Virus record (IMG/VR): IMGVR_UViG_3300024999_000029
Span: 248,001 to 312,000 of that record
Reading direction: 5' to 3' (one strand)
DNA length: 64,000 nt
Shown: positions 1 to 64,000 of the stretch, piece after piece
Position numbering within the stretch: position 1 is the stretch's first letter
How the letters are laid out: each line of letters begins with the position of its first letter
The notes under the pieces: generated by a model
Seen by the model: only the letters and a program-made list of their open reading frames with translations
Database searches by the model: none
What the model was told of the DNA's origin: nothing
Translations under genes and position numbers: made by a program

Positions 1-1
1 G

Positions 2-673
2 TTCGAAGTTTCTAAATATCCAACACTTAATCAATATCCAGTTGAGCAAGAATTAATAGACGCTATAGATGTTTTTAAAAAGATGAAAGATATAGTGGGT
101 AATGAAGTTGAAATAATATTATTCTACGGGAATCATGATGCAAGATGGCGTAAATATATTGCAAATATGCACCAAAAAAAATTATATAAATTCATTAATC
201 CAAATGTCCTTGAAATGTTAAAATCAGGATTTACACTTTATGACAATGGTGAAGAAAAACGTTATGAAGGTGTTGCAGATTTAAAAATAATAAACTCATG
301 GTATGTGAATATAAATTCAGAATTAATTATTTGTCATCCAAATAATTTTTCAAGAGGCGAATTAAAGAATGCCAAAACCGCAATAGACCACTTTATTAGT
401 AGTGGAGAGCATTTTAATGCATTGGCGGTAGCTCATAATCACCATCAATCTGAGTGTCCTAGATATTTAGGTAAATATGCGATTGAAACAGGTTGCATGT
501 GTCAAGAATTTGATTATTCAAATGGTAATACAGGTACTAGACCACAAGATTATGGGTATGCTCTATTTTCTTTTGATGGTAATAATAAAATAAATAAAAA
601 TGAAAGTAAAATATACACATTAGACGGAAATTCTGTTGCTGATGAAAAATCTCAAGTAAAAATAATATTTTAA
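2..673 (+). CDS. Calcineurin-like metallophosphoesterase, 5'-partial
   Basis: Frame is open from the window edge through the called ATG at 83; GNHD (FYGNHDARW) and HxH (AHNHH) metal-binding motifs. Confidence 0.75.
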   Translation, partial: FEVSKYPTLNQYPVEQELIDAIDVFKKMKDIVGNEVEIILFYGNHDARWRKYIANMHQKKLYKFINPNVLEMLKSGFTLYDNGEEKRYEGVADLKIINSWYVNINSELIICHPNNFSRGELKNAKTAIDHFISSGEHFNALAVAHNHHQSECPRYLGKYAIETGCMCQEFDYSNGNTGTRPQDYGYALFSFDGNNKINKNESKIYTLDGNSVADEKSQVKIIF

Positions 674-700
674 ATATAAAAGGTATAAAAGGAGATTATT

Positions 701-1057
701 GTGGAATTAATTGAAAAAACAAATGTTTATGATGATAAAGTAGTAAAAACTTATTATATTAATGGAGTTTTAATACCAGTAGAAGATTATGATGATGTTT
801 TGGAAGCTTGTGAAAATGAAGTAGATGAAGATTGTAACAGTTGTGATTGTTGTCAAGAATATCCTGAATACATCGAAGAGATGTTGGATGATTGTATTGA
901 AGCAATATCAGACTCCGAAGGCATTTGCGAAGATTGCTTTAAATCAATTTTACATAGTCTGTATATGGAAGGCTATAAAGAAGGCTCAATAGACACTAGA
1001 TTAGAATTAATTGGTCAACTTAGTGATGAAATAGAAGAAATTGAAGATGACGAATAA
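701..1057 (+). CDS. Acidic Cys-rich hypothetical phage protein
   Basis: GTG start behind AAGGAG; 118 aa, D/E-rich with CxxC-like clusters. Confidence 0.6.
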   Translation: MELIEKTNVYDDKVVKTYYINGVLIPVEDYDDVLEACENEVDEDCNSCDCCQEYPEYIEEMLDDCIEAISDSEGICEDCFKSILHSLYMEGYKEGSIDTRLELIGQLSDEIEEIEDDE

Positions 1058-1072
1058 TTTTTAAATATATCG

Positions 1073-1103
1073 TGCTCACCTGAATTTACAGGTGAGCATT
1101 TTT
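1073..1103 (+). terminator. Intrinsic terminator
   Basis: Perfect 10-bp stem TGCTCACCTG/CAGGTGAGCA, 6-nt loop, T run. Confidence 0.8.
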
Positions 1104-1157
1104 ATGTTTAAAAATTATTATCAAATGTAAAAATTTATAGAAAAGGGTGAATATCAG

Positions 1158-2105
1158 ATGCCTAAAGTTGGTAAAAAAACTAGACAGCCTAAGCAGGTGT
1201 CTGGTAATGGTTATTGTAGAAAATGTCAAAGCACACTATCATTGGAAAAATTTTATGAAGCAACTAATCCAATGCTTGATACAAATGGTCGTATTTCAAT
1301 ATGTCGTGAGTGTTGTAATTTATTATATAAAGAATATTTTTCAATTTATAATAATTTAGAAAGAGCATTAGATTTAACTTGTCGAGATTTAGATGTAAGA
1401 TTTGATAGTCGAATATTAATACAGGTACAATCACATATAGAAAAATTATTATCTAGTGGCAAAAAAGCGGAAGCTGTTTTTGGATATTATAAAAGTAAAT
1501 TGGGATCAACTGGTAAAAATAATGAAAAATTTGATTCTTTTAGATATAAAGATAGTAATAATTTAAATTATAATTTAGAAAAAAGATTAATTGGAGAAGA
1601 AAATAAAGAGGTTGATGAAGATTTAGTATTATTTTGGGGAAAAGGATTTAATATTGAAGATTATATTTTTTTAGAAATTGAATTATCAAATTGGCAAAAA
1701 ACTCACAAATGTGACAATCATGCGGAATTAATATTGTTGAAAGAAATATGTATGAAGCAATTAATAATTAGAAACAATCGAGCTGAAAATAAAGATGTGT
1801 CTAAAGATGTAAAGGAATTACAAGAATTGTTTAAAACTTGTTCAGTAGATCCAGCGAAAGCTAATGCTATTGGTAGCGGCCAGTCAGTTGATAGATTTGG
1901 TGTATGGGTAAAAGATATTGAAGCACTTAAACCTGCTGAATGGTGGAATAAACAAGAAAAATATAAAGATATGGATGGTTTTATGCCATATATTAACAAC
2001 TATATAGTAAGACCTATTAAAAATTTCTTCACTGGGGTAAAAGATTTCTTTATTGATGGTAAAGATTTATCATTTAAAGATGAGGATGTAAAACAAGATG
2101 AGTAG
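1158..2105 (+). CDS. Putative terminase small subunit
   Basis: Directly upstream of and overlapping terL; N-terminal CxxC...CxxC zinc finger; position typical of SPbeta-like phages. Confidence 0.6.
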   Translation: MPKVGKKTRQPKQVSGNGYCRKCQSTLSLEKFYEATNPMLDTNGRISICRECCNLLYKEYFSIYNNLERALDLTCRDLDVRFDSRILIQVQSHIEKLLSSGKKAEAVFGYYKSKLGSTGKNNEKFDSFRYKDSNNLNYNLEKRLIGEENKEVDEDLVLFWGKGFNIEDYIFLEIELSNWQKTHKCDNHAELILLKEICMKQLIIRNNRAENKDVSKDVKELQELFKTCSVDPAKANAIGSGQSVDRFGVWVKDIEALKPAEWWNKQEKYKDMDGFMPYINNYIVRPIKNFFTGVKDFFIDGKDLSFKDEDVKQDE

Positions 2106-3909
2106 TATAAATAATTATCAAGGTGATTTTTATAGACATGCCAGATCATTTAATCCATCAATTCAGCCAAAGTTAATGGTGAATAAAAATAAAAGTGAAG
2201 AATGGGAAGATAACTTAATAGATTGGATTACTTTTTATCGTAGGAATATTCATAGATTTATTGAACATTATTTTCAAATTAAACTGCATTTATATCAAAT
2301 TATATGGATATATTTTATGTCCATATGTGATAGCTTTGTAACTATAGCTTCAAGAGCAAGTGCTAAATCTTGGCTTATAGCTTTATTGGCTTGTGCTAGA
2401 GCTGTGCTCTGGCCTTATTCAGAAATTGTAATTGTAGCAAAAACAAAAAAACAAGCAGGTATTATATTTGGGAAAATAGATATGCTAATGAGTGATTATC
2501 CTAATTTAAGAAGAGAAATTAGTGAGTTTAAAAATTCTCAAAATGATAGATACTGTAAATTTTATAATTCTTCTAAGATTGTCGCAGTAATATGTGACGA
2601 TGGTGGAAGAGGTGAACGTTCATGTTTTACAATTGGGGAAGAATTTCGTTTAATGGATAAAATTAAATATGATGAAATTGTAAGACCTTTTGCCGTAGCT
2701 AGACAAACACCATATACAAAAAATCCTAAATATTCACATTTAATAGAAGAACCAAAAGAAATATTAATTACATCTGCATACTATAAAAGCCTTTGGTGGT
2801 ATGGAGAAATGGAAGAAAATATTAAACTTATGCTCAAAGGTGAAAAAGCGGGGGTAATATATTTTGATTTTCCAGTAGCTATAAAACATGGTATAAAAAC
2901 TAAAAAAGTTATAGCTAAAGATAAACAAAAAATGGGTAGTATTGAGTTTCAACAAGAATATGAAAACATTCCTTTTGGTGAAAATGGTGACGCATTTTTT
3001 AAACTAGAAATGCTTTCTAAAAATAGAAATATAAAAAAAGTTTTTTATCCATTAAATAAAGATATGTTTGATAAAAAACGAAATCCATATAATATAAAAC
3101 GTGTAGATGGTGAAATTAGAATAGTTTCAGTTGATGCAAGTTCAAGAAAAGGCGAGGCAAATGATAATACAATCATTACATGTATCCGAGGATTACCTAC
3201 AGCTAAGGGATATGTAAGAGAATATGTTTATATGGAGTCTGAGCAAGGAGAACATACTGGCAAACAAGCATTGCGAATCAAACAAATTTATCATGATTTT
3301 GAAGCAGATTACATTGTACTTGACCTTCAAAATGTAGGAATTGCAATATTCGAGAGACTTGCGGTAGTTACTAAAGATGATGAGCGAGGTATCGAATATG
3401 ATGCTTTAACTGTTTATGAGCATAAATCTCTTGATAAAAAATTAATTAATGAATTAAAAGAAAAAACATTGGCTACGAAAGCAAAACCAGCAATATATCC
3501 TATTTTAGCATCGGCAAAATTAAATAGTGATATTGCGGTAAATTTTAGAGATTGTTTAAAAACAAAAATGATATCGATACCTGTTGATAATATTGATGGT
3601 GAAGAATTTTTATTAAAAACTAATAACGATTTTAAAGAAACAAATGACCTTGTTTTAAGAATGTGGTTTCTTGAACCTTATATGCAATTTTCGTTAATGG
3701 TTAATGAAACCATTAATTTAAGTTTTAGTGTTGTAAGTGGAAATATAAAATTAGAAGAACAAAGTGGAGAAATGAAAGACAGATATACTTCATGTTCATA
3801 TGGAAATTATTTTATTTCATTACTTGAACAAAAATTATTAAAAGTTGAAGATGATGAAGATTTATCTAAAATTCCACCATGTGTATCAAATTTAAATATT
3901 AAATTATAA
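2098..3909 (+). CDS. terL: Terminase large subunit
   Basis: Walker A-like SRASAKS, Walker B-like IGEEF, C-terminal RNase H-like nuclease (IRIVSVDAS, IVLDLQNVG, KDRYTS). Confidence 0.9.
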   Translation: MSSINNYQGDFYRHARSFNPSIQPKLMVNKNKSEEWEDNLIDWITFYRRNIHRFIEHYFQIKLHLYQIIWIYFMSICDSFVTIASRASAKSWLIALLACARAVLWPYSEIVIVAKTKKQAGIIFGKIDMLMSDYPNLRREISEFKNSQNDRYCKFYNSSKIVAVICDDGGRGERSCFTIGEEFRLMDKIKYDEIVRPFAVARQTPYTKNPKYSHLIEEPKEILITSAYYKSLWWYGEMEENIKLMLKGEKAGVIYFDFPVAIKHGIKTKKVIAKDKQKMGSIEFQQEYENIPFGENGDAFFKLEMLSKNRNIKKVFYPLNKDMFDKKRNPYNIKRVDGEIRIVSVDASSRKGEANDNTIITCIRGLPTAKGYVREYVYMESEQGEHTGKQALRIKQIYHDFEADYIVLDLQNVGIAIFERLAVVTKDDERGIEYDALTVYEHKSLDKKLINELKEKTLATKAKPAIYPILASAKLNSDIAVNFRDCLKTKMISIPVDNIDGEEFLLKTNNDFKETNDLVLRMWFLEPYMQFSLMVNETINLSFSVVSGNIKLEEQSGEMKDRYTSCSYGNYFISLLEQKLLKVEDDEDLSKIPPCVSNLNIKL

Positions 3910-3949
3910 ATTAAAAATATAAAATTCTTCACGAAAGGCAGGTGGCAAA

Positions 3950-5617
3950 ATGGCAAGACCAAAAGGTAGTACGAATAAGCCCAAACAAAATCAACAACTA
4001 AACTCGCAACAACAATTATCTTCAAACCCAACTATAGCATCTCAAGTAGATGATAATACATTTCTTTTAACATCACAAAAATATGAACAAAAAGCATTAG
4101 AAGAAGCTATGCTTAATTTTACAACAAAAAGTAATTTTAGGTCAACGTATTTTAATGAACAAAATACTAGTTTAAATATTAGTATTGATGATATAGATAA
4201 TTTAGCTTTAAATGCTCAAACAAATTTGAATAGTATAATGAAAATTAATAATATTGTTCGTTATTTTATAAATAAGAACGATGTTTTAGGTAAGACATAT
4301 GAGGCTTTAGAAACAAATGTAAATTCTCAATGGGAATTAATATTTCCTAAATTTAATGAAGATGAAAAAGAAATGTATAATGAAATAAAAATTATAATAG
4401 AAAATTTTAATAAATCCATTGATTTAGATAGACTTGTTGTAGAGTCTATACCTATGACTTTTATAGAAGCTAATTACATTTTTTATCTTAGAAAAGATAT
4501 TAAAAACAAATCTTATCAAATAGATTATTATCCATTGGGTGTAGCTGATATAGCTGATTATAATGAAGCTGGTGAACCATATATTCTTATTGATATATAT
4601 GAGTTAAAAAATAGATTACAAAAAATTTATAAGAAAGACAGAAAAAACAAACCGCTTTTTTATAAAGATATGGATGAAGAAGTACAAGCTACTTATCCTA
4701 AAGAAGTCTATAATGCATATATAAATAAAGAAAGATATGCTGTGTTGGATATAAAAAATACAGGTGTAATGAGAATTAATAATTTAAAACGAAAGTATGG
4801 TTTGTCACCTGTTTTTAAAGCACTTAAGCCTTCTATTAGACTTGAAAACATTGAATTATCTGATGATAAGAATACGTTAGTTCGTGGAAAAAAAATTATT
4901 TTTCAAAAGCTTAGAGAAGAATTAGTCACAAAAGCTAATGAAATGCCAAATATAACTTGGTCATCTGCGCAGGCTAAAGCACATTCTGATCTGATGGGTG
5001 CACTCTCTTCTAGTGGAGTAACTGTTTTTACAGCTCCTCCATGGACAGAAGAAATTTCTTATATTGAAAGTAAGTTAGAACCTACTAACGCACAAATAAA
5101 AAATCAATATCGTGATCAAATTATGCAAGGATTGGGTATATCTTATTTGAGTGCTACTAAGGGGAGCTATGGTTCTGCGGAAATATCAATTAAAGAGTTA
5201 ATGAAACTTATAAATCGCATAAGCGAACAGTTAGAAAAAATTCTCCATAAATTTTATATGGGATTGCTTCATGATTTGGGTTATGACGTTAAATTTGCAC
5301 CAAAGATTAAAGTTATTGATTCAGAACAACTTGAAATGGAAATAAAATTACAATTAGTTGAAGTTTTATTTAATAAACTTTCGTGTTCATATGAGAGTGC
5401 ATATAAATTTATGGGATTAAATGCAGAAGATGAATTTATGCGTAGAAAGCAAGAAAAAGAAGATGGATATGAAGAAGTTTTTGCCCCTCATTTGACTAGT
5501 TACACATCAAATGGAGATTCTAATGATGATGAAAACAAAGGTGGAACTCCTATTGAAAATAAAAATTTGGATAGGAAAGAATATGATGAAAACTATAATG
5601 AAGATAATAATAGGTAA
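3950..5617 (+). CDS. Portal protein
   Basis: 555 aa directly after terL; YGLSPVFKAL motif, acidic tail, synteny. Confidence 0.75.
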   Translation: MARPKGSTNKPKQNQQLNSQQQLSSNPTIASQVDDNTFLLTSQKYEQKALEEAMLNFTTKSNFRSTYFNEQNTSLNISIDDIDNLALNAQTNLNSIMKINNIVRYFINKNDVLGKTYEALETNVNSQWELIFPKFNEDEKEMYNEIKIIIENFNKSIDLDRLVVESIPMTFIEANYIFYLRKDIKNKSYQIDYYPLGVADIADYNEAGEPYILIDIYELKNRLQKIYKKDRKNKPLFYKDMDEEVQATYPKEVYNAYINKERYAVLDIKNTGVMRINNLKRKYGLSPVFKALKPSIRLENIELSDDKNTLVRGKKIIFQKLREELVTKANEMPNITWSSAQAKAHSDLMGALSSSGVTVFTAPPWTEEISYIESKLEPTNAQIKNQYRDQIMQGLGISYLSATKGSYGSAEISIKELMKLINRISEQLEKILHKFYMGLLHDLGYDVKFAPKIKVIDSEQLEMEIKLQLVEVLFNKLSCSYESAYKFMGLNAEDEFMRRKQEKEDGYEEVFAPHLTSYTSNGDSNDDENKGGTPIENKNLDRKEYDENYNEDNNR

Positions 5618-5644
5618 TTAATATTTATTTTAGAGGTGTTTAAT

Positions 5645-5815
5645 TTGAATAATATATTTTATTGTTACTCTAAACCACTAAAAGATTTTTTGATTGAAAA
5701 TAAGTTTAGATATTTTTCTAGTGCATTACACAATGAAACAAAGAAGAAATTCTGGATGTTTAATAAAACAGAAGAATTAAATAAATATTTAACTATATGG
5801 GTAAGCGTCAATTAG
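5645..5815 (+). CDS. Small DUF5659-like phage protein; last four codons replaced by IS66 sequence
   Basis: TTG start behind GAGGTG; FYCYSKPLKDFL...H.ETKKKFWMF...W pattern. Original end RDRK* is at 8281-8295; current end VSVN* is read from the IS left end. Confidence 0.7.
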   Translation: MNNIFYCYSKPLKDFLIENKFRYFSSALHNETKKKFWMFNKTEELNKYLTIWVSVN

Positions 5816-5884
5816 AGCACACCTACTAATAAGTTTTTTGAAGTGAGATAATTACTCCATGAAAAATCAAGGAGGAAATTATTC

Positions 5885-6205
5885 ATGACTAAAGCAGAAC
5901 AGCAAAAACAATGGGACGTTAGAGTAAGTGAATTTAAGGCTAGTGGTCAAAGCCAAGCTGCATGGTGCAAAGCCCAAAATATTAATCTTCGCACATTCAA
6001 TTACTGGTTTGTAAAATCTAAAAAAACTGTTTCGCCATCAAGAAAACCATCAAATTGGATATCCTTAAAAGCCCGTGAACGAGAAGAGAATCCGAGGGAT
6101 TCTGTCTTTAAAGTAAAAATAGGCCAGGCAGCTATTGAGGTAAAGCCTAATTTTGATTCTGTGCTTCTTTTAAACATTGTGAAAGTTCTTAGTACTTTAT
6201 GCTAA
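5885..6205 (+). CDS. tnpA: IS66 accessory protein TnpA
   Basis: W...V..FKASGQSQAAWCK HTH pattern; first IS66 ORF. Confidence 0.9.
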   Translation: MTKAEQQKQWDVRVSEFKASGQSQAAWCKAQNINLRTFNYWFVKSKKTVSPSRKPSNWISLKAREREENPRDSVFKVKIGQAAIEVKPNFDSVLLLNIVKVLSTLC

Positions 6206-6555
6206 ACAAGATTTCCGTAGAGCAGGTATATTTAGCCTGCGGAAGCACTGATATGAGGAAATCAATTGACGGATTAGCAGCTATAGTGCAGGAGGGATTT
6301 TTCTTAGATCCTTTTTCATCTTGTCTATTTGTGTTCTGCAATAAATACCGGAACAAACTGAAAATTCTTAAATGGGAACATAACGGCTTCTGGTTATATT
6401 ATCGAAGGCTTGAAAAAGGAGTTTTTCAATGGCCTAAAGAGAACACTGTATCCACTATGCCAATTAACATTAGGGAGTTAAATTGGCTATTGGATGGATT
6501 GTCATTAGACCAACATCTTGCACACAAAAAAGTATCAGCAAATGCAGTAATATGA
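6199..6555 (+). CDS. tnpB: IS66 accessory protein TnpB
   Basis: VYLACGSTDMRKSIDGL...LFVFCNK...KILKWE.NGFWLYYRRLE.G.F.WP signature. Confidence 0.95.
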   Translation: MLNKISVEQVYLACGSTDMRKSIDGLAAIVQEGFFLDPFSSCLFVFCNKYRNKLKILKWEHNGFWLYYRRLEKGVFQWPKENTVSTMPINIRELNWLLDGLSLDQHLAHKKVSANAVI

Positions 6556-6634
6556 ATACTTTCAAGAAGAAAAAACTTCTAGAAATATCACGAATTTTGT
6601 AGTCAAAATACGTGAGAAATGATATAATAAACGC

Positions 6635-8218
6635 ATGGAAAACACAGTAAATTCAACAGTTACAATAGAAAAGCTACAAGAAGAAAATGAAATTCTTCAT
6701 CAGAAAAATTCACTTCTTCAACAAGAAAAAGCGGAACTAGCAGCCAAGCTAAATTGGTTTGAAGAACAGTTCCGTTTGAATCAACATTGGCGATTCGCAG
6801 CTTCTAGTGAAAAGACAGACCCTGAACAAATTTCACTTTTTAATGAGTCTGAGGTTGAAGCAAAGCCTGATGCGCCTGAACCTACTGTTGAAGAAATCAC
6901 ATATAAACGTCGTAAAAGCAAGGGCCACAGAGAAGAAATGCTTAAAGACCTTCCTATAGAGGTTATAGAGTACCGTCTTTTAGAAGATGAAAAAGTCTGC
7001 GATTGTTGCAGCGGCGAACTTCATGAAATGAGTATTGAGATAAGAAAAGAACTTAAAATTACGCCTGCACAAGTAAGCGTTGTAGAACATAGAAAATGTG
7101 TATATGCCTGCCGTAAATGTGAACAGAATGAAATAAAAACGCCTATCAAAACCGCATCAATGCCAAGGCCTGCAATACCAGGAAGTATAGCATCATCATC
7201 GGCAATAGCCCATATAATGACGGAAAAGTTTGTTAAAGGATTGCCACTTTACCGCCAAGAACAGGACTGGAAGCGTATGGGCGTGGAGATATCCCGCCAA
7301 ACAATGTCTAATTGGATGATCCAGAGTTCTGATAGGTGGCTACGACTAATTTATGAAAGAATGCATGAGCATCTTATGAAAAGGGACATCTTGCATGCCG
7401 ATGAAACCACATTGCAGGTACTGAATGAAGCTGGAAGGCCAGCTGATTCGACCTCATACATGTGGTTGTACCGAACTGGGCGAGAAGGATCTCCTATTGT
7501 ACTTTATGATTATCAAACAACTCGGGCAGGCAAGCATCCCAAAAAATTTCTCGAAGGTTTTAAAGGTTACTTGAATACAGATGGATATTCAGGCTATAAT
7601 GACATGTCTGGAATTATCAACGTTGGCTGTTGGGCTCATGCTCGACGCGGGTTTACTGATGCTTTAAAAGCAATGCCACCTAAAAAGGATGATAAACCCA
7701 CTGCCACCGAAGAAGGATTAGCATTTTGTAACAAGCTATTTGAAATAGAAAGAGGCTTGCATGATGTAACAGTAGAAGAAAGATATGAAGGCCGCCTAAA
7801 TAAAAGTCGTCCAATATTAGAAAAATTCAAGGAATGGCTTAAATATCAGCGCCCGAGAGTTACTCCGAAAAGTGCATTGGGTAAGGCAATTCAATACTGT
7901 CTAAACCAGTGGGATAAACTGGGGTCATTTATGTTGGATGGAAGGCTAGAAATTGATAACAATCGTAGTGAAAGGTCGATTAAACCTTTTGTAATCGGCA
8001 GAAAAAACTGGATATTCTCAAATAGTTCGAAAGGAGCTACTTCTAGTGCTACAATTTATAGCGTTGTTGAAACTGCTAAAGAAAACGGGTTGAATCCATT
8101 TATATACTTGATGTATCTTTTAGAAAGACTGCCCAATATGGACATCAAGGATAAAGATGCCTTGGATAAGCTTATGCCATGGTCGGATAGTTTACCTTCT
8201 GCTTGTAGAGTTAAATAA
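6635..8218 (+). CDS. tnpC: IS66 DDE transposase TnpC
   Basis: Leucine zipper, zinc finger, LHADETT, DGYSGY, CWAHARR and IDNNRSERSIKP motifs. Confidence 0.95.
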   Translation: MENTVNSTVTIEKLQEENEILHQKNSLLQQEKAELAAKLNWFEEQFRLNQHWRFAASSEKTDPEQISLFNESEVEAKPDAPEPTVEEITYKRRKSKGHREEMLKDLPIEVIEYRLLEDEKVCDCCSGELHEMSIEIRKELKITPAQVSVVEHRKCVYACRKCEQNEIKTPIKTASMPRPAIPGSIASSSAIAHIMTEKFVKGLPLYRQEQDWKRMGVEISRQTMSNWMIQSSDRWLRLIYERMHEHLMKRDILHADETTLQVLNEAGRPADSTSYMWLYRTGREGSPIVLYDYQTTRAGKHPKKFLEGFKGYLNTDGYSGYNDMSGIINVGCWAHARRGFTDALKAMPPKKDDKPTATEEGLAFCNKLFEIERGLHDVTVEERYEGRLNKSRPILEKFKEWLKYQRPRVTPKSALGKAIQYCLNQWDKLGSFMLDGRLEIDNNRSERSIKPFVIGRKNWIFSNSSKGATSSATIYSVVETAKENGLNPFIYLMYLLERLPNMDIKDKDALDKLMPWSDSLPSACRVK

Positions 8219-8337
8219 TAACAAAATTATATCCCTATCCTTATTTCAAGGTGGGGATTATTTTACGCTTACCTATATGGAGAGATAGAAAATGATTCTA
8301 TCTCTTTTAATTTGAGAATTTAATTGGAGGTTATTAT

Positions 8338-9654
8338 ATGGGATTGATTAGTGAAACTGTGATGGTTAAGTGGTATGGTACAAATAAAAAATATTACATA
8401 AACAAAGGATATCCATTTACCAAAATGGGTGATGAATTTGAAGTTAACGTTGAAGATTTGAGTAATTCGTTTGGTGGTAGCTTTAATGTTAAATGTGATA
8501 ATTGTAATAAGGAATTGCATATACCATGGATAAATTATAAAAAATGTGTAAAAGAAGATAAAAAATATTATTGTAAAGGTTGCGCAAGTAAATTATATGG
8601 TATTCCAAAAAGAATAAAAAAACAATTAAAAAATAGCAAGTCCTTTTATCAGTGGTGTATAGAAAATAATAGACAAGATGTATTGGATAGATGGAATTAT
8701 AAATTAAATAATTGTAGTCCAATGAATGTGACGTATAGCTCTGGTAAAAAATATTGGCTTAATTGTCCTGTTGGAGTACATAATGCCGAAGAAAAGAAGA
8801 TAGATAATTTTATAAAGAATATAGAAGGTTGTATTGAATGTAAAGCTTGTAATTCATTTGCTCAATGGGGAATTGATAATTTAGGAGAGGATTTTCTTGA
8901 AAAGTATTGGTCTGATAAAAATAAAATAAGTCCTTGGGATATTAGTTATTCAGTTGATAAAAAAGTTTATATTATATGTCAAAAAAAAGAATATCATAAA
9001 GATTATTATATAGGATGCAATAAATTTATACAAGGAGCAAGATGTCATTATTGTAACAGTAAAGGTAGTAAAATTCATTATTTGGATTCACTTGGACAAT
9101 ATATAGTAGATAATTTCGGGGAAAATTTTTTAAATAAAATTTGGTCAAACAAAAATAAAAAATCTGCTTTTGAGTATTTATTTAAGAGTACCCAAAAAGT
9201 ATATTGGAAATGTCCAGATGAAAAACATGAAGACTATCTTAGAAGTATAAAAAATTCTAATAAATATAATTTTAGATGTTCAGAGTGTAATAATTATTCT
9301 AAAGGGGAAGAAAAAATTAGTCAATATTTTATAAATAATAATATAAATTACACACCTCAAAAAACTTTTGATGGATTAATTGGACTAGGTGGGGGTAATT
9401 TATCTTATGATTTTTATTTATTAAATTACAATCTTCTTGTAGAATATGACGGAGAATACCATTATATTCCAATTAGAAATTATAAAAATGAACCAATAGA
9501 ATACGCAGAAGAAAGATTAAGAAAACAACAGGAACATGATAGGCTTAAAGACGAATATGCTAAGAACAATAATATAAAATTATTGAGAATTCTATACTGG
9601 GATTTCGACGATATTGAAGAGATTCTTGAAAGAGAATTAAATAAAGCGAGTTGA
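8338..9654 (+). CDS. Free-standing zinc-ribbon / EDxHD (Vsr-like) putative homing endonuclease
   Basis: Repeated W.C...H...CxxC modules; C-terminal YDFYL...LVEYDGEYH and D..KDEY...NIKLLRI.YW nuclease motifs. Confidence 0.8.
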   Translation: MGLISETVMVKWYGTNKKYYINKGYPFTKMGDEFEVNVEDLSNSFGGSFNVKCDNCNKELHIPWINYKKCVKEDKKYYCKGCASKLYGIPKRIKKQLKNSKSFYQWCIENNRQDVLDRWNYKLNNCSPMNVTYSSGKKYWLNCPVGVHNAEEKKIDNFIKNIEGCIECKACNSFAQWGIDNLGEDFLEKYWSDKNKISPWDISYSVDKKVYIICQKKEYHKDYYIGCNKFIQGARCHYCNSKGSKIHYLDSLGQYIVDNFGENFLNKIWSNKNKKSAFEYLFKSTQKVYWKCPDEKHEDYLRSIKNSNKYNFRCSECNNYSKGEEKISQYFINNNINYTPQKTFDGLIGLGGGNLSYDFYLLNYNLLVEYDGEYHYIPIRNYKNEPIEYAEERLRKQQEHDRLKDEYAKNNNIKLLRILYWDFDDIEEILERELNKAS

Positions 9655-9658
9655 TCAT

Positions 9659-9826
9659 ATGAAACAATTAAAAGTAGAAATTAAATGTATTAATTGTGGT
9701 GAAAATTTAAACATAACCATTGAAAATAATAAAATAATATCTATTGAATTAAATGATGTTTTACATACTTCTGAAGAAGAAGAAATTAAAAATATATTAG
9801 AAGGACGTGGAATAGAATTTGGATGA
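9659..9826 (+). CDS. Small CxxC protein (55 aa, below the ORF track cutoff)
   Basis: MKQLKVEIKCINCGENL...; fills the gap between neighbours and overlaps the next start. Confidence 0.55.
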   Translation: MKQLKVEIKCINCGENLNITIENNKIISIELNDVLHTSEEEEIKNILEGRGIEFG

Positions 9827-10130
9827 AAATGAGTATGTTTACTTTATTGCTAATGGCACAGAAATAAAAATTGGATATACAAAAAATAATATTAAAAAAA
9901 GATTAAAACAACTATCTACAGGTTCTTCTAAAAAATTGTATTTATTAGGTTATATTCATGGTGACAAAAATAAAGAAAAACAATTACACAATCAATTTAG
10001 AAGAATTAATTTAGAATGGTTTAATGCTACAGATGAATTATTGGGATTTATAAACACAAATAATAAAATGAATGTTTATATTGATTGGCTGAATGGTAGG
10101 CTAATGGTCTATAACAAAATGATAGCATAA
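9819..10130 (+). CDS. GIY-YIG superfamily (T5orf172-like) protein
   Basis: YVYFI...IKIGYT...KRLKQLSTG...EK.LH..F....EWF. Confidence 0.8.
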   Translation: MDENEYVYFIANGTEIKIGYTKNNIKKRLKQLSTGSSKKLYLLGYIHGDKNKEKQLHNQFRRINLEWFNATDELLGFINTNNKMNVYIDWLNGRLMVYNKMIA

Positions 10131-10160
10131 CTTTGAAAAGCGAAAGGGGGTGAAACATGA

Positions 10161-12008
10161 TTGAAAGATATATTTAAAATACAAGGTAAAGTTGAAATAG
10201 CAGAAGAGGAATTTAACAACAATAAACCATATATTGAATTAATTACCCGTTTGTGCTATTTAGATTATCCGAATTTAAATGGAGTTGGATTATCTTCATC
10301 AGCCTCAGAAGATAGCTTTGCTTCAATTGTTGATATGCCTATTGTAGCAAAAATTAATAATTCCGAGGATGGATTTAAGGGGCATGAAGTTAAAATAGAT
10401 AAAAATGGAAATATTAATTTTGGTACGTCTGCATACGGAACAAATGTTGAATGGTATATAAAAAATGATGAAGTAGATGTACCTAACGTTGGTATAAAAA
10501 CAGTACCATGTTATTTTGCCAAAAGTAAAGTATGGAAAAGATATCCAAAAGTAATTTCTATTATTAAAAAATATATGGACGGAGATGGACTTTACAGTTC
10601 ATGGGAATTACAAGGCGAAGAGTATAATGATAATAAAGATTACAAAGATTATATAAAATTCACTATGTTGGCTAATGCACTTATTGGCGTAGCTCCTGCA
10701 TATGGTAAAAATTCTAAAACATTACAAGTAGCATCTGAAAATAATGAATTTGAAAGAGAGATTAGTATGGCATTATCAGAAGATGTTGCTATTTTATCTG
10801 AAGAAGAAAAAAAGAAAAAATATACCATAGATAATAGCAAAGAAAGTGCAAAAGATGGTTCTTGGTCTGATGTTGATTTGAGTGATATTAAAGAAAAAGT
10901 TCAAAATGCAAGTAATTCTGAATCCTTAGCTAGTGAACTAGGACTTATTTTAAAAGAAGATTGGGAAACAAATAAGTCTAATATAAAATATCCTCATCAT
11001 GTATTTGATGACAACGATACTATGATTTTACATATTAGTGGGTGTCAAGCTGCGTGGTCAAGATTTCAAGGTGAAAATGAAACAGACCAACATGCAATTG
11101 ATCATATAAAAAGTCATTATAAAGAACTTGAATTAAATATGGAAACATTTGAATCAAGTCGAGAAATTAAAAAAGGAGGAAATAAAAGAATGGGAAAAGT
11201 AAAAACTTCCGCAATAACTCTTTTTGATTTATATCAAAAGGCCAGTGATGTGTTGAATCCTAAAGGATGGAATAGTAATCCATATTATGTTCCATGGATG
11301 ATATATCCAGAAGATCGTAAAATTTTATCTTACAATATCAGTAGGGAATCCGAGGATGAGTATATTGTATTTAATTATACAATTGAAAATGATGAAATGT
11401 CTATTGATGAGGGGACTGCTACATCTCTTAGTAAAATTTTATCAGAAAAATTTGAAAATATCGTTAGTAATGTCAATATTGAGGTTAAGTTAGATGAAAC
11501 TGCAAAACTTTTAAGTCAAAAGGAAATTAAAATTTCTGAACTTGAAAAAGATAACGAAAAATTAACTAATGAAATTTCAGAAAAAACAGATGCACTTATC
11601 AAAGCAGGCGAGGAACTTGAAACTTTGAAAACAACTGTATCAGAATTAACACCTTTTAAAGAACAGGTGGAAGAAGCAGAGAAAGTTAAATTAGAGGCTG
11701 AAACTGCTCAGAAGCGTGAAAATTTGAAGAAGTTTGCGACTAAAGGTGGGTTTATATCTGAAGATGAATTAGAATCTAGCGAGGAAATTAAAAAGCTTAT
11801 TGAAGATGTAGATGAAAAATCCATTAAAGCTATTATTGCTGAAAGAGTAATTCAGAAGTTAGATATAGATAAAGGAAATGAAGGTATTGAAATTTCATCT
11901 ACAAATACTAATACTGATACAAAAACTGTCAAGTCTGATTTAAATAGCGAGGATGATGGATTACTTTCAGCGATGGATGTTATTAAAATGATGCTTAAAA
12001 ATAAGTAG
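10161..12008 (+). CDS. Prohead protease/scaffold protein
   Basis: N-terminal domain (YLDYPNLNG, GHE, SSWE, PAYG) plus long acidic coiled coil; lies between portal and capsid genes. Confidence 0.65.
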   Translation: MKDIFKIQGKVEIAEEEFNNNKPYIELITRLCYLDYPNLNGVGLSSSASEDSFASIVDMPIVAKINNSEDGFKGHEVKIDKNGNINFGTSAYGTNVEWYIKNDEVDVPNVGIKTVPCYFAKSKVWKRYPKVISIIKKYMDGDGLYSSWELQGEEYNDNKDYKDYIKFTMLANALIGVAPAYGKNSKTLQVASENNEFEREISMALSEDVAILSEEEKKKKYTIDNSKESAKDGSWSDVDLSDIKEKVQNASNSESLASELGLILKEDWETNKSNIKYPHHVFDDNDTMILHISGCQAAWSRFQGENETDQHAIDHIKSHYKELELNMETFESSREIKKGGNKRMGKVKTSAITLFDLYQKASDVLNPKGWNSNPYYVPWMIYPEDRKILSYNISRESEDEYIVFNYTIENDEMSIDEGTATSLSKILSEKFENIVSNVNIEVKLDETAKLLSQKEIKISELEKDNEKLTNEISEKTDALIKAGEELETLKTTVSELTPFKEQVEEAEKVKLEAETAQKRENLKKFATKGGFISEDELESSEEIKKLIEDVDEKSIKAIIAERVIQKLDIDKGNEGIEISSTNTNTDTKTVKSDLNSEDDGLLSAMDVIKMMLKNK

Positions 12009-12257
12009 ATGGGACTGGTTATATTGGAAAGAGATAATTTAAAATATTTCTATTGCTATAGCCCACCTTTATGTATGTTTTTAGAACAGAAAAATATAAA
12101 AAGCATTAATGAAAAAGATGGTACACATCCTATAACAAAGAAAAAATATAAAGTTTTTTTAAAGGATGAGATATTAGATAATGCTTTGAATGATTGGAAA
12201 CAAGTAAAAGTGGACGCAATTGAATATATTAAAAATAAAAATATAATACAAAATTAA
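12009..12257 (+). CDS. DUF5659-like small protein (paralog of 5645-5815)
   Basis: FYCYSPPLCMFL...HPITKKKYKVF...L..W matches the IS-interrupted ORF. Confidence 0.6.
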   Translation: MGLVILERDNLKYFYCYSPPLCMFLEQKNIKSINEKDGTHPITKKKYKVFLKDEILDNALNDWKQVKVDAIEYIKNKNIIQN

Positions 12258-12280
12258 AATATTTAAGGAGGAATTTATAC

Positions 12281-12745
12281 ATGTTTAAGTCAATTATAAA
12301 TGGTGTATCAACATCTGAGATCTATAAAATAGATGCAGTTGACATGAAAAGAGGCGCAGTTTTAACTAAGAATTATACTACAAAAATTGCTGCAAAAGCA
12401 AGTGGGGTGGGAAAGGAGATTTATTTTCTTGACTACAATAGCGTTCCTACAGGTCATCAGAGTGATATGGAGATATCTGGTTATGATACCACTATGGATA
12501 CAGTAAAGGCTAGTACTTATGGAGTAGTAAAACATCTTGTTTCTGGTACATGGGCTACAGATCAGGTTGATGCAACAGGACTTGCAGCAGGGGATTATCT
12601 TATAGCAGGTACAACTACAAACGTTGGAAAATTAATTAAAGCTGTGGCTACAAACATTGTAACACTGAGATATGTTGGAATATACGATGACGCAGGGCAT
12701 ACGCTTTATGCGTTTGAAATTATTCCAGAACACACAGTAGCGTAA
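12281..12745 (+). CDS. Putative head decoration/cement protein
   Basis: 154-aa Gly/Ala/Thr-rich beta-type protein directly upstream of the capsid gene. Confidence 0.55.
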   Translation: MFKSIINGVSTSEIYKIDAVDMKRGAVLTKNYTTKIAAKASGVGKEIYFLDYNSVPTGHQSDMEISGYDTTMDTVKASTYGVVKHLVSGTWATDQVDATGLAAGDYLIAGTTTNVGKLIKAVATNIVTLRYVGIYDDAGHTLYAFEIIPEHTVA

Positions 12746-12777
12746 TTAAAATATAAAAAGGAGGAAAATTAATAATT

Positions 12778-13785
12778 ATGAAAACAAATTTATATACAAG
12801 TGAATTGGCATCAGCTATTCAAGAAAAAAATATAATCGAATTATCAGAAAGAGCTAAATTTAATAAACTTGACGAATCAGACAAAGAAGTCATTGAACTG
12901 CTTGACACATTCGCACATGAAATAGGTAACAGTGGTAAATCAAGTGAAAACACAACTCTTGTTTCTGAACTTATTAAAAAGACTGTTGAACCTATGGTTT
13001 TTCAGCCTGATAGTTCAATATTGTCCAATATGTTCAACATGGGTTCTATAGGGGAATTTGATGAAACATCTTATACTGGTCTTCCTAAGAATACTATAAA
13101 AGTATATGATGCAGTTAGGGGCGGCAACGTACCTAAGTCATATGTTGACCCAGGTTTGTTTACACCTACAAAATTTGCACTTCAGGCTGAAACCGAATTG
13201 GATTATTCCGATTTGCGTAGGAATGGTTGGAAATCAATCTCTAAAATGACTGAACTTACTAGAGAGTCCCTTGAGCAGGAAATGTTCTATAGGCTGTTTA
13301 CTGGTGTTGACTCAGCATTAGATGCATTGACTGGGGATCAAGATATAGACACTGGTTCTGCTTTAACTTTGACTAATGCGGATACTTTTTCCAGATATAT
13401 CCGTGATATGTCTGAAGGTAATCCTTTTATGGTTGGTCTTAGTAAATATGTTGATACCATGGCTCGTATGGACGGTGCTGAAAAATATTTATCTGATGAA
13501 TTAAAGAATGAATTAAATAGGGTCGGTAGACTTGCTATGTATGATGGTGTATTACTTTCATCTATTCCTACAGCAAAGAAAACTGCTTCTGGTAAAACTT
13601 TAGTTCCTGATAAGAGAATTTTTGGTATTGCTGGACAGATTGGCGAAGCTCAGTTACGTGGTGAGTTAAGAATGTATGACACTTACGACAATGACGCAGA
13701 AAAAGTTAAACTGAAATTTACTGGTTTTGACTTCGAATATGTAATTTATTATCTTGATAAGATAGCTAGAATTACATTTGCATAG
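12778..13785 (+). CDS. Major capsid protein
   Basis: 335 aa, strong RBS, highly-expressed codon usage, synteny with SPbeta-like head modules. Confidence 0.75.
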   Translation: MKTNLYTSELASAIQEKNIIELSERAKFNKLDESDKEVIELLDTFAHEIGNSGKSSENTTLVSELIKKTVEPMVFQPDSSILSNMFNMGSIGEFDETSYTGLPKNTIKVYDAVRGGNVPKSYVDPGLFTPTKFALQAETELDYSDLRRNGWKSISKMTELTRESLEQEMFYRLFTGVDSALDALTGDQDIDTGSALTLTNADTFSRYIRDMSEGNPFMVGLSKYVDTMARMDGAEKYLSDELKNELNRVGRLAMYDGVLLSSIPTAKKTASGKTLVPDKRIFGIAGQIGEAQLRGELRMYDTYDNDAEKVKLKFTGFDFEYVIYYLDKIARITFA

Positions 13786-13909
13786 GATTAATAATCAATT
13801 TGTATTGAAATTTAAATTAATACAGCAATAATATAAGACAGAGTATAGATTCTTTATGATGAAATACTCTGTCTATAATATTATGAAAAAAATGAAAGGA
13901 AGAATTTAA

Positions 13910-14674
13910 ATGGATTCGTTAAATGGGAAAATTAAAGTATTGAATTATGAATTATCTCCAGTTGGATTCCCTAGCACAGTAAATCCTAAAGGTATTTTCA
14001 TCGAAGCAAGAGATGAAGATAATGAATATAAAATGGAACGAGTTTTGTGGGAAGATGTAGAGTTAGAAAATGGAAAATCTGATTTATTTAAAGTTGGAAG
14101 ATTAAGATTTCATCCAGATGAAGAAGAAGAAATATACAAAAAATTAGGTATTGAAGACAAAGAAAATATAAAGACAGATAAAGAATTAATGTCAATTCTT
14201 ACGAATGACAATATTGAAAACTTAAAGAAAATAAACGCAATAAAATCTATTACATTAATTACCAGAATGAAAAGCATATTATTTAAAATGGAACGAGTGA
14301 ACAAAACTCCTCCTCATAATGTGATAGCTGTAGTAAGTGAAAGATGTGAAGAGTTAAAAAATGGTGGAAAGAAAAATGAAAATAGTGTAGTTGCGAGGAT
14401 AATGGCAACGGATAAACAGCATAACGATGAAAGTAAATTACAGAATACTATAGATAGCCTTGCGAAGGAAGTTGAATTACTTAAAACTGACAAGGCGAAT
14501 ACTGAATCACAATCTCATGATGCATTACAAGATTTGTTAAAAATTGTGCAAGATTTGAAGGCAGAGAATGCTGAATTAAAAAAGGGTGTGTCTGCGGAAT
14601 CTGAAAGTGAAGTTGTAAAAGATAATGATAAAGACGAAGTTAAAAAGGCTGGTAGACCAGCTACTAAAAAATAA
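13910..14674 (+). CDS. Conserved phage head-module protein with C-terminal coiled coil
   Basis: Follows the capsid gene; ends in the KKAGRP motif common at this position. Confidence 0.5.
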   Translation: MDSLNGKIKVLNYELSPVGFPSTVNPKGIFIEARDEDNEYKMERVLWEDVELENGKSDLFKVGRLRFHPDEEEEIYKKLGIEDKENIKTDKELMSILTNDNIENLKKINAIKSITLITRMKSILFKMERVNKTPPHNVIAVVSERCEELKNGGKKNENSVVARIMATDKQHNDESKLQNTIDSLAKEVELLKTDKANTESQSHDALQDLLKIVQDLKAENAELKKGVSAESESEVVKDNDKDEVKKAGRPATKK

Positions 14675-14694
14675 AAAAAGGGGTTGGGTAAATT

Positions 14695-15183
14695 TTGAGT
14701 ACTTCTTACCAAATATTAAGTGATAAATTCACCAAAAGACTTGTGAATGATAAAAATTTCATGAATTATAGTTCAGATTTATCCCAATCAGAAATTGAAA
14801 CCTTAGTTGAAGATCATATTAAAGACTTAATTGATCAGTCTGTTGGAATGATTTATAAATATGGAACTCCTGATGTTAATTTCTATGATAAAGATGATAC
14901 AGCAGAAACTTTTAATTTTGATTTTGTAAATCAAGAAGTTAGTCTTTTTATTGAAGTCATGTACTATTGCTATATGTCTGAAGATCGTAATAAATTACAT
15001 ATCCTTGGGCTTACTTTTCGCTCAAGTGAGCTAGCAGTATTCTCTCCAGCGGCAGATAGGGATAGTTATATTGCAATGCTTAAGGGTATTGAGATAAACG
15101 TTATTAATTCTATAAGTGATTACTTAGCAAGAGATAGGTTAACATGGCAGTATAAATCAATTTATACTAGCACTACTAGTTAG
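14695..15183 (+). CDS. Putative head-tail adaptor
   Basis: TTG start; 162-aa helical protein at the connector position. Confidence 0.5.
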   Translation: MSTSYQILSDKFTKRLVNDKNFMNYSSDLSQSEIETLVEDHIKDLIDQSVGMIYKYGTPDVNFYDKDDTAETFNFDFVNQEVSLFIEVMYYCYMSEDRNKLHILGLTFRSSELAVFSPAADRDSYIAMLKGIEINVINSISDYLARDRLTWQYKSIYTSTTS

Positions 15184-15195
15184 GGGGCGATTATA

Positions 15196-16431
15196 ATAGA
15201 TATAGATACTACTTATTTAAAAAATTATATTCGCTCTAATGTAAAATCTAGTGGTGATTTACAAAATTTATCAGATAGGTATAGTCAACAATATAATGAA
15301 GCTATCTCTAAGTTTGATGTGCTTATTAATTCAGACCGTGCCGACAAAATTTTTAAAGACGATATTTCTTATAAATGCATTGTTGATTATGGAATACAAA
15401 TAAAACAAAACAATTTAAAAAACCAATATACTAAAGAAATTTGGACTACACATAGTGATGGATTTAAAGTTGGAGATTTTGTAGAATTTGAAAATAAGGC
15501 TTCTAAAGAAAAAGTTCCTTATTTATTTATCAAAGGCGCTGAGAGTAAAGAGGGTTATGATGCTTTCTTTATGCAAAAGACTAATAATAATTTGAGTTTT
15601 GTTAAAAATCATATTTCATATACAGTGCCATGTGTAATTACAGCATCTGGTAATAGTATGGGTATGGATACAGATGAGATGAAGTATATATCTGAAATTG
15701 GTGACTTCATTATAGTTAGATGTGCGAACACTTCTGAATCGCAGAATATAGATGTAAATCAAATTTTTAAATTGGGAAAATGGAATTGGAGAGTAGAAAG
15801 TGTATCGGATATAATTGAGCCAAATTTATTGGTTATGAAAATGACTTGGGTTGCTGAGAGTGCTGATACGCACACGTATACGGTTGACATATTGAATGGA
15901 AGTGCAAGTATTCAAAATGGTAGTACTCTTCAGTTAAATGTAAATGTATTAGATAATGGAGAAATTATATCACCTACCCCAACAATTACTTACGTTTCAT
16001 CAGATATAACAAAAGCAAGTGTTTCTACTTCGGGTATTGTAACTGCTGTTAGTGAAGGTAGTTGTACTATTACAGCAACATCTAATGGAGTTAGTAATAG
16101 TGTTTCAATTACGGTAACTAATGTTGTTTCTGATAATATAACATACACATTAACTTCAGTAAGCCAACCAGATTATGAAATAAAAACAGGAGTAACAAAA
16201 ACTTACATTGCTAAGAAATTTAACAATGGAATAGAAGTTACTGGAATACAATTTAATTTTGAAGTTATTGCTACTAGTGTTCCAAGTTCAGCTTATACAT
16301 TAAACATTATTGATACAAAAAGTTGTTCAATCAAATGTAATCAATATGTTTATAATATTGTACTTCGTGCTACTGAAAATACAACGAGTAATTTTGTTGA
16401 CAAGACTATTAAACTTAGAAGTCCATTGTGA
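15196..16431 (+). CDS. Head-closure-like protein with Ig-like (Big_2) domain; probable non-canonical ATA start
   Basis: ITYVSSDITKASVSTSGIVTAVSEGSCTITAT is a Big_2 pattern. Frame is open upstream of the called GTG (15319) back to an AGGGGG SD at 15182-15187. Confidence 0.65.
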   Translation: MDIDTTYLKNYIRSNVKSSGDLQNLSDRYSQQYNEAISKFDVLINSDRADKIFKDDISYKCIVDYGIQIKQNNLKNQYTKEIWTTHSDGFKVGDFVEFENKASKEKVPYLFIKGAESKEGYDAFFMQKTNNNLSFVKNHISYTVPCVITASGNSMGMDTDEMKYISEIGDFIIVRCANTSESQNIDVNQIFKLGKWNWRVESVSDIIEPNLLVMKMTWVAESADTHTYTVDILNGSASIQNGSTLQLNVNVLDNGEIISPTPTITYVSSDITKASVSTSGIVTAVSEGSCTITATSNGVSNSVSITVTNVVSDNITYTLTSVSQPDYEIKTGVTKTYIAKKFNNGIEVTGIQFNFEVIATSVPSSAYTLNIIDTKSCSIKCNQYVYNIVLRATENTTSNFVDKTIKLRSPL

Positions 16432-16450
16432 TGAAAGGAGTGTATATATC

Positions 16451-16939
16451 ATAGCTAATAAATTTGAGGATTTAAGTCTTAATAAAATAAAAATTATGGA
16501 AGCAATTTACAACAATGATAATATTATTAAAGCTTTATTATATCGAAAAGAAACTCCTAGCTTTCTTGATAGGGTTGTACCATCAGATTATGATCGTACA
16601 TCACTCCTATATTCTCAGATATGGCCTTGGAAGTACATTCCTCAGATAACTGACGAAGCAAATATATATATAACTAGCAATTTTGTTTTCAAGCCTCATG
16701 ATAATATGTATAAGATTTCAAACTTTTATCTATATGTTATTTGTCACAAAAGTTTGATGGGATGTGACCAGGGACTTGTAAATGACTTCATTTTATCAGA
16801 ATTGGATAATATTTTTAACCAGTCACGCTTGGTGGGTATAGGACGAGTACAGTTTGAGGGGATGTATGAATTTTCTACAGACAATTCATCGACTTTTTTG
16901 GGCAGCTGCATCGAATATAAAACTTTTGAGTTCAATTAG
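16451..16939 (+). CDS. Putative tail completion/terminator protein; probable ATA start
   Basis: SD AAAGGAG just after the previous stop points to ATA-GCT-AAT; the called start at 16310 overlaps the upstream gene by over 100 nt. Confidence 0.5.
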   Translation: MANKFEDLSLNKIKIMEAIYNNDNIIKALLYRKETPSFLDRVVPSDYDRTSLLYSQIWPWKYIPQITDEANIYITSNFVFKPHDNMYKISNFYLYVICHKSLMGCDQGLVNDFILSELDNIFNQSRLVGIGRVQFEGMYEFSTDNSSTFLGSCIEYKTFEFN

Positions 16940-16947
16940 GTGATTAT

Positions 16948-17676
16948 ATGAATGAAAATACAAATATAAAAGAATATATTGAAGAAGAATTATCTTTAAA
17001 ATTACTTGCAGGAGATTCAATTAATATAGATGGGATTGGGAATATTTATCCTTTAAAATTAAAAGAAATTAAAGATATGGGTGAACAAATATATAATTAT
17101 TTTTTATCTGTTTTAACTATTAAACCAGATGAGACTCCAAACAATATATCATTATTTGATTTTATATTGCAAAATTGTATATACGGTGATGAACAATATA
17201 GGTATTTAGTTTTACATGCATTGGCATGTTTTTTAAAAGATAAAATAACTTTACGTGAATTTGGTTTTATTGTAGGTGATTCTGAGGATAAATTTATTAA
17301 TAAAGACAATTATAATGAAATATATAAAATTATCTTATTGCAAAATTGCCTAAAAAATCAAATAGATGAATATAATCCTGCCAATGAAAGAGCAAAAGAA
17401 TTAATTGAAAGACTGAAAAAAAGCAAAGCAAATAAAACAATTCAAAAAAACAATGCAAATCTAGCAAGTGTAATTTCTGGAGTAGTCTGGAAGTCAAAAA
17501 ACATTGATATTTTTAACGTGTGGGATTTAACGGTTTATCAATTATATGATGCTTTGTATAGATTAAATATTTTAGATGAATTTGACAATATGATGTTTGC
17601 TTATTACACAGGGAACATCAGAAAAGAAGATATAGATTTTAAGAATTTAAGTTGGGTTAAAAAATACGAGACTTAA
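16948..17676 (+). CDS. Conserved phage tail-module protein (chaperone-like)
   Basis: 242 aa just upstream of the major tail gene; WDLTVYQLYD motif. Confidence 0.45.
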   Translation: MNENTNIKEYIEEELSLKLLAGDSINIDGIGNIYPLKLKEIKDMGEQIYNYFLSVLTIKPDETPNNISLFDFILQNCIYGDEQYRYLVLHALACFLKDKITLREFGFIVGDSEDKFINKDNYNEIYKIILLQNCLKNQIDEYNPANERAKELIERLKKSKANKTIQKNNANLASVISGVVWKSKNIDIFNVWDLTVYQLYDALYRLNILDEFDNMMFAYYTGNIRKEDIDFKNLSWVKKYET

Positions 17677-17731
17677 ATTCTTTTTATTTTATATAAAACA
17701 AAAAATAATAAAATAAGGAGGAATTATACAC

Positions 17732-18520
17732 ATGGCAACACCTAGACAATACGCTGTCCGAGAAGTAGCACTTTGCACGTTTTATAATATTACTACTGGA
17801 AATCCTATAGTATTTCTTGAAAATTTAAAAACATCTGGTGTGGAAAATACTGGAGAAACCGTCTATAGCCGAGGGGGAAGAGGAAATCCAAAGATTGTAG
17901 GATTTTCTGGAAACCGTGAAGGTAAAATAACACTTCAGGATGCAGTATTTACAAATGAAGTAATGGCAATGCTTACTGGTAATAATATAGTTACTGGTGC
18001 ACAGAATGTTTATAAGAGGGAAACTCTTATTGTAGCTTCTGGATTAACTGTAACTTTAACAAAGACTCCAGTTGGTGATCCTATTAGAGTAGCAGAACTT
18101 AATACAGACGGTGGAGATGGAACAGTTTATGTAAAAGACACAGTTTTAGGAGCAGGTAAATATACAATTGCAGGAAAAGTAGTAACTTTTAATACTGGTG
18201 ACGTAATTGTAGGAGATAAGATTATTGTTTATTACAAGATGGCAACAGATGCTACAGCTAGTAGAATGCTTGTAACTTCTGATAACTTTGCAGGAAGTTT
18301 CAAAGTTGTTTTGGATTGTCTTGTAAGAGACGTTTTAACTAAACAAGATTTTGCTGCTCAGATTATAGTACACAATGCAAAAATGGAAGACAATTGGAAT
18401 TTTTCATTCTCAGCAGATGGCGATCCTAGTGTACTTGATATACCATTAGAAATCTTGAAGCCCGCTGTTGGTACAGAGATGTGGGAGATGGTAGTTTTTG
18501 ACAATTCTTTAGCTCTATAA
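17732..18520 (+). CDS. Major tail (tube) protein
   Basis: Strong RBS; LKTSGVENTGETVYSRGG and FSFSADGDPSVLDI tube-like motifs; followed by a hairpin. Confidence 0.75.
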   Translation: MATPRQYAVREVALCTFYNITTGNPIVFLENLKTSGVENTGETVYSRGGRGNPKIVGFSGNREGKITLQDAVFTNEVMAMLTGNNIVTGAQNVYKRETLIVASGLTVTLTKTPVGDPIRVAELNTDGGDGTVYVKDTVLGAGKYTIAGKVVTFNTGDVIVGDKIIVYYKMATDATASRMLVTSDNFAGSFKVVLDCLVRDVLTKQDFAAQIIVHNAKMEDNWNFSFSADGDPSVLDIPLEILKPAVGTEMWEMVVFDNSLAL

Positions 18521-18590
18521 TAAATAAAATATAAATGTTTAAAGAGGATAAGATTAATTATTCTCTTTATTTTTGTATTGAGGTGATAAA

Positions 18591-18854
18591 ATGGCAAAAC
18601 AAGCTAAAAACACTGATTTAGAAGAACAAGTAAATATTGATAATTTTAAGATTATAGATATTGAATTAGGCGAAATATATTTGTTAGTAAACGATAAGGA
18701 AATTAAAACAACTATTGAAATTGATGAATATGAGAGAGTTTTTATAGTAAATCATAAAAATAAATATATAGGAAAATTGATCAAAGTAAAGTATTTTGGT
18801 AATATTGAAAATTATGAAATATTACCAATAAAAGAATGGATTATTAAAATATAA
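18591..18854 (+). CDS. Hypothetical protein
   Basis: GAGGTG RBS, 87-aa ORF. Confidence 0.5.
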   Translation: MAKQAKNTDLEEQVNIDNFKIIDIELGEIYLLVNDKEIKTTIEIDEYERVFIVNHKNKYIGKLIKVKYFGNIENYEILPIKEWIIKI

Positions 18855-18991
18855 CTTCAACGGGTAGGAAGAGATTCTTCTCTCCTACCTTATTTCATTT
18901 CAAAAAAACAATTCTTACAACTCAAAAAATTCAATAAATACATAGTTTTATATAAAATTAAAAACTCAAAAATGAAAGGAATGATATAAAA

Positions 18992-19441
18992 ATGGCACAC
19001 TTAAACATTTATAAAGCTTCGGACGATTCAATCGTATCTAGTGCTGGAACACTAACAAACGCCGTAGAGTTTACCCTTAGGGCAGACCTCAGTGAGACTG
19101 GAGAAATTAGACTTTATGCAATGACAGATTTTGGATATGAGACAACGAGTACGGTGATATCATTTGTAGATAGTGAATTTAGAAAAGATCCAGGAGAAGC
19201 AATTAGGGCGAAAGACGGTGGAGATGGAGTTGCAACACTTACGAGTTGGGCGTTAGCAGCGGATAATGCAGGTTCGCCTGATACATATGGGGCTTATGGA
19301 GCGTCGCTTTCGCTAGGAACTGTAGGAAACGACACAGGTAAGATTTACTTTCATGCTAAGGCAAAAGCTGAAACTAGTGAAGAAGCAATTCAAGACTGTA
19401 GTGTCGCAATCAAAGCAGAGGGAATCGAAAGAGCAACCTAA
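18992..19441 (+). CDS. Accessory structural protein, stand-alone domain A
   Basis: Shares I.IYK, W.LA.D and FH..A motifs with four downstream paralogs. Confidence 0.55.
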   Translation: MAHLNIYKASDDSIVSSAGTLTNAVEFTLRADLSETGEIRLYAMTDFGYETTSTVISFVDSEFRKDPGEAIRAKDGGDGVATLTSWALAADNAGSPDTYGAYGASLSLGTVGNDTGKIYFHAKAKAETSEEAIQDCSVAIKAEGIERAT

Positions 19442-19469
19442 ACCTAGCTTAGAAAGGAAGGTGGCTTAA

Positions 19470-20903
19470 ATGGCAATAAATTACTATGTTAGTAACCAAC
19501 GTGGAAACGATTCTAATGACGGACTCACGCAAGAAACTCCATTCTACACTATATCTAAGGCAATCCCATTAGTAACAGCAGGGTCTATAGTTTATATAGG
19601 CTCTGGTTGCTACCGAGAAAAGCCTATACTACAGGTAGCAGGTACTGACGGAAATGTAATTAAATGGATACCTGACCCGAATTCAGAATACTTAACTTCA
19701 GACAATGTAGGAATAGTACGTGTAACGGGTTGTAACACAGATGAATATCCAACAACTGGTGGCTATGGTTGGTCTTTTAATGGTAAATATTATAATGAAA
19801 TTGGCGATCCTAATAAAGGATTTGGACAGATGTATATTGATGGTTGTCATTGGGGATACACAGTTAATATTGGATTTTCTACTTTGGGTGGAAAATGCTA
19901 TGGAATTACAGCTACTGGAAACGCAACAGTATTTTATTATGGAGAACAAAAAGACTGTATAGCAATAGCTGGTCAAACCGCATTTTCAGGTGGAATACAA
20001 ACAAATTGCATTGGAATTGCAGGGAGTTCGGCATATTATGCTGGTATTCATTACAATTGTATAGGAATTGCTGGGTATGCATGTTTTAATGCAACTACAA
20101 GAACAGATATAAACTGTTTGTCAATTGGTGGTCAATATGGATTTTACGCATATTCAGGTGCAGCAACTAGCACAAATTGTGTAGCAATAGGAAGTAGTAA
20201 TGGATTTTATGCAACAGGTTCAGCAACTGTAAATTATTGTCGTGCAATAAATTGTTCATATGGATTTTATGGTAGAGATAGTGCTAATTTATTAGACACA
20301 TCAACTTGTAGTTATGTTTATTGTAATAACAAACAGCATACTACAGGATTCCCTACTCCAGCTACTTATTATGAAACTGCTGAAGTTGCTCTTGCTAAAA
20401 GTTGTACATATTATCCGATAGCATTAATTGCTGCATTTATGCCAATGTTAGATTTTAATTATACAGGTGGAAGTAGTGATGTATTAACATATGTAGCTAA
20501 AGACATGATGGGATATGCAAGGGCATTGATTGATGGTACGCCTCATTATGGTGTTCACGAATATTCAAGAGTTGGAATAGATTTTACAAATTATCGTACT
20601 AATGCTCCAAGTATAAAAATAGAACAGGCAGGACAGCAGAAGTTTACATTTTTTGCTACTGGTGGAGAAGAATTTAGTAAATCTGTTTGGGTGAAGTGGG
20701 AAAATGTGACTGGAGATAAACCTCAACTGGCAGTTCGTGGAGATTATTTAACTGAAGTTGTATCTACGGCTACAGGTGACGGAACTAGTTGGGAACAATT
20801 AATTATAACTGCTACGCCAAGCAAGGATACTGAAATTGAGTTATATTTATATGCAAGAGATACTGGATCAACTGCTATTGTTTATTTCAGTGACCTTAGT
20901 TAA
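19470..20903 (+). CDS. Right-handed beta-helix (pectin lyase-like) protein, possible depolymerase/spike
   Basis: YYVS..GNDSNDG....PF.TI..A....GS.VYI..G.YRE entry motif, many short C.AIG coils, jelly-roll-like C-terminus. Confidence 0.7.
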   Translation: MAINYYVSNQRGNDSNDGLTQETPFYTISKAIPLVTAGSIVYIGSGCYREKPILQVAGTDGNVIKWIPDPNSEYLTSDNVGIVRVTGCNTDEYPTTGGYGWSFNGKYYNEIGDPNKGFGQMYIDGCHWGYTVNIGFSTLGGKCYGITATGNATVFYYGEQKDCIAIAGQTAFSGGIQTNCIGIAGSSAYYAGIHYNCIGIAGYACFNATTRTDINCLSIGGQYGFYAYSGAATSTNCVAIGSSNGFYATGSATVNYCRAINCSYGFYGRDSANLLDTSTCSYVYCNNKQHTTGFPTPATYYETAEVALAKSCTYYPIALIAAFMPMLDFNYTGGSSDVLTYVAKDMMGYARALIDGTPHYGVHEYSRVGIDFTNYRTNAPSIKIEQAGQQKFTFFATGGEEFSKSVWVKWENVTGDKPQLAVRGDYLTEVVSTATGDGTSWEQLIITATPSKDTEIELYLYARDTGSTAIVYFSDLS

Positions 20904-20908
20904 AGGAT

Positions 20909-23884
20909 GTGATGGTAGACATGAAAATAATTAATGGTAGATTGTATTCACGTCTACCTAATAATACAAACAAATCATTAATAAACAATGGTTTATTATA
21001 TACATATATTTGGAACACAATTAAAATAGTATCTATTTTTATACAAACAAATAGAAATGTCACAGAATCAACATCGTTTTTAAAACAAACATTTAGATGG
21101 ATGGCTGATAGCTTTAAAGGTAAAACTATCAGAAAACTTATTCAGTCTATATCAAATACAAATCAAACTAACAGAGTTGTTAATACAACATCAGACACTT
21201 CGAGACAAACACGTAGGAATAATGTGAGTTTAATCACACTTTTTGGTAGTACTTTTAGGAAAATAACACAGTTAATTTCAAGTGGATATCAAACTATAAA
21301 AAACAACAATAAATTAATTAGTAGTTTATATCAAACATATCGTAAAATTCCATATATATTCAAAGGAAAAACAATAAGGAAACTAGAACAATCTATATTA
21401 ATATTAACTCAGACATACCGTAAAATTCCCGATATTTTTTTGGGTGATACAATAAGAAAACTAACACAATTGAATTCATCTTTATTTCAAACTAATAAAA
21501 ATATAAATAAAACGTCTATAAATTTATCTCAATCTGAACGCAATATTATAGGATTGATTAGTAATAAAATACAAAATAATAGAGTTATTATTAAATTGAA
21601 TTATGTTAGTAGTCAAATAAAAAGAAACATTATAGAATTAAGTGCATCAATAAAGCAGACATATAGAAAGATTAATAATATGTTTGTGCTTAATACGCAA
21701 ACAAGTAGAAAAATTAATAGTATATCTATTTTTTATGTTCAAACAAATAAAAAAATATATAAATTAATTAGTGCGCTTCATCAATCCGTAAGACATAATA
21801 TGATTATAGTTTATTGTATTAATCAAATTAAAAGGGATGTAAATAAATTATATTTTATTAATAAGCAGATAAAAAGAAATATCATCCAACAAATTGATGC
21901 TATTATTCAATCTAAGAGAAATATTAATAAAATTATCATTATTATGAATCAATTAAATAGAAATGTTGAATTATTTAAAGTATTATTAAAACAAACTTAT
22001 AGAAAAATAACATTATTAGTTTTACATAAATATCAAACTATAAAAACTAATAACAAGTTAATCAGTATATTAAAACAAACCTATAGAAAAATACCAGATG
22101 TATTTTTAGGTGATACAATCAGAAAGTTAACAAAATCAAGCTTAGTTTTATTTCAAACAAGCAAAGATATTAAAAAGACTTTTATAATTTCTAATCAAAC
22201 CAAGCAAAACATTATAGAATTAATTAGAAATAATATACAAAATGGTAGATTTATTATTGATAAAGTAAGCATTAGCAAACAAACTAAGCGTAATATTACT
22301 AAGTTAATAAGTACAAGTACAGTTAGTGTATATGGACAACTAATTCGTAAGATTAATGGATTGGTTAATTATTTTGGTCAGAGTAAACGTAATATTTTGA
22401 GCGTTGTATATTCTTATTGGCAGACTAAAAGAAATAATGGTTTATTTAGTTATTATGCTGCTCAAAGTAAGAGAAATGTTATTAAAATAGTAGATTATAT
22501 TAATCAAACAAATAGAATATTAAATAAGATTACTATTATTAATAAACAATTATTTAGAAATATTTATAATTTAACATTAATTATTAAACAAAGTAATAGA
22601 AAAACTATTTTGACTACTTATTTTAATAAACAAATTAATAGGATAATTAATCAATTAATAAGTTGTAATAGTCAAACTAAACGAAATATAAACAAAAGTG
22701 TCGATTATATTATTCAAACAAATAGAAGTATTATAAAGTTTTTATTAGAAATTTCTATTCAAACTAAGAAATTAGTTGTAGTTAAAGTTGAATCCTTAAA
22801 ACAAACTAAACGAAGTATTACTAGACTAATAAGTAATTATGAAACTACAAAGGTATCTATTCAGATTGCTAGAAAAATGGAACTATTAGTTTCACATATT
22901 GGACAGAACAAGCGAAATATTGTTAAATTGTTTAGTCGTATAAAACAGAGTGCCAGAGATATTATAAAAATATCTTATATTAATGTGCAGTCAAGAAGAA
23001 ATATAATTAGATTTGATGAATATTTAAAACAGATCGGAAGGAATGTTATAAAATTAACTGTTTTTATAAAACAGAATTATCGTAAAATATTCAAATTAGA
23101 ATCTATTATAAGCGGAAGCAAACGAGACATAATTAAGTTAGTTAAATATGATGCTCAATCAAATAAAGATATCAGAAAAATAGTATCAGATTATTATACT
23201 CAAATTAAGCGTAATACTATTGAATTGATAAGTTTTAAAAATCAGACTAATATAAAAATTAATAAGATTTCGAGTTACATTACACAAACCAAGAGAAATG
23301 TAAACGAATTTATTATTTCTACCATTCAAACAAATAGAGATATTATAAAAATTTTATTAATTTCTGTTCATTTAAAAAGGAATATTTTAAAAATTATTTA
23401 TATTAGTAAGCAAATAAAGAGAAATATTATTGTATTAATTAGTACTGATGCGGTTGTTGAGGCATTTATTCAATTGATTAGGAAAATTAATAAGATAGGA
23501 TTTAATGTAGTACAAAGTAAACGAAATATTATTAAATTATATGATATTAATAAACAAGTAAAAACTAATATAAATAAATTACAAAGTTTTATTCGACAAC
23601 AAAGAAGAGATATTGTTTTATTAGTGATGACTAAATATCAAAACAAAAGAAATGTTTTATTATTAGTTAAAATTTTAAAACAAAGTAAGAGTAATATACT
23701 AAAACTAATATCCCCTATTCGTCAATTAATCAGAAAGCTTATAACTATATGGGATGTATTTGATTTTGATTTGTTTGATGCAGTAGAGTTGGAGTTAGAT
23801 TTTTATATTGAAGAATTGAAGTTGGATTTATATGTGGCTGAAATGCCTCTCGATTTTGAGATTGAGGAGGTTAAGAAATTATGA
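20909..23884 (+). CDS. 991-aa basic protein of about 65 tandem 14-aa repeats (Q-T/S-x-R-x-I)
   Basis: Clear 14-residue periodicity from about aa 45 to 945; abruptly acidic C-terminal tail. Confidence 0.7.
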   Translation: MMVDMKIINGRLYSRLPNNTNKSLINNGLLYTYIWNTIKIVSIFIQTNRNVTESTSFLKQTFRWMADSFKGKTIRKLIQSISNTNQTNRVVNTTSDTSRQTRRNNVSLITLFGSTFRKITQLISSGYQTIKNNNKLISSLYQTYRKIPYIFKGKTIRKLEQSILILTQTYRKIPDIFLGDTIRKLTQLNSSLFQTNKNINKTSINLSQSERNIIGLISNKIQNNRVIIKLNYVSSQIKRNIIELSASIKQTYRKINNMFVLNTQTSRKINSISIFYVQTNKKIYKLISALHQSVRHNMIIVYCINQIKRDVNKLYFINKQIKRNIIQQIDAIIQSKRNINKIIIIMNQLNRNVELFKVLLKQTYRKITLLVLHKYQTIKTNNKLISILKQTYRKIPDVFLGDTIRKLTKSSLVLFQTSKDIKKTFIISNQTKQNIIELIRNNIQNGRFIIDKVSISKQTKRNITKLISTSTVSVYGQLIRKINGLVNYFGQSKRNILSVVYSYWQTKRNNGLFSYYAAQSKRNVIKIVDYINQTNRILNKITIINKQLFRNIYNLTLIIKQSNRKTILTTYFNKQINRIINQLISCNSQTKRNINKSVDYIIQTNRSIIKFLLEISIQTKKLVVVKVESLKQTKRSITRLISNYETTKVSIQIARKMELLVSHIGQNKRNIVKLFSRIKQSARDIIKISYINVQSRRNIIRFDEYLKQIGRNVIKLTVFIKQNYRKIFKLESIISGSKRDIIKLVKYDAQSNKDIRKIVSDYYTQIKRNTIELISFKNQTNIKINKISSYITQTKRNVNEFIISTIQTNRDIIKILLISVHLKRNILKIIYISKQIKRNIIVLISTDAVVEAFIQLIRKINKIGFNVVQSKRNIIKLYDINKQVKTNINKLQSFIRQQRRDIVLLVMTKYQNKRNVLLLVKILKQSKSNILKLISPIRQLIRKLITIWDVFDFDLFDAVELELDFYIEELKLDLYVAEMPLDFEIEEVKKL

Positions 23885-24171
23885 TAGAACTTTATAAAGG
23901 TGAAAAGCGTTTATGTGGTATGAAAATTTCTTCTAGAAGTGGTAAAATCTTTACGATAGAGAGTGTTTCATGTAAAGTGGTTGACAATGCAGGGATTACT
24001 ATTCAAGAAGAGGAAGAAGGAATAGTTGAAGAACATTCGGTTTTTTGTTTGGTCGATACTACATTGGATGGATATGTTTACAGCAAAGGATATATATTGC
24101 AATTTAGTATTGTTTTAAAGGATGTGCCTAAAATAATCATGGGGAAGTTAAGTATTAAAATAAAGAAATAA
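23881..24171 (+). CDS. Small beta-sandwich (BppU-N-like) structural protein
   Basis: Translationally coupled (ATGA overlap); alternating beta-strand pattern. Confidence 0.4.
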   Translation: MIELYKGEKRLCGMKISSRSGKIFTIESVSCKVVDNAGITIQEEEEGIVEEHSVFCLVDTTLDGYVYSKGYILQFSIVLKDVPKIIMGKLSIKIKK

Positions 24172-24269
24172 TAATCAATATATTTTGAAAGGAATGAAAT
24201 AAATAGTTTTTAGTGGAGAGATTTTTTATTCTCTCCTTTTAATTTAATAGTAAAGGAAGTGAAATAAAT

Positions 24270-25382
24270 TTGGCTTCGATTAAAATATATAAAGATAATC
24301 CTACTGTAGGGCTTCAAGATGGAAGCACAGTTTCAGAAAATGACTTCACTAATCCAGTAGACAGTGGCTTCCTAATTATTCCAGAAACTGGAACAGAAAT
24401 TGGAGAATGGAAAAAATGTGCCTTAAGGTGTAACGAAGGTCTCCAGACGATAAATGACCTGAACAGGAATTGTAGGCTGGCATTAGAAGGATCAAAATCT
24501 AACTGCTGGCAATTAGCTCCTGATAATTTGGGAGTAGTTGGTACTCCATCAGATTGGGGGCAACCACTCGATATAGCTTCAGATAAAATTTATGATAAAA
24601 ATTATATTTTTCATATCAGAGCTTGTACTGATGTTGGTGATGTTGTAGAGAATGACAAAACTACAAAACTGACAGCACAAGCACTAGTAGGCTTACCTTG
24701 GATTTTAGACATTAATGATATGCTTGCTGCCGAGAATGTAGGAGAGGTGTTTTCAAGTATATTCACAATACCAGAAGATTGTATTATATATGCGTCAAAT
24801 GTAGATGCTGCCAATCCAGAGTATGTTCTTAATTACATTATAAATGGCGTTGAGTTAACAATAGGACATATGGGAGGCACTACTTTTGAATGGATTCATC
24901 AAGCATTAAGTGTTTCTAAAAATTCAACCTTCCAGATACGTATACATGGAATTTTTGCGAATGAAGCTGAAGGTAATTTAAAGCTATTTTTAAATAATGA
25001 AAATGGAAAAGAATTGGCTTTTTTTTATTGGCATATTAATCAAGCTTGTTACCTTACTACTGCGTGTGTTCAGTATAAAGGATTGGAAGATAATTGCTCT
25101 GAGTTAACTGCGATGAGATTATTAAGAGAACATTATATTGATGATTTAGGCTATAGGGATTTGATTAGTGAATATTATCAATTAGCTTCGCAAATTATAG
25201 AAGCAATAAATGCGGAAGATGATCCTAGCTTGGTTTACGAGCAAATTTATCAGAGTGTTAAGATATGTGAAAGTGCAGTTAATAATGAAGAATGGCAAGT
25301 TGCTAGAGATGAATATTTGAGTATGTATTATGAGTTGGCAGAGACTTATATTGATGGTTATGTTAGGTTGATGCCTTTGTAA
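24270..25382 (+). CDS. Modular protein: domain A + domain B + CFI-box-CTERM-like domain
   Basis: C-terminal CYLTTACV...C.EL..MRLLREHY motif; A and B shared with neighbours. Confidence 0.7.
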   Translation: MASIKIYKDNPTVGLQDGSTVSENDFTNPVDSGFLIIPETGTEIGEWKKCALRCNEGLQTINDLNRNCRLALEGSKSNCWQLAPDNLGVVGTPSDWGQPLDIASDKIYDKNYIFHIRACTDVGDVVENDKTTKLTAQALVGLPWILDINDMLAAENVGEVFSSIFTIPEDCIIYASNVDAANPEYVLNYIINGVELTIGHMGGTTFEWIHQALSVSKNSTFQIRIHGIFANEAEGNLKLFLNNENGKELAFFYWHINQACYLTTACVQYKGLEDNCSELTAMRLLREHYIDDLGYRDLISEYYQLASQIIEAINAEDDPSLVYEQIYQSVKICESAVNNEEWQVARDEYLSMYYELAETYIDGYVRLMPL

Positions 25383-25401
25383 TGAAAGGAATGAGATAAA
25401 T

Positions 25402-26166
25402 TTGGCTTTTAAAATTTCTATATATAAAGGAGCCGTTGTAGCAGGGGATCAATCTGGGACTGTAATTTCGGAATTAGATTGGACAAATGCTTTAGATTCT
25501 GGTTACTTGCTAATTCCTGAGACTAATCCAAGCTATACAGAAGGAGATTGGATTCGTTTAGGAATTCGTTGTGAATCAGGACACCAGACGGTAGAAGATT
25601 TGTCTAGACATGTTAGAATTTCGCTTGACGGGTCTAATTCTTCTTATTGGCAATTAGCAGCGGACAATGGCTCTGGCTCACCTAGCACACCCGTTGAATG
25701 GAATCAACCTCTTGATATAACAACTGTAGTTACAGATGTAAATACTTTATTCCATGTTAGAGCTAGATGTGCGGATACTGAAATTGTACAGAATGATAAA
25801 ACTTGTGAAATTATGGCACAGGCTTTGGTAGGAGAAGTTCCGGGATGGACTATGCAGTTTGATGATGTGACTTTCGCTGCTGCTACATCTAATTATTGTG
25901 GTCAAGATACAGTACTAGAGGATTGTATGATATATATTTATTTTACTGGAACTATTGTTCCAAGTTATATACAAGTTATGAAGAATGGTTCGCCATGGGG
26001 TGGATATAGTGCTGGTAGTTGGATAAATAGACCTTTTAGTTTTGTGTCAGGGGATGTATTATTGTTTTCGGCAGGAGCAAATACTCCGGGTTATTTTGAT
26101 ATTATAATGCGTTTAGACGATGAAAATGGAAGAATAATTTCTAGTTTTAGATATACAGCTACGTAA
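25402..26166 (+). CDS. Modular protein: domain A + domain B
   Basis: Internal paralogy with 24270 and 26201 (EDC.IY..FTG, RLDDENGR). Confidence 0.65.
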   Translation: MAFKISIYKGAVVAGDQSGTVISELDWTNALDSGYLLIPETNPSYTEGDWIRLGIRCESGHQTVEDLSRHVRISLDGSNSSYWQLAADNGSGSPSTPVEWNQPLDITTVVTDVNTLFHVRARCADTEIVQNDKTCEIMAQALVGEVPGWTMQFDDVTFAAATSNYCGQDTVLEDCMIYIYFTGTIVPSYIQVMKNGSPWGGYSAGSWINRPFSFVSGDVLLFSAGANTPGYFDIIMRLDDENGRIISSFRYTAT

Positions 26167-26200
26167 TTAGTTATAAAATATTGAAAGGGGTGAAATAAAT

Positions 26201-27277
26201 TTGGCTTATCATATAGCGATATATAAAGACAATCCAGTTACAGGAAATCAATCAGGAACAATAGTTTCAGAGAATGACTGGACTAATGCCGTTAATTCAA
26301 ATTATATATCCATTCCCGAATCTTCGTTTACTTCTGGCGAATGGATAAAACTTGCCGTTAGGATACCAGAATCTGGAGCACAAACCATATTTGATTCAGG
26401 AAGACATTGTAGGATAAGTTTAGAAGGTGTAGGAAATACAAATTGGCAATTAGCAGATGATGACGGTAGTGGAAATCCAAGTGGTACACCAATGGATTGG
26501 GGATTACCTTTAGACATAATCGAAATGATAACTGATAGTAATAAATTGTTTCATATTCGTGCTAAAGCAAATTCTGGTGAAAATGTAATGAACGAAACAA
26601 CTATGGAGATAATCGCAGAAGCTTTAGTTGGCACTGCTCCACCTTGGACATTAGATTTCAATGATATGACTTACAATTCTGAAACAGGTCATTTTACTAA
26701 CATCGTAACTGTACCAGAAGATTGTGTGATATATATTGATTTTACTGGAACTACAACTCCTGATTATTTAACTGTATATATAAATGATTTCGACACAGGT
26801 GGATATTCTAGTAGTGCGTGGACTCCGAGACTTTTCAATTTAACACAGAATGATACATTAAAATTTGAAATTAAATTGTTGGATACTGGATATTCAGATA
26901 TTACAATACGTTTAGATGATGAAAATGGAAGATTAGTTTCTGATTTTAAATACACAGATACAGGATGGGTTTTAAATTTTGGTAGTAATCTTACATTTGC
27001 CGATCAATATACAGACCATGTTACTATACCAGAAGCATGTCGTTTACATTTTTCGTTTACGGGAACATCAACAAATCAAATAAGTGGATTTGTAAATGAA
27101 CAAGAATATTATATATGGAATTCAAATAGTTGGTGGTGGTATTATTTAGATTTTAATGCAGGTGATGATTTCTACATGTGGATTAATCCGAATACTGGTT
27201 CATCAGGAACTTTGTATGTAAGGGAAACGGATGTTAATGGAAGAATTATAGGAACGGTTGATTATTCTTATAATTAA
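26201..27277 (+). CDS. Modular protein: domain A + two domain B copies
   Basis: Two PE.C...FTG...GR.I units after the shared N-terminal domain. Confidence 0.65.
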   Translation: MAYHIAIYKDNPVTGNQSGTIVSENDWTNAVNSNYISIPESSFTSGEWIKLAVRIPESGAQTIFDSGRHCRISLEGVGNTNWQLADDDGSGNPSGTPMDWGLPLDIIEMITDSNKLFHIRAKANSGENVMNETTMEIIAEALVGTAPPWTLDFNDMTYNSETGHFTNIVTVPEDCVIYIDFTGTTTPDYLTVYINDFDTGGYSSSAWTPRLFNLTQNDTLKFEIKLLDTGYSDITIRLDDENGRLVSDFKYTDTGWVLNFGSNLTFADQYTDHVTIPEACRLHFSFTGTSTNQISGFVNEQEYYIWNSNSWWWYYLDFNAGDDFYMWINPNTGSSGTLYVRETDVNGRIIGTVDYSYN

Positions 27278-27304
27278 AATAAAATAATGAAAGGAATGAT
27301 ATAA

Positions 27305-27715
27305 ATGGCTTTAATTAATCTTTATGGAAATAATCCGGTGGCAGGAGATACATCGGGTACTTTAATTTCAAGTGGAACAGGAGTTACGCCAATAGATACT
27401 GGGTTTATTAAGATATTATCAACTGGGGAGCAGGTGGATGACTGGATTTCAATTTGCATCAGGACAGACTCAGGTTATAAGACTATTGAAGAAAATAGTA
27501 GACATTGTAGAGTAAGTATTATCGGTTCTTTGAACTGGCAGTTGGCTTTAGATACTGGTTCGCCTCTATCATGGGGCGATCCTTTGGATATTTTAACAGA
27601 AATAGGTTCGGTAAACACTTTGTTCTATATCCGTGCAAAATCTTTGAGCACAGAAACGCCGATCAACGATGACACAGTGGACATACAGTTATCTGCGACC
27701 ATAGGTGCTGTTTAA
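27305..27715 (+). CDS. Stand-alone domain A protein
   Basis: NP.AGD.SGT.IS, RHCR.S and WG.PLDI shared with paralogs. Confidence 0.65.
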   Translation: MALINLYGNNPVAGDTSGTLISSGTGVTPIDTGFIKILSTGEQVDDWISICIRTDSGYKTIEENSRHCRVSIIGSLNWQLALDTGSPLSWGDPLDILTEIGSVNTLFYIRAKSLSTETPINDDTVDIQLSATIGAV

Positions 27716-27733
27716 AAAAGGAGTTGATATAAT

Positions 27734-28513
27734 ATGTCAGTCATCACGACCTCAATTCCAACAAACATAGCAAAAACATCTATAAGTTTTCATGGCAATG
27801 CAGTAATTTGGACATTGCCATTTGATGGTGTTAATCAGCCTGGTGTAGAAATTGATGATTTAATTACTAATACATTAACAATTCCTGGTAATTGCGTATT
27901 GTACATGGAACTTACAGGCAATTCTGGTTTTGTTACTTGGTTTAAAAATAATGAAGATACTTGGGCTTATGGCCCATATCAAGAAGATCCAGAAGATCCA
28001 GAATCTCCTGTCATATGGATATGGTACAACCAAACATTTTCATTAAATGAAAATGATACATTAGCTATAAAAGTAGCTAACTTTCTTGGTGGGCCGATGG
28101 ATGGTGATATTACTATTAAATTAAATACTGTGTCTGGTCGTACATTATCTCAATTCCATTTTGCTGCAGAAGGATCTTGCTATCTTACTACTGCATGTGT
28201 TGAATACAAAGGATTAGAGGATGATTGTTCTGAATTAACATCAATGCGTTTATTGAGAGAACATTATATTGATGAACCAGAATATATCGCATTAATTTCA
28301 GAGTATAACCAATTATCAAGACAGATTATCAACATGGTAAATCAAGAAATAAATCCAGATATAATTTATGAGCAGATATATCAGAGTGTAAAAATATGTG
28401 AAACTGCAATAAATAATGAAGATTGGCAGACTGCTAGGGATGAGTATTTAGGTATGTATTATCAATTAGCAGAAACTTATATACCTAATTATGTTAGATT
28501 AATGCCTTTATGA
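27734..28513 (+). CDS. Modular protein: domain B + CFI-box-CTERM-like domain
   Basis: C-terminal 111 aa nearly identical to those of 24270-25382, both ending YVRLMPL. Confidence 0.7.
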   Translation: MSVITTSIPTNIAKTSISFHGNAVIWTLPFDGVNQPGVEIDDLITNTLTIPGNCVLYMELTGNSGFVTWFKNNEDTWAYGPYQEDPEDPESPVIWIWYNQTFSLNENDTLAIKVANFLGGPMDGDITIKLNTVSGRTLSQFHFAAEGSCYLTTACVEYKGLEDDCSELTSMRLLREHYIDEPEYIALISEYNQLSRQIINMVNQEINPDIIYEQIYQSVKICETAINNEDWQTARDEYLGMYYQLAETYIPNYVRLMPL

Positions 28514-28528
28514 AAGGCGGTGAAATAA

Positions 28529-29512
28529 TTGGCAACAGAAGTATATTTTGAGTATAAAAAATCTACAGATTCAACATGGACAGAAACTACTAAACAAACA
28601 ATAACTACAACTCAAGATTATGATTTAGATGTATCAACTTTAGATATGGGAACTATATATGAATGTCGTGCAGTTGTAAACGATGATGGTTGTGTTAATA
28701 GTGGTGCAACAATGACCTTTTTTACATGGTCGGAAGAGGTTAATAATTTTGATTCATTGAGAAAGTTATTATTAGATGATATTTTTAATGGCGACACATT
28801 AAGACAACTTTTACTAGATGATATTACAAACTTTGATACTCTTAGAAAAATTGCTTATGGTGGTTATTTTAGTGGGAAAACGTATCGTAGTATTGTCAAA
28901 TATTATGAAGAATTATTTGATTCGTTGAGAGAGTTGGTAATAGATGATAATATTAATTTTGATTTATTAAGAGTATTGATTTTATCTGAAACCGTTGATT
29001 TTGATAGTTTGAGACAATTGATCGTGGAAGATAGTAGTGATTTTGATACGTTAAGACAATTAGTAGTAGAAGATTCTCAATTGTTTGATACATTACGCAA
29101 ATTAATTGATGATAGTGGATTTTCTACTGGTTTACTTAGAATTCTTAGGTCTGCAACTGTCGAAGAAGATGAAGATGAAGGAATGGAGAATTGCTATGTA
29201 TTTTTCAAAGATGCAGAATTAGCTATTTTAGGTAATTCGCTTGATGTGTCTGGTTTTAGCGATTTCAATCTTGAATTATCATCCAAGTTTGGTTCAAGTT
29301 TTGAATCTATTATTGAAGGGAAAATCGATCAAAATTGGTATGAAATACAAAGTATAAAAAAGGACGATTTGTCTCTTATTGGCAAACCTAGTATTGTTGG
29401 GTTTTATTTAATTGATTTAACAGGTTTAAAGTTTATAAGATGTTCGTTAAATTCCGCATTATTTGATGAAATAACGGCAAGAGGTCATTTGTCTAAAGAA
29501 AGAGATTTTTAA
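28529..29512 (+). CDS. FN3-like domain + ten acidic 14-aa repeats (F-D-T/S-L-R-x-L) + jelly-roll-like C-terminus
   Basis: VYFEYKK...TIYECRAVV FN3 pattern; 14-aa periodic FDSLR/FDTLR; C-terminus resembles the next ORF. Confidence 0.65.
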   Translation: MATEVYFEYKKSTDSTWTETTKQTITTTQDYDLDVSTLDMGTIYECRAVVNDDGCVNSGATMTFFTWSEEVNNFDSLRKLLLDDIFNGDTLRQLLLDDITNFDTLRKIAYGGYFSGKTYRSIVKYYEELFDSLRELVIDDNINFDLLRVLILSETVDFDSLRQLIVEDSSDFDTLRQLVVEDSQLFDTLRKLIDDSGFSTGLLRILRSATVEEDEDEGMENCYVFFKDAELAILGNSLDVSGFSDFNLELSSKFGSSFESIIEGKIDQNWYEIQSIKKDDLSLIGKPSIVGFYLIDLTGLKFIRCSLNSALFDEITARGHLSKERDF

Positions 29513-29529
29513 AGGTAGGTGAATATAAA

Positions 29530-29859
29530 TTGAGTAATTTTCCAATTAAAATGCATACGTTTTATGACAATGTAAGTGTTAGTGGTAATGGAAACGAGTT
29601 AATAGTAGAGAGCGGAATTCAGGTTATAAATGTGGAATTCTCTGGAAACGCTGTATTTTCATCGTTGCTAGAAGGTTCGTTAGATGGGGATGAATGGCAT
29701 AGTATAATGGGGATTAATCTTACTTCTCTAGCAACATCTATAAATGTAATATCTAATGGATTATATCAAATTGATCTTACTGGCTTCCATCGTTTTAGAA
29801 TATCTGTAAATAGTTTAACATCTGGAAATTTAACAGTTATAGGATTAGCAGTTAACTAA
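29530..29859 (+). CDS. Small beta-rich structural protein
   Basis: EGSLDG..W..I...G.Y.IDLTG...R pattern shared with the C-terminus of 28529-29512. Confidence 0.55.
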   Translation: MSNFPIKMHTFYDNVSVSGNGNELIVESGIQVINVEFSGNAVFSSLLEGSLDGDEWHSIMGINLTSLATSINVISNGLYQIDLTGFHRFRISVNSLTSGNLTVIGLAVN

Positions 29860-29889
29860 AAATTTAACATAGAAAGGAATGAAGTAAAT

Positions 29890-31206
29890 GTGTCAAACAC
29901 AAGTTTTGCTAAGTTATTAGCCATAAAAGCACTTAAAGAAGGTGGAGGCAGTGGAACAGAAGGTTATAGTCCATTAACTTTAGAAGAATTTGGTCAAGGA
30001 ATTTTATGGAAAACATATACAACAACACCTTCAAATAATGATTATCGTATTAGAAAGTCAGGAGCGTCTACATTTTGGGAAAAATTTTATGATCCTTTGG
30101 GTGCTACAGCATATGCATGGCATCAAGTATCAAATGTTGAAACATCGGATGTAACACAATCTAATGATGTGCATTATTTATATGTACGAGGGGATGCAGA
30201 TACGGAAGATAGTATTAGATTTATGATTGATAATGGTACTACAAAACTACAAAAATTAGTTAATGCTATTTGGGCGGATTCTTCATTTACTTCTGGTAGT
30301 GCTACTATTAATTTTAGTAATGATGTATCAGTTGGTTCTGTTGGACACCATTTAAATATTTCTTCTAAATCAACAGGTGAAAAATATTTTGCTATACAGA
30401 TACCATTCAATAATGATGGAACAAAAGATATTGGTACTCCAAAATTAGGAGCGAAACTATTTCGTTCAATTGTGCAACCAGATGAATCAAGTGAATGGAT
30501 TGGGACTACGTTACGATATACTAGACCCATTACTTCTCAATTTATATATGACAGAATATATTTTAAAGTGGGTTCTGTAATAGCAACAAAACACATTCGA
30601 ATACGGCTGTATCGTAATATTGAAGACCGTGAACATATGTTTTATGATGAAACATTTAATTATTCTACATTTAGTCCTGTGAATACTGAAATAAGTATTC
30701 CTGCAAAACAAGACGTTTCATATATAAAAGGAATTAATATTATTGCTGTATTTGAAAGTGAAGAACCATTTAGTTTAAAAACAAATGCTGAGGGGACTAT
30801 TCCTTGGATTGCATTAGACCGATGGATTGAACATCATGAATATATTCCTAGTTGGGATACATGGACAGAAAAAGAGTGGAATATTAATGAAGCAATTGTA
30901 CAAGGTGGAATATTGTATATATGTCAACAAGATGGAGAGCAAACTGGAGATTTCCAAACCAACATATCTAAATGGAAATCTTTAGAAGATGTATTGAGTG
31001 GAATTGGTGATAGTGATAATAATGATAGTAAAGATTTAGTTGTGAATTATGGAGTTAGTGGCGGTGCTATTGCTGATGTGTATGGTAGTGATTCGTCAAT
31101 TTTAAATGGTGGTTTATTGAGTGAAAATAATTCAGACTGGCACATTATGAATGGCGGAACGTTAGATAATGACTTTAATTTCCAACTAGACGGGGGTACT
31201 TTCTAA
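29890..31206 (+). CDS. Putative virion appendage protein with CBM5/12-like motif
   Basis: W....W......V..G..Y.C......W pattern near aa 325-365; GG-repeat C-terminus. Confidence 0.45.
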   Translation: MSNTSFAKLLAIKALKEGGGSGTEGYSPLTLEEFGQGILWKTYTTTPSNNDYRIRKSGASTFWEKFYDPLGATAYAWHQVSNVETSDVTQSNDVHYLYVRGDADTEDSIRFMIDNGTTKLQKLVNAIWADSSFTSGSATINFSNDVSVGSVGHHLNISSKSTGEKYFAIQIPFNNDGTKDIGTPKLGAKLFRSIVQPDESSEWIGTTLRYTRPITSQFIYDRIYFKVGSVIATKHIRIRLYRNIEDREHMFYDETFNYSTFSPVNTEISIPAKQDVSYIKGINIIAVFESEEPFSLKTNAEGTIPWIALDRWIEHHEYIPSWDTWTEKEWNINEAIVQGGILYICQQDGEQTGDFQTNISKWKSLEDVLSGIGDSDNNDSKDLVVNYGVSGGAIADVYGSDSSILNGGLLSENNSDWHIMNGGTLDNDFNFQLDGGTF

Positions 31207-31244
31207 TTAAAATATAAAGGAATGAAGTAAAATTTAATATGGTT

Positions 31245-31341
31245 TCTATATATGGATAGCTACTGTATATAGAGTAAAACGAAGAGTCGTGCTACTACAC
31301 GGCTCTTTATCCATTTGTATAACTTTTTAGTAGAAAAGGAG
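31245..31341 (+). promoter_or_regulatory. Candidate structured 5' leader RNA (two hairpins, two pseudoknot pairings)
   Basis: Stems 31245-53/31265-73 and 31282-91/31298-307; loop CTACTA complements TAGTAG (31328-33) next to the SD; ATGGATA (31252-58) complements TATCCAT (31308-14). Confidence 0.55.
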
Positions 31342-31349
31342 TGTAAGTA

Positions 31350-32933
31350 ATGGGATTAATTAGTACAGAGGTAATAGTAAAATGGGGAACAAGTAATAAA
31401 AAATGGTATGAAAATAAAGGATATAGTTATACAAAAATAGGCAGTGAATTTGAAGTAAAGGTAGAAGATTTAAGTAATGGTAGTAGTACAAAAGTTGATT
31501 GTAAATGTGATGGTTGTGGAAAAGATTTAAACAATATTATATGGTATGATTACAAAAAACAAGTTAATGACGATGGAAAATACTACTGCCAGAGATGCTC
31601 AAATAAATTATTTGGAAACAAAAAGATGAATGAGACAATAATAAAAAACAGCAAATCATTTGAACAATGGTGCATAGAGAATGACAAACAAGATATTCTT
31701 AATAGGTGGGATTATGAATTAAATGATAATATAAAACCAAATGAAATATGTTTTAGTACACATAAAAAATATTATTTTAAATGCCCACAAGAAATACACG
31801 AAAGCGAATTAAAAAACATATGTGGTTTTACAACTGGTAATAATAAAATGATATGTAATAAATGTAATAGTTTTGCGCAGTGGTGTTTAGATAATCATAA
31901 AGAATATATTTTAGATTTATGGGACTATGATAAAAATAATAAAACTCCATATGATATTTCATATGGAACTAAATTAAAACATTATTTCAAATGCCCAAGA
32001 AATATACACGAATCAGAATTTAAAAATATAAATTCTTTCACATCTGGATATAACAATATACAATGTAATAAATGCAATTCTTTTTCACAATTTGGCATTG
32101 ACAATATTTGTGAAGATTTTCTTGAAAAGTATTGGGATTGGGAATTAAATACTGTAAATCCTTGGGATATTTCTAAATGTGCAAATGAACCCAAAGTGTG
32201 GATTAAATGCCAGAATTCAGAAAAGGAATATCATAATAGTTATGATATAGTTCCAAATAGTTTTACAGGACAAAATCAGAGGTGTCCCTATTGTAATAAT
32301 AAACATGGTAAAGTTCATTTACTAGATTCTTTGGGTACATTGTATCCAGAAGTGTTAGATATGTGGTCAGATAAAAATGGAAAAACGCCATATGAATATT
32401 CTTCGTGGAGCAGTCAAGAAGCATATTGGAAGTGTTTAGATGGGCATGAAGATTATAAAAGAAAAATATCAGAATCAAATGCAACAAATTTTCGTTGTCC
32501 AAAATGTACAGAAGAACGCACGGAAAGTTTATTATCTGAGAAGGTTAAATTATATTTAAATGAAATAGGATATGTAATTTTAGGTGAAAGAAATTGCAAT
32601 ATAATTGCCAAAAACCCCAAAACAAAACGAAGTTTGCCCTATGATATTGAAGTAGCAGATTTAAAATTGATTTGCGAAATTCATGGGAAACAGCACTATG
32701 TCATTACGGGCTATACAATACAAACCGCAAAACATAATAACACCACACCAGAATACGAATTACATTATCAAAAATTGAAAGACAGATATAAACGTATCTT
32801 TGCTAAAAAGCAAGGATATTTTTATTTGGAGATTCCTTATTGGACTGACGATAAGGATGAAACTTGGAAGCAATTAATTGATGAAAAAATTAATGAAATT
32901 TTAAATAATCAAAATATAAAAGAAGTGGTTTAA
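31350..32933 (+). CDS. Free-standing zinc-ribbon / EDxHD-like putative homing endonuclease
   Basis: Several zinc-ribbon repeats; LPYDIE...ICEIHGKQHY...D..K...GYFYLEIPYW nuclease; paralog of 8338 and 46802. Confidence 0.8.
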   Translation: MGLISTEVIVKWGTSNKKWYENKGYSYTKIGSEFEVKVEDLSNGSSTKVDCKCDGCGKDLNNIIWYDYKKQVNDDGKYYCQRCSNKLFGNKKMNETIIKNSKSFEQWCIENDKQDILNRWDYELNDNIKPNEICFSTHKKYYFKCPQEIHESELKNICGFTTGNNKMICNKCNSFAQWCLDNHKEYILDLWDYDKNNKTPYDISYGTKLKHYFKCPRNIHESEFKNINSFTSGYNNIQCNKCNSFSQFGIDNICEDFLEKYWDWELNTVNPWDISKCANEPKVWIKCQNSEKEYHNSYDIVPNSFTGQNQRCPYCNNKHGKVHLLDSLGTLYPEVLDMWSDKNGKTPYEYSSWSSQEAYWKCLDGHEDYKRKISESNATNFRCPKCTEERTESLLSEKVKLYLNEIGYVILGERNCNIIAKNPKTKRSLPYDIEVADLKLICEIHGKQHYVITGYTIQTAKHNNTTPEYELHYQKLKDRYKRIFAKKQGYFYLEIPYWTDDKDETWKQLIDEKINEILNNQNIKEVV

Positions 32934-32986
32934 TAATCACTTCTTTTTATTATTAAATTTAAATAAGAGAGGAATGATTATAAATT

Positions 32987-33853
32987 ATGCAGAAAATTTT
33001 AATCCGCAAAGGCTCGGATGCAGAAAGACTTACAATAACACCCGATAATGGTGAGCCAATTTTCACGACAGATACTAAGAAACTATATGTCGGCGATAAT
33101 AGTACGGTTGGAGGTATAGAAATTTCTGGAGGTGTTTCATCTAGTTCATTATCAACTGTGCATCTAAATGGAGCAGGTGCAGTTTTAGTTAAAGAAGAGC
33201 ATTTTGGAAATATGATTCATATAGAGTCGGGTACTTCTATTGCTCTTGCAAAAGCAGATTTTACCAAAGACGGAAGTTTATATATACAAAATCATTCCGG
33301 TACTCAATTACCTGTCAACTTTACAGGTGTATTTGAAGGGGTGTATGACGCAGGAAAACAAAGTGATTTAATAGCTACTCAAACTACAACTCTTGAATAT
33401 TTAGAAATTATGCTAGTTGTAGTTACTGAGAATAGTGGTAGTAAATTTATTAATTTTACAAAACTTAGTGGTAAAATAGAAACAGGTTCTTGGGTTCCTA
33501 CAATTACATTCACAGCCGTAGACCCCGATGTATCAGGTGCAACAGTTTCTCTTTATAAAGCAATTTATACTAGAATTGATGATAAAGTTAATTTTAATTT
33601 ATCTTTTGGAATTAATAGTTTTACGGCAGGTAGATATTTGATAGGTTCTTATACATTGCCAAAAACTAGAATTGGAACGGAGAGTATTATTTCAGTAGTA
33701 AATAGTTCATTTACATCACAATATGTACCAACATATGCATTATTATTTTTTAGTATTCCTACTATCTTTATTGGAACTCCAGATATTCGATTACCTGCAT
33801 CATCGTTAGTTACTATTAATGTAATTGGTTCATATGTAACCAACGAAGCGTAG
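32987..33853 (+). CDS. Fibre/appendage protein with Mtd_N/hyaluronidase-N-like anchor
   Basis: ILIRKG....R....P..GEP..TTDTKKLYVGD N-terminus. Confidence 0.6.
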   Translation: MQKILIRKGSDAERLTITPDNGEPIFTTDTKKLYVGDNSTVGGIEISGGVSSSSLSTVHLNGAGAVLVKEEHFGNMIHIESGTSIALAKADFTKDGSLYIQNHSGTQLPVNFTGVFEGVYDAGKQSDLIATQTTTLEYLEIMLVVVTENSGSKFINFTKLSGKIETGSWVPTITFTAVDPDVSGATVSLYKAIYTRIDDKVNFNLSFGINSFTAGRYLIGSYTLPKTRIGTESIISVVNSSFTSQYVPTYALLFFSIPTIFIGTPDIRLPASSLVTINVIGSYVTNEA

Positions 33854-33864
33854 GAGGTATAAAC

Positions 33865-35958
33865 ATGAGTGATATTCTCATAAAAAGAGGCAAAGAATCG
33901 AATAGAACTTCATTTATGCCATTAAGAGGAGAGCCAATTGTAAGTTTTGATGACACAACTGGTAAACCCCGATTGTTTTTGGGTACAGGAACTGATATTG
34001 GTGGCATTGAAATAGGCACAAGTGCCGCTCACACTCATGAAGAATCTGATATTACTAATCTGGTATCGGATCTTAGTGCTAAAGAGGTATCAGCCAATAA
34101 AAGGGATTTAATTGAAGGATATACAACATCTTCCGCTTATCCATCGACAAAAGGGTTGGCTGCATATCTACATTCTACTCTATATAAAAGACAAGGCACT
34201 CTAGCCGACGTTATTGGTGGGACAGTAACATCATATACTGAAGGTGTATATCATTATACAAAAATAAGTTTTAGTGATTATGTGCGCTTCGACTATTTAA
34301 GTATAACTCCCAATCCTCCTAATTCTTATAAAATTAAGATTGATGTTTCTCTTGACGGCACAACATGGATGTTTATAACAAGCACCTTTGATAGTGTTGG
34401 AATAATGGCTTCTAATGGTACTCTTGTGGCAACAGCAAAACACGTCAGATTCGGAGCTAGCACAGTAGATAATATACCATCAGATGATTATACTTATAAG
34501 ATTCAAGAATATAATATATCTGCGAATTCTGAAAAAATAGCTAATAAAGTAACTGCATTTCAAACAACACCAGATAATACACATTATCCTAGTGAAAAAT
34601 TACTAAAAGATCAATTAGATTATAAGTCTTCTTTTGAGTCACCTTTATGTTTATATCCAACAGAAGGGCAAGTTGTAGCTTCAAGAATTCCATATGTAAT
34701 AACTGAAGCTGGAAGTGCTATTAGATATTGTAATTTATCTGCAAATAATCAAATATTAGCTGTTTTACAAGATGTTGCATGGAGTACAGCAACTGCTGAT
34801 TATGATGCATATAATGGAATTATTAAAATAGTTTCAGGTACAACTATAGAGTTTACAGATGATGTATTCGTTTCATTAGAAGCAACTTTAAGAGCAGATA
34901 GTTTTACTGGTTCTAGTGATAAATTTTTAAGATTTGCGTGGGTATGGGCTGATAATGATGATGTTATATCTGGAACAAATACATCATATATTTTCCCGCC
35001 AACTGAAAGTTATGGTTATAATTCATTGCCAATAGTAAAAGTATCAAGGAAATTTCATAAAGGAAATAAGATTAAGCTTAGAGTTACAGGTGCAGGTTCA
35101 ACTGGCACATCAACTGCTAGTATTCAAAAAGAAAGTACAAAATGTTACATTTATGAAATTAATAATACTTCAGGATATGAAAGAGATAAAGTACGTACCA
35201 TTATTCGTAAAAAATCTGATAGTAGTATTGTTTGGGATAGTGGAGAGATAGGTAAAACTACTAATCTTATTAAACGTTCTATGAATATGGCATATTCAAT
35301 ATGGGATAAAAACCTATGTAGTGCCACAGGCAATGCAAATTCACTTGGCATGTCAAAGATTACTCTTACGAGTAATTGGGATGTGTCAGTTAATCAACGC
35401 TTATATGGATATAGAAGTGGCGATGAGTATACCTTGCAAATTATAGTAATGAATCCAACAATAAATAAAATAAAAGTATCATTAGAAGATTATATTGGAC
35501 ATCAGGGAATTTATGCGGAATTTGGCTTAACTGACAGTGGTTCTATTATATCTAGTGGTACACACGGAGTTGATTCAGGGACATTAATACAAGCACAAAT
35601 TACTTATCCGCAGACAGGAATGTATGTATTGAATATTAGGGGAACTCCTGTGGTGGACACTAGTAGTTTTAAAGACCTAGATTCACAATTGGATTTAGAA
35701 TTTGAAGATGATATTAGCGGTGAAATTTATATTGGATTTGCTAGTGTGAAAAAGGGATTATATGATATTGCTAATAATTATCATTTATTAACTGATGATG
35801 CTAATATTCCTGAGCCGACCTATGCTAAATATTTGGTGGGATTAGATACTATGTTGGATGCTTCAGAAAATTATGAAGTAATAGTTGAAGATGTGACTAC
35901 AAAGGGGTTAAAAACATCTCAAAGTGATATTGTGAGTTTTTCAACTGGTTCATCGTAA
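33865..35958 (+). CDS. Large fibre/appendage protein with the same N-terminal anchor
   Basis: ILIKRGKES.R....PLRGEP...FDD....P.L..G.G...GG N-terminus; beta-rich body. Confidence 0.6.
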   Translation: MSDILIKRGKESNRTSFMPLRGEPIVSFDDTTGKPRLFLGTGTDIGGIEIGTSAAHTHEESDITNLVSDLSAKEVSANKRDLIEGYTTSSAYPSTKGLAAYLHSTLYKRQGTLADVIGGTVTSYTEGVYHYTKISFSDYVRFDYLSITPNPPNSYKIKIDVSLDGTTWMFITSTFDSVGIMASNGTLVATAKHVRFGASTVDNIPSDDYTYKIQEYNISANSEKIANKVTAFQTTPDNTHYPSEKLLKDQLDYKSSFESPLCLYPTEGQVVASRIPYVITEAGSAIRYCNLSANNQILAVLQDVAWSTATADYDAYNGIIKIVSGTTIEFTDDVFVSLEATLRADSFTGSSDKFLRFAWVWADNDDVISGTNTSYIFPPTESYGYNSLPIVKVSRKFHKGNKIKLRVTGAGSTGTSTASIQKESTKCYIYEINNTSGYERDKVRTIIRKKSDSSIVWDSGEIGKTTNLIKRSMNMAYSIWDKNLCSATGNANSLGMSKITLTSNWDVSVNQRLYGYRSGDEYTLQIIVMNPTINKIKVSLEDYIGHQGIYAEFGLTDSGSIISSGTHGVDSGTLIQAQITYPQTGMYVLNIRGTPVVDTSSFKDLDSQLDLEFEDDISGEIYIGFASVKKGLYDIANNYHLLTDDANIPEPTYAKYLVGLDTMLDASENYEVIVEDVTTKGLKTSQSDIVSFSTGSS

Positions 35959-35983
35959 TGGATTGGTGGTGAATAATTAATAT

Positions 35984-36445
35984 ATGAATATTTTATTAAG
36001 GAGAGGAAAGGAATCTAAAAGAAATACTATAACTCCATTAAGAGGCGAATTATTGATTGGTTTTGATGATGTGACTGATAAACCTAAATTGTATATGGGC
36101 AATGGCGTTAATGTTGGTGGATTACCATTATCAGATAATATTGGTTCAACATGGACTCCAATTATTACAGGAGATGGAACTGTAGAAAATGCTATGTATA
36201 CAAGAATTGACAATATAGTAACTTTTAGTTTAAGATTAAGTTGGACTAGTAGTACAGCAACATTTACACTTCCGATTGCAAGTGATTTTACAGATATATC
36301 AGATTTAATTGGAACTGTGATTTGTTTTCCAGATGTAGGGACTGAAATGAGGGTTGAGGCTGACGTTTCGTTAAATCAAGGTAGTGTGCGTACTGTATCA
36401 AGTGCTACTAATGCGTTGATTACTGGACAGTATATTATTAGGTAA
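35984..36445 (+). CDS. Short fibre protein: same anchor plus a C-terminal domain shared with 32987
   Basis: ILLRRGKES anchor; W.P.I...A.YTRID..V.F.L shared with the C-terminal domain of 32987-33853. Confidence 0.6.
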   Translation: MNILLRRGKESKRNTITPLRGELLIGFDDVTDKPKLYMGNGVNVGGLPLSDNIGSTWTPIITGDGTVENAMYTRIDNIVTFSLRLSWTSSTATFTLPIASDFTDISDLIGTVICFPDVGTEMRVEADVSLNQGSVRTVSSATNALITGQYIIR

Positions 36446-36579
36446 AAACCCAATAAAATTAGCATTTGAACTTGAATTTTGGTCAAACAAATTAAATTTA
36501 AAAGAAAAGGAATGAAATAAAAATATAATTAGGTGTGGGAAGATTAATCTCTTCCCTGCTTTATTTAAAGGGTGGTAAT

Positions 36580-36684
36580 ATGGACTATTATGGATTAGTT
36601 CTAGCCTACGAATATTTACATTTGAGAATTAACTTAATGTTTCAAAATATAAATAAAATTATAAAGAAGAGGGGAATGAGATAA
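36580..36684 (+). CDS. 34-aa small ORF
   Basis: AAGGGTGG SD; MDYYGLVLAYEYLHLRINLMFQNINKIIKKRGMR. Confidence 0.4.
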   Translation: MDYYGLVLAYEYLHLRINLMFQNINKIIKKRGMR

Positions 36685-36686
36685 AT

Positions 36687-36842
36687 GTGCTTATCATTTT
36701 AGCTACGCTGCTAATAATATTTAATAGTTGGGTTATATTTTTCGTGTTGAAAAAGCATATTGATAAAAGATTTAATGTTGCTTTAGATAAAGTAGAAACG
36801 ACAAATGAACTTTTGGTAATGCCTAATTTAAAAAATAATTAG
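36687..36842 (+). CDS. 51-aa single-TM membrane protein
   Basis: GTG start 2 nt after the previous stop; hydrophobic first 21 aa, then KKH. Confidence 0.5.
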   Translation: MLIILATLLIIFNSWVIFFVLKKHIDKRFNVALDKVETTNELLVMPNLKNN

Positions 36843-36862
36843 TAAAGGGTGAAATTGATTAT

Positions 36863-37231
36863 GTGCTTATGAACAATTTAAGAAATTCTATTAAAGACAA
36901 ACAGGAATATATTGAGAATCTAAATAATCAAAAATTTGGACTGCGAATTAAATTCATGTATTCTATGGAAAGGGATGAAAATTGCTGGATAGAAGTACCT
37001 ACAGGAGTTGAGGTTTTGACGAATGGACATGTTTTTATATGCTATACAGATAGCAAAGATGAAATTCGAGTTCGTCATATGAATCAAGCGCAGAATAAAT
37101 CAAATAAGATTAAGATGCATGAAGAAAAAATTAGATTTAATGATTGGTTCAAATGTTTTCAATGGCTTAAAAGTTCTCACGCATACAATACAAAACTTAA
37201 GAAAGATATTTTTGATTTGTTGAAAAAGTAA
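36863..37231 (+). CDS. Hypothetical protein (weak paralog of 37734 and 55795)
   Basis: ..H.NQAQN....KMH motif resembles RN.AQN....YH in the paralogs. Confidence 0.5.
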   Translation: MLMNNLRNSIKDKQEYIENLNNQKFGLRIKFMYSMERDENCWIEVPTGVEVLTNGHVFICYTDSKDEIRVRHMNQAQNKSNKIKMHEEKIRFNDWFKCFQWLKSSHAYNTKLKKDIFDLLKK

Positions 37232-37263
37232 GATTAAAAATATAAAAGTATAATAACATTCTC

Positions 37264-37293
37264 TTGACATATTGGTATTTTTTATGATATATT
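37264..37293 (+). promoter_or_regulatory. SigA-type promoter upstream of the agr-like cassette
   Basis: TTGACA at 37264, then TGA-TATATT extended -10 (18-bp spacer). Confidence 0.5.
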
Positions 37294-37324
37294 TAAAATA
37301 AAAATATGTCGGGAGAATCTAGAG

Positions 37325-37750
37325 ATGAGAAAAATCAAATTTAGCAAATGGTCAATGTTGACATTAGTTGCTGTAGGAATTGTTACATGTAGTTTATTAT
37401 ATTATTCTGTAGTTTTCATTAAAGATAGACAATTAGAATTTATTAGTACTGATGGATTTAAGCTTCTTGGAATGATATTTCTAATTTTTTGGATTTTATT
37501 ATTTTGCACTATACTTGTTTTTAAAAATTATGAATTATTGAAAAGGGTATTTGTTTTAACAGAAAAAAACAATGAATTAATCCAAGAAAATAATAATTTA
37601 TTGAAACAAGTAATAGCACATAATAACAACCACGTACAACAATGCGAATATCAATATGACAACATCGTTCGCTCCAATATGGAAGTTAAAGAAATGATAG
37701 TAGATTCATCTATTGATTATCGGAGGACGAACGATGTTGTTGAGAAATAA
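37325..37750 (+). CDS. Two-TM membrane protein with cytoplasmic coiled coil
   Basis: Two hydrophobic segments followed by an N/Q/E-rich heptad region. Confidence 0.6.
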   Translation: MRKIKFSKWSMLTLVAVGIVTCSLLYYSVVFIKDRQLEFISTDGFKLLGMIFLIFWILLFCTILVFKNYELLKRVFVLTEKNNELIQENNNLLKQVIAHNNNHVQQCEYQYDNIVRSNMEVKEMIVDSSIDYRRTNDVVEK

Positions 37751-38066
37751 GATTAATTGGATTGATACTAATTCATTCAAAAAGAATGAAGGATATATCA
37801 ATAAACTTTTAAAATTTTATAAGTTTGAAGAGAATAAAGATTATAAATTAATATATAATGGTTATGGAGACTATGATTTACTTATAACTTGGAATAGAAA
37901 AACTTATAAAATTCAGATAGATGAAGAATCTCAATGTTATAATTTGCTTGCTAGAAATGAAGCAAATAATATTAAAAAAAAAGAAAGATACCATTTTTTA
38001 GAATCTTTTCACGGAGATGATTTAATTTTAAAAATTATAAAACATATTAAAAGTCGAGAGGTTTAA
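37734..38066 (+). CDS. Hypothetical protein, paralog of 55795-56067
   Basis: GGAGG SD favours the ATG at 37734; YG..D.L.T..R.TYK.Q...CY.LL.RN...YH shared. Confidence 0.6.
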   Translation: MLLRNKINWIDTNSFKKNEGYINKLLKFYKFEENKDYKLIYNGYGDYDLLITWNRKTYKIQIDEESQCYNLLARNEANNIKKKERYHFLESFHGDDLILKIIKHIKSREV

Positions 38067-38067
38067 A

Positions 38068-38514
38068 ATGGAAACAATAATTAAAGAATTTGTATTATTT
38101 AATTTAATAGAAAATTTATTTATTGTTTTATTTTTCTTGATGTTTAATAAAATTAAAGAAAACCCAATGATTATAATAGTTCATGTGTTTATGTTAAGTT
38201 CCCTTAATACAATTTTAAAAGTATTGTTTTCAGGTTCTATATTAATGCAATTATTTGGAATAATAGTTATTATAATATATTTTACAAGTATATATCATGT
38301 TAAAATTTCACATAGCATAATAACCGTTATAATTTCATTTTCTATTTTATTAGTATCAGAGGCAATCATAGTAATATTTTATTTAAATATTACTATGATT
38401 GATATGTCAAAAATGTCAAATGATTTTAATAAGTTTTTATGGTTTATTCCAATTAGAATTTTGGAATATATTTCATTATATATTTTGTACTTAATAAAAA
38501 ATAAAATGAGGTGA
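38068..38514 (+). CDS. Polytopic membrane protein resembling an AgrC-type sensor module without kinase
   Basis: About five hydrophobic segments in 148 aa; no HisKA or HATPase motifs; next to the peptide ORF and agrB. Confidence 0.5.
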   Translation: METIIKEFVLFNLIENLFIVLFFLMFNKIKENPMIIIVHVFMLSSLNTILKVLFSGSILMQLFGIIVIIIYFTSIYHVKISHSIITVIISFSILLVSEAIIVIFYLNITMIDMSKMSNDFNKFLWFIPIRILEYISLYILYLIKNKMR

Positions 38515-38519
38515 TATTA

Positions 38520-38570
38520 ATGATGATTAGCACTGAGAAATGGTGGTTTGGAGATATTAAAAGAAGGTAA
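38520..38570 (+). CDS. 16-aa peptide MMISTEKWWFGDIKRR, candidate AgrD-like substrate
   Basis: GAGGTG SD 6 nt before the ATG; followed by a terminator; immediately upstream of agrB. Confidence 0.6.
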   Translation: MMISTEKWWFGDIKRR

Positions 38571-38588
38571 TTTAAAAACACATTTACT

Positions 38589-38617
38589 AGGAGTAGATAA
38601 AAATCTACTCCTTTTTT
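38589..38617 (+). terminator. Intrinsic terminator between the peptide ORF and agrB
   Basis: Perfect 10-bp stem AGGAGTAGAT/ATCTACTCCT, AAAA loop, T run. Confidence 0.85.
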
Positions 38618-38648
38618 GTGTTCAATTTTATTTTAAGGATGATGGTAT

Positions 38649-39218
38649 TTGTTAGATAATATATCAGAAAAGTTTATAAATTGGCTTATAAAAATAAAAA
38701 TTCTTAAGCAAGAACAATACTCAGATTGGGATTATTGGTTTAGGATTTTTTTATTTAATTCTATAGTTGTTTTTTCTTTATTAACAATAAATATATTGTT
38801 AGGCAGTTGGATTCAGTTAATTATAATTAGTATAGTAGTAAATGTTTTACGAATGTATAGTGGAGGTTTCCATGCTCCACAAGGTAAATTAGAATATTGT
38901 GTTCTGTTAACAATTCCCTTAGTTACAATTGCATCTTTCATTGCAAAGTATCTTCAATTATATCCATTGCAATTATTCATGGTTGCAGTTTTTTTAGGTA
39001 TTCTTATAATCAGAAAAATTCCATTAATATCAGAAGAAGAAAAAGAAAATAAGTCAGATAAATATTTTAGAGATAAATATATTTATAATTTTTTAATATT
39101 TTACAGTATTAGTTGTTTGGCAATAATGATAGATTCAAATATATGCAATATTATTTCAAGCGCAATAAGCATGGGAATTATATTAGTTGCATTAGCAATG
39201 AAAAGTTCAACAAAATAA
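38649..39218 (+). CDS. agrB: Accessory gene regulator B (AgrB) family membrane peptidase
   Basis: LRMYSGGFHA...C signature with the catalytic His and Cys, multiple TM helices, 189 aa. Confidence 0.88.
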   Translation: MLDNISEKFINWLIKIKILKQEQYSDWDYWFRIFLFNSIVVFSLLTINILLGSWIQLIIISIVVNVLRMYSGGFHAPQGKLEYCVLLTIPLVTIASFIAKYLQLYPLQLFMVAVFLGILIIRKIPLISEEEKENKSDKYFRDKYIYNFLIFYSISCLAIMIDSNICNIISSAISMGIILVALAMKSSTK

Positions 39219-39348
39219 AAGTATGATTTTATGGGAAGAAAAGAAAAATCTTCCCTTATACCTCTCAAATAATTAAAGAAAGGAATGAAATAAAGATACG
39301 TTTTTAATTATAGAAACGTATTAATTTAAATTGAGAGGATGATAAAAA

Positions 39349-39684
39349 ATGGGTAATTTCCATGCAGGAACGCATTATTGTGGTGCAATTCTTAAATCAA
39401 CAGATAATTATATTTATGACCCAGTTACAAATCAAATAACTACTGGTGTAAATAGTCAAATTTTTTACTTAGAAGACCCAAGAACTGGTGAGACAACTAT
39501 TGCAAGGGTATTTCTTTTTACTCCAATCGGGAGCGATATAAATTTCGATCTAAACAATAATTCAAATAGTAGACTTAAATGCCAAGATAGTATACCTAAC
39601 GGAATCGAAAATGAAATGTTTTTAAGTTCATTTAAAGTTGGTAGTTTGGCAAACAGTATATTTGAATTCTATTGTGTCGTTTAG
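39349..39684 (+). CDS. Hypothetical protein
   Basis: GAGAGG SD, 111-aa ORF. Confidence 0.5.
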   Translation: MGNFHAGTHYCGAILKSTDNYIYDPVTNQITTGVNSQIFYLEDPRTGETTIARVFLFTPIGSDINFDLNNNSNSRLKCQDSIPNGIENEMFLSSFKVGSLANSIFEFYCVV

Positions 39685-39702
39685 AAAGGAGAAGTGAAAT
39701 AA

Positions 39703-42438
39703 ATGCCTTATATTGGTACAAAATATGGAAGTGGAAGTAGTGGTAGTTCTTCTTCAAATACTTCAACAACTTATATATCTTCAGGTACAAAAATAGCTCC
39801 AACAATTACATATAACAATGGTTTAGGAACAGTTACTATAGGTGATGGAACATATAGACTTTTTCATACTACAAATTATACAGGAGTTATATCTGAACAT
39901 GTTATATCTGGTGCAACTTTCCCTATAACAGAACATATCACAACTTATATTTGTTCTGATTATAATAGTGGAACTCCTATAATTCGTACGATTACAGATT
40001 CATCTCAATTTAATTGGTCTAATATATGTCCTATTTATACAGTAACCAGAGATGGAGATAACTTATCTTGGGTCGATTGGGACTCGCCCAGCAATGGTTT
40101 ACCTAACAAGATTCATGATCGTTTAATACGTACTGATAGATTTTCAAGAGAATCTGGATTAAGCATTGGAGAATCTAGTGTTCCAATAGCACATACTATA
40201 ATTGTATCGGCAGGTACAATTTGGCAAGGTGTTTATAAAAACTCAATGGATTCAGTTGATTCATCTATTGATATAGTTAAAATGCTATATACTGATGGTA
40301 CTGGAAATTGGATTGATAGTTTTATAACTCAATATAATAACACACAATATGATACAGGATTGGGATTAGCTACTCTTACAGATGGTAATTATGCAGTAAA
40401 TTGGATATTTAGAATGATAGGTAATACTAAAGAAATTACTGTATTTTTGGGTGATGGGGATTTTGATTTAAATACAGCAAAAGCGTCTCAATTGCCTAAT
40501 AATATTCCTGCATCAATGTCTACTAATGGTATGCTTATAGGTCGTATTATTGTTCTAAAAGGTGCGGATACAGCAACTCAAATAGATAGTGCATTTGTAA
40601 CAAAGTTCGCTGCTAGTACTGTAACAAGTCATAGTGGATTGACAGAAATTGAAGGTGGAGATGCACTTGTAGGACACTATTATCATTCAGATCAAGAAAT
40701 TAATACTGATGATGATGTTGAATTTGCTTCAGTAACAACAAATGATTATAGAAGTTTGGCTGATGATTTACATTTAAACGCAGATGTTGGCTATGATATT
40801 ATGGTTCATGACAATATTATTCCTTCTTTAAACAATTCTAAAACATTGGGTGAATCAGGCTTAGTGTATGCTGAAACATTTACACGAAAAGTAACTTCTG
40901 ATGATGATTTATCATTAGATGCTTTAACTGGTAAAAATATTGTAATTAAGAAAAGTGTTTTACCAGATTTGACAAATACTCACAGTATAGGTTCTTCCAC
41001 AAAAGTTATTAAAGAAGTTTTTACAGAGAAGGTTACTTCTGATGTTGATTTAATATTAGGTTCAGCTATTGGTTCTGATATTATTTTAAGAAATGGCAAT
41101 GTGGATGCTGGAATAATTACAGAAACAGGCAATTGGGGAATTGGCAATATTAATCCTACTAAAAAACTTGAAATAACTGGTGATGTATTAATTGATGGTG
41201 ACTTGAGTGTTGATGGAACGGTTACACAGGTAGACGTTGTTAATCTTGACGTTACAAATAAAAATATAAACTTAGCTGTAACAGATACTCCTACAGATGC
41301 ACTAGCAAATGGTGGAGGTATTGTTTTAAAAGGAACAACCGATAAAACTATATTATGGGATAATTCTAATGTTGAATGGGATATTTCTGATGGATTAGAT
41401 GTTGATGGCATAGTTAAAGCAAATGGAACTACTAGTGATGGTAGTACTAATATATTTATTGGTAAAGATTCTCTTGGCGCTGATGTATTTAAAGTAGATA
41501 CTGATGGTAAAGTTACTGCTTCGGTCATTTCACCATCAATAGATAGTACAACAGGTGTACAAATAACCAAAGCTGATAAAATAACGCCAATCATTAATGT
41601 TGATACTACTAATGAAAGAGTAGAGATCAAAGGTGCTTCTGCTTATGGTATAACACAGTTTATTGGGAATGGATTAGACGCAGAATCTTCAATTGGCTTT
41701 AAGGATTCTACTGATATAAATGATGAAGCTTGGGTTATTGGTAAGAATGTAGGTTTGAGTAATACAACAGGCAGATTTGGTATATTTTATTTAAATGGTG
41801 AAAAATTAGTTATTACAACTGATGGGAATATTGGAGTGGGAATTGGAGAGCCTGATGACAGTGCAATTTTAGATTTAACGAGTACAAGTAAAGGATTTCT
41901 TTGTCCTAGAGTAACCAAAGCTCAACGACTGTTAATAACTCCGGTTGAAGGATTAGAAGTATTTGATACTACCGATAGTGGAAAATATTGTTATTCCTCA
42001 GGCAGATGGATACAAATAAGTGGTTTAGCTCAACTTACGGTTTATAAAACTGTAGATGCTTTCATTCCAGATAATACCGATATCCCATTCGTAACTGAAA
42101 TTAACTACAATATGGGAACAGTTACGTCCCCTTCAATTCCACTTAAAGCAAATAAGACCTACCGTGTCCATGCATACGTGCAAATAGATGGGGATGGTGC
42201 CGCCGCTGGTGCAAGGTTTGCATTTGTAAACTCTTCCGATAACAGTGCTATCAGTGGTTTAAAACAAGGGTTAGTTTACACAACTACAACTACTGGACAT
42301 GCTAGTTCACAACCAGTAGTAGGAGGATTGTATAGACCTACGAGTGATATATCAATAAAGCTAAGAGTTATATCAAGTTCTGGTACACCTAAGTTAAAGT
42401 ACGATACATTCCGAATTGAGATCCAGCAAATAGACTAA
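39703..42438 (+). CDS. Long tail-fibre-like protein
   Basis: 911 aa; fibre-shaft motifs GNWGIG..NP..KLEI.G and SAILDL.STSKGFL.PR.T..QR; C1q-like C-terminus. Confidence 0.65.
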   Translation: MPYIGTKYGSGSSGSSSSNTSTTYISSGTKIAPTITYNNGLGTVTIGDGTYRLFHTTNYTGVISEHVISGATFPITEHITTYICSDYNSGTPIIRTITDSSQFNWSNICPIYTVTRDGDNLSWVDWDSPSNGLPNKIHDRLIRTDRFSRESGLSIGESSVPIAHTIIVSAGTIWQGVYKNSMDSVDSSIDIVKMLYTDGTGNWIDSFITQYNNTQYDTGLGLATLTDGNYAVNWIFRMIGNTKEITVFLGDGDFDLNTAKASQLPNNIPASMSTNGMLIGRIIVLKGADTATQIDSAFVTKFAASTVTSHSGLTEIEGGDALVGHYYHSDQEINTDDDVEFASVTTNDYRSLADDLHLNADVGYDIMVHDNIIPSLNNSKTLGESGLVYAETFTRKVTSDDDLSLDALTGKNIVIKKSVLPDLTNTHSIGSSTKVIKEVFTEKVTSDVDLILGSAIGSDIILRNGNVDAGIITETGNWGIGNINPTKKLEITGDVLIDGDLSVDGTVTQVDVVNLDVTNKNINLAVTDTPTDALANGGGIVLKGTTDKTILWDNSNVEWDISDGLDVDGIVKANGTTSDGSTNIFIGKDSLGADVFKVDTDGKVTASVISPSIDSTTGVQITKADKITPIINVDTTNERVEIKGASAYGITQFIGNGLDAESSIGFKDSTDINDEAWVIGKNVGLSNTTGRFGIFYLNGEKLVITTDGNIGVGIGEPDDSAILDLTSTSKGFLCPRVTKAQRLLITPVEGLEVFDTTDSGKYCYSSGRWIQISGLAQLTVYKTVDAFIPDNTDIPFVTEINYNMGTVTSPSIPLKANKTYRVHAYVQIDGDGAAAGARFAFVNSSDNSAISGLKQGLVYTTTTTGHASSQPVVGGLYRPTSDISIKLRVISSSGTPKLKYDTFRIEIQQID

Positions 42439-42699
42439 GTAAATAACGCAATATCATAAAACCCGATAAAACATTCGATTTATGTTAATTTTGTACTAGA
42501 AAAACGAAGTATGAGTGAGTATTAATAAGATTGAAAGAGTTACAATATTTTACAAATATAAAGAAGAGTCGGAAATGGCTCTTCTTTTAAATTTACAATA
42601 AATGCATATGCATTTTACATATAGCGAATAGGAAGATGATTATTATTTTGAGTCTTCCTATTCTATTTAATTTAAATTATTGAATGGAGGATTTTTAGA

Positions 42700-43278
42700 A
42701 TGATTAATTTTAAACAAGTAAAACCAATTGAGGTTGAGTTTCAAGGAGAAAAGATAGAAGTAAATCAGTATATAAAATTTAAAGATAAACAGGTTTTTGT
42801 AGATTTATGCGTTAATGATTATTTTATTATGGATGAAAATGGTAAAACAACTGGAACTTCTGATTTTGATAAAGATTTAACATACTTTTATTGTATTATG
42901 CATTATTTCACAAATCTAGAAATTCCAGAAAAAGATTTAATTTCAGATGTTTATGATAATATTGTTGGAAGTGGATTGTTTGATTTGATTTGCAAAACAA
43001 TACCATCAGATATAAAAGCGGATATTGACAATAAGATTTATAATAGTATTTATAATGCTGAAATAAAATTAGAAGAAGAAATGAAAAAAGAAAATAGTAT
43101 TCAAAATATAATTGTTAATACTATTCAAGGGTTAATGGAGCGAATTCCGAACGAAAAGGAAATTGGGAAGCTAATAAAAAAAGCAAAGAAAGAATTTGAA
43201 AATTTTAATCCTGAAAAGCTAAAAGTGGTTAAGGATTTATATGATTTTTCCAATGGCAAAAGTGAAAAATCTGAGTAA
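42700..43278 (+). CDS. Putative tail assembly chaperone-like protein
   Basis: Position upstream of TMP; acidic helical protein. Confidence 0.35.
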   Translation: MINFKQVKPIEVEFQGEKIEVNQYIKFKDKQVFVDLCVNDYFIMDENGKTTGTSDFDKDLTYFYCIMHYFTNLEIPEKDLISDVYDNIVGSGLFDLICKTIPSDIKADIDNKIYNSIYNAEIKLEEEMKKENSIQNIIVNTIQGLMERIPNEKEIGKLIKKAKKEFENFNPEKLKVVKDLYDFSNGKSEKSE

Positions 43279-43354
43279 AATATCGGTTTTGTTGAAATTC
43301 TAGCCTTAGAGTCGCAATGGTTCTGAGGCTTAATATTTAAGGGAGTGATGAATT

Positions 43355-43864
43355 TTGCCTTCTTTTAGGTCGTTGGACGAACTAAATAAACATTTAAGTA
43401 AAACTAATGGTTCTAGAGTGAATTTGTCTAATGGAATGAGTGTAATGAAGTTAATGAAACAAGAAGGAAAAAGACTATATGATATTATACAAAAACATAT
43501 TAATACTTATTATGCTTCATATGATCCCGTTTACTACGAAAGAACCTATCAATTTATGAAATCGCTTAGGATTGAACCAGTTAAATTATCTGGTAATATA
43601 GCAAGTGTTAAAATATATTTTGACGAAGATTTAGCGACTCATCATTCAATAATGGGAGGAAAAGATGGGTATCTTCCTATCTTGCTCAATGAAGGTTGGC
43701 AGTGGAAAAATGGGGATAAATCAAGATATCATATGAGTTTTTATCCTGGTTATCATTTTATAGAAAAAGCAATTAAAGAATATAATTCAAGCAATCCTTA
43801 TGGTTTTAAAATAATTGTCCATAAAGAATGGAATGGCAATATGATTGAACACAAGGAATATTAA
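43355..43864 (+). CDS. HK97 gp10-like tail-associated protein
   Basis: VY..YDP..YERT...M.S and L..G..W...YPG.HF.EKA patterns. Confidence 0.45.
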   Translation: MPSFRSLDELNKHLSKTNGSRVNLSNGMSVMKLMKQEGKRLYDIIQKHINTYYASYDPVYYERTYQFMKSLRIEPVKLSGNIASVKIYFDEDLATHHSIMGGKDGYLPILLNEGWQWKNGDKSRYHMSFYPGYHFIEKAIKEYNSSNPYGFKIIVHKEWNGNMIEHKEY

Positions 43865-43946
43865 TAAATGAGGTTGAAATATGCCTCATTTTTGTTTTGA
43901 AAATTATTATTTTATATAGATATAAAATATAAAAGGCGGTGACTGA

Positions 43947-44951
43947 ATGAGTAAAATAACTAGAGTTAAATACTTTACTGAAGATAGAAAATCTAAAATA
44001 AATCCTGATAATCTAAAATTATATGATAGGTATTTAAAGTCAAGTATTTTGAAAAATAAAGATGTCGAAACTACTACATATAAAGTTTATAAAAATTATA
44101 TGGATATGTTTTTAGTTTATTTGTCTGAGCAATGGGATAATGTTGGTCTATATGATCCAGAATTATTTAAAAACTCCATAGATGTAATCGAAGGATATAT
44201 GGGTTTTTGTCAGGAAGTTTTACATAATAATAAGAAAGTAATTAACACGAAGGTATCAACGATATCTTCTTTTTATTTATGGTCATTAAAACGTAGATTA
44301 ATTGATAGACATCCTTTCGATAAACAAGTAGATAGAATGAAAGGCGCTTCTGATGAGAAAATAATTAATTCTTACTTTCTAAATGATGAAGAAATAGAAA
44401 AAGTTTCTCAAGGAATAACTGAAGAAAATGGCTACGATATTATTGATAAATTGCTTTGGAATATTATGCTTGATTCCGCAAACAGAATAGGAGCAATCGA
44501 CAACTTAAAACTATCTAATTTAGACATAGAAAACTGTATGTTTACTGACATAAGAGAAAAAAGAGGATATAGAGTTGAAGTTGTAGTATCTGAGCCAACC
44601 ATGCAATTAATTGAGGAGTGGTTAGAAAAAAGAAAATCTATGGATAATTTAGAGGTAGATGCTTTATTTATCAGTAATTATGGTGGTGAGTATAGACAAA
44701 TGACAAAATCTACACTCCAAAATCGAATTAAAAACATAGGTAAGATATTAGGTTTGGAAGATTTTCATAGTCACTGTATTAGGAAAACTACTTTGAATAA
44801 TATTTATGACAAGACTGGGGATTTATCTTTAGCTGCCGAAATGGGAAATCATAAATCTACTGAAACTACTAGGAGTAGTTACATAAAGCCTAAATCAAAA
44901 ACAGAGATTAGAGACAAAATTAAAGAATTAATGGATAAAAAGAAAGAATAA
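43947..44951 (+). CDS. Tyrosine recombinase (integrase/XerD family)
   Basis: Catalytic set: R (SANRIG), K (REKRG), HxxR (HCIRK), H (GNHKS), Y (SSYIK). Confidence 0.88.
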   Translation: MSKITRVKYFTEDRKSKINPDNLKLYDRYLKSSILKNKDVETTTYKVYKNYMDMFLVYLSEQWDNVGLYDPELFKNSIDVIEGYMGFCQEVLHNNKKVINTKVSTISSFYLWSLKRRLIDRHPFDKQVDRMKGASDEKIINSYFLNDEEIEKVSQGITEENGYDIIDKLLWNIMLDSANRIGAIDNLKLSNLDIENCMFTDIREKRGYRVEVVVSEPTMQLIEEWLEKRKSMDNLEVDALFISNYGGEYRQMTKSTLQNRIKNIGKILGLEDFHSHCIRKTTLNNIYDKTGDLSLAAEMGNHKSTETTRSSYIKPKSKTEIRDKIKELMDKKKE

Positions 44952-45056
44952 AATAAAACCCTTATTTTAATCATACCGCTTTTTGTTTTAATAAATTAAA
45001 AATATAAACATCTGAGGCAACTAGCCTCTTTTTATTTTCCTGAAAGGAGGATATAT

Positions 45057-46636
45057 ATGGCAAATGACCTTTCTATAATATTAAAGTCAAAATTAGACCA
45101 ATCAGCAAAGGCTGTTGGAGATTTAAACAAGCAAATAAAAGAAATTGAATCTAAATTAAAAGAAATAAAATTAAAAGTTAATTTTGATAGTAAAAATATA
45201 AATTCTAATGTAAAAAGTAAAATGAAAGATGTTGAAACTACTGTTAAAAATACATCAAAAAAAATAAAAATATTTGACGAAAATCAACTCAATAAAGATT
45301 TTATCGGTGTAAAAGATATCGTTAATAGAATCCAAAAAACCTTTAGTAAATTAGGAGATACAAAAATTGCTATAGGTAAAAACGCAAAAGGTGAAATACA
45401 ATCAGTAACAGCAGAAGTTACAAAAGCTAATGGTGTAATTGAAAAATTTAAATATAATTTAGGTGAAATACAAAAGGGTGGAAGGAAATATGCTGGTTTT
45501 GTATCTGGTGGTTCTAAAGTTACTGATAATACTGCTCAAATTGCAGAAAGACAATTACAAGCAGCTCAAAAGACAAATTCAGCAATTGAAAAACAGAATC
45601 AATCAAGAATACGCGCAGAAAATAAAATAAATGAAATACAAGAGAGAAATCTTAGGAATAGAGAAGCAAGAGAGGCACAAGCAACACAGAGAGAGTCACA
45701 AAGAAGACAAAGACTTGAATCTTCAACTAACGAAAGATGGCAGAGAAATTTAATACAAAGAGAAGCAAGAGAAGCACAAGTAGCTAGAAGAACGGCTCAA
45801 GTTGCAACTAATACTTCAAATCAACTAGGACTTTTTCAACAGCAGCAAAATCTTAGAGCAACGTCACTCACTGGTGGTGCGGCTGGGAGATTTGTTGATA
45901 ATACTGCATTAGAGCAATTTAGAAGAAGTGTTGCATCTCTAACACGAGATACGCCTAATCTTAGAAATAGAATGGCAGAATTGAGATTGGAATTTCAAAG
46001 AATTAATTCTTCCGCACAAAACGCTAGTAGAAGTTCTTTAAATCTTGGAGAATCTATTAGACAGGCCGCAATAAAATTCCCCCTCTGGATGGGCATAGCG
46101 ACTGTCTTTATGCAAATAACAAATCAAGTAAGAGATTCTATTAAGTATATATATGATATGGATACCGCTCTTACTGAATTATCTAAGGTTACTGATTTTA
46201 GTGCAGAAAGATTGGATAATATGCGTCAATCTGCATTGGAACTTGGAAAGCAACTTGGTCATAGTTCTGTTGATGTCATGAAATCTATGGCTGAATTTGG
46301 TAGAGTAACTAAAGATCCAGAGGCAATAAAACAACTTGCTAAAACAGCAACAATGGCTTCAAATGTTACTTCTATGACAGCTCAAGAAGCAGCCAAAGCT
46401 TTAAATTCTACAATGATTTCTTTTAAAATGAACGCAACTGATAGTATGAAGATATTAGATCAGTGGAATGAGATCCAAAATAATTTTCGTGTAAGTGCTG
46501 AAGATTTGGCAGATTCAATTGGGAAAGTAGGAGCAGCAGCAGGGCAAGCAGGAGTTAAAATTGAAGAATTAGAAGGATATACGGCAGCAATTGTATCAGC
46601 AACAGGCATTACAGGTTCGGAAAGTGGAACAGCCCT
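45057..46636 (+). CDS. Tape measure protein, exon 1
   Basis: TP901-type TMP core (DTALTELSKV, EFGR, QWNE, GVKIEEL); ends in mid-codon at the intron 5' splice site. Confidence 0.9.
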
Positions 46637-47852
46637 TAAATTTAGGGGCTTGGCAGCATAATACATAAACTGCTAAGAAAAATCTATTCTAATATACGGC
46701 GAAACTCCAGAGATGGACAACGCCTTCCAATTTTTAATGTTATTTATAAAATAAAATAAAATCATCACAAATATAAACTAAAATATAAAAAGGGTGATAT
46801 AATGGCTTTTCATAAAATCAAAAAGCAAGATAGTTTTGCGCAATGGTTTTTAGATAATTTTGGTATTGATAAATTCAATACATTAATAAAACATGAGAAA
46901 AACTTAGAAGTAGGATTAGATATATGGATGATATTTAAAAGAAGCACAGCTAAAATATGGTTCTATTGCGAAAATAAAAATTATCATGAATTTTGTATGT
47001 CAGCATATAATTATTATAAAGGTCAAAGATGTAAATATTGTGCAAGAACAAAATATATTCATCCTAAGGATTCTTTAGGACAGTATATTATTGATAATTT
47101 TGGAGAAGATTTTTTAAATATAATATGGTCAAGTAAAAATATAAAATCTCCTTTTAAATATTCAATAGGAACTGAAAAAAAAGTATGGTTTTCATGTATT
47201 AATGAAATACATGAAGATAAATTAAGACAAGTAAAAAATGCGGTAAGAGGCGATTTTTATTGTCCTTATTGTATGGAAAATAATAATTCTTCAAAATTAC
47301 AAGAAAAGGTAAATCAATATATAAATTCATTAGGATATAAAATAAATACAGAATGTAATTGCACTATTATCCCTAAAAATCCAAAAACAAAATTTAATTT
47401 ACCTTTTGATAATGAAATAGAAGAATTAAAATTAATAATTGAAGTCAATGGACGCCAACACTATGATGAAATTAGCAGTAATAGTAAGTGGCTCAATGGG
47501 AAAACAGCTAAAGAATATTTACATAATAGAAAACTTAAAGACAGATATAAAAAAATCTTTGCGAAATCGCAAGGATATTTTTATTTGGAGATTCCTTATT
47601 GGTGTGATGACTATAAAGAATCTTGGAAAGATTTAATAAACAATAAAATAAATAATATTAAAAAGGGAACAACGACTGAGACGAATAGACTACATTTCTG
47701 ATGTAGATGCAACAGTCTGAACGTCACGCTATAATCTAAAAAATGAAACGTGAGAGAAATGGTCGCTGGTAATCAGACCAGCTAAAGAAGAACCGTTTCC
47801 GCTATCGAACAGATAGTCAGTAACCTTAAATCAAGGTGAAAGTAACAGATTG
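46637..47852 (+). ncRNA. Group I self-splicing intron (1216 nt) in the TMP gene
   Basis: P1 with a U.G pair at U46636/G46645; P3 (46683-88/47684-89); P7 GACTG/CAGTC (47674-78/47713-17); P8 hairpin; terminal G 47852. Splicing restores GTALKSIISR in frame (1673-aa product). Confidence 0.92.
46802..47701 (+). CDS. Intron-encoded zinc-ribbon / EDxHD-like homing endonuclease
   Basis: LPFDNE...IEVNGRQHY nuclease motif; its 3' end runs through the intron P7/P3/P8 core. Confidence 0.85.
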   Translation: MAFHKIKKQDSFAQWFLDNFGIDKFNTLIKHEKNLEVGLDIWMIFKRSTAKIWFYCENKNYHEFCMSAYNYYKGQRCKYCARTKYIHPKDSLGQYIIDNFGEDFLNIIWSSKNIKSPFKYSIGTEKKVWFSCINEIHEDKLRQVKNAVRGDFYCPYCMENNNSSKLQEKVNQYINSLGYKINTECNCTIIPKNPKTKFNLPFDNEIEELKLIIEVNGRQHYDEISSNSKWLNGKTAKEYLHNRKLKDRYKKIFAKSQGYFYLEIPYWCDDYKESWKDLINNKINNIKKGTTTETNRLHF

Positions 47853-50800
47853 TAAATCCATAATTTCCAGAACATTTCGTATAGGCGAAGAAGGTGCTGA
47901 AGATGCAGGTAAAACAGAAGAGTATCTTAATTCTATAGGTATTGCTGTCAGAAAATCAGCTACAGAATTTAGGGATTTTTCTGGCATATTAGATGATATT
48001 AAAGGTAGATGGGGTTCTTTAACATCTACGGAAAAAAGTGCTTTAGCTCAACAAATGGCTGGAACCTGGCATTATTCAAAATTTATTGCATTAATGGAAA
48101 ATTATGGAATAGCACAAGATGCAACCAATAAAGCAATGAATAGTCAAAATTCAGCATTACAAGAAAATGCAAAATATATGAATAGTGTTGCTGGTAAAGT
48201 TGGACTATTTAAAGTTTCGTTAGAAAATTTATATTCCACAATTTTATCATCTGATGCTTTAAAAAATATATTAGATGGTTTAATTAAATTTATAGAAGTC
48301 ACAAATAGAGTTGTGACAGGATTGGGCGGATTTAATACAGCTTTATTATTAATAATTAATACTTTAATAATATTTAAAAGTAAGGCAATTGCTAGTGCTA
48401 TAACAAGTGTATGGGCATACATTGCCGCTTTCGGTTTAGCCGAAACAGCAACACTTGGGTTTAGTGCGGCAGTTAGTGTATTAAATACTGCTTTATTAGC
48501 ATTGCTTAAAAATCCTATAACATGGATACTTGCGGCAGTGGGAACATTGACTATTGGTATTTTTTCATGGATTAATGCTAATCAAAAATTAAAAGAATCA
48601 ATAATTGAAACAAATAAAGCTCAACTAGATTTTAACTTGGCTGTTAAAGATTTTTATCAAGATATGTCACCTGATAAAGTAAATGCAACTGCACAAGCTT
48701 TTGAAAATTTAAAAAAGCAACTTAATTATAAAAATGATAATGATTTACAAGAAGATATTAATAAAATTCAAGAGTTAAGAAAAGAATCTGAATGGGCTAA
48801 AAAAGTTTTATCTGATTCTGGCCGTAGTTCATATGAAAAGAATTTAGCTCAAAAAATATTACAACAACTATCTGATTTAGAAGATAAAACTAAAAAATAC
48901 ACTGAAGCTCAAAAAGAATTAGATACACAAAAGGCAATTACCAACATACTAGATACAGAATCCCAGAATAATATTGCCAAAAAGGTTAAAGGGAAATTAT
49001 CTGAATTAGATGCAGACAAAGAATTGATAAAACAGTATGAAAAAAGCGTTAAAGCTGGAAAAGAAGATAAAGAGATTCGTGACCAAATTTTAGATAAATA
49101 TCCTCAATATCTTAAAATGATTGGTGAGCATTCAGATAAAATTGGCATTAACACAGATACATTAAAAATTAATATAGATATTCAAGAAACTCTTGCAAAA
49201 GCTGAAATAGTAGAAGCACAAGTAGCAATGCGGGCAAGCTTAGATAAGACAACTACAATTGTAGAACAAACTAAGCAAAGAATAACGGCGTTAAAAGAAG
49301 AGCAATCCGCACTAGTAGCTATAAGTAAACCTATTTCTGTAGCTGATGTAGAAATTTCACCAGCTACAGAAATATTTAATGATCGAATAGAAGAAAAGTT
49401 TTCTCAAATAGTTGAGGCTGAAAAGGGTTTGGAACGACTTCAGTCAGCTATTGAAATTCAAAAAGGCTCTTTAGAATTAACTCCAGAACAAATTTTAGCT
49501 GCTGCAAAATCAGGTAAAAAAGGATATTTTTCAGATTCAGATGGAGATAAATCTTCCTTGCCAACTCTTAAAGAAGCAGTTGCTCGTGAAGAGTTAACTA
49601 AAGAACTTGTTAAGGCTTATAATAAAGAAGTTGATATATCAGATGTTAAGATTAAACATCTTGAGAGACAACTTAAAATAAATGACGAACAAAAAAATTA
49701 TAATAGAGAGCTTGAATTAACTAATTCACTTATATCAAACCAAGAGGCTAAAATTGGTCAACTTGGGACAGCTAATAAAAGTATAACAAAAGAGGCAGAT
49801 AAACTACGTGCCGATAATCTTAAATTTGACACAACCAAGTGGTTTGATGTGGGTGGAGAAGCAACAGTAGATTATAGGAAACTTCTTAATTCATTTGCTA
49901 TTGAATCAGAAAAAATACGTGCCAAAGCAGAAAAAACTAATACTAAAACAGCTATTCAAGAATCAAATAAACAGATTCAGGCTTTAGAAAATCAAAAGAA
50001 AAAAATTGAGGAATTATTTAACAATATTTATGCTCTTAAAAAGGCTTATGCTTCTAATACGGACGAAATATTAAAGACTGAAGATGCAGTTGATTCATTA
50101 AAACAAAGTGTTGTTAAATTAAATGAAGAACAAAAGAAACTCCAAGAAGAACTTTACAAAAAGCAAAAAAAATCTCTTGAAGAAATTTTAGATTTAGTCA
50201 CTGAGATGATTAAGCAAGAAGCGGAAGATCAAATTGACGCACTTGAAGAACAAGTTGATAAATATAAAGAAATAATTAGTGCAAAAAAAGAAGCATTGAA
50301 GCTTACTGAAGAACAACACGATTATGAGAAGTCTTTAGCTGAAAAACAAAAAGATATATCTAAGATTCAAAATCGTCTTTTAGAATTAAGTCTTGATGAT
50401 AGTCGTGCAGCACAGGCTGAAAGACTTAAATTAGAAGAAGACTTAGCAGATAAAACATCGGATTTAGATGAGTTGCAACATGATAGAAGTATTGAACTTC
50501 AAGAGCAAGCTTTAGATAAAGAATTAAAACAGTTTGAAGATACTAAAGACAAAGAGATTAAAGAAATTAAAGATTATCTTGATAAATCTGGACGTTTAAC
50601 TGCCGATGCTATGAAATTAATTAATACTCAAGGTGATACGGTTTATAACAATTTAGTAAAATGGAATGAATTGTACGGAGATTCGATTGAAAATAATGTA
50701 AAAAATTCCTGGGAGAGTGCTAAACAAGCCTTAAATAGTTATAAAAACTCTTTGAATCAAATTGATTATAATTTTGCATCACAAACTCTTAGCGATACTT

Positions 50801-51294
50801 TAAATGAGAGCGATATTATTGCTCAAATGCAAGCAAATTCTAAGTCTTGGTCTAATGCTAGTCCTGAATATAAAAAAGAGCTTGCGGCAGAGAATCTTAG
50901 ACTTGGAACAAGTATAGGATTAACCAGAGATGATAAGACTGGCATTTGGTATGATAAAAGTGGAGTTAGAGCTTATGCTGGTGGTGGCACAAGTACTGAA
51001 ACTCAACTTGCATTATTACATGGCACAAAAGCTAATCCAGAATGGATTCTTAATTCAGGTCAAATGAAAAGTTTGATTACTAATTTGACTTTACCTCAAT
51101 TCAAGATGCCTGAAGTTAAGGGATTATCTAATGGCAGTGGGGTTCAAATTGGTAGTTTGATTACAGTAAATGGAAATGTAGATAAAGCAGCTATGCCAAA
51201 ACTTGAAACTGTTGTAAATCAAGCAGTTGATAAGTTGGTTAATACGATGGGACTTAGGGGCAATACTAGGTCGACAAAATCATATAGCATTTAG
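47853..51294 (+). CDS. Tape measure protein, exon 2
   Basis: In frame after splicing; hydrophobic segment, long coiled coils, typical TMP C-terminus. Confidence 0.9.
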
Positions 51295-51385
51295 TTTTAT
51301 AGGGTATTGCAGAAATGTAATGCCCTTTGTTTTGAGAATAATTAAAAATTTAAATAGATATTAAAAAATTAAGGTGGTGAAATAA

Positions 51386-52174
51386 TTGGCTATACAGGCT
51401 TTAAATTTTATATATGACAATATTTCAAGCGAGGTATTTTCGGTCAAGATTGTGAATTTTAACTCCAGTGGTTTACAAGAAAATAATTTTGGAGGTAACG
51501 TAATTCCGATTTATGAATCAATAAAAAGAAAACATAATGTGTTTTTGTATGGGACTCAGCCGTCACAACCATTAGAATTTGAATTGAATATTGCAACAGA
51601 GGGAGAAGAACTTGACAGTTATTCACTAGGAGCATTGGGCAAGTGGCTCTTTGGTCATCAAGATTGGAAATGGCTACAAATTGAGCAAGTTTCATATGAA
51701 GGGTTATGGTTTAAGTGTTTATTATTAGATCCTCAAGTTATTTCAGTTGGTAATATGAATATAGGCTTTAAATGTAAGGTATTCTGTGACAGTTCATATG
51801 TATATTCTGATGAGTTTACATATAACCACAATATCACTACTTCTAATCAGCAAATTACATTTAATAATTTAAGTGATGCTAACTTGTATTTATATCCCTA
51901 TATATCCTTCACAACGTCTAGTACAACTACTAGCTTCAGTATAAAAAATTCCTCAGATAGTGATAGAGAATTTAAATTTACAAGTATTGCAAATAATGAG
52001 ACTATAACTGTGAATAATGATTTAAAAATTATAACGTCTAGTACATCTAATAATAGATTGAGTAATTTTAATTTAAAGTGGTTGAGGTTAGTTCCAGGAA
52101 CTAATAATTTAGTAGTTAATGGGAATGGTAGTATGTTTTTAAGAATGAGATTCCCAGTTAAGGTTGGTGGGTAA
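51386..52174 (+). CDS. Distal tail protein (Dit)
   Basis: Follows TMP; PLEFEL, WLFG, YPYI and WL.L.PG.N.L motifs. Confidence 0.8.
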   Translation: MAIQALNFIYDNISSEVFSVKIVNFNSSGLQENNFGGNVIPIYESIKRKHNVFLYGTQPSQPLEFELNIATEGEELDSYSLGALGKWLFGHQDWKWLQIEQVSYEGLWFKCLLLDPQVISVGNMNIGFKCKVFCDSSYVYSDEFTYNHNITTSNQQITFNNLSDANLYLYPYISFTTSSTTTSFSIKNSSDSDREFKFTSIANNETITVNNDLKIITSSTSNNRLSNFNLKWLRLVPGTNNLVVNGNGSMFLRMRFPVKVGG

Positions 52175-52271
52175 ATTCCTTCGCAATAAGAAAATATTTT
52201 TTGTAGAAAATAGTAAAACAATATATTATAATCAATAATAAGAATAATTATTCATATATTATGAAATATTG

Positions 52272-52300
52272 TTGTCAAATATACCATAATATGCTAAAAT
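52272..52300 (+). promoter_or_regulatory. SigA promoter of the PemK-like module
   Basis: TTGTCA-17 bp-TAAAAT with TGn. Confidence 0.6.
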
Positions 52301-52375
52301 AAATTATACAGTTCTACAAATACTTTAATCCATTTGAGTTATATTATATTCAAATAAGCTTATTGAGGTGTTTGT

Positions 52376-52603
52376 ATGAATAAACGAATAAGAAAGAAAA
52401 AACAAATAAATGAGGAGGCGAATGATATGAGTGTTGCAACTATTAATAATAGGAGTTATAATTCACTTGATTTGAATAAATTAAAAAGTAAAAAACATAC
52501 TATTATATCCTCAAAAGAAGCACTCAAAGATATTACTCCTATTGAATGGTCTGAAGATGTTTTGTCTGGGAAAAAGAAAGTCATTATTGACTGTAACAAA
52601 TGA
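52376..52603 (+). CDS. Putative antitoxin (alternative start at 52427)
   Basis: Small ORF directly before a PemK-like gene; two in-frame starts, each with an SD. Confidence 0.4.
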   Translation: MNKRIRKKKQINEEANDMSVATINNRSYNSLDLNKLKSKKHTIISSKEALKDITPIEWSEDVLSGKKKVIIDCNK

Positions 52604-52621
52604 TATTTTTGGGGGCATACG

Positions 52622-53026
52622 ATGTGTAAGGTCGGAGACATTATTTTAATTAAGAATTATATAGTTAATGGTGTACATTTAACAAAACATTCTTTCGTAG
52701 TTTTAAATGATAAAGCGGGACAAATTCAAGGCTTAGATTACGATATAATATGCAATACCATGTCTTCATTTAAAAATGAGGAGCAACGAAAGAAAAAGTT
52801 GAGTTATTCTAGTAATTTTGAGATATTACATAATGATCAAGTTATAAGTAATGGTGGAAATGATATAGATGGCTTTATAAAAGCGGAACAATTTTATTAT
52901 TTTGATAAAGATAAAATTGATTATATGGTTATTGGCACTATGAAAGCAGAAGCTTTTAATTTATTATTAGAATTTATAGATGAATTAGAAATACCAATTC
53001 AAGATGTAGTAGATAATTTAAAGTAA
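52622..53026 (+). CDS. PemK/MazF-like endoribonuclease toxin
   Basis: GDIILI...H.FVVL...M.S...GFIK.EQFY fits the PemK fold pattern. Confidence 0.55.
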   Translation: MCKVGDIILIKNYIVNGVHLTKHSFVVLNDKAGQIQGLDYDIICNTMSSFKNEEQRKKKLSYSSNFEILHNDQVISNGGNDIDGFIKAEQFYYFDKDKIDYMVIGTMKAEAFNLLLEFIDELEIPIQDVVDNLK

Positions 53027-53040
53027 TTTTACTGATTTTT

Positions 53041-53064
53041 AAGACCTCTCTAACTAGAGGTCTT
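53041..53064 (+). terminator. Terminator AAGACCTCT/AGAGGTCTT
   Basis: Perfect 9-bp stem after the toxin-like gene. Confidence 0.75.
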
Positions 53065-53179
53065 ATTCATTGTAAATAACCTCCTTTTCAGTAATATTAT
53101 ACTTGCATAATATTTTCCATAAGATATAATAATTATATCAATATAAAAATATATAAATCACTGAGAAGGAGAGATAAAA

Positions 53180-54136
53180 ATGAATAAATGTACTAAATGT
53201 GGGGCTATCAACACAGATGAAACAATATATTGTGAGTGTGGTGAACCTTTGAATGACAATATTTCCGATAGAGATAATTCAATAAGCAAGGAACTGAGAA
53301 ATACACTTATTTTTGGTGGAATATTCGCTATTGTTGTATTATTTATAATTATTATTACTAATGTAAATAGTAAGTACCAACAGCCAGATCATAGCGAGCA
53401 GTCAAATGTAAGTATAGATGATAATGAAATAAAAATGAATAATTACAAAAATGAGCTAAAAGATAAAATGTCATCTATTATTAAAAAATATGATTTTGCC
53501 ACATCATTCGAACTTGATAGTGATATGGATGCTCATATGACGATAAAAGTTAATGATAAATTTGACAAATTAAGTAATGTAGAAAAGTATAAGGTATTAA
53601 GTAATTTATATCATGATTTTAAGGAAACAATAAATGAATGTATTATGGATAAACTTGATAGCAGTTATATAGATACTGATATAGGGAAGCGTATTTTAGC
53701 CATTTCACCAAAAGGAACATTTACACAAAATTATGATCACCTAACATTGCCAGATGGGAAAGAAGTATGCGAGGACGATACACTAACAAAAGAAGAAAAA
53801 AAGCAACAACAGGAGGAAATAGAACAATTTAAAAAACAACAAAATCTTATTGATAGTAGCGTGAATGGTTTAATTATTCAAAATGAAAAGATATGGACAA
53901 ATGATGGCGATTATAGTTATTTTAAAGGAAGAGTTAAGAATATCGGCAATTTAGACATTACATATTGGAAATTAACGCTTGAACTTTGTGATAGCAATGA
54001 AAATGTATTAGATACAGATTATACAAACTCATCGGAAACAATTAGACCTGGAAATATGAAAGAGTTTGAAATAATGCATAAATATGACTCTGAGTATAAA
54101 AAAGCAAGAGTTTTTATAGATGAAGCTAAGAACTAA
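53180..54136 (+). CDS. Membrane-anchored protein: N-terminal zinc ribbon, one TM, C-terminal FxLYD Ig-like domain
   Basis: CTKCG...CECG; TM LIFGGIFAIVVLFIIII; GRVKN.G...L.L.D....LDT...PG...FEI. Confidence 0.7.
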   Translation: MNKCTKCGAINTDETIYCECGEPLNDNISDRDNSISKELRNTLIFGGIFAIVVLFIIIITNVNSKYQQPDHSEQSNVSIDDNEIKMNNYKNELKDKMSSIIKKYDFATSFELDSDMDAHMTIKVNDKFDKLSNVEKYKVLSNLYHDFKETINECIMDKLDSSYIDTDIGKRILAISPKGTFTQNYDHLTLPDGKEVCEDDTLTKEEKKQQQEEIEQFKKQQNLIDSSVNGLIIQNEKIWTNDGDYSYFKGRVKNIGNLDITYWKLTLELCDSNENVLDTDYTNSSETIRPGNMKEFEIMHKYDSEYKKARVFIDEAKN

Positions 54137-54358
54137 TTATATTATTAATGTAAAAGATTTATTTAAACTGGTGATGAGCCAGTTTTCTTTTTATAAAAAT
54201 CTCTAATAATTTTCACCTCAACTTTTATTAAAATATTGATAATTCTAATATTTCTCTTGACAAATTATTAATATATTGATAATATTAATATATTAAGAAA
54301 TTTTATATTGATTAATTTTATGGTATAATCAAAATAAAAATGTTAATGAGGGATATTA

Positions 54359-54595
54359 ATGGAAGTAATGATTAAATTAAAAATAAATGAAAAAATTGAA
54401 GAGTACAGAAAAGACACAGGAGCAACGAAAACTTGGATTTCTCATAAACTTGGAATGAGTAAACAAAGATTGTCCAATATCGGCAACGGGGACAATATTA
54501 CTTTAAAATTATTACTAAGAGTTGCAATATTTCTAAATTGTAAAACCGAAGATTTATACGAATATAGTATTGTTGACGATAATATTCAATCTTAG
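54359..54595 (+). CDS. Cro/C1-type (XRE) HTH regulator
   Basis: KTWISHKLGMSKQRLSNI...L..LL.VA..L.C..EDL. Confidence 0.8.
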   Translation: MEVMIKLKINEKIEEYRKDTGATKTWISHKLGMSKQRLSNIGNGDNITLKLLLRVAIFLNCKTEDLYEYSIVDDNIQS

Positions 54596-54616
54596 ATATT
54601 TTTGTATTTATTTTTG

Positions 54617-54645
54617 TTGACATTATTCAAACTCTTTTGTATACT
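54617..54645 (+). promoter_or_regulatory. SigA promoter of the antirepressor operon
   Basis: TTGACA-17 bp-TATACT. Confidence 0.8.
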
Positions 54646-54701
54646 ATTAATGCAAGGTAGATTTTACCTTTTGTAAAAAATAATATATAGGAGGGTTTAT
54701 T

Positions 54702-55001
54702 GTGAGTAGATTAAAAACAATTACGATTAATGAATTTGAAAATGATTTTAGTAAATTAGAAGGAAAATCAGTTTGCGTAGATATCAAAGGGTCTATAAAT
54801 TTATTGAAGGTTATAACCAACTTCAACGTATGGCAAGACGAAAATAAAATTACATTGTTTGATCATGAAGATGAATCCGAAGTTAATATTAAAAAAGATG
54901 TTATTGATTGTATTGTAAAAGATAGACATGATACGAGTTTATTTTTAAAGAATGGTATGGAAGTTAATGTTTATGGGCAGGAGGACGTTGATCATGAATA
55001 A
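54702..55001 (+). CDS. Hypothetical protein
   Basis: GTG start behind GGAGGG; coupled to the next gene. Confidence 0.55.
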   Translation: MSRLKTITINEFENDFSKLEGKSVCVDIKGSINLLKVITNFNVWQDENKITLFDHEDESEVNIKKDVIDCIVKDRHDTSLFLKNGMEVNVYGQEDVDHE

Positions 55002-55776
55002 TTTAATGATAAAAGAAGTAAGTTTCAACGGAGATAGTTTACTGGCGGTTAAGAATAATTATGATAGTAAAATATATGTCGGAGTTAGTTATATCTGTAA
55101 TGGTATAGGGTTATCTGAAGGACAGATGAAAAATGAAAGAAAGAAAATACAGGAAGATTTAGTCCTTTCTAAAGGGGGACGAAATTTAATCCTCCCTACA
55201 AATGGTGGCAATCAAGAGGTTTTGGGTATAGAATTAGACTTCCTCCCTCTTTGGTTGGCTAAGATTTCTATCACTCCTAAAATGATAAAAGATAATCCTG
55301 ATGTAGTAAGCAAACTTGTTGATTATCAATTGAAAGCAAAAGACGTTTTAGCAAAAGCATTTATATATGGAGAATACAACTTGCCAACCACATATAAAGA
55401 AGCACTAATACAATTGCTTACTGTAGTTGAGCAAAAAGAAAAGATTGAAGAACAAAACAAAGTACTTATTCCAAAGGCTGAAGGATATGATGTATTAATT
55501 GCAGCAGATGGTTATCAAAACATGAATGAGGTAGCCAAGGCATTTTCAATTGGTCGCAATAAATTATTTAAATTACTAAGAAATGAAAAAATTCTCATGG
55601 ACAACAACGTACCTTATCAAAAATACATCAACAATAATTATTTTTTAGTTAAAGAGATATCAATTAGTCGTGGCAATTACTACTATAATGGCCTGCAAAC
55701 GTTTATTACAGCTAGAGGATTGGGCTTCTTAAAGGACTTGCTAAAAGAAAACGGCTACTTGCAAAGTATAGCCTAA
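54994..55776 (+). CDS. Phage antirepressor (P22 AR-N-like + KilAC/ANT C-terminus)
   Basis: GGAGG SD favours the ATG at 54994; LPLWLAKI and YQ...A..L; C-terminal PK...AK....GRNKLF..LR...TARG..F. Confidence 0.85.
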   Translation: MNNLMIKEVSFNGDSLLAVKNNYDSKIYVGVSYICNGIGLSEGQMKNERKKIQEDLVLSKGGRNLILPTNGGNQEVLGIELDFLPLWLAKISITPKMIKDNPDVVSKLVDYQLKAKDVLAKAFIYGEYNLPTTYKEALIQLLTVVEQKEKIEEQNKVLIPKAEGYDVLIAADGYQNMNEVAKAFSIGRNKLFKLLRNEKILMDNNVPYQKYINNNYFLVKEISISRGNYYYNGLQTFITARGLGFLKDLLKENGYLQSIA

Positions 55777-55794
55777 ACAAATATCAAACAAAAG

Positions 55795-56067
55795 ATGAGA
55801 TTTGACTTAGACTATATAATCAACTTATGCAGACCCAATAATATCTCCGTCAAAGTTATTGTTAATAAATACGGTGGAGATGATATACTATTAACACACA
55901 GGCGGGACACCTATAAGGTACAGCAAGAAGATGATTGCTATATTTTGCTAAAGCGAAATTGTGCTCAAAATCCAAAAAGACGTGAATATTATCATCTAGT
56001 TAAAAATGCTGGAGATAATGGTAAGTTTTATAGTTTGAAAGATTTGATTTTTGGGATAATTAAATAA
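55795..56067 (+). CDS. Hypothetical protein, paralog of 37734-38066
   Basis: Shared motifs as described for 37734; weak SD. Confidence 0.5.
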   Translation: MRFDLDYIINLCRPNNISVKVIVNKYGGDDILLTHRRDTYKVQQEDDCYILLKRNCAQNPKRREYYHLVKNAGDNGKFYSLKDLIFGIIK

Positions 56068-56154
56068 ATATAAAATCCAAGCAAGTAGCGGATAGTTCTC
56101 TACCCGCTTTTTGTTTTTATAGTAAATTAAAATATAATTTAGAAAGGTAGAATA

Positions 56155-56484
56155 ATGGAGTTAAAAGAAAATATTTTAGGTCAATTACATATATATTACG
56201 AATCAGTAAGTAGTGACTGTAAACCTATGGCTTTTTTCCCTATTCAAGAACGATATGTTGAAGAAATAAAAAACTATGTTTTCTCTCGGAAATTAAACAT
56301 CCATATTGAACCTTTATCAGATGGTTGGTTTACTATTTATATATATAAATATGATTATTTAATTCATATTATAGAAAATTTGCCCCAAAAACCACAAACT
56401 CCCTATGACCATTGGGTTATAGGAAAAGCCTGTGGCTATTCAGATTCAGCTATTGGTGAGTTTATCAAGTCAAAATTTAAGTAA
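56155..56484 (+). CDS. Hypothetical protein
   Basis: AAAGG SD, 109-aa ORF. Confidence 0.55.
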   Translation: MELKENILGQLHIYYESVSSDCKPMAFFPIQERYVEEIKNYVFSRKLNIHIEPLSDGWFTIYIYKYDYLIHIIENLPQKPQTPYDHWVIGKACGYSDSAIGEFIKSKFK

Positions 56485-56521
56485 TTATTGTGTTACAATT
56501 AGAGCATTTTTTTCAACATAC

Positions 56522-56549
56522 TTGACATATAACCATGCTATGGTATAAT
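56522..56549 (+). promoter_or_regulatory. SigA promoter of the repeat-RNA/PBECR4 locus
   Basis: TTGACA-16 bp-TATAAT with TGn; core identical to the promoter at 62013. Confidence 0.85.
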
Positions 56550-56595
56550 TAAATTAAGGTAGAATAAAATATCTTATGTAGTTTATATAATATCT

Positions 56596-56684
56596 GTCGG
56601 GATGGAGACGAAAAACTCATTCTCATTGGTCGGGATGAAGACCTAAAACTCATTCCCATTGCAGAGTGAACTGCTAAAAATCAG
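56596..56684 (+). ncRNA. Candidate antitoxin RNA: two 33-nt tandem repeats plus a diverged partial third unit
   Basis: 56596-56628 and 56629-56661 are 29/33 identical; each forms stem, purine loop, stem, A-tract and loop-complementary tail; unit 3 has a covarying stem (GCAG/CTGC). Confidence 0.7.
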
Positions 56685-56685
56685 T

Positions 56686-56710
56686 AAAAGATGGCTTAGG
56701 TCATCTTTTT
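56686..56710 (+). terminator. Terminator between the repeats and the nuclease gene
   Basis: AAAAGATGGC/GTCATCTTTT stem, TTAG loop, T run, directly before the AGGAG SD. Confidence 0.85.
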
Positions 56711-56730
56711 ACTTTTAATAGGAGATACAT

Positions 56731-57447
56731 ATGACAGAAGAAAAAAGTTTTAAAAAACGTGTAAAAGATGAAATTATAAATGGTGCAAAGATTTATAAGG
56801 AAAATTTTGTGGATTATGAATATCTTATATGTTCAGAAGCTTTTACTGCTAAAGAATTTTATACTATTGACGCAAAAGAAGATAATTATCAACATTTAAC
56901 TGGAGTTAATTCCTTAATTGCATCAAAAGATTTTTTTAACAAGTCATATGATAAAACTCTTCAAGAATCTGATTTTGATTTTAATAAGCGTGGGCAAAGT
57001 GAAAAATCAGTAAAAGGTTCTGTAAGAAGAAAAATTAGTGTTTTGCCTAATATTATACATATTTTTGAGAATGGTACATTAGTAGAAGAAAATCTTATAA
57101 AAAATCAAATTAAATGTTCTTTTGCAACCACCGATAAGAAATGTACATTAGGCTTTATTGACTTGACAAAATCAAGACCTATGTCTTTACTTAAAGGTGA
57201 CGAGATTGACAATACAAAAGCTAAAAACATTGACTTGCTTTTAAGGAAGCATATATCCAAAGATAAATTTAATGAAATTATAATTGGTGATTTTGTCGCA
57301 TTGCAAAAATATAGAGAAAACATAGAAGCGTTTTTAGATGAAAAAATTATAACGGAACTAGATAAAATGAAAGTACTCTTAGTCAAACAGGAATTACAAG
57401 AAGCTCAAGAGCAAGTTGCTTCGGGCGAATATGTAAGACCTCTCTGA
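56731..57447 (+). CDS. PBECR4-like (BECR-fold) predicted RNase
   Basis: A..Y...F....Y, N(F/Y).HLTG, V..K...L, LGF.....P.SLL motif order, as in PBECR4 proteins; recognised by eye. Confidence 0.68.
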   Translation: MTEEKSFKKRVKDEIINGAKIYKENFVDYEYLICSEAFTAKEFYTIDAKEDNYQHLTGVNSLIASKDFFNKSYDKTLQESDFDFNKRGQSEKSVKGSVRRKISVLPNIIHIFENGTLVEENLIKNQIKCSFATTDKKCTLGFIDLTKSRPMSLLKGDEIDNTKAKNIDLLLRKHISKDKFNEIIIGDFVALQKYRENIEAFLDEKIITELDKMKVLLVKQELQEAQEQVASGEYVRPL

Positions 57448-57552
57448 GTGGAGTTAAAAATTTGTCAAATTTAAGTAAATTAAAAATATAAATAAATCAG
57501 CATGAAGAGAGGAAAACACCTCTCTTTTATTATATAAAAAAGAGGTGAAATA

Positions 57553-60435
57553 ATGAATTTTACATATGATCTTTTTAATCGCATTGAAGCAATCCAAATA
57601 ATTCTCTGTAAAAATAACTTAGAAAAAGTTGGTGTCTTAGGTTTAGCATACGATAAAAAAGCAATATTGAGGCTTACGGACTTCTCGGAAATTTCTTTTA
57701 CATATCCTCAAAAAGTTGATAATAAAACAACTCAATATTATAATGATATTAAAACTAAAAAAATAATTTATGTTCCAGAGTTAGGTTATTTTAGACTTGA
57801 AAAAGTAAAGATTGAATCGGATGGCATCAGGGAGGTAAAAAATTGTGTTGGTTATTCTATTCAGATAGAATTAAAAAATAAACAATTAGTTAATTTCTCA
57901 GGTACGTATAAACTATATGACAGTTTAAAACCCCAAGAAAGTTTGATGGGTATTCTTATAGATTATTTTCCAAATTGGAGTATTAATGAGGTTGATGAGA
58001 ATCTTTGGAACATCTATCGTACATATGACATTTCAGAGAAGGATATCTATTCATTTTTAATGGATGATTTAATGACCTCATTTAATTGCGTGGTACTATT
58101 TGATATTATGAATCGTAAAATAAGTGTCAAAGAATTAGGAAATGTATCTAAAGAAACTGATATATATATTAGTTTTGATAATCTTATTAAGTCAGCAGAA
58201 ATTGAAGAATTGTCGGATGAAATTTGCAGTTCACTGAGGGTGAGGGGTGGATCGGAAAGTACTGACATCAGGAGTGTAAACCCGAATGGAACTGACACTA
58301 TTTATAATATAAACTATTATAAAACACTTGAGTATATGAGCCAGAGTCTAATAGATGCTTTAAATGCATATGAAATAAAATATAATAGTAATAAGACTAC
58401 ATATTCAACAAAATTAACACAAATTAAAGATAAGAATACTATTTTAATAACCAAAAATGGAGAATTAGATACACTCAATACTCAGATGGATGTGCTTGTA
58501 GCAACAAAAATGGTTAAAATACAAGGCGGTTTATCATTAACTGAAATAAATTCTCAAATATCTTCAAAACAATCTGAGATAAATACAAAAAATAATGAGA
58601 TAACGGGAATAAAAAATGAGATTGCGGTATTGCAAAGCAATCTAAATGATATAGTAGTTCAATTAAAATTCAGTAATAATTTTACAGTAGATCAATTAAA
58701 AGAGTTGGACAATTTTTTAATTGAATCCACATATACCGACTCAACATTTATAGTTGTAGACAGTATGACGGAAGTGCAGAAGCAAGAGAAAATGCAAGAA
58801 TTATATGATTATGCTAGTACTATATTAACACGACTGTCTCAACCAAGATTTTCTTTTAGTATTTCTAGTGCAAACTTTGTTTTTCTAAAAGAGTATGAAA
58901 GTTTTATGAAACAATTAGAATTAGGGTGTTTAATTAAAACTGAATTAAGAGAAGATTATATAGTAACACCAATTTTACTTGAAATTGAGATTGATTTTGA
59001 ACAGGATGATAATTTTAATCTTCGTTTCGGGAATAGATATAAGCTGAGTGACAACACGTTTACTCTAGCCGATATAATGAGTCAAACTACACAAAGTTCA
59101 AGCACTATAAGTTTTGAAAAGTATACTTATAAAGATTGGTATAAAAACAGTAAAGATTCGGTTAGTACGTTCATCGAAAGTGCCTTAAATGCTTCCGTAA
59201 ACAATATCAAATCCTCCGATAACCAGGATATCTTAATAGATCAGCATGGCATGCGCTGTAGACAATTCGATACAAGTACTAATGCATTTAAACCTGAACA
59301 ACTTTGGATAGTCAATAACATGATCTCGATGTCTAATGATGGATTTTCTAACACAGGTAAGATTGCAATCGGTAAAATTATAGATGATCGTTACGGAGAA
59401 ATTTGGGGTATAGCCGCACCTCTATTAGCAGGAAAAATTCTTACGGGCAACAACCTTCGCATAGAGAATTCAAAAAATAGTTTTGTACTGGATGAAAATG
59501 GTTGTGTGCTTACAGATGCAAAATTCACTCTCCAAACATCTAATGGAAAAGGCAAAATTATTTTAGACCCCACATTAGGTATAAGAATACAAGGAAATAC
59601 AGGGGGTACTTTTGTAGATAAATTTTATGTAGACTCTTTGGGGAATGTGAAATTTTCAGGAGAATTGTCAGCTGCTACTGGAACTTTCAGTGGAACTGTT
59701 CAAGCAGGTAGTATTATATCAAGTACTATCACTGGAGGAACAATCTCTATCGGTTCTAATTTTAGTGTTAATTCTAGTGGAATAATTACAGCTACAGGAG
59801 CTAATATTTCTGGTAATATAACTGCGAATGCTTTAACTGCAAATGCCACTATACAATCTCCAATTGTTACTGGTGGAACAATAAAAACTTCAAGCAGTGG
59901 ACAAAGAATTGAATTAAGTTCCAACAAACTACAAGCATTTGATTCAAATGGCATATCAAGAATAAAATTTGAGCCAGTAACTACTTCTGAAGTAAATTAT
60001 TATGAATTACAATTTCAAGGACAAAGTGGTAGTCAACAAGGAAGTATATCTGGAACAGATAATCAACTTAATATTGTTGGTCATAATGCACTTGTCTTAA
60101 ATGGTGGTAATGATAAGGTGTATTTTACTTCAGATGTCGATTTTCAAGGTAATATTGCTTATATTAATACGATTGAACCAGATGTTGCATTAGCTATTAA
60201 TGGAATATTAGGACATACTGGTTCTAGAATAGGATTTTTTGGAGTAGATCCAGCTATACAACAAACAGCTTCATTATTAGGCGATAAATTTACAACTGAA
60301 ACAGCAGACCTTACTTACGGCAGTATTGAGGTTTCCATGTTGACTCATTTAAAATCTGACGTAGGAAATTTGTATAATAAAGTTAATGGTATATTGACTA
60401 AATTGGCAGAATATGGATTATTTGAATTAGAATAA
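57553..60435 (+). CDS. Tail-associated (Tal/endopeptidase-like) protein with beta-helical C-terminus
   Basis: SEISF..P, GYF, DI.SVNP.G, coiled coil, G.IA, G.F.G.(V/I).A repeats. Confidence 0.75.
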   Translation: MNFTYDLFNRIEAIQIILCKNNLEKVGVLGLAYDKKAILRLTDFSEISFTYPQKVDNKTTQYYNDIKTKKIIYVPELGYFRLEKVKIESDGIREVKNCVGYSIQIELKNKQLVNFSGTYKLYDSLKPQESLMGILIDYFPNWSINEVDENLWNIYRTYDISEKDIYSFLMDDLMTSFNCVVLFDIMNRKISVKELGNVSKETDIYISFDNLIKSAEIEELSDEICSSLRVRGGSESTDIRSVNPNGTDTIYNINYYKTLEYMSQSLIDALNAYEIKYNSNKTTYSTKLTQIKDKNTILITKNGELDTLNTQMDVLVATKMVKIQGGLSLTEINSQISSKQSEINTKNNEITGIKNEIAVLQSNLNDIVVQLKFSNNFTVDQLKELDNFLIESTYTDSTFIVVDSMTEVQKQEKMQELYDYASTILTRLSQPRFSFSISSANFVFLKEYESFMKQLELGCLIKTELREDYIVTPILLEIEIDFEQDDNFNLRFGNRYKLSDNTFTLADIMSQTTQSSSTISFEKYTYKDWYKNSKDSVSTFIESALNASVNNIKSSDNQDILIDQHGMRCRQFDTSTNAFKPEQLWIVNNMISMSNDGFSNTGKIAIGKIIDDRYGEIWGIAAPLLAGKILTGNNLRIENSKNSFVLDENGCVLTDAKFTLQTSNGKGKIILDPTLGIRIQGNTGGTFVDKFYVDSLGNVKFSGELSAATGTFSGTVQAGSIISSTITGGTISIGSNFSVNSSGIITATGANISGNITANALTANATIQSPIVTGGTIKTSSSGQRIELSSNKLQAFDSNGISRIKFEPVTTSEVNYYELQFQGQSGSQQGSISGTDNQLNIVGHNALVLNGGNDKVYFTSDVDFQGNIAYINTIEPDVALAINGILGHTGSRIGFFGVDPAIQQTASLLGDKFTTETADLTYGSIEVSMLTHLKSDVGNLYNKVNGILTKLAEYGLFELE
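59923..60152 (+). repeat. Direct repeat R1, copy A (230 bp)
   Basis: 199/230 identical to 60670-60899 with no indels; the first 67 and last 52 bp are perfectly identical. Confidence 0.95.
60373..60426 (+). repeat. Direct repeat R2, copy A (54 bp)
   Basis: Identical to 61089-61142. Confidence 0.95.
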
Positions 60436-60496
60436 GGGATATTAATTAATATCCCTTTATTTTCATTAATTATATTATATTTTTATTTATGAAATA

Positions 60497-60524
60497 TTGA
60501 CAAATCTACCCAATGTGGTATACT
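60497..60524 (+). promoter_or_regulatory. SigA promoter
   Basis: TTGACA-16 bp-TATACT with TGn. Confidence 0.8.
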
Positions 60525-60567
60525 AAAAGTATAATAAAATTATATTTAATAATATTGGAGGTATATC

Positions 60568-61083
60568 ATGAAAAAATATAAACAATTTATCATAGGACTT
60601 TTACTTGGTTCATTATTATTTTCCACACTGGGAGTATTCGCTGCCAATGAATTAATAAATATTAAATTAAACAAACTACAAGCATTTGATTCAAATGGCA
60701 TATCAAGAATAAAATTTGAGCCAGTAACTACTTCTGGAGTAAATTACTATGAATTGCAGTTCTTTGGTCAAGGTGGGAATGAAGAAGGGATAATATCTGG
60801 AACTAATGGGAAACTTAATATTGTAGGTCGTAACAAACTTATTTTAGATGGTGGTAATGATAAGGTGTATTTTACTTCAGATGTCGATTTTCAAGGTAAG
60901 AACCTTAACTTTAGTAATGCAACGGTTAATGGATTAGACACAAATTCACATCTTCAAAAAAATCACAATCATGGAATTAAACCAGGAACAAAATTGGCTA
61001 TTACTGATGGACGAGGGAAAATTACAGGATATGTTGAATGGACTGAGGATGGAGGTTTTACTCATTCTCATAATATAGAATAA
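60568..61083 (+). CDS. Chimeric protein: signal peptide + copy of tail segment R1 + alternative His-rich tip
   Basis: N-terminal 34 aa paralogous to the 61923 minus-strand gene; middle homologous to the tail protein; ends HNHG...HSH. Confidence 0.75.
   Translation: MKKYKQFIIGLLLGSLLFSTLGVFAANELINIKLNKLQAFDSNGISRIKFEPVTTSGVNYYELQFFGQGGNEEGIISGTNGKLNIVGRNKLILDGGNDKVYFTSDVDFQGKNLNFSNATVNGLDTNSHLQKNHNHGIKPGTKLAITDGRGKITGYVEWTEDGGFTHSHNIE
60670..60899 (+). repeat. Direct repeat R1, copy B
   Basis: See copy A at 59923-60152. Confidence 0.95.
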
Positions 61084-61088
61084 TTGAC

Positions 61089-61142
61089 TATAATAAAGTT
61101 AATGGTATATTGACTAAATTGGCAGAATATGGATTATTTGAA
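61089..61142 (+). repeat. Direct repeat R2, copy B (non-coding here)
   Basis: Identical to the last codons of the tail gene but lies after the 61083 stop. Confidence 0.95.
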
Positions 61143-61173
61143 ATAGTTGATTAATAGGGGTGTTGAATATCCC

Positions 61174-61923
61174 CTATTTTAATAATGGTAAAACATTTTG
61201 AGTATAATAATTATATGGGATATAATAATGCAGAACATCTTCAGAATCAGTATATGTTGTAAATGGTATGTTATTTATTAATATATCTCCTTCTTGTATT
61301 TTATGAATAGCTTTGGCTTTAGAAGCCGACCTCATACTCTTATCTTTTTTTATATTTTCTAATTGTGTTAAATCTTTTTTATACAAACTCAAAGTATCAT
61401 TATCTTTATTTATTTTAGTGGTATATCCTACAGCAAGTTGTTTACCGCTATATTTATCAGGCTTAACATATTGGTTATATTTACTTCCTATATACCTAGT
61501 AGGCACATACTGACCGCCATCAATATACACTATGGGTAATCCATCAGAAGTTTTCTCAACATTTTTATTACGAGATTGTTCATAAGGATTAAGTGTTTTA
61601 ATATCTACTTTATCAATTTGTTCAGTTTCATAAACACCTTGAGTTACAGTAATATTCTCAGTTACACGAGCTATTTCTATATGACCGTTGGTTTGATTAA
61701 AAACAACTGGAATTTTTAAAACTTTACCAATATCTCCCAATTTCATATAGGTATAATCATTTATATTATAACCTTCAACGGCTACTTGCTCTCCATTAAA
61801 GAATATAGGATATTGATTTAGTTTGATAGTCAGTCCTAATTCATTAGTGGCAAATACTCCCAGAGTAGAAAATAATACTGAACCAATTAAAAATCCTACA
61901 GTAAATTGCTTATATTTTTTCAT
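61174..61923 (-). CDS. Secreted protein with copper-amine-oxidase-N/stalk-like domain
   Basis: GGAGG SD favours the ATG at 61923; Sec signal ending VFA; GYNINDYTYMKL.DI...L...V.F stalk motif. Confidence 0.75.
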   Translation of the reverse strand: MKKYKQFTVGFLIGSVLFSTLGVFATNELGLTIKLNQYPIFFNGEQVAVEGYNINDYTYMKLGDIGKVLKIPVVFNQTNGHIEIARVTENITVTQGVYETEQIDKVDIKTLNPYEQSRNKNVEKTSDGLPIVYIDGGQYVPTRYIGSKYNQYVKPDKYSGKQLAVGYTTKINKDNDTLSLYKKDLTQLENIKKDKSMRSASKAKAIHKIQEGDILINNIPFTTYTDSEDVLHYYIPYNYYTQNVLPLLK

Positions 61924-61966
61924 AATAACCTCCAAAAATTTAATAATTATAGTTTGTTTTATTTTC

Positions 61967-61994
61967 AGTATATCATACTGGTCGAATTTGTCAA
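61967..61994 (-). promoter_or_regulatory. SigA promoter, divergent from cptIN
   Basis: TTGACA-16 bp-TATACT with TGn on the minus strand; similar to the promoter at 60497. Confidence 0.8.
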
Positions 61995-62012
61995 TATTTT
62001 TGTCGTTAAGAC

Positions 62013-62040
62013 TTGACATGGTATTATGCTATGGTATAAT
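62013..62040 (+). promoter_or_regulatory. SigA promoter of the cptIN-type locus
   Basis: TTGACA-16 bp-TATAAT with TGn. Confidence 0.85.
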
Positions 62041-62104
62041 TAAATTAAGGACAGAATAAAATAACTTGTAATAGGAAACCCCTTGCCTGATAGTAGGGAT
62101 CTGA

Positions 62105-62225
62105 ACAAACACGCTTCACAATGTGCGGCAAAGAAACATTGTTAATACAAAAGTGCTTCACAATGTGCATTAAATTACATTGTTGATACAAACACGCTTC
62201 ACAATGTGCGGCAAAGAAACATTGT
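62105..62225 (+). ncRNA. cptI: Type III antitoxin RNA (CptI-like), about 2.9 repeats of 41-42 nt
   Basis: Units at 62105, 62147 and 62188; loop ACAATGT pairs perfectly with downstream ACATTGT in all three; stem CGC/GCG becomes TGC/GCA in unit 2. Confidence 0.85.
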
Positions 62226-62252
62226 AAGAAAGCCTTTTATGGGCTTTCTTTT
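62226..62252 (+). terminator. Terminator between cptI and cptN
   Basis: AAGAAAGCC/GGCTTTCTT stem plus T run. Confidence 0.85.
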
Positions 62253-62265
62253 ATATGAGGTACAA

Positions 62266-62793
62266 ATGAAAAAGAATGCCATATATTTTGGAAATAAAGA
62301 CATATATCAAAAAATTAGAAATGCTGGTGGAGTATGGAATGATTCTAAAGATAGACCTATTGTATGCTTGCTAGAATCAACAGAAACAATAGGCTTGTAT
62401 TGGGCTATTCCAGTGGGGAATTGGGAGCATCGAGATCAGACAGCTAAAAATAGAATTGAGAAATATGTGTCTTACCCAAAATCAGATTTAAGGTCGTGTT
62501 ACTATCATGTCGGCAAGACTAATGAAAAATCAATTTTCTTTATAAGTGATGTTATCCCTATAGCTAAAAAATACATAGATAGAGAATATAAAGGGTTTGA
62601 CAAAAAGTTGTATGTAATTAAAAATAAAAAACTCATACAATCTTTAGAAGAAAAATTAACAAGGATTTTAGCTTTTGAAGCTACAAATAATAATTATTTT
62701 AGACAACGTATTACTGATGTTAAACATGTGTTGATTGAAGAATTAGAACTAGAAAATACATTCGGAAAAGTTGCACCAATCAAAGAGGAATAA
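62266..62793 (+). CDS. cptN: Type III TA toxin, CptN family endoribonuclease
   Basis: RP.......G.YW.IP.. and S.F.I.D..PI..KYI.REY match CptN motifs; GAGG SD favours 62266 over the GTG called inside the repeats. Confidence 0.85.
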   Translation: MKKNAIYFGNKDIYQKIRNAGGVWNDSKDRPIVCLLESTETIGLYWAIPVGNWEHRDQTAKNRIEKYVSYPKSDLRSCYYHVGKTNEKSIFFISDVIPIAKKYIDREYKGFDKKLYVIKNKKLIQSLEEKLTRILAFEATNNNYFRQRITDVKHVLIEELELENTFGKVAPIKEE

Positions 62794-62805
62794 CTTACAT
62801 AATTC

Positions 62806-62829
62806 AGACCTCAACCTAGAGGTCTTTTT
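62806..62829 (+). terminator. Terminator AGACCTC/GAGGTCT
   Basis: 7-bp stem plus T run; same arms as the terminator at 53041. Confidence 0.8.
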
Positions 62830-62932
62830 CATGTAATCAAATGGTACTTTTATTGAGTTATTTAGACATCTAAGAAGGTGTCTTTTTATTTTGTTTATAA
62901 ATAAAAATATAATTATAGAAAGGATTTAAAAC

Positions 62933-63097
62933 ATGGATAACAAAAAAATCACAGACACATTAATGAACATTCACAGTACTCTTAACATTGTAGAAGTTAA
63001 AGGCAAACAGAATTTAACTTATCTAGTAGGTTGCATGAATGCAATAGAAAGTTTAGTACAAGAGATTTTAAATGAAAATGAAAACAAGTCTGAATAA
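62933..63097 (+). CDS. 54-aa conserved phage tail-module protein
   Basis: AAAGGA SD; L..V.VKG..N...L.GC...E pattern. Confidence 0.6.
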   Translation: MDNKKITDTLMNIHSTLNIVEVKGKQNLTYLVGCMNAIESLVQEILNENENKSE

Positions 63098-63113
63098 AAG
63101 GATGGTGATATAA

Positions 63114-63461
63114 ATGGCTATAAATGATTTATATACGTTAGAACAGATACAATTTATCGGGGGGTCGACTATGATGCTTGAATATTCAGTGTATGATTCA
63201 GATGGGTTGCCCGTAGATCTCAATGGTGCAACTTGCCAAATGAAATTACGCAGATATGGTTCATTTGGAAGTGATGCAGTATTAACAAAAGATGGTACTA
63301 TAATTACTTCTACAGATAATAATGTCTTTCAAGTGATTTTAAGTACAGCCGATACGCTTAGTTTGTACGGTAAATTCACACAACAAGTTATTGTTACTGA
63401 TATGAGTAGTAAACAGTTCCGTTTCCAAGGCATAATCGTTATAGATAAGTCAGTGACTTAA
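63114..63461 (+). CDS. BppU-N-like baseplate protein
   Basis: G.T....Y.V.D.DG.PVDL.GAT......V.L...DT..L.GKF..QV. Confidence 0.65.
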   Translation: MAINDLYTLEQIQFIGGSTMMLEYSVYDSDGLPVDLNGATCQMKLRRYGSFGSDAVLTKDGTIITSTDNNVFQVILSTADTLSLYGKFTQQVIVTDMSSKQFRFQGIIVIDKSVT

Positions 63462-63542
63462 TTTTAAAAATTAAAATATAATGAAGAAAATTTTTAAAAA
63501 AGAGCTATTAAATTAAAAATATAAAATAGGAGGAAAATATAA

Positions 63543-63956
63543 ATGTCTCAAACTTTTTCGATGAGTAATTCTATACTTGACCATTGGTTCGGATTAACAA
63601 GCCCAACCGTTCCTACGAATTGGTATATGGGAATTTCTACCAGTTCAATTTCCCCTGATGGATCGGGAATATCAGAACCAACATCAGATCCAAATTATGC
63701 CAGAGTAGCTATAGCAAATTCAAAAGTTAGCTTCACAACTTCATCGAATGGTTCTCTGTCTAATGCCGTACAATTCACGTTTCCAGAGTCTACTATTTCG
63801 TGGGGAACTATTACGCACTTTTTTTTATCAGATGCAGCAACGTCTGGAAATATTAAAGTTTATGGAGCTTTAACAGCCAGTAGAACAGTAGAGTCTCAAA
63901 CAACTCTGATTCTTGCTGTAGGAGCATTACAGATTAACTTACAAAATATTGCATAG
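63543..63956 (+). CDS. Phage tail/baseplate fibre-base protein
   Basis: YARV...N...I.FP..T..WGTITHF.L.DA.T.GN motif. Confidence 0.65.
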   Translation: MSQTFSMSNSILDHWFGLTSPTVPTNWYMGISTSSISPDGSGISEPTSDPNYARVAIANSKVSFTTSSNGSLSNAVQFTFPESTISWGTITHFFLSDAATSGNIKVYGALTASRTVESQTTLILAVGALQINLQNIA

Positions 63957-63968
63957 GCGGTGATGTAA

Positions 63969-64000
63969 ATGGCTCATCCACTATATCAACAAAAGTTACA
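63969..64000 (+). CDS. Start of next gene (3'-partial)
   Basis: GGCGGTGA SD, then ATG GCT CAT; runs off the window. Confidence 0.4.
   Translation, partial: MAHPLYQQKL

Follow-up and report, generated by a model that had tools for sequence, protein, structure and literature searches.

The six genes at positions 18992–28513 of the window (the entire 64,000-nucleotide stretch analyzed here, in which all coordinates are given) are assembled from three domains, A, B and C, and domain-level mosaicism among related phages, with silent-site divergence shifting at the domain borders, is real. The window belongs to the 349-kb genome of an uncultured groundwater phage; to our knowledge, the groundwater huge phages have no cultured members. 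We tentatively read the array, with a confidence slightly short of even, as a set of modular tail-surface adhesins or decorations, in which A may be a conserved scaffold or anchor and B an exchangeable module. According to the ORF list and the HMM domain boundaries, the array consists of the following genes:

18992–19441, + strand: A′ gene, 149 aa, a divergent stand-alone A that opens a conserved cassette
24270–25382, + strand: A-B-C gene, 370 aa (A 24270–24698, B 24699–25043, C 25044–25379)
25402–26166, + strand: A-B gene, 254 aa (A 25402–25839, B 25840–26163)
26201–27277, + strand: A-B-B gene, 358 aa (A 26201–26638, B1 26639–26956, B2 26957–27274)
27305–27715, + strand: A-only gene (P0004), 136 aa, matching phrog_23562 with E 2.2e-11, AF2 model available
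27734–28513, + strand: B-C gene (P0005), 259 aa (N-terminal peptide 27734–27802, B 27803–28174, C 28175–28510)

These ORFs and domain borders agree with the list given in an earlier sequence-only reading, in which A opens five genes and is joined by B and C in differing combinations; the motifs it quoted for A and B were seen in the alignments, and the similarity is far above chance. The entire 349-kb genome contains exactly five copies of A, all of them in the array. Three array genes start with TTG, and a conserved GAAAGGAATGAnATAAAT ribosome-binding region lies upstream of every A-first gene. The ORFs read through without recourse to another genetic code. Rfam and tRNA scans gave no match inside the array.

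The AF2 model of the A-only protein predicts an Ig-like all-beta sandwich (pLDDT 95.6). The four array copies of A other than A′ are 36–56% identical to each other. The match of P0004 to phrog_23562 (PHROGs v4, function unknown) covers profile positions 4–131 of 137 and is thus full-length, while in the other array genes the A portion matches with E-values of 1.5e-8 to 2.3e-4, and A′ with 0.006. The same profile is matched by 103 of the 107 members of the wider A family (best E 3e-64). By profile comparison, A belongs to phrog_23562, typically a stand-alone protein of about 140 aa. That profile of 137 positions describes the stand-alone form, whereas A of the window is also fused to B and C. 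A′ carries an insertion of about 15 aa, and the HMM built from the A copies of the window matches only its C-terminal half (E 7e-8). Along 148 aa it nevertheless shares 31% identity (E 1e-9) with the A protein that stands alone in L018, an unrelated phage; with its L001 orthologue the identity is 91% and dN/dS is 0.09.

A profile search with A and B returned 367 clusters at E ≤ 1e-3. A was the sole array domain in 116 of the 145 listed matches scanned, mostly proteins of 120–165 aa, and among these matches its fusion to B and C was found only in this groundwater huge-phage clade. Elsewhere, A is followed by an F5/8 type C domain (P0083), an NHL/SGL-type propeller (P0139) or a Laminin_G_3 domain (P0145). 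In BFVD, a set of predicted viral structures, its structural neighbors (TM about 0.6) are domains within large multidomain proteins that are encoded by Bacillus phages G and SP-15 and by Brevibacillus phage SecTim467. A sequence search found no solved structure for A, and neither A (107 members) nor B (27 members) has a consistent match in Pfam, including Big_2, I-set, fn3 and similar families. Big_2 does match another gene of the window, at 15319–16431.

Other phages place A-domain proteins after the major capsid gene (L020) or after the tape measure gene (L023). Since its genomic sites are so varied, A does not appear to be tied to a single docking site, and the earlier proposal that it is a specific virion-docking module is not supported by them; A may instead serve as an Ig-like scaffold of general use.

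In the AF2 model of the B-C protein, B forms a second beta-sandwich, and its sequence is unrelated to that of A. The profile–profile comparison of A and B (hhalign) gave a probability of 1.9%, which rules out a single diverged domain at the sequence level; the broad fold class is common to both. The B copies are 20–46% identical to one another, with 25% between B1 and B2 of the A-B-B gene, and in BLASTP the listed pairs of B domains, drawn from the array and its relatives, gave E-values of 1e-8 to 1e-72. No carbohydrate-binding family was matched by B. Stand-alone B proteins bear N-terminal peptides of 20–30 aa.

Five related groundwater phage lineages, including that of the window, were compared. 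Their arrays downstream of A′ are as follows:

Window: A-B-C, A-B, A-B-B, A, B-C
L001/L002: A-B-C, A-B, A, IS element, B-C
L005–L011: A-B-C, A-B-B, A, B-C
L024/L025/L028: A-B-C, A-B, A, B-C
L026/L027: A-B, A-B-C, A-B, A, B-C

The A-B-C gene is kept in all five lineages, its orthologues being 77–85% identical; what varies between the lineages is how many middle genes (A-B or A-B-B) there are, how they are ordered and what they contain. The A-B gene of the window is absent from three of the four other lineages; when it is compared with the third gene of L026, the A domains are 79% identical and the B domains only 27%. The A-B gene of L024 has an A of the A-B-B type and an unrelated B, and that of L001/L002 corresponds to A-B-B without B2, with a B1 that is 91% identical. 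Within one gene compared between the window and L005, silent changes were counted at 37 of 116 conserved codons in A, 8 of 94 in B and 20 of 93 in C (p = 2e-4), and in the A-B-B gene the silent-site change also differs between domains (p = 4e-4). The trees of A and B are incongruent. The sequence-only reading had asked how array composition compares between related phages, and composition does vary; A and B have likewise proved not to be one fixed domain. Its idea of interchangeable payloads on A is borne out by the B modules swapped on a conserved A and by the other C-terminal domains found on A elsewhere, and the modules are separable: public data contain each of them by itself or combined differently. 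The intergenic gaps of the relatives hold homing endonuclease genes and an IS element; HNH genes are present in the window, and GIY-YIG genes and the IS element in the relatives.

C is predicted to be a five-helix domain of 112 aa in the two-domain AF2 model of the B-C protein. It begins with CYLTTA, invariant in the alignment, and a C-terminal position, an opening Cys-aromatic-aliphatic motif and helices following an invariant Cys are features of the CFI-box type. Of 15 C members, 14 match NCBIfam NF041770 (CFI-box-CTERM) at positions 1–64 of 69, with a best E-value of 1.2e-6, but the curated cutoff of 40 bits is not reached by the A-B-C gene (16.7 bits) or by the B-C gene (11.0 bits for the full protein and 13.9 bits for C alone). 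C is also longer, with two extra helices, and we regard it as a remote relative of CFI-box-CTERM only. The literature searched contained no mention of CFI-box-CTERM, hence no function can be borrowed for C. A sequence search found no solved structure of C, and its part of the two-domain model had no convincing fold match in the PDB. The statement that the modules belong to no described family thus needs qualification: A is phrog_23562 and C has this distant affinity, although neither family has a characterized member.

The two C copies of the window are 74% identical (E 4e-63). Their silent sites are saturated (pS 0.70), and recent gene conversion between them is therefore rejected as the source of this identity. 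Orthologue dN/dS is 0.11–0.33 for A, 0.09–0.25 for C and 0.09–0.96 for B; these ranges, together with the conservation of the C paralogues, indicate that A and C are constrained and B is the freer module. By these sequence comparisons, C is the most conserved of the three. It is located at the C-terminus in every protein observed, including those of 12 unrelated viral contigs. Such features would suit an arrangement resembling that of Hoc, in which C is the virion-binding module, A and B are displayed variable Ig-like domains, consistent with the predicted Ig-like sandwich folds of both, and the genes without C attach otherwise or not at all. As C is more conserved than A, a C-terminal anchor fits as well as the N-terminal one that we favor. 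We nevertheless consider this arrangement unlikely: C is missing from A′ and from three of the five proteins that follow it in the array (A-B, A-B-B and A), and the array is situated in the tail region, not in the head region. Moreover, no other form of the family approaches A alone in frequency, so A must be able to function without C.

The adjacent pair of A and B-C genes had been described as a split version of the A-B-C gene. This is accurate as architecture and probably wrong as history, given that the pair occurs in all five related lineages, the window included, and that B-C exists elsewhere without A. The pair is more likely to represent the ancestral unfused state than a split gene, as judged from gene distribution. 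Unrelated contigs were found by a search with the C alignment; 12 carry C, and B was detected in 10 of them. All 10 of the latter have a B-C protein with no A gene within 5 kb, and the absence of A within 5 kb in all 12 shows that A is not in general the neighbor of B or B-C. Contigs with a free B likewise have no nearby A, one of them (L030) being only about 1 kb long. Joining of A and B-C by frameshift or read-through was also ruled out: the A gene ends with TAA, after which the B-C gene has its own AAGGAG ribosome-binding site and ATG, and in L001/L002 the IS element separates the two genes.

The 23-aa N-terminal peptide of B-C is modeled at pLDDT <50, and the predicted complex of A (P0004) with this peptide plus B of P0005 scored 0.13 against a mark of 0.32, a value that carries no weight for binding or against it. 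It is conceivable, if very improbable, that the free modules (A, peptide-B, peptide-B-C and stand-alone C-like proteins) form a self-assembling kit, docking with one another or with the fused proteins. As part of the same idea, the Cys that opens C, located right at the B/C border (residue 259 of A-B-C and residue 148 of B-C), might link covalently or self-process; the hint comes from P0136, a distant relative in which B is followed by a Pretoxin-HINT self-cleaving domain opening with a Cys at the same position as C. If such a kit existed, one phage could produce many heteromeric tail decorations from few genes.

The array is found downstream of the tail-tube gene and upstream of the tape-measure gene, tightly spaced among tail and fiber genes. 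On the same strand, the order is terminase (2098), YomU-type tail tube (17732), array and XepA-like gene (29530), followed downstream by three genes with an Mtd_N-type N-terminus (32987–36445), the tape measure gene (45057–51294) and a minor tail protein gene (57553). The nearest neighbors of the array genes are the following:

19470–20903, + strand: beta-helix, polysaccharide-lyase-like protein, 477 aa, directly after A′
20909–23884, + strand: 14-aa-repeat protein, 991 aa, 42-nt repeats with a K/QTxRNI core
23881–24171, + strand: 96-aa gene, directly upstream of the A-B-C to B-C run in the window, and of the array in all relatives
28529–29512, + strand: FDxLRxL 14-aa-repeat protein, 327 aa, 42-nt repeats
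29530–29859, + strand: 109-aa protein similar to the XepA/YomS C-terminal domain (NF047953, E 7e-5; phrog_16458)

The N-terminus of the beta-helix protein matches PF07602 (DUF1565) with 21.9 bits against a cutoff of 20.3, and its match to rhamnogalacturonan lyase is weak. Its L018 counterpart, which aligns at 37–41% identity, matches PF22842 (Pel9A-like_beta_helix); in that unrelated phage (L017/L018), too, the beta-helix gene comes after a stand-alone A. The 991-aa protein has no Pfam or PHROG family; its repeats are similar to those of a 403-aa repeat protein in the same position in L018. Tandem Repeats Finder detected nothing at the DNA level, despite the 42-nt spacing of the repeats. The cassette of A, beta-helix lyase-like protein, 14-aa-repeat protein and small protein is found again, in the same order, in a 38-kb phage unrelated to this one. 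Residues 222–319 of the 327-aa protein are 32% identical to the 109-aa protein encoded by the next gene (E 2e-8), and orthologues of the latter match PF27453 (XepA). In the phage collection, no homologue was found in cultured phages by megablast of the region or by tblastn of A (window and L018) and a distant B-C, and atlas searches returned only unnamed viral or bacterial clusters.

The position directly downstream of a fiber gene is the classic site of tail-fiber assembly chaperones. In four unrelated contigs (L039 and L042–L044), the B-C gene directly adjoins, or overlaps with, the end of a gene encoding 710–1163 aa; the large protein of L043 has a collagen-like stretch and is similar to the Bdellovibrio bd2133/cell-wall surface anchor family protein (PDB 8ojn, 8ond). 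In L030 and L031, a free B follows a gene whose end was judged by eye to be tail-fiber-like, and a stand-alone A is found directly upstream of a beta-helix gene in two unrelated phages. Possibly, then, the array proteins, chiefly B-C, are not payloads and serve as assembly factors or adaptors that fold or mount the adjoining fibrous proteins (the beta-helix, 14-aa-repeat and Mtd_N-type ones), and the array would vary because it co-varies with the fiber tips. We regard this as unlikely, since no known chaperone family was matched by the array proteins in Pfam, PHROG and NCBIfam scans, chaperones do not usually come as four to five consecutive sister genes, and the fusions of A to lectin-like domains resemble structural adhesins.

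It is very unlikely that the proteins are unrelated to the virion and act inside the cell or on the host, for example in takeover or superinfection exclusion, as accessory genes placed within the late region. Huge phages do carry many accessory genes, the array has no characterized homologue, and mobile elements are present in the region. Against this stand the common strand and tight spacing within the run of tail and fiber genes, the fusion of the beta-sandwich domains to lectin-like domains in relatives, and the conserved partnership with the beta-helix lyase-like protein.

For the adhesin or decoration reading, we infer a location on the virion: the sister proteins would stand outside the tail of the 349-kb phage as accessory adhesins or decorations. 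A, at the N-terminus, would be the conserved part that serves as scaffold or for attachment; the B domains, of which a protein has one or two, would be distal and exchangeable and would probably bind glycans of the host surface or the environment; and the helical C would probably contact a conserved partner or drive oligomerization. In favor of this reading we count the position in the tail module, the spread of A as an autonomous phage module, the lectin-like domains that A carries elsewhere, the recurring cassette, the fiber-like genes beside B and B-C in other contigs, the modularity of the arrays in the five lineages and the constraint on A and C compared with B. Diversity would arise by gain and loss of whole genes or of single B domains and by recombination near domain borders between co-circulating phages, and the homing endonuclease genes and the IS element in the gaps may promote these exchanges. 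The array and its neighbors, the three Mtd_N-type genes included, mark an island of about 18 kb, located between tube and tape measure, in which putative host-interaction proteins are being reshuffled. Three uncharacterized modules gain a predicted fold and natural chimeras, and A and B a family size, which for A includes more than a hundred clusters in which it stands alone. The swaps found in nature mark the points at which modules can be separated and joined anew, which is useful for structural work and for studies of phage surface protein evolution.

Among known systems, the flanks of the array resemble the region between tail tube and tape measure in phages of the SPbeta/PBSX type (YomU tube, YomS/XepA). 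We know of no A, B or C genes on the SPbeta gene map. It looks as if the array, together with the beta-helix and repeat genes, had been added between the tube and XepA-like genes.

T4 Hoc (PMC10385173) and T5 pb10 (PMC5292684) carry variable Ig-like strings on a conserved binding domain (reviewed in PMC7602432), and decorations of this type are dispensable surface accessories thought to mediate weak adhesion (PMC10385173, PMC5292684, PMC7602432). The array has no sequence match to them in Pfam or PHROGs and, unlike them, is placed in the tail module and consists of sister genes that differ in domain count; neither Hoc nor pb10 has anything equivalent to its helical C domain.

The receptor-binding proteins of Klebsiella phages are built from an anchor, a branching domain and a docking peptide, and their modules are swapped horizontally (PMC6872550, PMC8262889, PMC13352976). 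No sequence or family relation to the array was found, and the array payloads are small predicted Ig-like sandwiches, not depolymerases; in addition, the array strings together up to five sister genes. Both systems combine a conserved N-terminal structural module with an exchangeable C-terminal one, and both adjoin a beta-helix depolymerase-like gene, here next to an A gene. In the Klebsiella phages, a second protein is mounted on the first by a short conserved N-terminal peptide, which the 23-aa peptide of B-C and the 20–30-aa peptides of stand-alone B proteins may parallel. That binding domains can be exchanged on a conserved scaffold is already well known as a principle, and the array resembles phage host-attachment proteins in the fusion, loss and swapping of its modules.

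The source record (349,050 bp, completeness rating 99%; the window is its positions 248001-312000) is the genome of a huge phage with a G+C content of about 30%, and nearly all of its genes are located on the + strand. The gene order of the window indicates that the array belongs to the tail module, with the tube gene on one side and the tape-measure genes on the other.

Features of the window
2098, large terminase
6635-8218 (+), IS-type transposase
8338, HNH homing endonuclease
17732, YomU-type tail tube
18992-28513, reported region, A' (divergent A gene) through B-C
28529-29512 (+), gene with XepA/YomS-like C-terminal domain
29530-29859 (+), XepA/YomS-like gene
31350, HNH homing endonuclease
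32987-33853 (+), gene with Mtd_N-type N-terminus, 288 aa
33865-35958 (+), the same, 697 aa
35984-36445 (+), the same, 153 aa
43947, integrase-like gene
45057-46661 (+), tape measure, first piece
46802-47701 (+), HNH homing endonuclease
47836-51294 (+), tape measure, second piece
57553, minor tail protein
62107-62225 (+), Fusobacteriales-1 RNA motif (Rfam RF02920; full-length match, 93 bits vs gathering score 52)

The transposase gene matches phrog_688 (E 5e-127); the surrounding 2-kb stretch (38% G+C vs about 28% nearby) looks like an insertion element within the head/packaging region. The tape-measure ORFs match consecutive parts of phrog_4211 (positions 375-775 and 787-1084) and are separated by the third HNH endonuclease gene; no Rfam intron families were found at threshold.

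All six genes of the reported region are present with the architectures listed in the sequence-only reading: A' (18992), A-B-C (24270), A-B (25402), A-B-B (26201), A (27305), and B-C (27734). No further A copies were found in the whole genome. The array is real, modular, and beyond chance. Pairwise identity is 36-56% among the four array A copies, 20-46% among the B copies, and 74% between the two C copies (E 4e-63). A' shares 31% identity over 148 aa with a stand-alone A of an unrelated phage and is, by sequence, a true A-family member despite its divergence and insertion. A common ribosome-binding region precedes every A-first gene, including the three with a TTG start; the A-only gene ends with TAA, and B-C then has its own AAGGAG and ATG. 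The gap that separates the A-B-C gene from the 96-aa gene before it (24168-24236, +) contains an orphan copy of the conserved ribosome-binding motif, lacking a start codon and followed by a terminator-like hairpin (24215-24236). In relatives, either one more A-B gene or a GIY-YIG gene for a homing endonuclease occupies this gap; thus, in the window it may be a deletion scar.

The proposal that the modules are interchangeable building blocks was supported by the varying array composition, the disagreement of the A and B trees, and domain-wise silent-site differences. The close relatives retrieved originate from environmental metagenomes (groundwater wherever the record name gives a habitat; several contigs carry the ANAN16 label), and the five lineages compared have five different arrays.

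Arrays of the five lineages (HE, GIY-YIG homing endonuclease gene; IS, insertion element)
Window: ABC, AB, ABB, A, BC
L001/L002: HE, ABC, AB, A, IS, BC
L005-L011: HE, ABC, ABB, A, BC
L024/L025/L028: ABC, HE, AB, HE, A, BC
L026/L027: AB, ABC, AB, A, BC

Every lineage keeps the A-B-C gene and ends with the pair A, B-C; what differs is how many middle genes there are, their order, and their content. The A and B trees are incongruent: the window A-B gene and the third array gene of L026 are 79% identical in A and only 27% in B, the L024 A-B gene combines an A of the A-B-B type with an unrelated B, and the L001/L002 A-B gene corresponds to A-B-B without its second B (B1 identity 91%). Silent-site change at conserved codons is also unequal across domains within one gene.

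Changed codons, window vs L005
A-B-C: A 37/116, B 8/94, C 20/93 (p = 2e-4)
A-B-B: A 37/102, B1 20/95, B2 11/90 (p = 4e-4)

Such differences would be explained most simply by recombination with breakpoints close to domain borders. Comparison of orthologues gives dN/dS values of 0.11-0.33 (A), 0.09-0.25 (C), and 0.09-0.96 (B). Since the silent sites of the C paralogues are saturated (pS 0.70) at 74% protein identity, these copies are old and strongly constrained, and recent conversion between them is ruled out. GIY-YIG genes lie in intergenic gaps of the L001/L002, L005-L011, L024, L025, and L028 arrays; in L001/L002, a serine recombinase (Resolvase) gene and an OrfB_IS605/TnpB-type gene (10488-12235) separate A from B-C. 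The mobile elements of the relatives' arrays are located exactly at gene borders and may be the drivers of mosaicism.

The adjacent A and B-C genes had been read as a split A-B-C. This was not supported. Separate A and B-C are the common states, and fusions are clade-specific. From this distribution, and not from a rooted tree, we infer that the unfused pair is ancestral and that A-B-C, A-B, and A-B-B are derived.

Module A matches phrog_23562 (function unknown) and no Pfam family. Searching 1.84 billion representative proteins with a profile gave 367 clusters at E <= 1e-3; A was the sole array domain in 116 of the 145 listed hits scanned, mostly stand-alone proteins of 120-165 aa. The AlphaFold2 model (107-sequence alignment) is an all-beta sandwich with pLDDT 95.6. 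Among predicted viral structures, it comes closest (TM about 0.6) to domains within large multidomain proteins that Bacillus phages G and SP-15 and Brevibacillus phage SecTim467 encode. Among the hits scanned, A-B fusions were seen in this clade only; elsewhere the fusion partner of A is an F5/8 type C, NHL/SGL-type propeller, or Laminin_G_3 domain, and A is C-terminal in some larger proteins. Two distant A-fusion proteins (P0083, P0139) have, by eye, an Arg/Leu-containing VGRSLxxPY repeat after A, possibly related to the 14-aa FDxLRxL repeats.

Module B has no Pfam family, and profile comparison revealed no similarity between A and B. B occurs alone with a 20-30-aa N-terminal extension, as B-C, and once before a Pretoxin-HINT domain. 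In this last protein (metagenomic P0136), the self-cleaving domain opens with Cys directly after a distant B and precedes an unassigned C-terminal region, a layout of polymorphic toxin-like proteins.

Module C is a domain of five helices, for which no structural neighbour was convincing. NCBIfam CFI-box-CTERM, which the literature searched does not mention, is matched by 14 of 15 C members; every score is far under the curated cutoff, so the similarity is remote and C is not filed as a member. Across 12 unrelated IMG/VR contigs, C occupies the C-terminus in every case, a detected B-like domain precedes it in ten, and none has an A gene within 5 kb. A Hoc-like arrangement would make this C-terminal domain the anchor, which we consider unlikely.

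A had also been proposed as a virion-docking module; this is unsupported. A genes occupy differing sites elsewhere. In another phage, L020, an A-NHL protein follows the HK97-type capsid gene, and in L023 the tape measure is followed by a protein with A close to its C-terminus. Between the L020 capsid and A-NHL genes lies a 174-aa gene (7452-7976) whose C-terminal half resembles the end of A by eye; the A profile did not detect it, and it is possibly a very distant A relative. The window and an unrelated 38-kb phage (L017/L018) share a cassette order of stand-alone A, beta-helix lyase-like gene, 14-aa-repeat protein, and small gene.

Cassette proteins
Window: A', 477 aa, 991 aa, 96 aa
38-kb phage: 138, 470, 403, 87 aa

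The adjacent genes 28529-29512 and 29530-29859 share their XepA/YomS-like domain (32% identity, E 2e-8); the former also has 14-aa FDxLRxL repeats with the period of the 991-aa protein (20909-23884) and the 403-aa protein. In L030 and L031, a free B comes after a gene whose end reads, by eye, as that of a tail fibre. In four contigs, B-C abuts or overlaps the end of a 710-1163-aa gene, one of which contains a collagen-like stretch and resembles a Bdellovibrio bd2133/cell-wall surface anchor family protein. These neighbours point to particle-surface, fibre-associated roles and do not point to a single fixed docking site for A. A role outside the virion is improbable, and it is somewhat less improbable, though still doubtful, that the array proteins are assembly factors or adaptors serving adjacent fibres. 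The best-supported reading, which we hold tentatively at a little under an even chance, is that the array encodes modular tail-surface accessory adhesins or decorations, in which A would be a conserved scaffold or anchor, B an exchangeable module, and C a constrained domain for partner binding or oligomerisation.

A second building-block set lies downstream: the three genes at 32987-36445 begin with a shared module of about 50 aa (39-45% identity) and have dissimilar C-terminal parts. In the first, this module matches Pfam Mtd_N (E 5e-7), the family for the N-terminus of the major tropism determinant. These are probably the tail fibres of the phage.

Judged on sequence, the valid family memberships are only phrog_23562 for A and the DUF1565/Pel9A-type beta-helix for the gene adjoining A'; no sequence relation of the array proteins to the Klebsiella anchor/branch or Hoc/pb10 families was found. 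In the way it would work, the array comes closest to two groups of known systems: the receptor-binding proteins of Klebsiella phages, with their anchor/branch organisation (PMC6872550, PMC8262889, PMC13352976), and decoration proteins with Ig-like domains, among them Hoc and pb10 (PMC10385173, PMC5292684, PMC7602432).

Follow-up and report, generated by a model that had tools for sequence, protein, structure and literature searches.

The region examined lies within a 64,000-nucleotide window (positions 248,001 to 312,000 of the 349,050-bp IMG/VR virus record IMGVR_UViG_3300024999_000029; CheckV, 99% complete) and comprises, in order, a promoter, two small genes (A and B), a gene for a five-helix membrane protein (C), a micropeptide gene, a terminator, and agrB. 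The coordinates of these features are collected in the table below.

Features of the agrB-linked cassette (positions are those of the 64,000-nucleotide window)
Position	Strand	Feature	Description
37264..37293	+	Sigma-70-type promoter of the cassette	TTGACA, 18 nt, TG-TATATT; consensus match only
37325..37750	+	Gene A	141-aa membrane protein with 2 TM segments and a cytoplasmic helical/coiled-coil tail
37713..38066	+	Gene B	Small soluble protein; 117 aa from TTG 37713 or, more likely, 110 aa from ATG 37734 behind GGAGGA; overlaps the end of gene A
38068..38514	+	Gene C	148-aa free-standing AgrC-type sensor domain (helices 1-5); no DHp and no ATPase domain
38520..38570	+	Micropeptide gene (proposed AgrB substrate, mini-AgrD)	16 codons, leaderless, Cys-free; core K-W-W-F-G, then a basic tail
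38589..38620	+	Intrinsic terminator, probably leaky	10-bp stem, AAAA loop, T-run
38649..39218	+	agrB	189-aa AgrB-family membrane cysteine peptidase
39233..39255	+	Hairpin, likely end of the unit	GGGAAGA...TCTTCCC

The open reading frames were first compared with a preliminary description of the locus, which had reported a 148-aa protein with about five TM segments directly before a peptide ORF, a 2-TM coiled-coil protein in the same apparent operon, and no histidine kinase or LytTR regulator in the window. These observations were confirmed, with one correction concerning the peptide ORF (see below). Gene A encodes two hydrophobic segments (residues ∼10-31 and 45-66) followed by a heptad-like helical stretch, although the coiled coil received only weak support (Pfam HALZ, E 0.1; NCBIfam MreC coil, E 0.003). 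The shorter, 110-aa form of B is the form called in a sister phage locus, L002. The AlphaFold2 model of C consisted of five long helices (residues 2-26, 33-53, 57-76, 80-109, and 119-146) with a mean pLDDT of 94 and a pTM of 0.88, and basic residues in loops 1 and 3 and in the C-terminal tail fit an N-out/C-in topology, as read from the sequence. The promoter matched 11 of 12 consensus positions, with an extended TG, and lies 32 nt before gene A in a stretch that aligns with L002. AgrB matched the Pfam profile (PF04647) over positions 1-183 of 185 (E 4e-19; 69.1 bits against a cutoff of 23) and is the single copy in the genome. It has the motif L-R-x4-G-G-x-H-A...C, which corresponds to R70, G75, H77, and C84 of S. 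aureus AgrB, residues required for activity (PMC10196373). The Cys was invariant and the His was kept in 6 of 7 cassette AgrBs.

Next, the kinase and regulator components of an agr system were sought in the whole virus record. Nothing was detected for HATPase_c_5, HATPase_c, LytTR, or Response_reg at E≤1. C itself ends a few residues after helix 5 and has no Pfam domain; it lacks a sixth or seventh helix, the SPOB_a/DHp domain with the phospho-accepting His, and the GHKL ATPase domain.

To ascertain the origin of C, a series of sequence and structure searches was performed. Pfam, NCBIfam, and PHROGs scans gave nothing for C, a scan of all 20 members of its family also gave nothing, and the family profile found no sequence match in the PDB. 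A word-based search found only one relative of C, tblastn of C and of AgrB against 50,697 GenBank phage records found nothing, and a scan of viral contigs with AgrB found nothing. Foldseek and VIA-align searches of the C model against the PDB returned only generic helical bundles (E above 3; Z at most 7.8). In contrast, the profile of the C family matched N-terminal residues ∼10-150 of 430- to 481-aa ORFs in Clostridia genomes. These ORFs carry SPOB_a/HATPase_c/HATPase_c_5 and abut AgrB (loci L019, L021, L024, and L027) or a receiver-LytTR regulator (L028). Alignment of the family profile with the N termini of these kinases by hhalign gave a probability of 98.2% (E 3e-14; 144 columns), and hmmsearch gave the same kinase coordinates. 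A structural search of the Atlas matched C to the membrane domain of a 485-aa HATPase_c protein cluster (TM-score 0.70 over 140 residues). The five-helix membrane domains are collinear from residue ∼10, and conserved Glu residues in helix 1 and helix 4 are shared between C and the kinases. These results demonstrate that C is a free-standing homologue of the first five helices of the AgrC-type (HPK10) receptor domain. They also served to rule out C as a membrane protease of the MroQ/CPBP type, for which there was no fold or profile match; the conserved Glu residues of C are shared with the kinases.

The preliminary description had inferred kinase-less, sensor-like membrane proteins, and had named as refuting conditions a lack of similarity to AgrC sensor modules or a cognate kinase elsewhere in the phage. 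Both were examined, and the idea survived for C. It did not for its neighbors, so that the interpretation was supported only in part. A and B showed no similarity to any part of AgrC-type kinases (hhalign probabilities of 0.9% and 0.1%, respectively), and A has no conserved His. Thus, a split AgrC, with A as helices 6-7 plus DHp and B as a degenerate ATPase, was rejected. The AlphaFold2 model of B (pLDDT 85) had an alpha-alpha-beta5-alpha fold with only generic alpha/beta matches of the frataxin, RWD, and chaperone-like kind (Z at most 6.6), and B was not found in 401 Clostridia genomes. Prediction of a complex of A with C gave neither support nor evidence against.

The family of C is stand-alone and under selection, comprising 20 proteins of 139-178 aa with near-invariant F11, E15, E98, and P128. 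The cassette was conserved in the phage contexts read (L002, L007, L008, L010, L011, L012, L038, L039, and L041), while two further loci, L009 and L040, end before agrB. A is an invariant member of the cassette, with homologues in the same position in L002, L008, L010, L011, and L012, and B is conserved in L002, L008-L012, and L009. The 111-aa gene after agrB was rejected as a cassette member because it has no similarity to the gene in that position in L010. Given the constant length and conserved residues of diverged members, the confidently predicted fold, synteny over loci that share only 25-45% identity, and an independent stand-alone clade in bacteria, it is very unlikely that C is a functionless, decaying remnant of a captured agrC gene, even though it stops where the cytoplasmic part of the kinase would begin.

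The phage of the window and that of L002 are otherwise near identical, and their cassettes were compared directly. A was 100% and B was 97% identical, but C and AgrB were only 45% and 38% identical, a pattern that resembles agr specificity groups. The variable stretch also borders a tail-fiber gene that differs between the two phages, and part of the divergence could therefore be ordinary mosaicism.

We then asked which ORF encodes the peptide. A 35-codon TTG ORF at 38548-38655 runs through the terminator hairpin and has no counterpart in L002 and was rejected. The conserved peptide gene is instead the 16-codon ORF, which has a strong ribosome-binding site, with GAGGTG 6 nt before its ATG. An ORF of the same length is present in L002 despite DNA divergence, and equivalent ORFs of 10-25 codons with a Shine-Dalgarno sequence and ATG are present in L007, L008, L010, L011, L012, L038 (two), L039, L040, and L041. 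Of the 14 peptides collected, none has Cys, Ser/Thr is not conserved, and 11 carry K-x-x-x-G; within the 64-kb window, the 16-codon ORF is the only one of its kind that fits the motif. By the usual criteria, the peptides are not AgrD (PF05931). The only AgrD profile hit in the genome was a 13.9-bit stretch with three internal stop codons elsewhere, and the small ORFs had no Pfam or NCBIfam hits. The peptides are 10-25 residues rather than ∼45, with zero to about 12 residues before the core and a tail of 4-15 mostly basic residues (G-x-hydrophobic-x-K/R-K/R) instead of an acidic, Pro-containing one; they lack the 24-aa amphipathic leader of the canonical layout (PMC10196373), have Lys rather than Cys or Ser four residues before the conserved Gly in 11 of 14, and are encoded upstream of agrB. 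They nonetheless resemble AgrD in being small, next to agrB, and built of a hydrophobic/aromatic core followed by a charged tail, and the longer versions (L010, L038, and L040) start with a short basic MKK stretch.

A terminator scan placed the hairpin after the peptide gene at 38589-38612, in agreement with an RNA centroid fold. L002 has the same hairpin with two compensatory pair changes, and hairpins stand at the same place in the other loci, where most, but not that of L010, are followed by a T-run. agrB starts 29 nt after the T-run, leaving no room for its own promoter. The micro-ORF was rejected as an attenuation leader because the distance from its stop codon to the hairpin varies from 18 to about 140 nt between loci while the peptide motif is conserved. 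The stem after agrB is kept with changes in L002, inside an 83%-identical intergenic stretch, but was not called by the terminator scan because its T-run is weak.

Together, these data suggest that the locus is one copy of a five-part cassette found in large Bacillota phages. What the analysis itself establishes is the homology of C to AgrC-type sensors, the retention of catalytic residues in AgrB, the positional conservation of the micropeptide gene with a motif (K-x-hydrophobic-hydrophobic-G and a short basic tail) shared by most of the 14 peptides, the joint divergence of C, peptide, and AgrB while A and B stay the same, and the lack of a detectable kinase or response regulator in the phage. 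This points to a new, kinase-independent kind of peptide signaling or peptide handling in phages. The remainder is inferred from sequence, position, and covariation alone: that AgrB acts on the peptide, removing the basic tail after the hydrophobic core and probably cyclizing the core; that the product leaves the cell; and that C binds it at the membrane, as the AgrC sensor binds its autoinducer. Because C ends right after helix 5, occupancy would have to be passed on by protein contacts rather than phosphorylation, with A and B, whose genes abut or overlap that of C, or a host kinase as candidate partners, although no output domain was recognized. The result would be a phage-owned, pherotype-specific peptide signal, an agr-type counterpart of arbitrium that lets related phages or lysogens sense each other. 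We favor this reading only tentatively. Arbitrium (AimP/AimR) of SPbeta-group phages is likewise a phage-encoded short-peptide system with allele-specific peptide/receptor pairs, but this is a functional analogy only; arbitrium uses a cytoplasmic, DNA-binding TPR receptor and a secreted propeptide cut by host proteases, whereas here the candidate receptor is a membrane protein with no DNA-binding part and a dedicated AgrB peptidase is present. A more speculative and improbable extension is that AgrB cuts the leaderless precursor before the conserved Gly and joins the new C terminus to the side chain of the Lys four residues upstream, giving a new kind of autoinducer that C would receive and signal through A and B without phosphorylation. 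A Lys-x-x-x isopeptide ring would have 16 atoms (counted by hand), the same size as the Cys-x-x-x-x thiolactone ring of classical AIPs.

The main rival, possible but less likely, is that C is a biosynthesis or export partner of AgrB. In this view, C would hold the leaderless micropeptide at the inner face of the membrane, in place of the amphipathic leader that AgrD needs (PMC10196373), and would present it to AgrB and/or help the product across the membrane; how AIP is exported is not understood (PMC10196373). The peptide gene starts inside or next to the end of gene C, its ribosome-binding site lies inside the 3' end of gene C in the loci read, and in three family members (P0017, P0018, and P0020) the peptide is in frame with the cytoplasmic C terminus of C. 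C and AgrB also covary, and the gene pair is kept in bacteria, with overlapping or abutting genes. However, the conserved intramembrane Glu residues are shared with real kinases and are thus sensor features rather than new catalytic ones, and C and AgrB lie on opposite sides of the terminator and would not be made in equal amounts.

Stand-alone sensor-AgrB-AgrD triads in bacteria (L018/L042, L020, and L022), apparently undescribed, also bear on this point. They contain a kinase-less five-helix homologue of 151-155 aa directly before agrB and a canonical Cys-containing AgrD after it, with no micropeptide, no A or B genes, and no two-component system in the operon; one is flanked by PAS-HisKA kinases. 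Since that AgrD has its own leader, no substitute would be needed there, and the stand-alone sensor is unlikely to exist only to help leaderless peptides. The triads form a separate clade from the phage family. They are possibly of the type of the C. perfringens agr operon CPE1563-CPE1562-agrB-agrD (PMC2706048), which likewise has two cotranscribed "hypothetical" genes before agrBD and no adjacent two-component system, and the family may explain such genes in clostridia. agr, the model peptide quorum-sensing system of Gram-positive bacteria, is always drawn as peptide, AgrB, receptor kinase, and regulator; here, the sensor half exists as an independent, conserved protein that travels with AgrB, in the phage cassette with peptides that break the Cys/Ser rule. 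If C is a receptor, it shows how an agr signal can be read without a kinase and would give large phages a private, allele-specific channel; if it is a handling partner, it bears on how autoinducers are presented and exported. Either way, the parts are small and easy to express, and the window and L002 alleles offer a natural specificity comparison.

The preliminary description had proposed that the phage protein soaks up autoinducer, poisons host AgrC dimers, or signals through the coiled-coil partner; all three remain hypothetical. Phages are known to carry agr genes, and C is a sensor without a kinase in a phage with no detectable kinase or regulator, as a decoy or dominant-negative protein that silences host quorum sensing would be. 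This nevertheless seems unlikely, because the cassette has its own AgrB and its own covarying peptide, which argues for a self-contained system. The phage family forms one group apart from the bacterial kinases sampled, with long branches, and its profile scores only 10-38 bits against them, so C does not look like a recent copy of a host receptor. The agr locus of Clostridioides difficile phage phiCDHM1 (agrC-agrB-agrD; PMC3901668; HG531805) also lacks agrA and has the sensor gene directly upstream of agrB, the same sensor-then-agrB order as in the cassette and in L019, L021, and L027, which supports C as a sensor. Its AgrC, however, is a full 453-aa kinase with HATPase_c_5, its AgrD is annotated as a separate gene downstream of agrB, and it has no A or B genes and no micropeptide. 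C was only marginally similar to the C. difficile/phiCDHM1 AgrC sensor (hhalign probability of 12-18%; P about 1e-3); the clear signal came only with kinases found by searching Clostridia genomes.

Finally, the peptide could be a small antibacterial or lysis-modulating product matured by AgrB, with C, possibly with A, as the immunity or target-protection protein, resembling the sublancin production and immunity genes of SPbeta-type prophages. This also appears unlikely. C descends from a signal receptor domain and had no hits to any known immunity family in the scans above, peptides of 10-16 residues with a 4-residue hydrophobic core are small for a bacteriocin, and no transporter gene is in the cassette. 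Still, peptide, enzyme, and membrane protein diversify together, as toxin-immunity sets also do, and a peptide gene followed by a leaky terminator and then the enzyme gene is a layout typical of ribosomal peptide clusters. Neighboring genes in L011, L012, and L041 carry Pfam Yom* families (YomU_Tube, YomV_2nd, YomN, and YomO), which are SPbeta-type genes, and an endolysin lies two genes downstream in L010.

The cassette lies on the + strand among tail-fibre-like genes, a tyrosine recombinase, and a tape-measure gene of a 349,050-bp virus record, of which the window is bases 248001-312000 and which is judged 99% complete. G+C content of the window is about 29%, with a local peak of 0.384 against about 0.26 to 0.34 in the rest of the window. 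The preliminary description, which reported a 148-aa membrane protein with about five TM segments and a 2-TM coiled-coil protein next to agrB, with no kinase or LytTR regulator, was correct as an observation. No kinase, receiver, or LytTR domain was detected in the window, nor was any detected in the whole phage genome.

Coordinates of the cassette and of other features, in the window unless another locus is named
Feature	Coordinates	Strand	Description
Promoter	37264-37293	+	near consensus
Gene A	37325-37750	+	141 aa; two membrane segments, then a helical tail
Gene B	37713 or, more likely, 37734 to 38066	+	overlaps the end of A
Gene C	38068-38514	+	148 aa; starts two bases after B
Micropeptide ORF	38520-38570	+	16 codons; GAGGTG ribosome-binding site
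Intrinsic terminator	38589-38612 plus a T-run	+
agrB	38649-39218	+	Pfam AgrB, E 4e-19
Second hairpin	39233-39255	+
Intergenic stretch after agrB	39256-39348
Conserved hairpin in that stretch	about 39297-39322		just before the 111-aa gene
Mtd_N match	32987-33853		Pfam Mtd_N
Tail-fibre-like ORFs and tyrosine recombinase, with integrase genes	32987-36445 and 43947-44951; L010 3977-6656; L038 1-1386
DUF4379 proteins	31350-32933; L011 2574-3332; L038 6066-6495
Local G+C peak	6001-8000
Tandem micropeptide genes	L038 3467-3640
Micropeptide in frame with C	L041 3435-3492; proteins P0017, P0018, P0020
Bacterial locus L042	G217:C51:117000-130000
Bacterial locus L043	G288:C6:24000-37000

First, the identity of C was examined. 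Family libraries and PDB sequences gave no match, and PDB folds gave only generic helical bundles. An exhaustive profile search of 1.84 billion representative proteins found only 20 relatives, all of them stand-alone proteins of 139 to 178 aa and all from metagenomes. Near-invariant residues in this family are F11, E15 (helix 1), E98 (helix 4), and P128 (helix 5), and AlphaFold2 with that alignment predicted a five-helix bundle at pLDDT 94. The first hint of a relationship was structural: a search of the ESM Atlas returned three clusters of ∼155- to 165-aa Bacillota membrane proteins and, at TM 0.70 over 140 residues, a cluster of 485-aa proteins in which 55% of members carry HATPase_c.

To determine if C is related to AgrC, which had been set beforehand as a test of the sensor reading, 401 Clostridia genomes were searched in six frames with the family profile, and two kinds of hit came out on top. 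The first comprised the N-terminal ∼10 to 150 residues of open frames of 430 to 481 aa that carry SPOB_a plus HATPase_c/HATPase_c_5 and that abut or overlap an AgrB gene (loci L019, L021, L024, and L027) or a receiver-LytTR regulator (locus L028); these are AgrC-type kinases. The second comprised stand-alone proteins of 151 to 165 aa. Those in loci L018, L020, and L022 lie directly before AgrB and are followed by a textbook Cys-containing AgrD, while in L023/L043 a 177-aa ORF separates the sensor and AgrB genes. Profile-profile comparison of the phage family with the first 220 to 240 residues of ten such kinases gave a probability of 98.2% (E 3e-14) over 144 collinear columns, and hmmsearch confirmed the coordinates. 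Against the C. difficile/phiCDHM1 AgrC the signal was only marginal, which fits the known rapid divergence of these sensor domains. C is thus a homologue of helices 1 to 5 of the AgrC-type sensor and ends where the kinases continue. In a tree, the phage proteins form one group (support 78/95) and the bacterial stand-alone proteins form another (95/85), nested among kinases. This suggests that the kinase part was lost, or never joined, at least twice, although branches are long and this point is weak.

The bacterial stand-alone sensor loci sit among other signalling genes. In L042 the sensor-AgrB-AgrD triad is flanked on both sides by PAS-HisKA-HATPase_c kinases of 617 and 639 aa, and in L043 the sensor and AgrB genes lie next to GGDEF/HD-GYP proteins. 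These arrangements could mean that split receptor-kinase pairs exist in bacteria.

Next, the gene context of the phage family was examined. Every family member whose contig could be read sits in a phage context, with integrases, tail genes, and neighbouring genes carrying Pfam Yom* families (YomU_Tube, YomV_2nd, and others). The gene order is always the same: an A-like gene, a B-like gene, C, a gap of about 80 to 260 nt, and then an AgrB-like gene, except that the contigs of loci L009 and L040 end before the agrB position. In the cassette AgrBs the active-site Cys is invariant and the His is present in 6 of 7, with the roles of these residues taken from PMC10196373. Proteins with the DUF4379 treble-clef zinc-finger domain (four matched stretches in the window protein) recur near the cassette in several of these phages.

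The gap always contains a short ORF behind a strong ribosome-binding site that lies in or just after the end of gene C. A hairpin follows, and in most loci, though not in L010, the hairpin is followed by a T-run. Examples of the predicted peptides are MMISTEKWWFGDIKRR in the window, MKFIWGEIKK in L012, MKTWFGIINKR in L039, and MKKIIRTVLNSKKTMWGNIERR in L010. L038 has two such genes in tandem before the terminator and agrB, each with its own ribosome-binding site, and their peptides differ at several positions but share the K-I-L-F-G core. Of 14 peptides, 11 have Lys-x-x-x-Gly, 10 fit K-x-x-hydrophobic-G-(2-4 residues)-K/R-K/R at the C-terminus, and none has Cys. In the 64-kb window, only 27 ORFs of this size have a ribosome-binding site, and only this one fits the motif. 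In three family members (P0017, P0018, and P0020), the micropeptide is in the same reading frame as the sensor-like protein with no stop codon between them; L041 still has an internal GGAGGT-6 nt-ATG, so both a fusion and a free peptide could be made. A 35-codon TTG ORF that overlaps the terminator was rejected as the peptide gene because it is not conserved, and no canonical AgrD was found in the genome. The terminators of the window and of the sister locus L002 differ by two compensated base pairs. agrB starts 29 nt after the T-run, so it must be transcribed by read-through. A peptide gene followed by a leaky terminator and then the enzyme gene is a layout common in ribosomal peptide clusters.

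L002, from a groundwater metagenome, is a near-twin of this phage over the cassette, and the two were compared gene by gene.

Identity of the L002 cassette to the window
Gene or region	Identity to the window
Upstream 122-aa gene	92%
A	100%
B	97%
C	45%
AgrB	38% (no detectable DNA match)
Peptide	changed in its N-terminal ten residues; the first five tail residues (GDIKR) are kept
Intergenic DNA after agrB	83%

This pattern mirrors the hypervariable AgrB-AgrD-AgrC-sensor block of staphylococcal agr groups. It indicates, from sequence co-variation alone, that C, the peptide, and AgrB work on each other, while A and B are allele-independent. However, the next tail-fibre gene also differs between the two phages (22% identity, unrelated), so mosaic exchange contributes to divergence in this area. 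Three consecutive tail-fibre-like ORFs of the window share an Mtd_N-type N-terminus, a tyrosine recombinase lies a few kilobases downstream, and integrase genes also sit just upstream of the cassette in L010 and L038, which may reflect recombinase-driven tail-fibre switching or exchange.

C has five helices, and the kinases have about seven before the DHp domain. We therefore wanted to determine if A (two helices plus a coil) and B supply the missing parts. They do not: hhalign probabilities against full-length kinases were 0.9% for A and 0.1% for B, and A has no conserved histidine. B is predicted to fold as alpha-alpha-beta5-alpha (pLDDT 85), with only generic structural neighbours, and it was not found in the 401 Clostridia genomes. 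A and B are therefore phage-specific accessories without an assigned function.

The analysis establishes the homology of C to the AgrC-type sensor domain, an intact AgrB, a conserved micropeptide gene and terminator, the co-variation of C, the peptide, and AgrB, and the lack of any detected kinase or regulator; peptide processing, binding, and output are inferences. In the reading we tentatively prefer, though at somewhat less than even likelihood, AgrB would trim and probably cyclise the peptide, C would bind the product as a kinase-less receptor, and output would go through protein contacts, either with A and B or with a host enzyme. It is possible, but less likely, that C is a handling or export partner of AgrB. 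This is favoured by the tight coupling of the C and peptide genes and by the three in-frame C-peptide arrangements, but the bacterial triads have an AgrD with its own leader, which argues against it. The interpretation in the preliminary description was only partly supported: similarity of C to AgrC sensor modules was borne out, but its proposal that C acts as a decoy against host agr is considered unlikely. A toxin-plus-immunity role is considered equally unlikely, and a dead remnant very unlikely. More speculatively, if cleavage is before the conserved Gly, a bond from the Lys at -4 to the new C-terminus would give a 16-membered ring (counted by hand), the ring size of classical thiolactone autoinducers.

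Phage-borne agr genes are known from phiCDHM1 (PMC3901668), in which the receptor is a full kinase and a separate AgrD gene is annotated downstream of agrB. A tblastn search of 50,697 GenBank phage records found no relative of the C or AgrB described here, and full-text literature searches found no description of stand-alone AgrC sensor proteins. The C. perfringens agr operon has two uncharacterised upstream genes and no adjacent two-component system (PMC2706048, PMC4963840) and may be the bacterial equivalent. The components of the phage cassette are agr-derived, but their arrangement is unreported: a kinase-less sensor, a Cys-free mini-precursor, two new partners, and a pherotype-like allele pair in phages. 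Downstream of the cassette, the intergenic stretch after agrB is more conserved between the window and L002 than agrB itself, and it contains a further conserved hairpin.

Follow-up and report, generated by a model that had tools for sequence, protein, structure and literature searches.

Organization of the locus

The window, by which we mean the whole 64,000-nucleotide stretch of DNA that was analyzed, is part of the 349,050-bp viral contig IMGVR_UViG_3300024999_000029 from a groundwater sample. It has a G+C content of about 30% and encodes tail proteins, a minor tail protein, an integrase, an antirepressor and an IS66 element. Within it lies a set of five consecutive genes, which are listed in Table 1 together with the associated signals: u2, u1, a gene for a membrane protein with five predicted helices, a 16-residue peptide gene, and a gene for an AgrB-family membrane peptidase. 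The cassette sequence is identical in contigs from four public DNA runs in two studies and in a second sample (locus L027), so it is not an assembly error.

Table 1. Features of the AgrB-containing module (positions in the window).
Position	Strand	Feature	Description
37264..37293	+	Promoter-like site	TTGACA, 18 nt, TATATT, with TG upstream; ahead of the module
37325..37750	+	u2	141 aa; two predicted TM segments and a helical/coiled-coil tail
37734..38066	+	u1	110 aa; soluble alpha/beta protein
38068..38514	+	Membrane protein gene	148 aa; five helices in the AlphaFold model
38508..38514	+	Ribosome-binding site of the peptide gene	GAGGTGA, 5 nt upstream of the peptide gene; contains the TGA stop codon of the membrane gene
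38520..38570	+	Peptide gene	16 aa, MMISTEKWWFGDIKRR; core K7-W-W-F-G11, basic tail D-I-K-R-R; different frame from the membrane gene
38589..38618	+	Intrinsic terminator	AGGAGTAGAT-AAAA-ATCTACTCCT plus T6; 10-bp stem, 4-nt loop
38649..39218	+	AgrB-family gene	189 aa; TTG start; His75, Cys84
39233..39255	+	Closing hairpin	GGGAAGA-N9-TCTTCCC; possible terminator, weak T run

The promoter-like site is the best sigma-70 match in the region, with 11 of 12 positions, but is a consensus match only. The terminator is one of only two terminator-like sites in 3.4 kb, against 0.5 expected from shuffled sequences. The closing hairpin was not called by the same consensus scan; in L007, a co-occurring relative of the window locus, AGGAAGA...TCTTCCT is found at the same place, with compensatory changes.

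The AgrB gene product is a clear member of PF04647 (E=4.1e-19, 69.1 bits against a cut-off of 23), with residues 6-182 covering positions 1-183 of the 185-position profile. His75 and Cys84, which correspond to the catalytic H77 and C84 of S. aureus, align with GGFHA...C of the AgrB of phage phiCDHM1 and are invariant, together with R68 and P125, in nine AgrBs of the module; in two relatives, L017 and L018, however, Asp takes the place of the His. The TTG start codon is confirmed by homologues. No solved AgrB structure was found in the PDB copy searched. The other four proteins match no curated family.

An earlier note, made from the sequence alone, had described a membrane protein, a small ORF led by a Shine-Dalgarno sequence, a terminator and an AgrB with intact His/Cys motif, without a conventional 40-50-aa agrD nearby. 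This observation is confirmed in every element, the only correction being to the coordinates of the small ORF, for which those in Table 1 apply. The small ORF reads ATG ATG ATT AGC ACT GAG AAA TGG TGG TTT GGA GAT ATT AAA AGA AGG TAA.

Conservation of the small open reading frame

Word-indexed searches found two diverged relatives each of AgrB and of the membrane protein, from the same aquifer project. Both loci carry, at the same place, a ribosome-binding site, a small ORF (MKTNKWFVGDIKRK in L007 and MKTWYGIINKR in L001), a hairpin, and AgrB. A profile search of 1.84 billion representative proteins then found 48 members of the membrane-protein family, all of 139-179 aa and none carrying a kinase. 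We read the context of eleven more members, and every one shows the membrane gene, a small ORF led by a ribosome-binding site (or an in-frame fusion), and AgrB. The same order is therefore present in 14 of 14 loci examined, the window and 13 other phage-like loci, although their membrane proteins are as distant as a profile E of 2e-5, which places the arrangement far beyond chance. The small ORFs encode 11-22 aa or are fused in frame, and GGTG/GGAGG sites equivalent to the ribosome-binding site of the window precede the peptide ATG in all loci. Two loci, L018 and L019, carry two tandem peptide genes, as is common for peptide precursors. Between close relatives the changes are mostly synonymous: the peptide genes of L001 and L014 differ by four synonymous codon changes and one Tyr-to-Phe change, which is the signature of a translated, selected ORF.

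Twelve of the 13 intergenic gaps that were folded hold a hairpin between peptide gene and AgrB, followed by a T-rich run (weak in L017). The stems are unrelated in sequence between distant loci, so that the structure rather than the sequence is conserved. Because tandem Trp codons followed 18 nt later by a terminator resemble trp-type leaders, we considered whether the small ORF could be a Trp-sensing leader peptide that controls AgrB by attenuation. This is very unlikely: Trp is absent from six family peptides, for example MKKIVKTIINNKKILFGIITRR, MKIGIGGVVRK and MKGFLGEIKRK, no conserved antiterminator fold was found, the stop codon lies 18-27 nt before the hairpin, and the amino-acid motif itself is conserved.

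No AgrD-like ORF of 40-50 aa lies downstream of AgrB in the window or in eight related loci. Immediately downstream of AgrB, the ORF MILWEEKKNLPLYLSNN (starting at 39223) was considered as an AgrD and rejected, since it overlaps the closing hairpin and has a stop at codon 4 in L007. A TTG-initiated ORF at 38548-38655 was likewise rejected because it spans the terminator.

Peptide motif and possible ring chemistry

In total, 24 peptides were collected. Aligned on an invariant Gly, they read K(-4)-x-aromatic/hydrophobic-hydrophobic-G(0)-x-[IV]-x-[KR]-[KR]. Lys is found at -4 in 18 of 24, and Lys or Arg at -4 or -5 in 23 of 24; one peptide, from locus L013, lacks the upstream Lys. A basic residue is found at +4 in 20 of 24 and at +5 in 23 of 24. 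The tail after the Gly is five residues long in most members and ends in Lys or Arg in 24 of 24. None of the peptides contains Cys, 12 have no Ser, Thr or Cys before the Gly, and 6 have none at all.

Apart from their position next to agrB, the peptides fail every defining feature of AgrD, the precursor of cyclic lactone autoinducers. In place of an N-terminal amphipathic leader of about 20-25 aa, the window peptide has six residues before the core, and seven family members are 11-mers starting with MK. A Cys (or Ser) nucleophile five residues before the cleavage site is not conserved, and the short basic tail replaces an acidic recognition tail of about 14 aa. Four family peptides of 21-22 aa matched no curated AgrD model, with no NCBIfam hit at E<=10, the 16-mer of the window being too short for this search. 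Even their adjacency to agrB differs in that they lie upstream of it, in most loci with an intervening hairpin.

The earlier note had proposed that Ser or Thr in the window peptide closes a lactone ring (S/T-EKWW-F), AgrB removing the charged tail. The window peptide does have Ser4 and Thr5, the peptides of L007, L001 and L014 have Thr3, and Ser-lactone AIPs occur in staphylococci. However, the residues taken as the nucleophile are not conserved, as exemplified by the peptide of locus L016, MMIREKFWVGEIKRK, which is the closest in form to that of the window and belongs to those without Ser, Thr or Cys. Moreover, the ring size from Thr would vary from 4 to 7 residues. The Ser/Thr lactone therefore cannot be the general chemistry of the family, and this reading is very unlikely. 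An amine-closed ring (a Lys lactam or a head-to-tail ring) or a linear product is more likely, but this is inference.

Relationship of the peptide to the predicted five-helix protein

In 11 of the 24 peptides, the peptide is fused in frame to the C-terminus of the membrane protein. This raises the possibility that the peptide is essentially a detachable C-terminal tail of that protein, from a split or fused gene, and that AgrB is a maturation protease trimming it, so that no diffusible signal is made. The predicted topology, inferred from loop charges, would place both this C-terminus and the AgrB active site on the cytoplasmic side. On the other hand, the fused forms keep the internal Met, preceded by GG-E/D/N codons that are the ribosome-binding site read in frame, which argues for separate initiation, and about one third of fusions is what random relative frames would give. 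In the window, three stops block read-through, and the only slippery site (A AAA AAT, 38496-38502) runs straight into a TAA in the -1 frame, so that fusion by read-through or by a -1 frameshift was rejected. The tandem peptide genes in L018 also speak against a tail, and we regard this explanation as unlikely.

AlphaFold models the membrane protein as a confident five-helix bundle with a mean pLDDT of 95.7. Searches with it found no Pfam, PHROG, NCBIfam or PADLOC family and no PDB fold match, and a search of BFVD returned only uncharacterized phage proteins. The Atlas structure search lists membrane domains of AgrC/NatK-type kinases (TM 0.78) and SpoIIGA as structural neighbors, not of the protein itself but of a close feature-neighbor. 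An hhalign comparison with a profile of the phiCDHM1 AgrC sensor (the AgrC N-terminus) gave a colinear alignment of 133 columns with E=0.0017 but a probability of only 15.6%, whereas the AgrB control gave 11 columns, E=0.72 and 0.07%. The link to the AgrC sensor domain is thus weak, and we treat it as a lead, not a result.

Upstream genes and allelic divergence

The module is larger than membrane gene, peptide and AgrB. Homologues of u2 sit in the same position in all 11 loci that have upstream DNA, and u1 is conserved likewise, giving a five-gene unit, u2-u1-membrane protein-peptide-AgrB. For u2, Pfam showed no consistent family across 11 homologues and did not support a weak PADLOC hit to SLATT (E=0.005); the idea that u2 is a kinase DHp-like domain was rejected because its partly conserved His is Tyr in the window. 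For u1, AlphaFold gave a high-confidence model (pLDDT 86.5) without an informative PDB match, there was no Pfam, PHROG or NCBIfam hit, and the Atlas gave no named family. Neighboring genes in the related loci are phage-like: integrases, endolysins, a holin, and tail proteins of the SPbeta type.

Against L007, DNA identity is 79-99% from 36744 to 38046, mostly 95-99% apart from an indel-bearing stretch between u3 and u2, and at the protein level u2 is 100% and u1 98% identical. Exactly at the start of the membrane gene, identity falls to 37-65% and stays there through AgrB. It recovers to only about 80% over the next gene and falls again in the tail-fibre-like gene. Assembly contigs in two runs break at 38045-38054, which fits co-existing variants that share the flank and differ in the cassette. 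The pattern is reminiscent of agr specificity groups, in which AgrB, AgrD and the AgrC sensor vary together. The right boundary is not sharp, however, so the pattern could also be ordinary phage mosaicism, and only two alleles share the near-identical flank. A metagenome scan with u1 found only the window allele, the identical copy L027, the L007-type allele, and one short contig of 29% identity (L029) with no DNA match to the window.

A variable unit of peptide and membrane protein, tandem peptide genes, and a precursor-terminator-enzyme layout are all typical of bacteriocin/RiPP operons, and a bacteriocin-like or toxin peptide with the membrane protein as immunity protein or exporter would account for the allelic diversity as toxin-immunity pairs. 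Yet cores of 5-10 residues are very short for a membrane-active toxin, no ABC transporter or other RiPP enzyme was found in the ORFs scanned, and AgrB is known only from signaling peptides, which makes this explanation unlikely.

No match was found among the 50,697 phage records of INPHARED, searched by DNA and by protein with AgrB, with the AgrB of a further locus (L020) and with u1. IMG/VR, searched with alignments of AgrB and of the membrane protein and with a motif pattern, returned only the source contig, and a clade-specific AgrB DNA motif gave no hits in GTDB genomes.

Proposed function

We consider it somewhat more likely than not that the region from the membrane gene to AgrB is the variable core of a self-contained phage accessory module in which the peptide is the dedicated, leaderless substrate of AgrB. 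What the analysis shows is the gene set and its linkage, that the peptide gene is real and under selection, its coupling to the membrane gene, the motif, the hairpin in 12 of 13 gaps, and the sharp divergence of the three-gene unit next to a conserved flank. The rest is inferred, including any endopeptidase or cyclase activity of AgrB on the peptide: nothing shows that AgrB touches it, the case rests on comparative genomics alone, and none of the listed RNA runs holds the region. In this view, the aromatic/hydrophobic core and basic tail would hold the peptide at the cytoplasmic membrane face in place of the amphipathic AgrD leader, and AgrB (Cys84/His75) would remove the basic tail at or next to the invariant Gly through an acyl-enzyme. 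As the family has no Cys and often no Ser/Thr, the acyl-enzyme would have to be resolved by water or by an amine, either the N-terminus or the conserved Lys four residues upstream, the latter giving a five-residue K-x-x-x-G lactam the size of an AIP ring. The predicted five-helix protein would be the specific membrane partner of the peptide, most likely a kinase-less, AgrC-sensor-like receptor, or alternatively would export or present the peptide, and the leaky terminator would keep peptide in excess over AgrB. The output could be phage-phage signaling, host manipulation or exclusion.

The interpretation given in the earlier note is thus partly supported. A phage-borne, bona fide AgrB, a leaderless peptide gene linked to it, the absence of a canonical agrD nearby, and a terminator that fits peptide being made in excess of enzyme all hold; the proposed Ser/Thr chemistry is not supported, and the role of the membrane protein as an obligate, co-varying partner, the in-frame fusions and the two upstream genes had been missed. 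Its suggestions of phage communication analogous to arbitrium and of interference with host quorum sensing remain hypotheses. In a version of the latter, the phage AgrB would act on the host's own AgrD, and the peptide would work only with the membrane protein, for example as a small regulatory or tail peptide. The terminator does place the peptide in the upstream transcription unit with the membrane protein, the peptide has no AgrD features, and phiCDHM1 carries agr genes thought to interact with host signaling (PMC4124054). However, AgrB is adjacent in 14 of 14 loci and diverges together with the peptide and the membrane protein rather than staying conserved, and AgrB enzymes are specific for their cognate AgrD; we consider this reading possible but unlikely.

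A more far-reaching reading, which is speculative and on present evidence unlikely, is a Cys-independent branch of AgrB chemistry in which a leaderless precursor of 11-24 aa is turned into the Lys-to-Gly lactam, or another amide-closed or linear peptide, that is sensed by a kinase-less, AgrC-like five-helix receptor signaling through u2 and u1. The result would be phage 'pherotypes', a new, self-contained phage-phage communication system carried by huge and SPbeta-like phages.

AgrB enzymes are known only with AgrD precursors that carry a leader, a Cys/Ser nucleophile and an acidic tail, three precursor features that this cassette lacks. If AgrB processes these peptides, this would widen the chemistry of a much-studied enzyme family and give a minimal substrate of 11 residues for mechanistic work, define a previously undescribed five-gene phage module with a new membrane-protein family, and offer a candidate peptide signaling system in phages other than arbitrium, with allele swapping that looks like specificity groups. 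Literature searches found no description of this module or of Cys-less mini-precursors next to AgrB.

Comparison with related systems

As in the staphylococcal and clostridial agr systems (AgrB-AgrD-AgrC-AgrA), a small peptide gene sits next to a gene for an AgrB-family enzyme with the catalytic His and Cys, a multi-pass membrane protein is encoded alongside, and the three diverge together while neighboring genes stay conserved. Here, however, the peptide gene lies upstream of AgrB, behind a terminator, and the membrane protein has no kinase domain. No AgrC-type histidine kinase (HATPase_c_5) or AgrA (LytTR) regulator was found in 54 window ORFs scanned or in the called genes of the related loci, and the two unrelated genes u2 and u1 take the remaining places.

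Phage-borne agr genes are already known from the Clostridioides difficile phage phiCDHM1 (agrC-agrB-agrD; PMC4124054; HG531805), where AgrB is also placed in an accessory region with the membrane sensor upstream. In contrast to the present module, phiCDHM1 has a 37-aa AgrD with a leader (MKFFGGVAIAIAFISANTTSVWYINQPKMPKSLKKKL) downstream of AgrB and a full 453-aa AgrC kinase, and its AgrB shows only 28% identity over 81 residues. The homodetic cyclopeptide AIPs of Ruminiclostridium cellulolyticum show that AgrB-derived signals can end up closed by an amide bond rather than a thiolactone (PMC8251862), but that route needs an N-terminal Cys (thiolactone followed by an S-to-N shift), whereas with the Cys-less peptides an amine would have to attack the acyl-enzyme directly.

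Arbitrium (AimP/AimR) of SPbeta-like phages likewise has a phage-encoded short peptide. In the present case neither a signal-peptide precursor nor a TPR receptor was seen among the Pfam hits in the window, a search that included no dedicated AimR model, maturation would be by an intramembrane AgrB, not by secretion and extracellular proteases, and there is no functional evidence for a role in the lysis-lysogeny decision. Several of the related loci do sit in SPbeta-like phage genomes, next to YomU/V/W/N homologues.

In the AgrBs of L017 and L018, two related loci carrying the module, the catalytic His is replaced by Asp (RGSDAS instead of GGxHA), whereas the Cys is kept, and the proteins are about 40 aa longer. 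L018, and also L019, another related locus, carries two tandem peptide genes (MKKIVKTIINNKKILFGIITRR and MKKIINVILNSKKILFGLVSRR), each with its own ribosome-binding site, ahead of a single hairpin and AgrB. For u2, the first conserved gene of the module, PADLOC gave a weak hit to a SLATT-type 2-TM effector model (RTasSLATT, E=0.005), which was not confirmed by Pfam scans of 11 homologues.

Assembly contigs of two independent runs end or begin exactly where identity to the allele of L007, a co-occurring relative, collapses, which fits strain-level cassette replacement within the community. The 911-aa tail-fibre-like gene just downstream is itself hypervariable against L007, with 24-48% DNA identity. 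In the same groundwater runs, many related contigs at 50-1000x word depth lie on 39270-40200, which suggests a swarm of related phages with different fibres.

Coordinates of additional features in the window and in related loci
Feature	Sequence	Position
IS66-family element	window	5885-8218
DDE_Tnp_IS66 transposase	window	6635-8218
DUF4379 zinc-finger protein	window	31350-32933
u2	window	37325-37750
Contig ends at identity collapse	window	~38045-38054
Tail-fibre-like gene	window	39703-42438
Region compared with tail-fibre-like gene	L007	3176-4348
AgrB with Asp for His	L017	6672-7394
AgrB with Asp for His	L018	6743-7435
Tandem peptide genes	L018	6467-6640

An IS66-family element sits inside the phage genome and comprises a TnpB_IS66 ORF (E=1.8e-39) and a DDE_Tnp_IS66 transposase (E=1.8e-99). 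An integrase (Phage_integrase, E=7e-23) and an antirepressor (ANT/P22_AR_N) are present in the window, so this 349-kb phage may be temperate. DUF4379 zinc-finger proteins recur in the window, with two further ORFs besides the one listed, and next to the module in L018.

Follow-up and report, generated by a model that had tools for sequence, protein, structure and literature searches.

In the formal sense, type III toxin-antitoxin systems are confined to three families, the toxins of which have a common fold (PLoS Pathog. 2026). In ToxIN, CptIN and TenpIN, a single promoter is followed by a tandem repeat RNA, an intrinsic terminator and the gene of an endoRNase with metal-independent chemistry. 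The RNA consists of 2 to 3 pseudoknot repeats, which in tenpI are two non-identical ones (PMC13682666), and the loci are found as morons in phages and prophages as well as in defence islands. The view that the toxins of such systems are all ToxN-like, taken as established in an earlier note on the DNA analyzed here, is outdated because two type III-like systems, both recent additions, employ HEPN toxins, namely, AbiF/RCd22 from the Clostridioides difficile prophage phi027 (bioRxiv 10.1101/2025.04.15.648962) and the lactococcal AbiV/abiV2 (bioRxiv 10.1101/2024.05.05.592566). In the former, attenuation in cis goes together with antitoxin action in trans, and the abiF RNA motif (RF03085), which was defined bioinformatically upstream of abiF, later proved to be the AbiF antitoxin (bioRxiv 10.1101/2025.04.15.648962).

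PBECR domains belong to a different group of predicted RNases, being remodelled BECR scaffolds that are predicted to act as BECR-fold, metal-independent endoRNases, featuring a helix-borne catalytic His as well as a C-terminal Thr or Ser (Iyer et al. 2017, PMC5512222). They were described in phage polyvalent proteins, with solo phage versions noted, and were proposed to be injected as anti-host or anti-CRISPR effectors, with no immunity factor or RNA partner described (PMC5512222).

Here we analyze a 64-kb stretch (hereafter, the window) of a 349-kb viral contig. The virus probably carries, as a moron at positions 56522-57447 of the window, a toxin-antitoxin cassette that is type III-like and self-contained and in which the candidate toxin is a member of the same Pfam family, PBECR4. 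The cassette and its flanks consist of the following elements:

56520-56559: 40-nt promoter cassette, with a second copy at 62011-62050 in a CptIN-like locus
56522..56549, plus strand: sigma-70-type promoter with -35 TTGACA, a 16-nt spacer and extended -10 TG-TATAAT (12/12 consensus matches)
56595..56627, plus strand: RNA unit 1, predicted H-type pseudoknot, linker AAAAAC (24.1 bits with the single-unit model R2)
56595-98 with 56607-10, plus strand: helix S1 of unit 1, TGTC/GACG
56599-605 with 56617-24, plus strand: helix S2 of unit 1, GGGATGG with TCAT-CTC, T56621 bulged
56628..56660, plus strand: RNA unit 2, predicted H-type pseudoknot, linker TAAAAC (54.2 bits with R2)
56628-31 with 56640-43, plus strand: helix S1 of unit 2, GGTC/GACC
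56632-38 with 56650-57, plus strand: helix S2 of unit 2, GGGATGA with TCAT-CCC, T56654 bulged
56661..56685, plus strand: degenerate unit 3, a GCAG/CTGC hairpin with a 6-nt loop, A-tract TAAAAA and tail TCAGT, without an S2 helix
56686..56717, plus strand: intrinsic terminator in the interval between the RNA and the ORF, with a 10-bp stem, TTAG loop and T-run (hairpin 56686-56709)
56720..56724, plus strand: ribosome-binding site AGGAG, 6 nt before the ATG, read from the sequence
56731..57447, plus strand: PBECR4-family ORF of 238 aa (Pfam PF18813), candidate toxin and predicted metal-independent RNase
57504..57527, plus strand: closing terminator, a bidirectional hairpin with its minus-strand counterpart at 57547-57517

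The consensus promoter, and the succession of terminator, Shine-Dalgarno sequence and nuclease gene read by the earlier note, are thus all in place, and this layout is the same as in ToxIN, CptIN and TenpIN, down to the non-identical repeats seen in tenpI. A CptN-type locus with the same promoter, likewise anticipated by the note, indeed lies 5 kb away in the window: its protein is a CptN homologue (PDB 4rmo, E 1.4e-6) encoded behind 2.9 copies of a 41-nt repeat. Two copies of the 40-nt promoter cassette, and no more, are present in the window (0 expected), and the only two arrays in the 64 kb with a period above 30 nt each lie behind one of its copies. The RNA of the PBECR4 locus, however, does not match the Rfam models of the three families, and its third unit is a bare hairpin instead of a partial repeat. 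With RCd22, the RNA shares the presence of two repeated motifs (~36 nt in RCd22) and a terminator ahead of the toxin gene, carriage by prophages, occurrence in Clostridia and relationship to an Rfam motif catalogued before the antitoxin role was shown; as in both AbiF/RCd22 and AbiV, the toxin is not ToxN-like. In contrast to these HEPN systems, the protein belongs to PBECR4, a BECR family, and the RNA is a predicted pseudoknot of a different sequence, with no match to RF03085 at E up to 10.

Tandem Repeats Finder confirmed the 33-nt repeats (2.0 copies, 87% matches, score 104, at 56596-56661), and a scan of the 64-kb window with R2 detected no further units. The fold that had been proposed for each unit, with a stem, a loop, an A-tract and a tail pairing back on the loop, is borne out by the presence of all these elements and by compensatory changes in both helices; as proposed, too, the differences in loop and tail between units 1 and 2 preserve the pairing through G.U. 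Across the homologous loci, 94.5% of the cells in the pseudoknot helices were paired, compared to 33-48% when the partners were slid, and double-sided changes, spread over 12 pairs, were found in 96 cells versus 33 in shuffles. Five of the 7 S2 pairs covary in each of units 1 and 2, and the outer S1 pair varies between AU (13), GC (9) and UA (6). When the units were pooled, 90.6% were paired (38-56% in controls), and RNAalifold independently chose unit 1 S2 and unit 2 S1. Taken together, the covariation supports an H-type pseudoknot with two crossing helices in each full unit. The third, partial unit with the swapped stem is also present. It was found by pattern in all 52 distinct homologous loci examined, and its stem carries a C-G to U-A replacement in 3 lineages. 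Two other pairings considered for unit 3, an S2-like tail helix and an alternative CTG/CAG hairpin, were inconsistent across lineages and were dropped.

The association of this RNA with the PBECR4 gene is conserved. We scanned 86 homologous loci using a covariance model of the homologous upstream RNA (R1). The RNA was detected upstream of the gene, on the same strand, in 80 loci, mostly from Clostridia and with proteins of 43-62% identity, whereas the remaining 6 have less than 40 nt of upstream sequence at contig ends, so that it is found in 80/80 loci with readable upstream DNA. The prediction that homologues carry upstream repeats with covariation was therefore upheld. With Tandem Repeats Finder alone, no more than 8 of the 55 upstream regions yielded repeats, given that units 1 and 2 differ in the mutually compensating loop and tail, and reading of the sequences together with the covariance model was needed for their recognition. 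Some relatives contain only one full unit where the window has two, and the distant members L210 and L211 have a recognizable but partly reduced RNA; both retain a unit and the terminator, and L210 also retains the hairpin unit. A terminator separates the RNA from the ORF in all but one of the 52 distinct homologous loci (51/52). Its stem (GGATGRC/GTCATCC) shows an unusual degree of conservation and is similar to unit 2 S2; covariation between these two segments, as expected of an antiterminator, was not obvious.

The same RNA is also present in chromosomes of C. perfringens and in defence-island loci. Of two homologues for which the genomic context was read, one belongs to a defence island, flanked by Phd/ParE, GmrSD and SNF2/PAPS-reductase/SMC genes, and the other is located at a prophage edge, next to a serine recombinase. 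The named PBECR4 relatives come from Clostridia, including Clostridium perfringens, and many related loci originate from human-gut metagenomes.

The ORF product matches Pfam PF18813 (PBECR4) with 54.2 bits (E 3.2e-14), well above the gathering cut-off of 27, over residues 15-185, which align with positions 2-184 of the 188 in the model; its homologues have the same precomputed Pfam match. We found 267 homologues, and a profile search retrieved 1029 cluster representatives. The residues invariant in the alignment (A1) include N52, H55, E91, R99, K101, T139 and R172, among which H55 and T139 are candidates for the predicted catalytic His and C-terminal Thr/Ser. The protein yielded a high-confidence AlphaFold2 model (pLDDT 93), but a Foldseek search of PDB with this model gave no hit at E <= 0.001 (best E 0.46), neither to a BECR structure nor to any other solved structure, and PDB sequence searches with the single protein and with a profile detected no relative. 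Thus, the PBECR4 identity claimed in the earlier note stands at the HMM level and found no counterpart in the structure search, and the RNase assignment rests on the Pfam family and the prediction of its authors. A search of BFVD returned two unnamed viral proteins, and one of PHROGs a single match, to a family of unknown function. No PADLOC or NCBIfam model matched the protein, and the genomes of isolated phages contained no match at either the nucleotide or the protein level. In a plasmid collection, there was one match, to a Clostridium estertheticum megaplasmid.

By all these comparisons, the candidate toxin is unrelated to ToxN, CptN and TenpN. It does not match the ToxN_toxin and CptIN models of Pfam and NCBIfam (PF13958 and NF047359) or, at E up to 1, Pfam Abi_2/AbiF (PF07751), and hhalign gave a probability of 0.5% for its relationship with the CptN homologue of the same window. 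Pfam, NCBIfam, hhalign, PDB sequence and Foldseek searches concur in detecting no relative among the ToxN, TenpN and AbiF families, as the earlier note had expected. The present family is not covered by a genome-language-model preprint of 2026 in which type III systems are mentioned.

The RNA is not entirely new to databases. Taken jointly, units 2 and 3 score 29.4 bits against Rfam RF03003 (GP20-b), under the gathering score of 36.2, and homologues score 28.4, 28.7 and, in the case of L083, 36.4 bits. GP20-b is of the Rfam type Cis-reg and is described as preceding GP20 genes of unknown function (Weinberg et al. 2017; PMC10690425). Like units 2 and 3, it has two parts, with GGUC, a loop that pairs with a tail further downstream, and UAAAA in the first, and a 4-bp hairpin followed by CUAAAAA in the second, but no pseudoknot is on record for it, nor any connection with PBECR4 or with toxin-antitoxin systems. 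An exact-pattern scan of the viral contigs with the GP20-b consensus yielded no match. The window RNA is, accordingly, at the fringe of GP20-b and not a clear member of this family.

Several loci carry the RNA without the toxin. The viral contig L110 contains a unit identical to unit 2 of the window and followed by its own terminator; L099 and L198 contain two units each; and in L192, where the RNA adjoins a ToxN-type repeat locus, the full RNA is intact and the toxin gene is truncated or deleted, an arrangement that is suggestive of toxicity of the PBECR4 protein. The neighbors of the orphan units in viral contigs are a small YonK-like ORF, SPOR-domain lysins, an HTH gene and tRNAs, with no GP20 genes beside the units and no PBECR4 relatives detected by tblastn in the orphan-bearing stretches (<=15 kb). 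Because these genes are unrelated, the units might have a role independent of PBECR4; alternatively, toxin-less units in other viral contigs may be antitoxin decoys. The Pectobacterium phage phiTE reportedly carries pseudo-ToxI, that is, toxin-less antitoxin repeats, which the orphan units of L110, L099, L198 and L192, identified here from sequence alone, resemble.

We think it likely that the locus represents a new family of type III-like toxin-antitoxin systems in which the antitoxin is an RNA and the toxin a BECR-family RNase. This candidate, an RNA-antitoxin system with a toxin different from those of the known families, was the central proposal of the earlier note, and it is supported by the present analysis, having passed all the computational checks that had been set beforehand as capable of refuting it. 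In the mechanism that we infer, including the toxicity, the RNA-protein binding, the processing and the trigger, a strong constitutive promoter would drive a short non-coding RNA that contains two non-identical 33-nt pseudoknots and a hairpin unit. Most transcripts would end at the intrinsic terminator, keeping the RNA in excess, and read-through would provide the PBECR4 mRNA. The pseudoknot units would be bound by the RNase and hold it inactive, and, in the manner of ToxN, CptN and TenpN, the RNase itself probably excises the units by cleavage within conserved single-stranded sequence, at the junction or in A-rich segments. If transcription were shut off, as an infecting phage might do, the RNA, being labile, would be lost and the freed RNase would cut cellular and phage RNA, so that the infection is aborted or rivals are excluded.

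An RNA that resides in the 5' UTR, directly ahead of a terminator, could instead be only a cis-acting leader, a protein-responsive attenuator. The PBECR4 protein or some other factor would then bind the pseudoknots and thereby determine the extent of read-through at the terminator, and the protein would be no toxin and would not be neutralized in trans. The Cis-reg type of GP20-b, the nearest Rfam family, is compatible with such a role, and the similarity between the conserved terminator stem and unit 2 S2 makes alternative pairings possible. A pure leader, however, makes no sense of the toxin-less unit with its own terminator in L110 or of the gene-deleted locus L192, and the tandem non-identical units, the defence-island context and the CptN- and ToxN-type neighbors all fit a toxin-antitoxin pair. 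We therefore regard this explanation as improbable, and it is partly contained in the toxin-antitoxin model given the coexistence of both modes of action in AbiF/RCd22.

Still less probable, in our assessment, is a role of PBECR4 in phage RNA processing, as an endonuclease comparable to T4 RegB, for which the units, situated ahead of several phage genes and of PBECR4 itself, are recognition sites that time or stabilize transcripts, with no toxin-antitoxin relationship. RegB-like targeting of mRNA has been raised for PBECR domains (Iyer et al. 2017, PMC5512222), and the units found before unrelated genes in viral contigs could be such sites. Nevertheless, the 64-kb window contains no additional unit, no PBECR4 relative is encoded in the orphan-bearing stretches of 15 kb or less, and the family is mostly chromosomal, residing in defence islands or at prophage edges, where the timing of phage transcripts is unlikely. 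The idea that the repeat is a functionless product of chance or of a decaying duplication, to which the mere two copies with 87% similarity might point, is refuted by the compensatory changes in more than 50 distinct loci with proteins of no more than 43-62% identity, and we assign it next to no weight. The layout itself is beyond chance, considering that both long-period arrays follow the twice-occurring cassette, that the RNA is kept upstream of homologues and that the ORF clearly scores as PBECR4.

The novelty of the toxin-antitoxin pair has its bounds, with the RNA at the fringe of GP20-b and with the non-ToxN (HEPN) type III-like systems AbiF/RCd22 and AbiV already in existence. If the assignment is correct, a BECR-family RNase held by an RNA of pseudoknot repeats would imply that the type III control logic is a general solution implemented on unrelated RNase scaffolds. 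The RNA would be the first immunity factor for solo PBECR4 proteins, which would thereby acquire a likely role in defence, and a function would be suggested for the borderline Rfam motif GP20-b. The small size of the RNA-protein pair, 33 nt and about 210 aa, would make it a compact object for structural work, and the toxin-less phage units would allow RNA-based counter-defence to be put directly to the test.

More tentatively, the 33-nt unit could be a mobile antidote module in an arms race among phages and between phages and their hosts, where PBECR4 cassettes are the weapons and toxin-less units the decoys. Under this speculative scenario, the cassettes would serve prophages, defence islands and the 349-kb phage for abortive infection or exclusion, and the orphan units on other phages, with L110, L099, L198 and L192 as the candidates, would disarm the RNase. 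The "cis-regulatory" GP20-b motif would then, in part, consist of decoys or antitoxins, and at least three RNase scaffolds, ToxN-like, HEPN and BECR, would each have given rise independently to a pairing with RNA-repeat antitoxins.

The locus at 56522-57447 of the window combines a promoter, a repeat RNA, a terminator and an ORF of the PBECR4 family, and we consider it probable that it is a type III-like toxin-antitoxin cassette. Its elements are arranged as follows.

56522-56549: promoter, TTGACA, 16 nt and a TG-extended TATAAT, with 12/12 consensus matches
56550-56594: leader of ~45 nt
56595-56627: RNA unit 1, 33 nt
56628-56660: RNA unit 2, 33 nt
56661-56685: unit 3, different from units 1 and 2, a hairpin GCAG/CTGC followed by TAAAAA
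56686-56709: intrinsic terminator, followed by a T-run
56720-56724: AGGAG
56731-57447: ORF of 238 codons
57504-57527: second terminator, closing the cassette

Units 1 and 2 form a TRF array (period 33, 2.0 copies, 87% matches, score 104). The earlier note described the unit accurately: a short GTC/GAC stem with a fourth flanking pair (helix S1) encloses the 7-nt loop GGGATGR, and the proposed pairing of tail to loop (helix S2) is borne out, the tail following an A-rich linker and pairing back with one bulged T. Both differences between the two units are absorbed by G.U pairs, as claimed there. The cassette is flanked by an antirepressor-type gene on one side and a 960-aa tail-like gene on the other. 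The window is a segment of a viral contig of 349,050 bp (IMGVR_UViG_3300024999_000029, Ga0209728_1000004) of a very large, AT-rich phage with at least two RNA-antitoxin-type cassettes; 15 contigs are on record as carrying exactly this PBECR4 protein.

The assignment of the ORF to PBECR4 was confirmed by Pfam (54.2 bits against a cut-off of 27, E 3.2e-14, nearly the full model length); neither PADLOC nor NCBIfam has a matching model, and in PHROGs it matches only a family of unknown function. We detected 267 homologues in a 90%-clustered database, those with names being 'PBECR4 domain-containing proteins' of Clostridia (Clostridium perfringens, Vallitalea, Sedimentibacter, Lachnospiraceae, Oscillospiraceae), and a profile search over all 50%-cluster representatives retrieved 1029 proteins at E <= 0.001. 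PBECR domains were described by the family's authors as BECR-fold, metal-independent endoRNases with a C-terminal Thr/Ser and a helix that carries the catalytic His (PMC5512222); the residues invariant in our protein alignment are N52, H55, E91, R99, K101, T139 and R172. The AlphaFold2 model is confident (pLDDT 93, pTM 0.84), Foldseek returned no solved structure at E <= 0.001, and a PDB sequence search found no relative, so that the BECR fold of the ORF is predicted from family assignment and not from a structural match. Kinship with ToxN, TenpN or AbiF, the alternative identities named in the earlier note, or with CptN was ruled out because the sequence, structure and profile comparisons gave no match; when profiles were compared, the CptN homologue of the window yielded a probability of 0.5%.

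We fetched 87 homologous loci from genomes, viral contigs and metagenomes, encoding proteins 43-62% identical. Of 55 distinct upstream regions, just 8 contain repeats that TRF detected, because units 1 and 2 of the homologues, read directly, differ mostly in loop and tail and in compensating fashion (AACGG/CCGTT, AACAG/CTGTT, GATGA/TCATT, TATAG/CTATA, AGCGG/CCGCT). In line with the expectation of upstream repeats in homologues, a covariance model for the RNA (96 nt) matched 80 of 86 loci, in every case upstream of the gene and on its strand; this model was built from the same family that it counted, and independent support comes from unused loci and direct reading. The six misses each have <40 nt of upstream sequence, and the model also matches chromosomal copies in C. 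perfringens and three defence-island copies, all outside the building set. Two full units are the usual number, a few loci having a single one. Of 52 distinct loci, 51 have a terminator, with hairpin and T-run, between unit 3 and the start codon; in the remaining locus the start codon was mis-called. Two far more distant members keep a recognisable, partly reduced plan in different letters: L210 has the stem CGTCG/CGACG, a loop CGTGG pairing with CCACG, the hairpin TTCAG/CTGAA and a terminator, and L211 a degenerate unit and a terminator.

The covariation analysis used an alignment of 38 RNA sequences and a prescribed pseudoknot made of S1 and S2 of the first two units, together with the unit 3 stem. 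Overall, 94.5% of the cells are paired, against 33-48% with partners slid by 1-3 columns, and double-sided changes occur in 96 cells, compared with 33 +/- 5 for shuffles; these cell counts overstate independent events because many of the gut sequences among the loci are closely related, a relatedness that affects neither the slid-partner controls nor the number of pair types. In each of units 1 and 2, five of the seven S2 pairs covary. In unit 1, the outer S1 pair is AU in 13, GC in 9 and UA in 6 sequences; the three inner S1 pairs are invariant, and the unit 3 stem changes from C-G to U-A in three sequences. Pooled distinct units (n=58) are 90.6% paired, against 38-56%. RNAalifold, which cannot draw pseudoknots, settles on S2 for unit 1 and on S1 for unit 2, a choice consistent with the reality of both helices. 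The invariant letters GUC-G, AGAC and AAA(C) are candidate protein contacts or tertiary interactions. The terminator stem, at the same place in most of the fetched loci L001-L087, is conserved in sequence and not in shape alone: in most loci it reads GGATGRC ... GTCATCC, resembling S2 of unit 2 (GGGATGR / YCATTCCC), and in lineages with a different unit 2 it does not track the S2 changes. This conservation could reflect a protein contact, an alternative pairing or a relic fourth unit.

The window contains a companion cassette.

62011-62793: second type III-like cassette, 5 kb downstream of the PBECR4 cassette
62105-62225: 2.9 copies of a 41-nt repeat, then a terminator
62266-62793: ORF of 175 aa, a CptN homologue

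The two cassettes have their promoter in common, as had been noticed from the sequence; it is 40 nt long and occurs at only these two places in the window. The protein of the companion locus, which the earlier note called a bona fide CptIN, is homologous to CptN (PDB 4rmo, E 1.4e-6) and scores 50.7 bits on NCBIfam CptIN, below the equivalog cut-off of 90. The companion RNA matches Rfam Fusobacteriales-1 (RF02920, typed Cis-reg) at 93 bits, and this family is probably a CptI-type antitoxin. Between the cassettes, a 171-aa ORF (60568-61083) repeats ~75 residues from the C-terminal part of the 960-aa tail-like protein (57553-60435), from NKLQAFDSNGISRIKFEPVTTS... to ...DVDFQG, and has the N-terminal hydrophobic leader MKKYKQF...LFSTLGVFA in common with the opposite ORF 61174-61923 (minus strand); the arrangement looks like a duplicated or exchangeable tail-fibre tip module that flanks the CptIN-like cassette. 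Elsewhere, one PBECR4 homologue sits among Phd/ParE, GmrSD, SNF2, PAPS-reductase and SMC-type genes, and the copy in C. perfringens, at the margin of a prophage-like element, adjoins a large serine recombinase.

Scanning viral contigs by pattern and then with covariance models, we identified nine contigs in which no PBECR4 gene accompanies the unit. The toxin-less loci noted, L192 included, are as follows.

L110, 3023-3175: 32-nt leader, one pseudoknot unit and terminator, without a PBECR4 gene
L099, 12675-12767, minus strand: two units directly before a small ORF
L198, 6344-6436, minus strand: two units directly before a small ORF
L140, 3329-3408: one unit between SPOR-domain lysin genes
L197, 8427-8500, minus strand: one unit between SPOR-domain lysin genes
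L141, 3348-3543: orphan RNA
L146, 1285-1387: orphan RNA
L186, 3509-3590: orphan RNA
L187, 6207-6305: orphan RNA
L192, 6764-7655: two decayed type III-like loci side by side

The L110 contig (IMGVR_UViG_3300025011_000018, 154 kb) is in part related to the phage of the window (75% identity, 4355-4820 against window 672-1131); its unit is 100% identical over 38 nt to unit 2 of the window, its leader is 90.6% identical to that of the window's CptI-type RNA (62074-62105), and the orphan RNA is possibly a decoy antitoxin. Around the other eight orphans, the fetched stretches contain no PBECR4 gene, and the neighbours are a YonK-like small ORF, an HU-like gene, SPOR-domain lysins, an HTH gene and tRNAs, with no GP20 family protein among them. 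Calcineurin-like metallophosphoesterase genes, called by Pfam match, lie just downstream of the orphan units of two contigs and, from sequence motifs only, probably also of a third (L140:4418-5620, L141:3989-4630, L110:3369-4352), which may be coincidental or point to RNA-end repair. In L192, a full PBECR4-type RNA with its terminator precedes only ~20 codons of the gene, next to a ToxN-type array (35-nt x 3.2 repeats, 7239-7350) before a truncated 83-aa ORF with a weak N-terminal match to ToxN_toxin (E 0.018); a PemK/MazF-like gene lies further downstream. Decoy antitoxins are known for phage phiTE and ToxI, and by analogy the toxin-less copies may, rather tentatively, be decoys of this kind; alternatively, they could be decay products or the sign of another role of the unit.

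For the type III-like reading of the locus, the analysis shows anatomy, RNA structure, gene linkage and genomic context, whereas toxicity, binding, processing and trigger are inferred. In this reading, the terminator would keep the pseudoknot RNA in excess over the mRNA of the RNase, the enzyme would bind the units, probably excise them and stay inactive, and loss of the RNA supply would free it. That the RNA is purely a cis-acting attenuator seems unlikely to us, weakened as this explanation is by the toxin-less copies that carry their own terminator, although attenuation is compatible with a type III-like cassette, as in RCd22. Still less probable is a processing enzyme of the RegB kind whose sites lie on phage transcripts, given that the window contains no further units and that homologues occur in chromosomal defence contexts. 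A chance repeat is refuted.

According to an October 2026 paper, type III families still number three, with toxins of one conserved fold, and tenpI consists of two non-identical H-type pseudoknot repeats in a 2:2 complex (PMC13682666). The premise of the earlier note that this layout implies a ToxN-like toxin is dated, because there are reports of type III-like pairs whose toxins are HEPN proteins: AbiF/RCd22 of a C. difficile prophage, in which RCd22 comprises two abiF RNA motifs and a terminator and acts in cis and trans (bioRxiv 10.1101/2025.04.15.648962), and AbiV/abiV2 (bioRxiv 10.1101/2024.05.05.592566). Our literature search found no paper tying PBECR4 to an RNA. Rfam GP20-b (RF03003) gives an end-to-end alignment with units 2 and 3, at 29.4 bits for the window and 36.4 bits for one homologue against a threshold of 36.2, and, judging from this alignment, the window's RNA is not completely unrepresented in databases. 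The catalogue entry for GP20-b describes a cis-regulatory motif that precedes GP20 genes, whose function is unknown; a precedent is the abiF motif (RF03085), an Rfam motif defined bioinformatically upstream of a gene, which proved to be an antitoxin (bioRxiv 10.1101/2025.04.15.648962). The RNA family of the PBECR4 locus is new or barely catalogued, and the locus resembles type III systems in logic and layout but has a putative toxin from an unrelated family.
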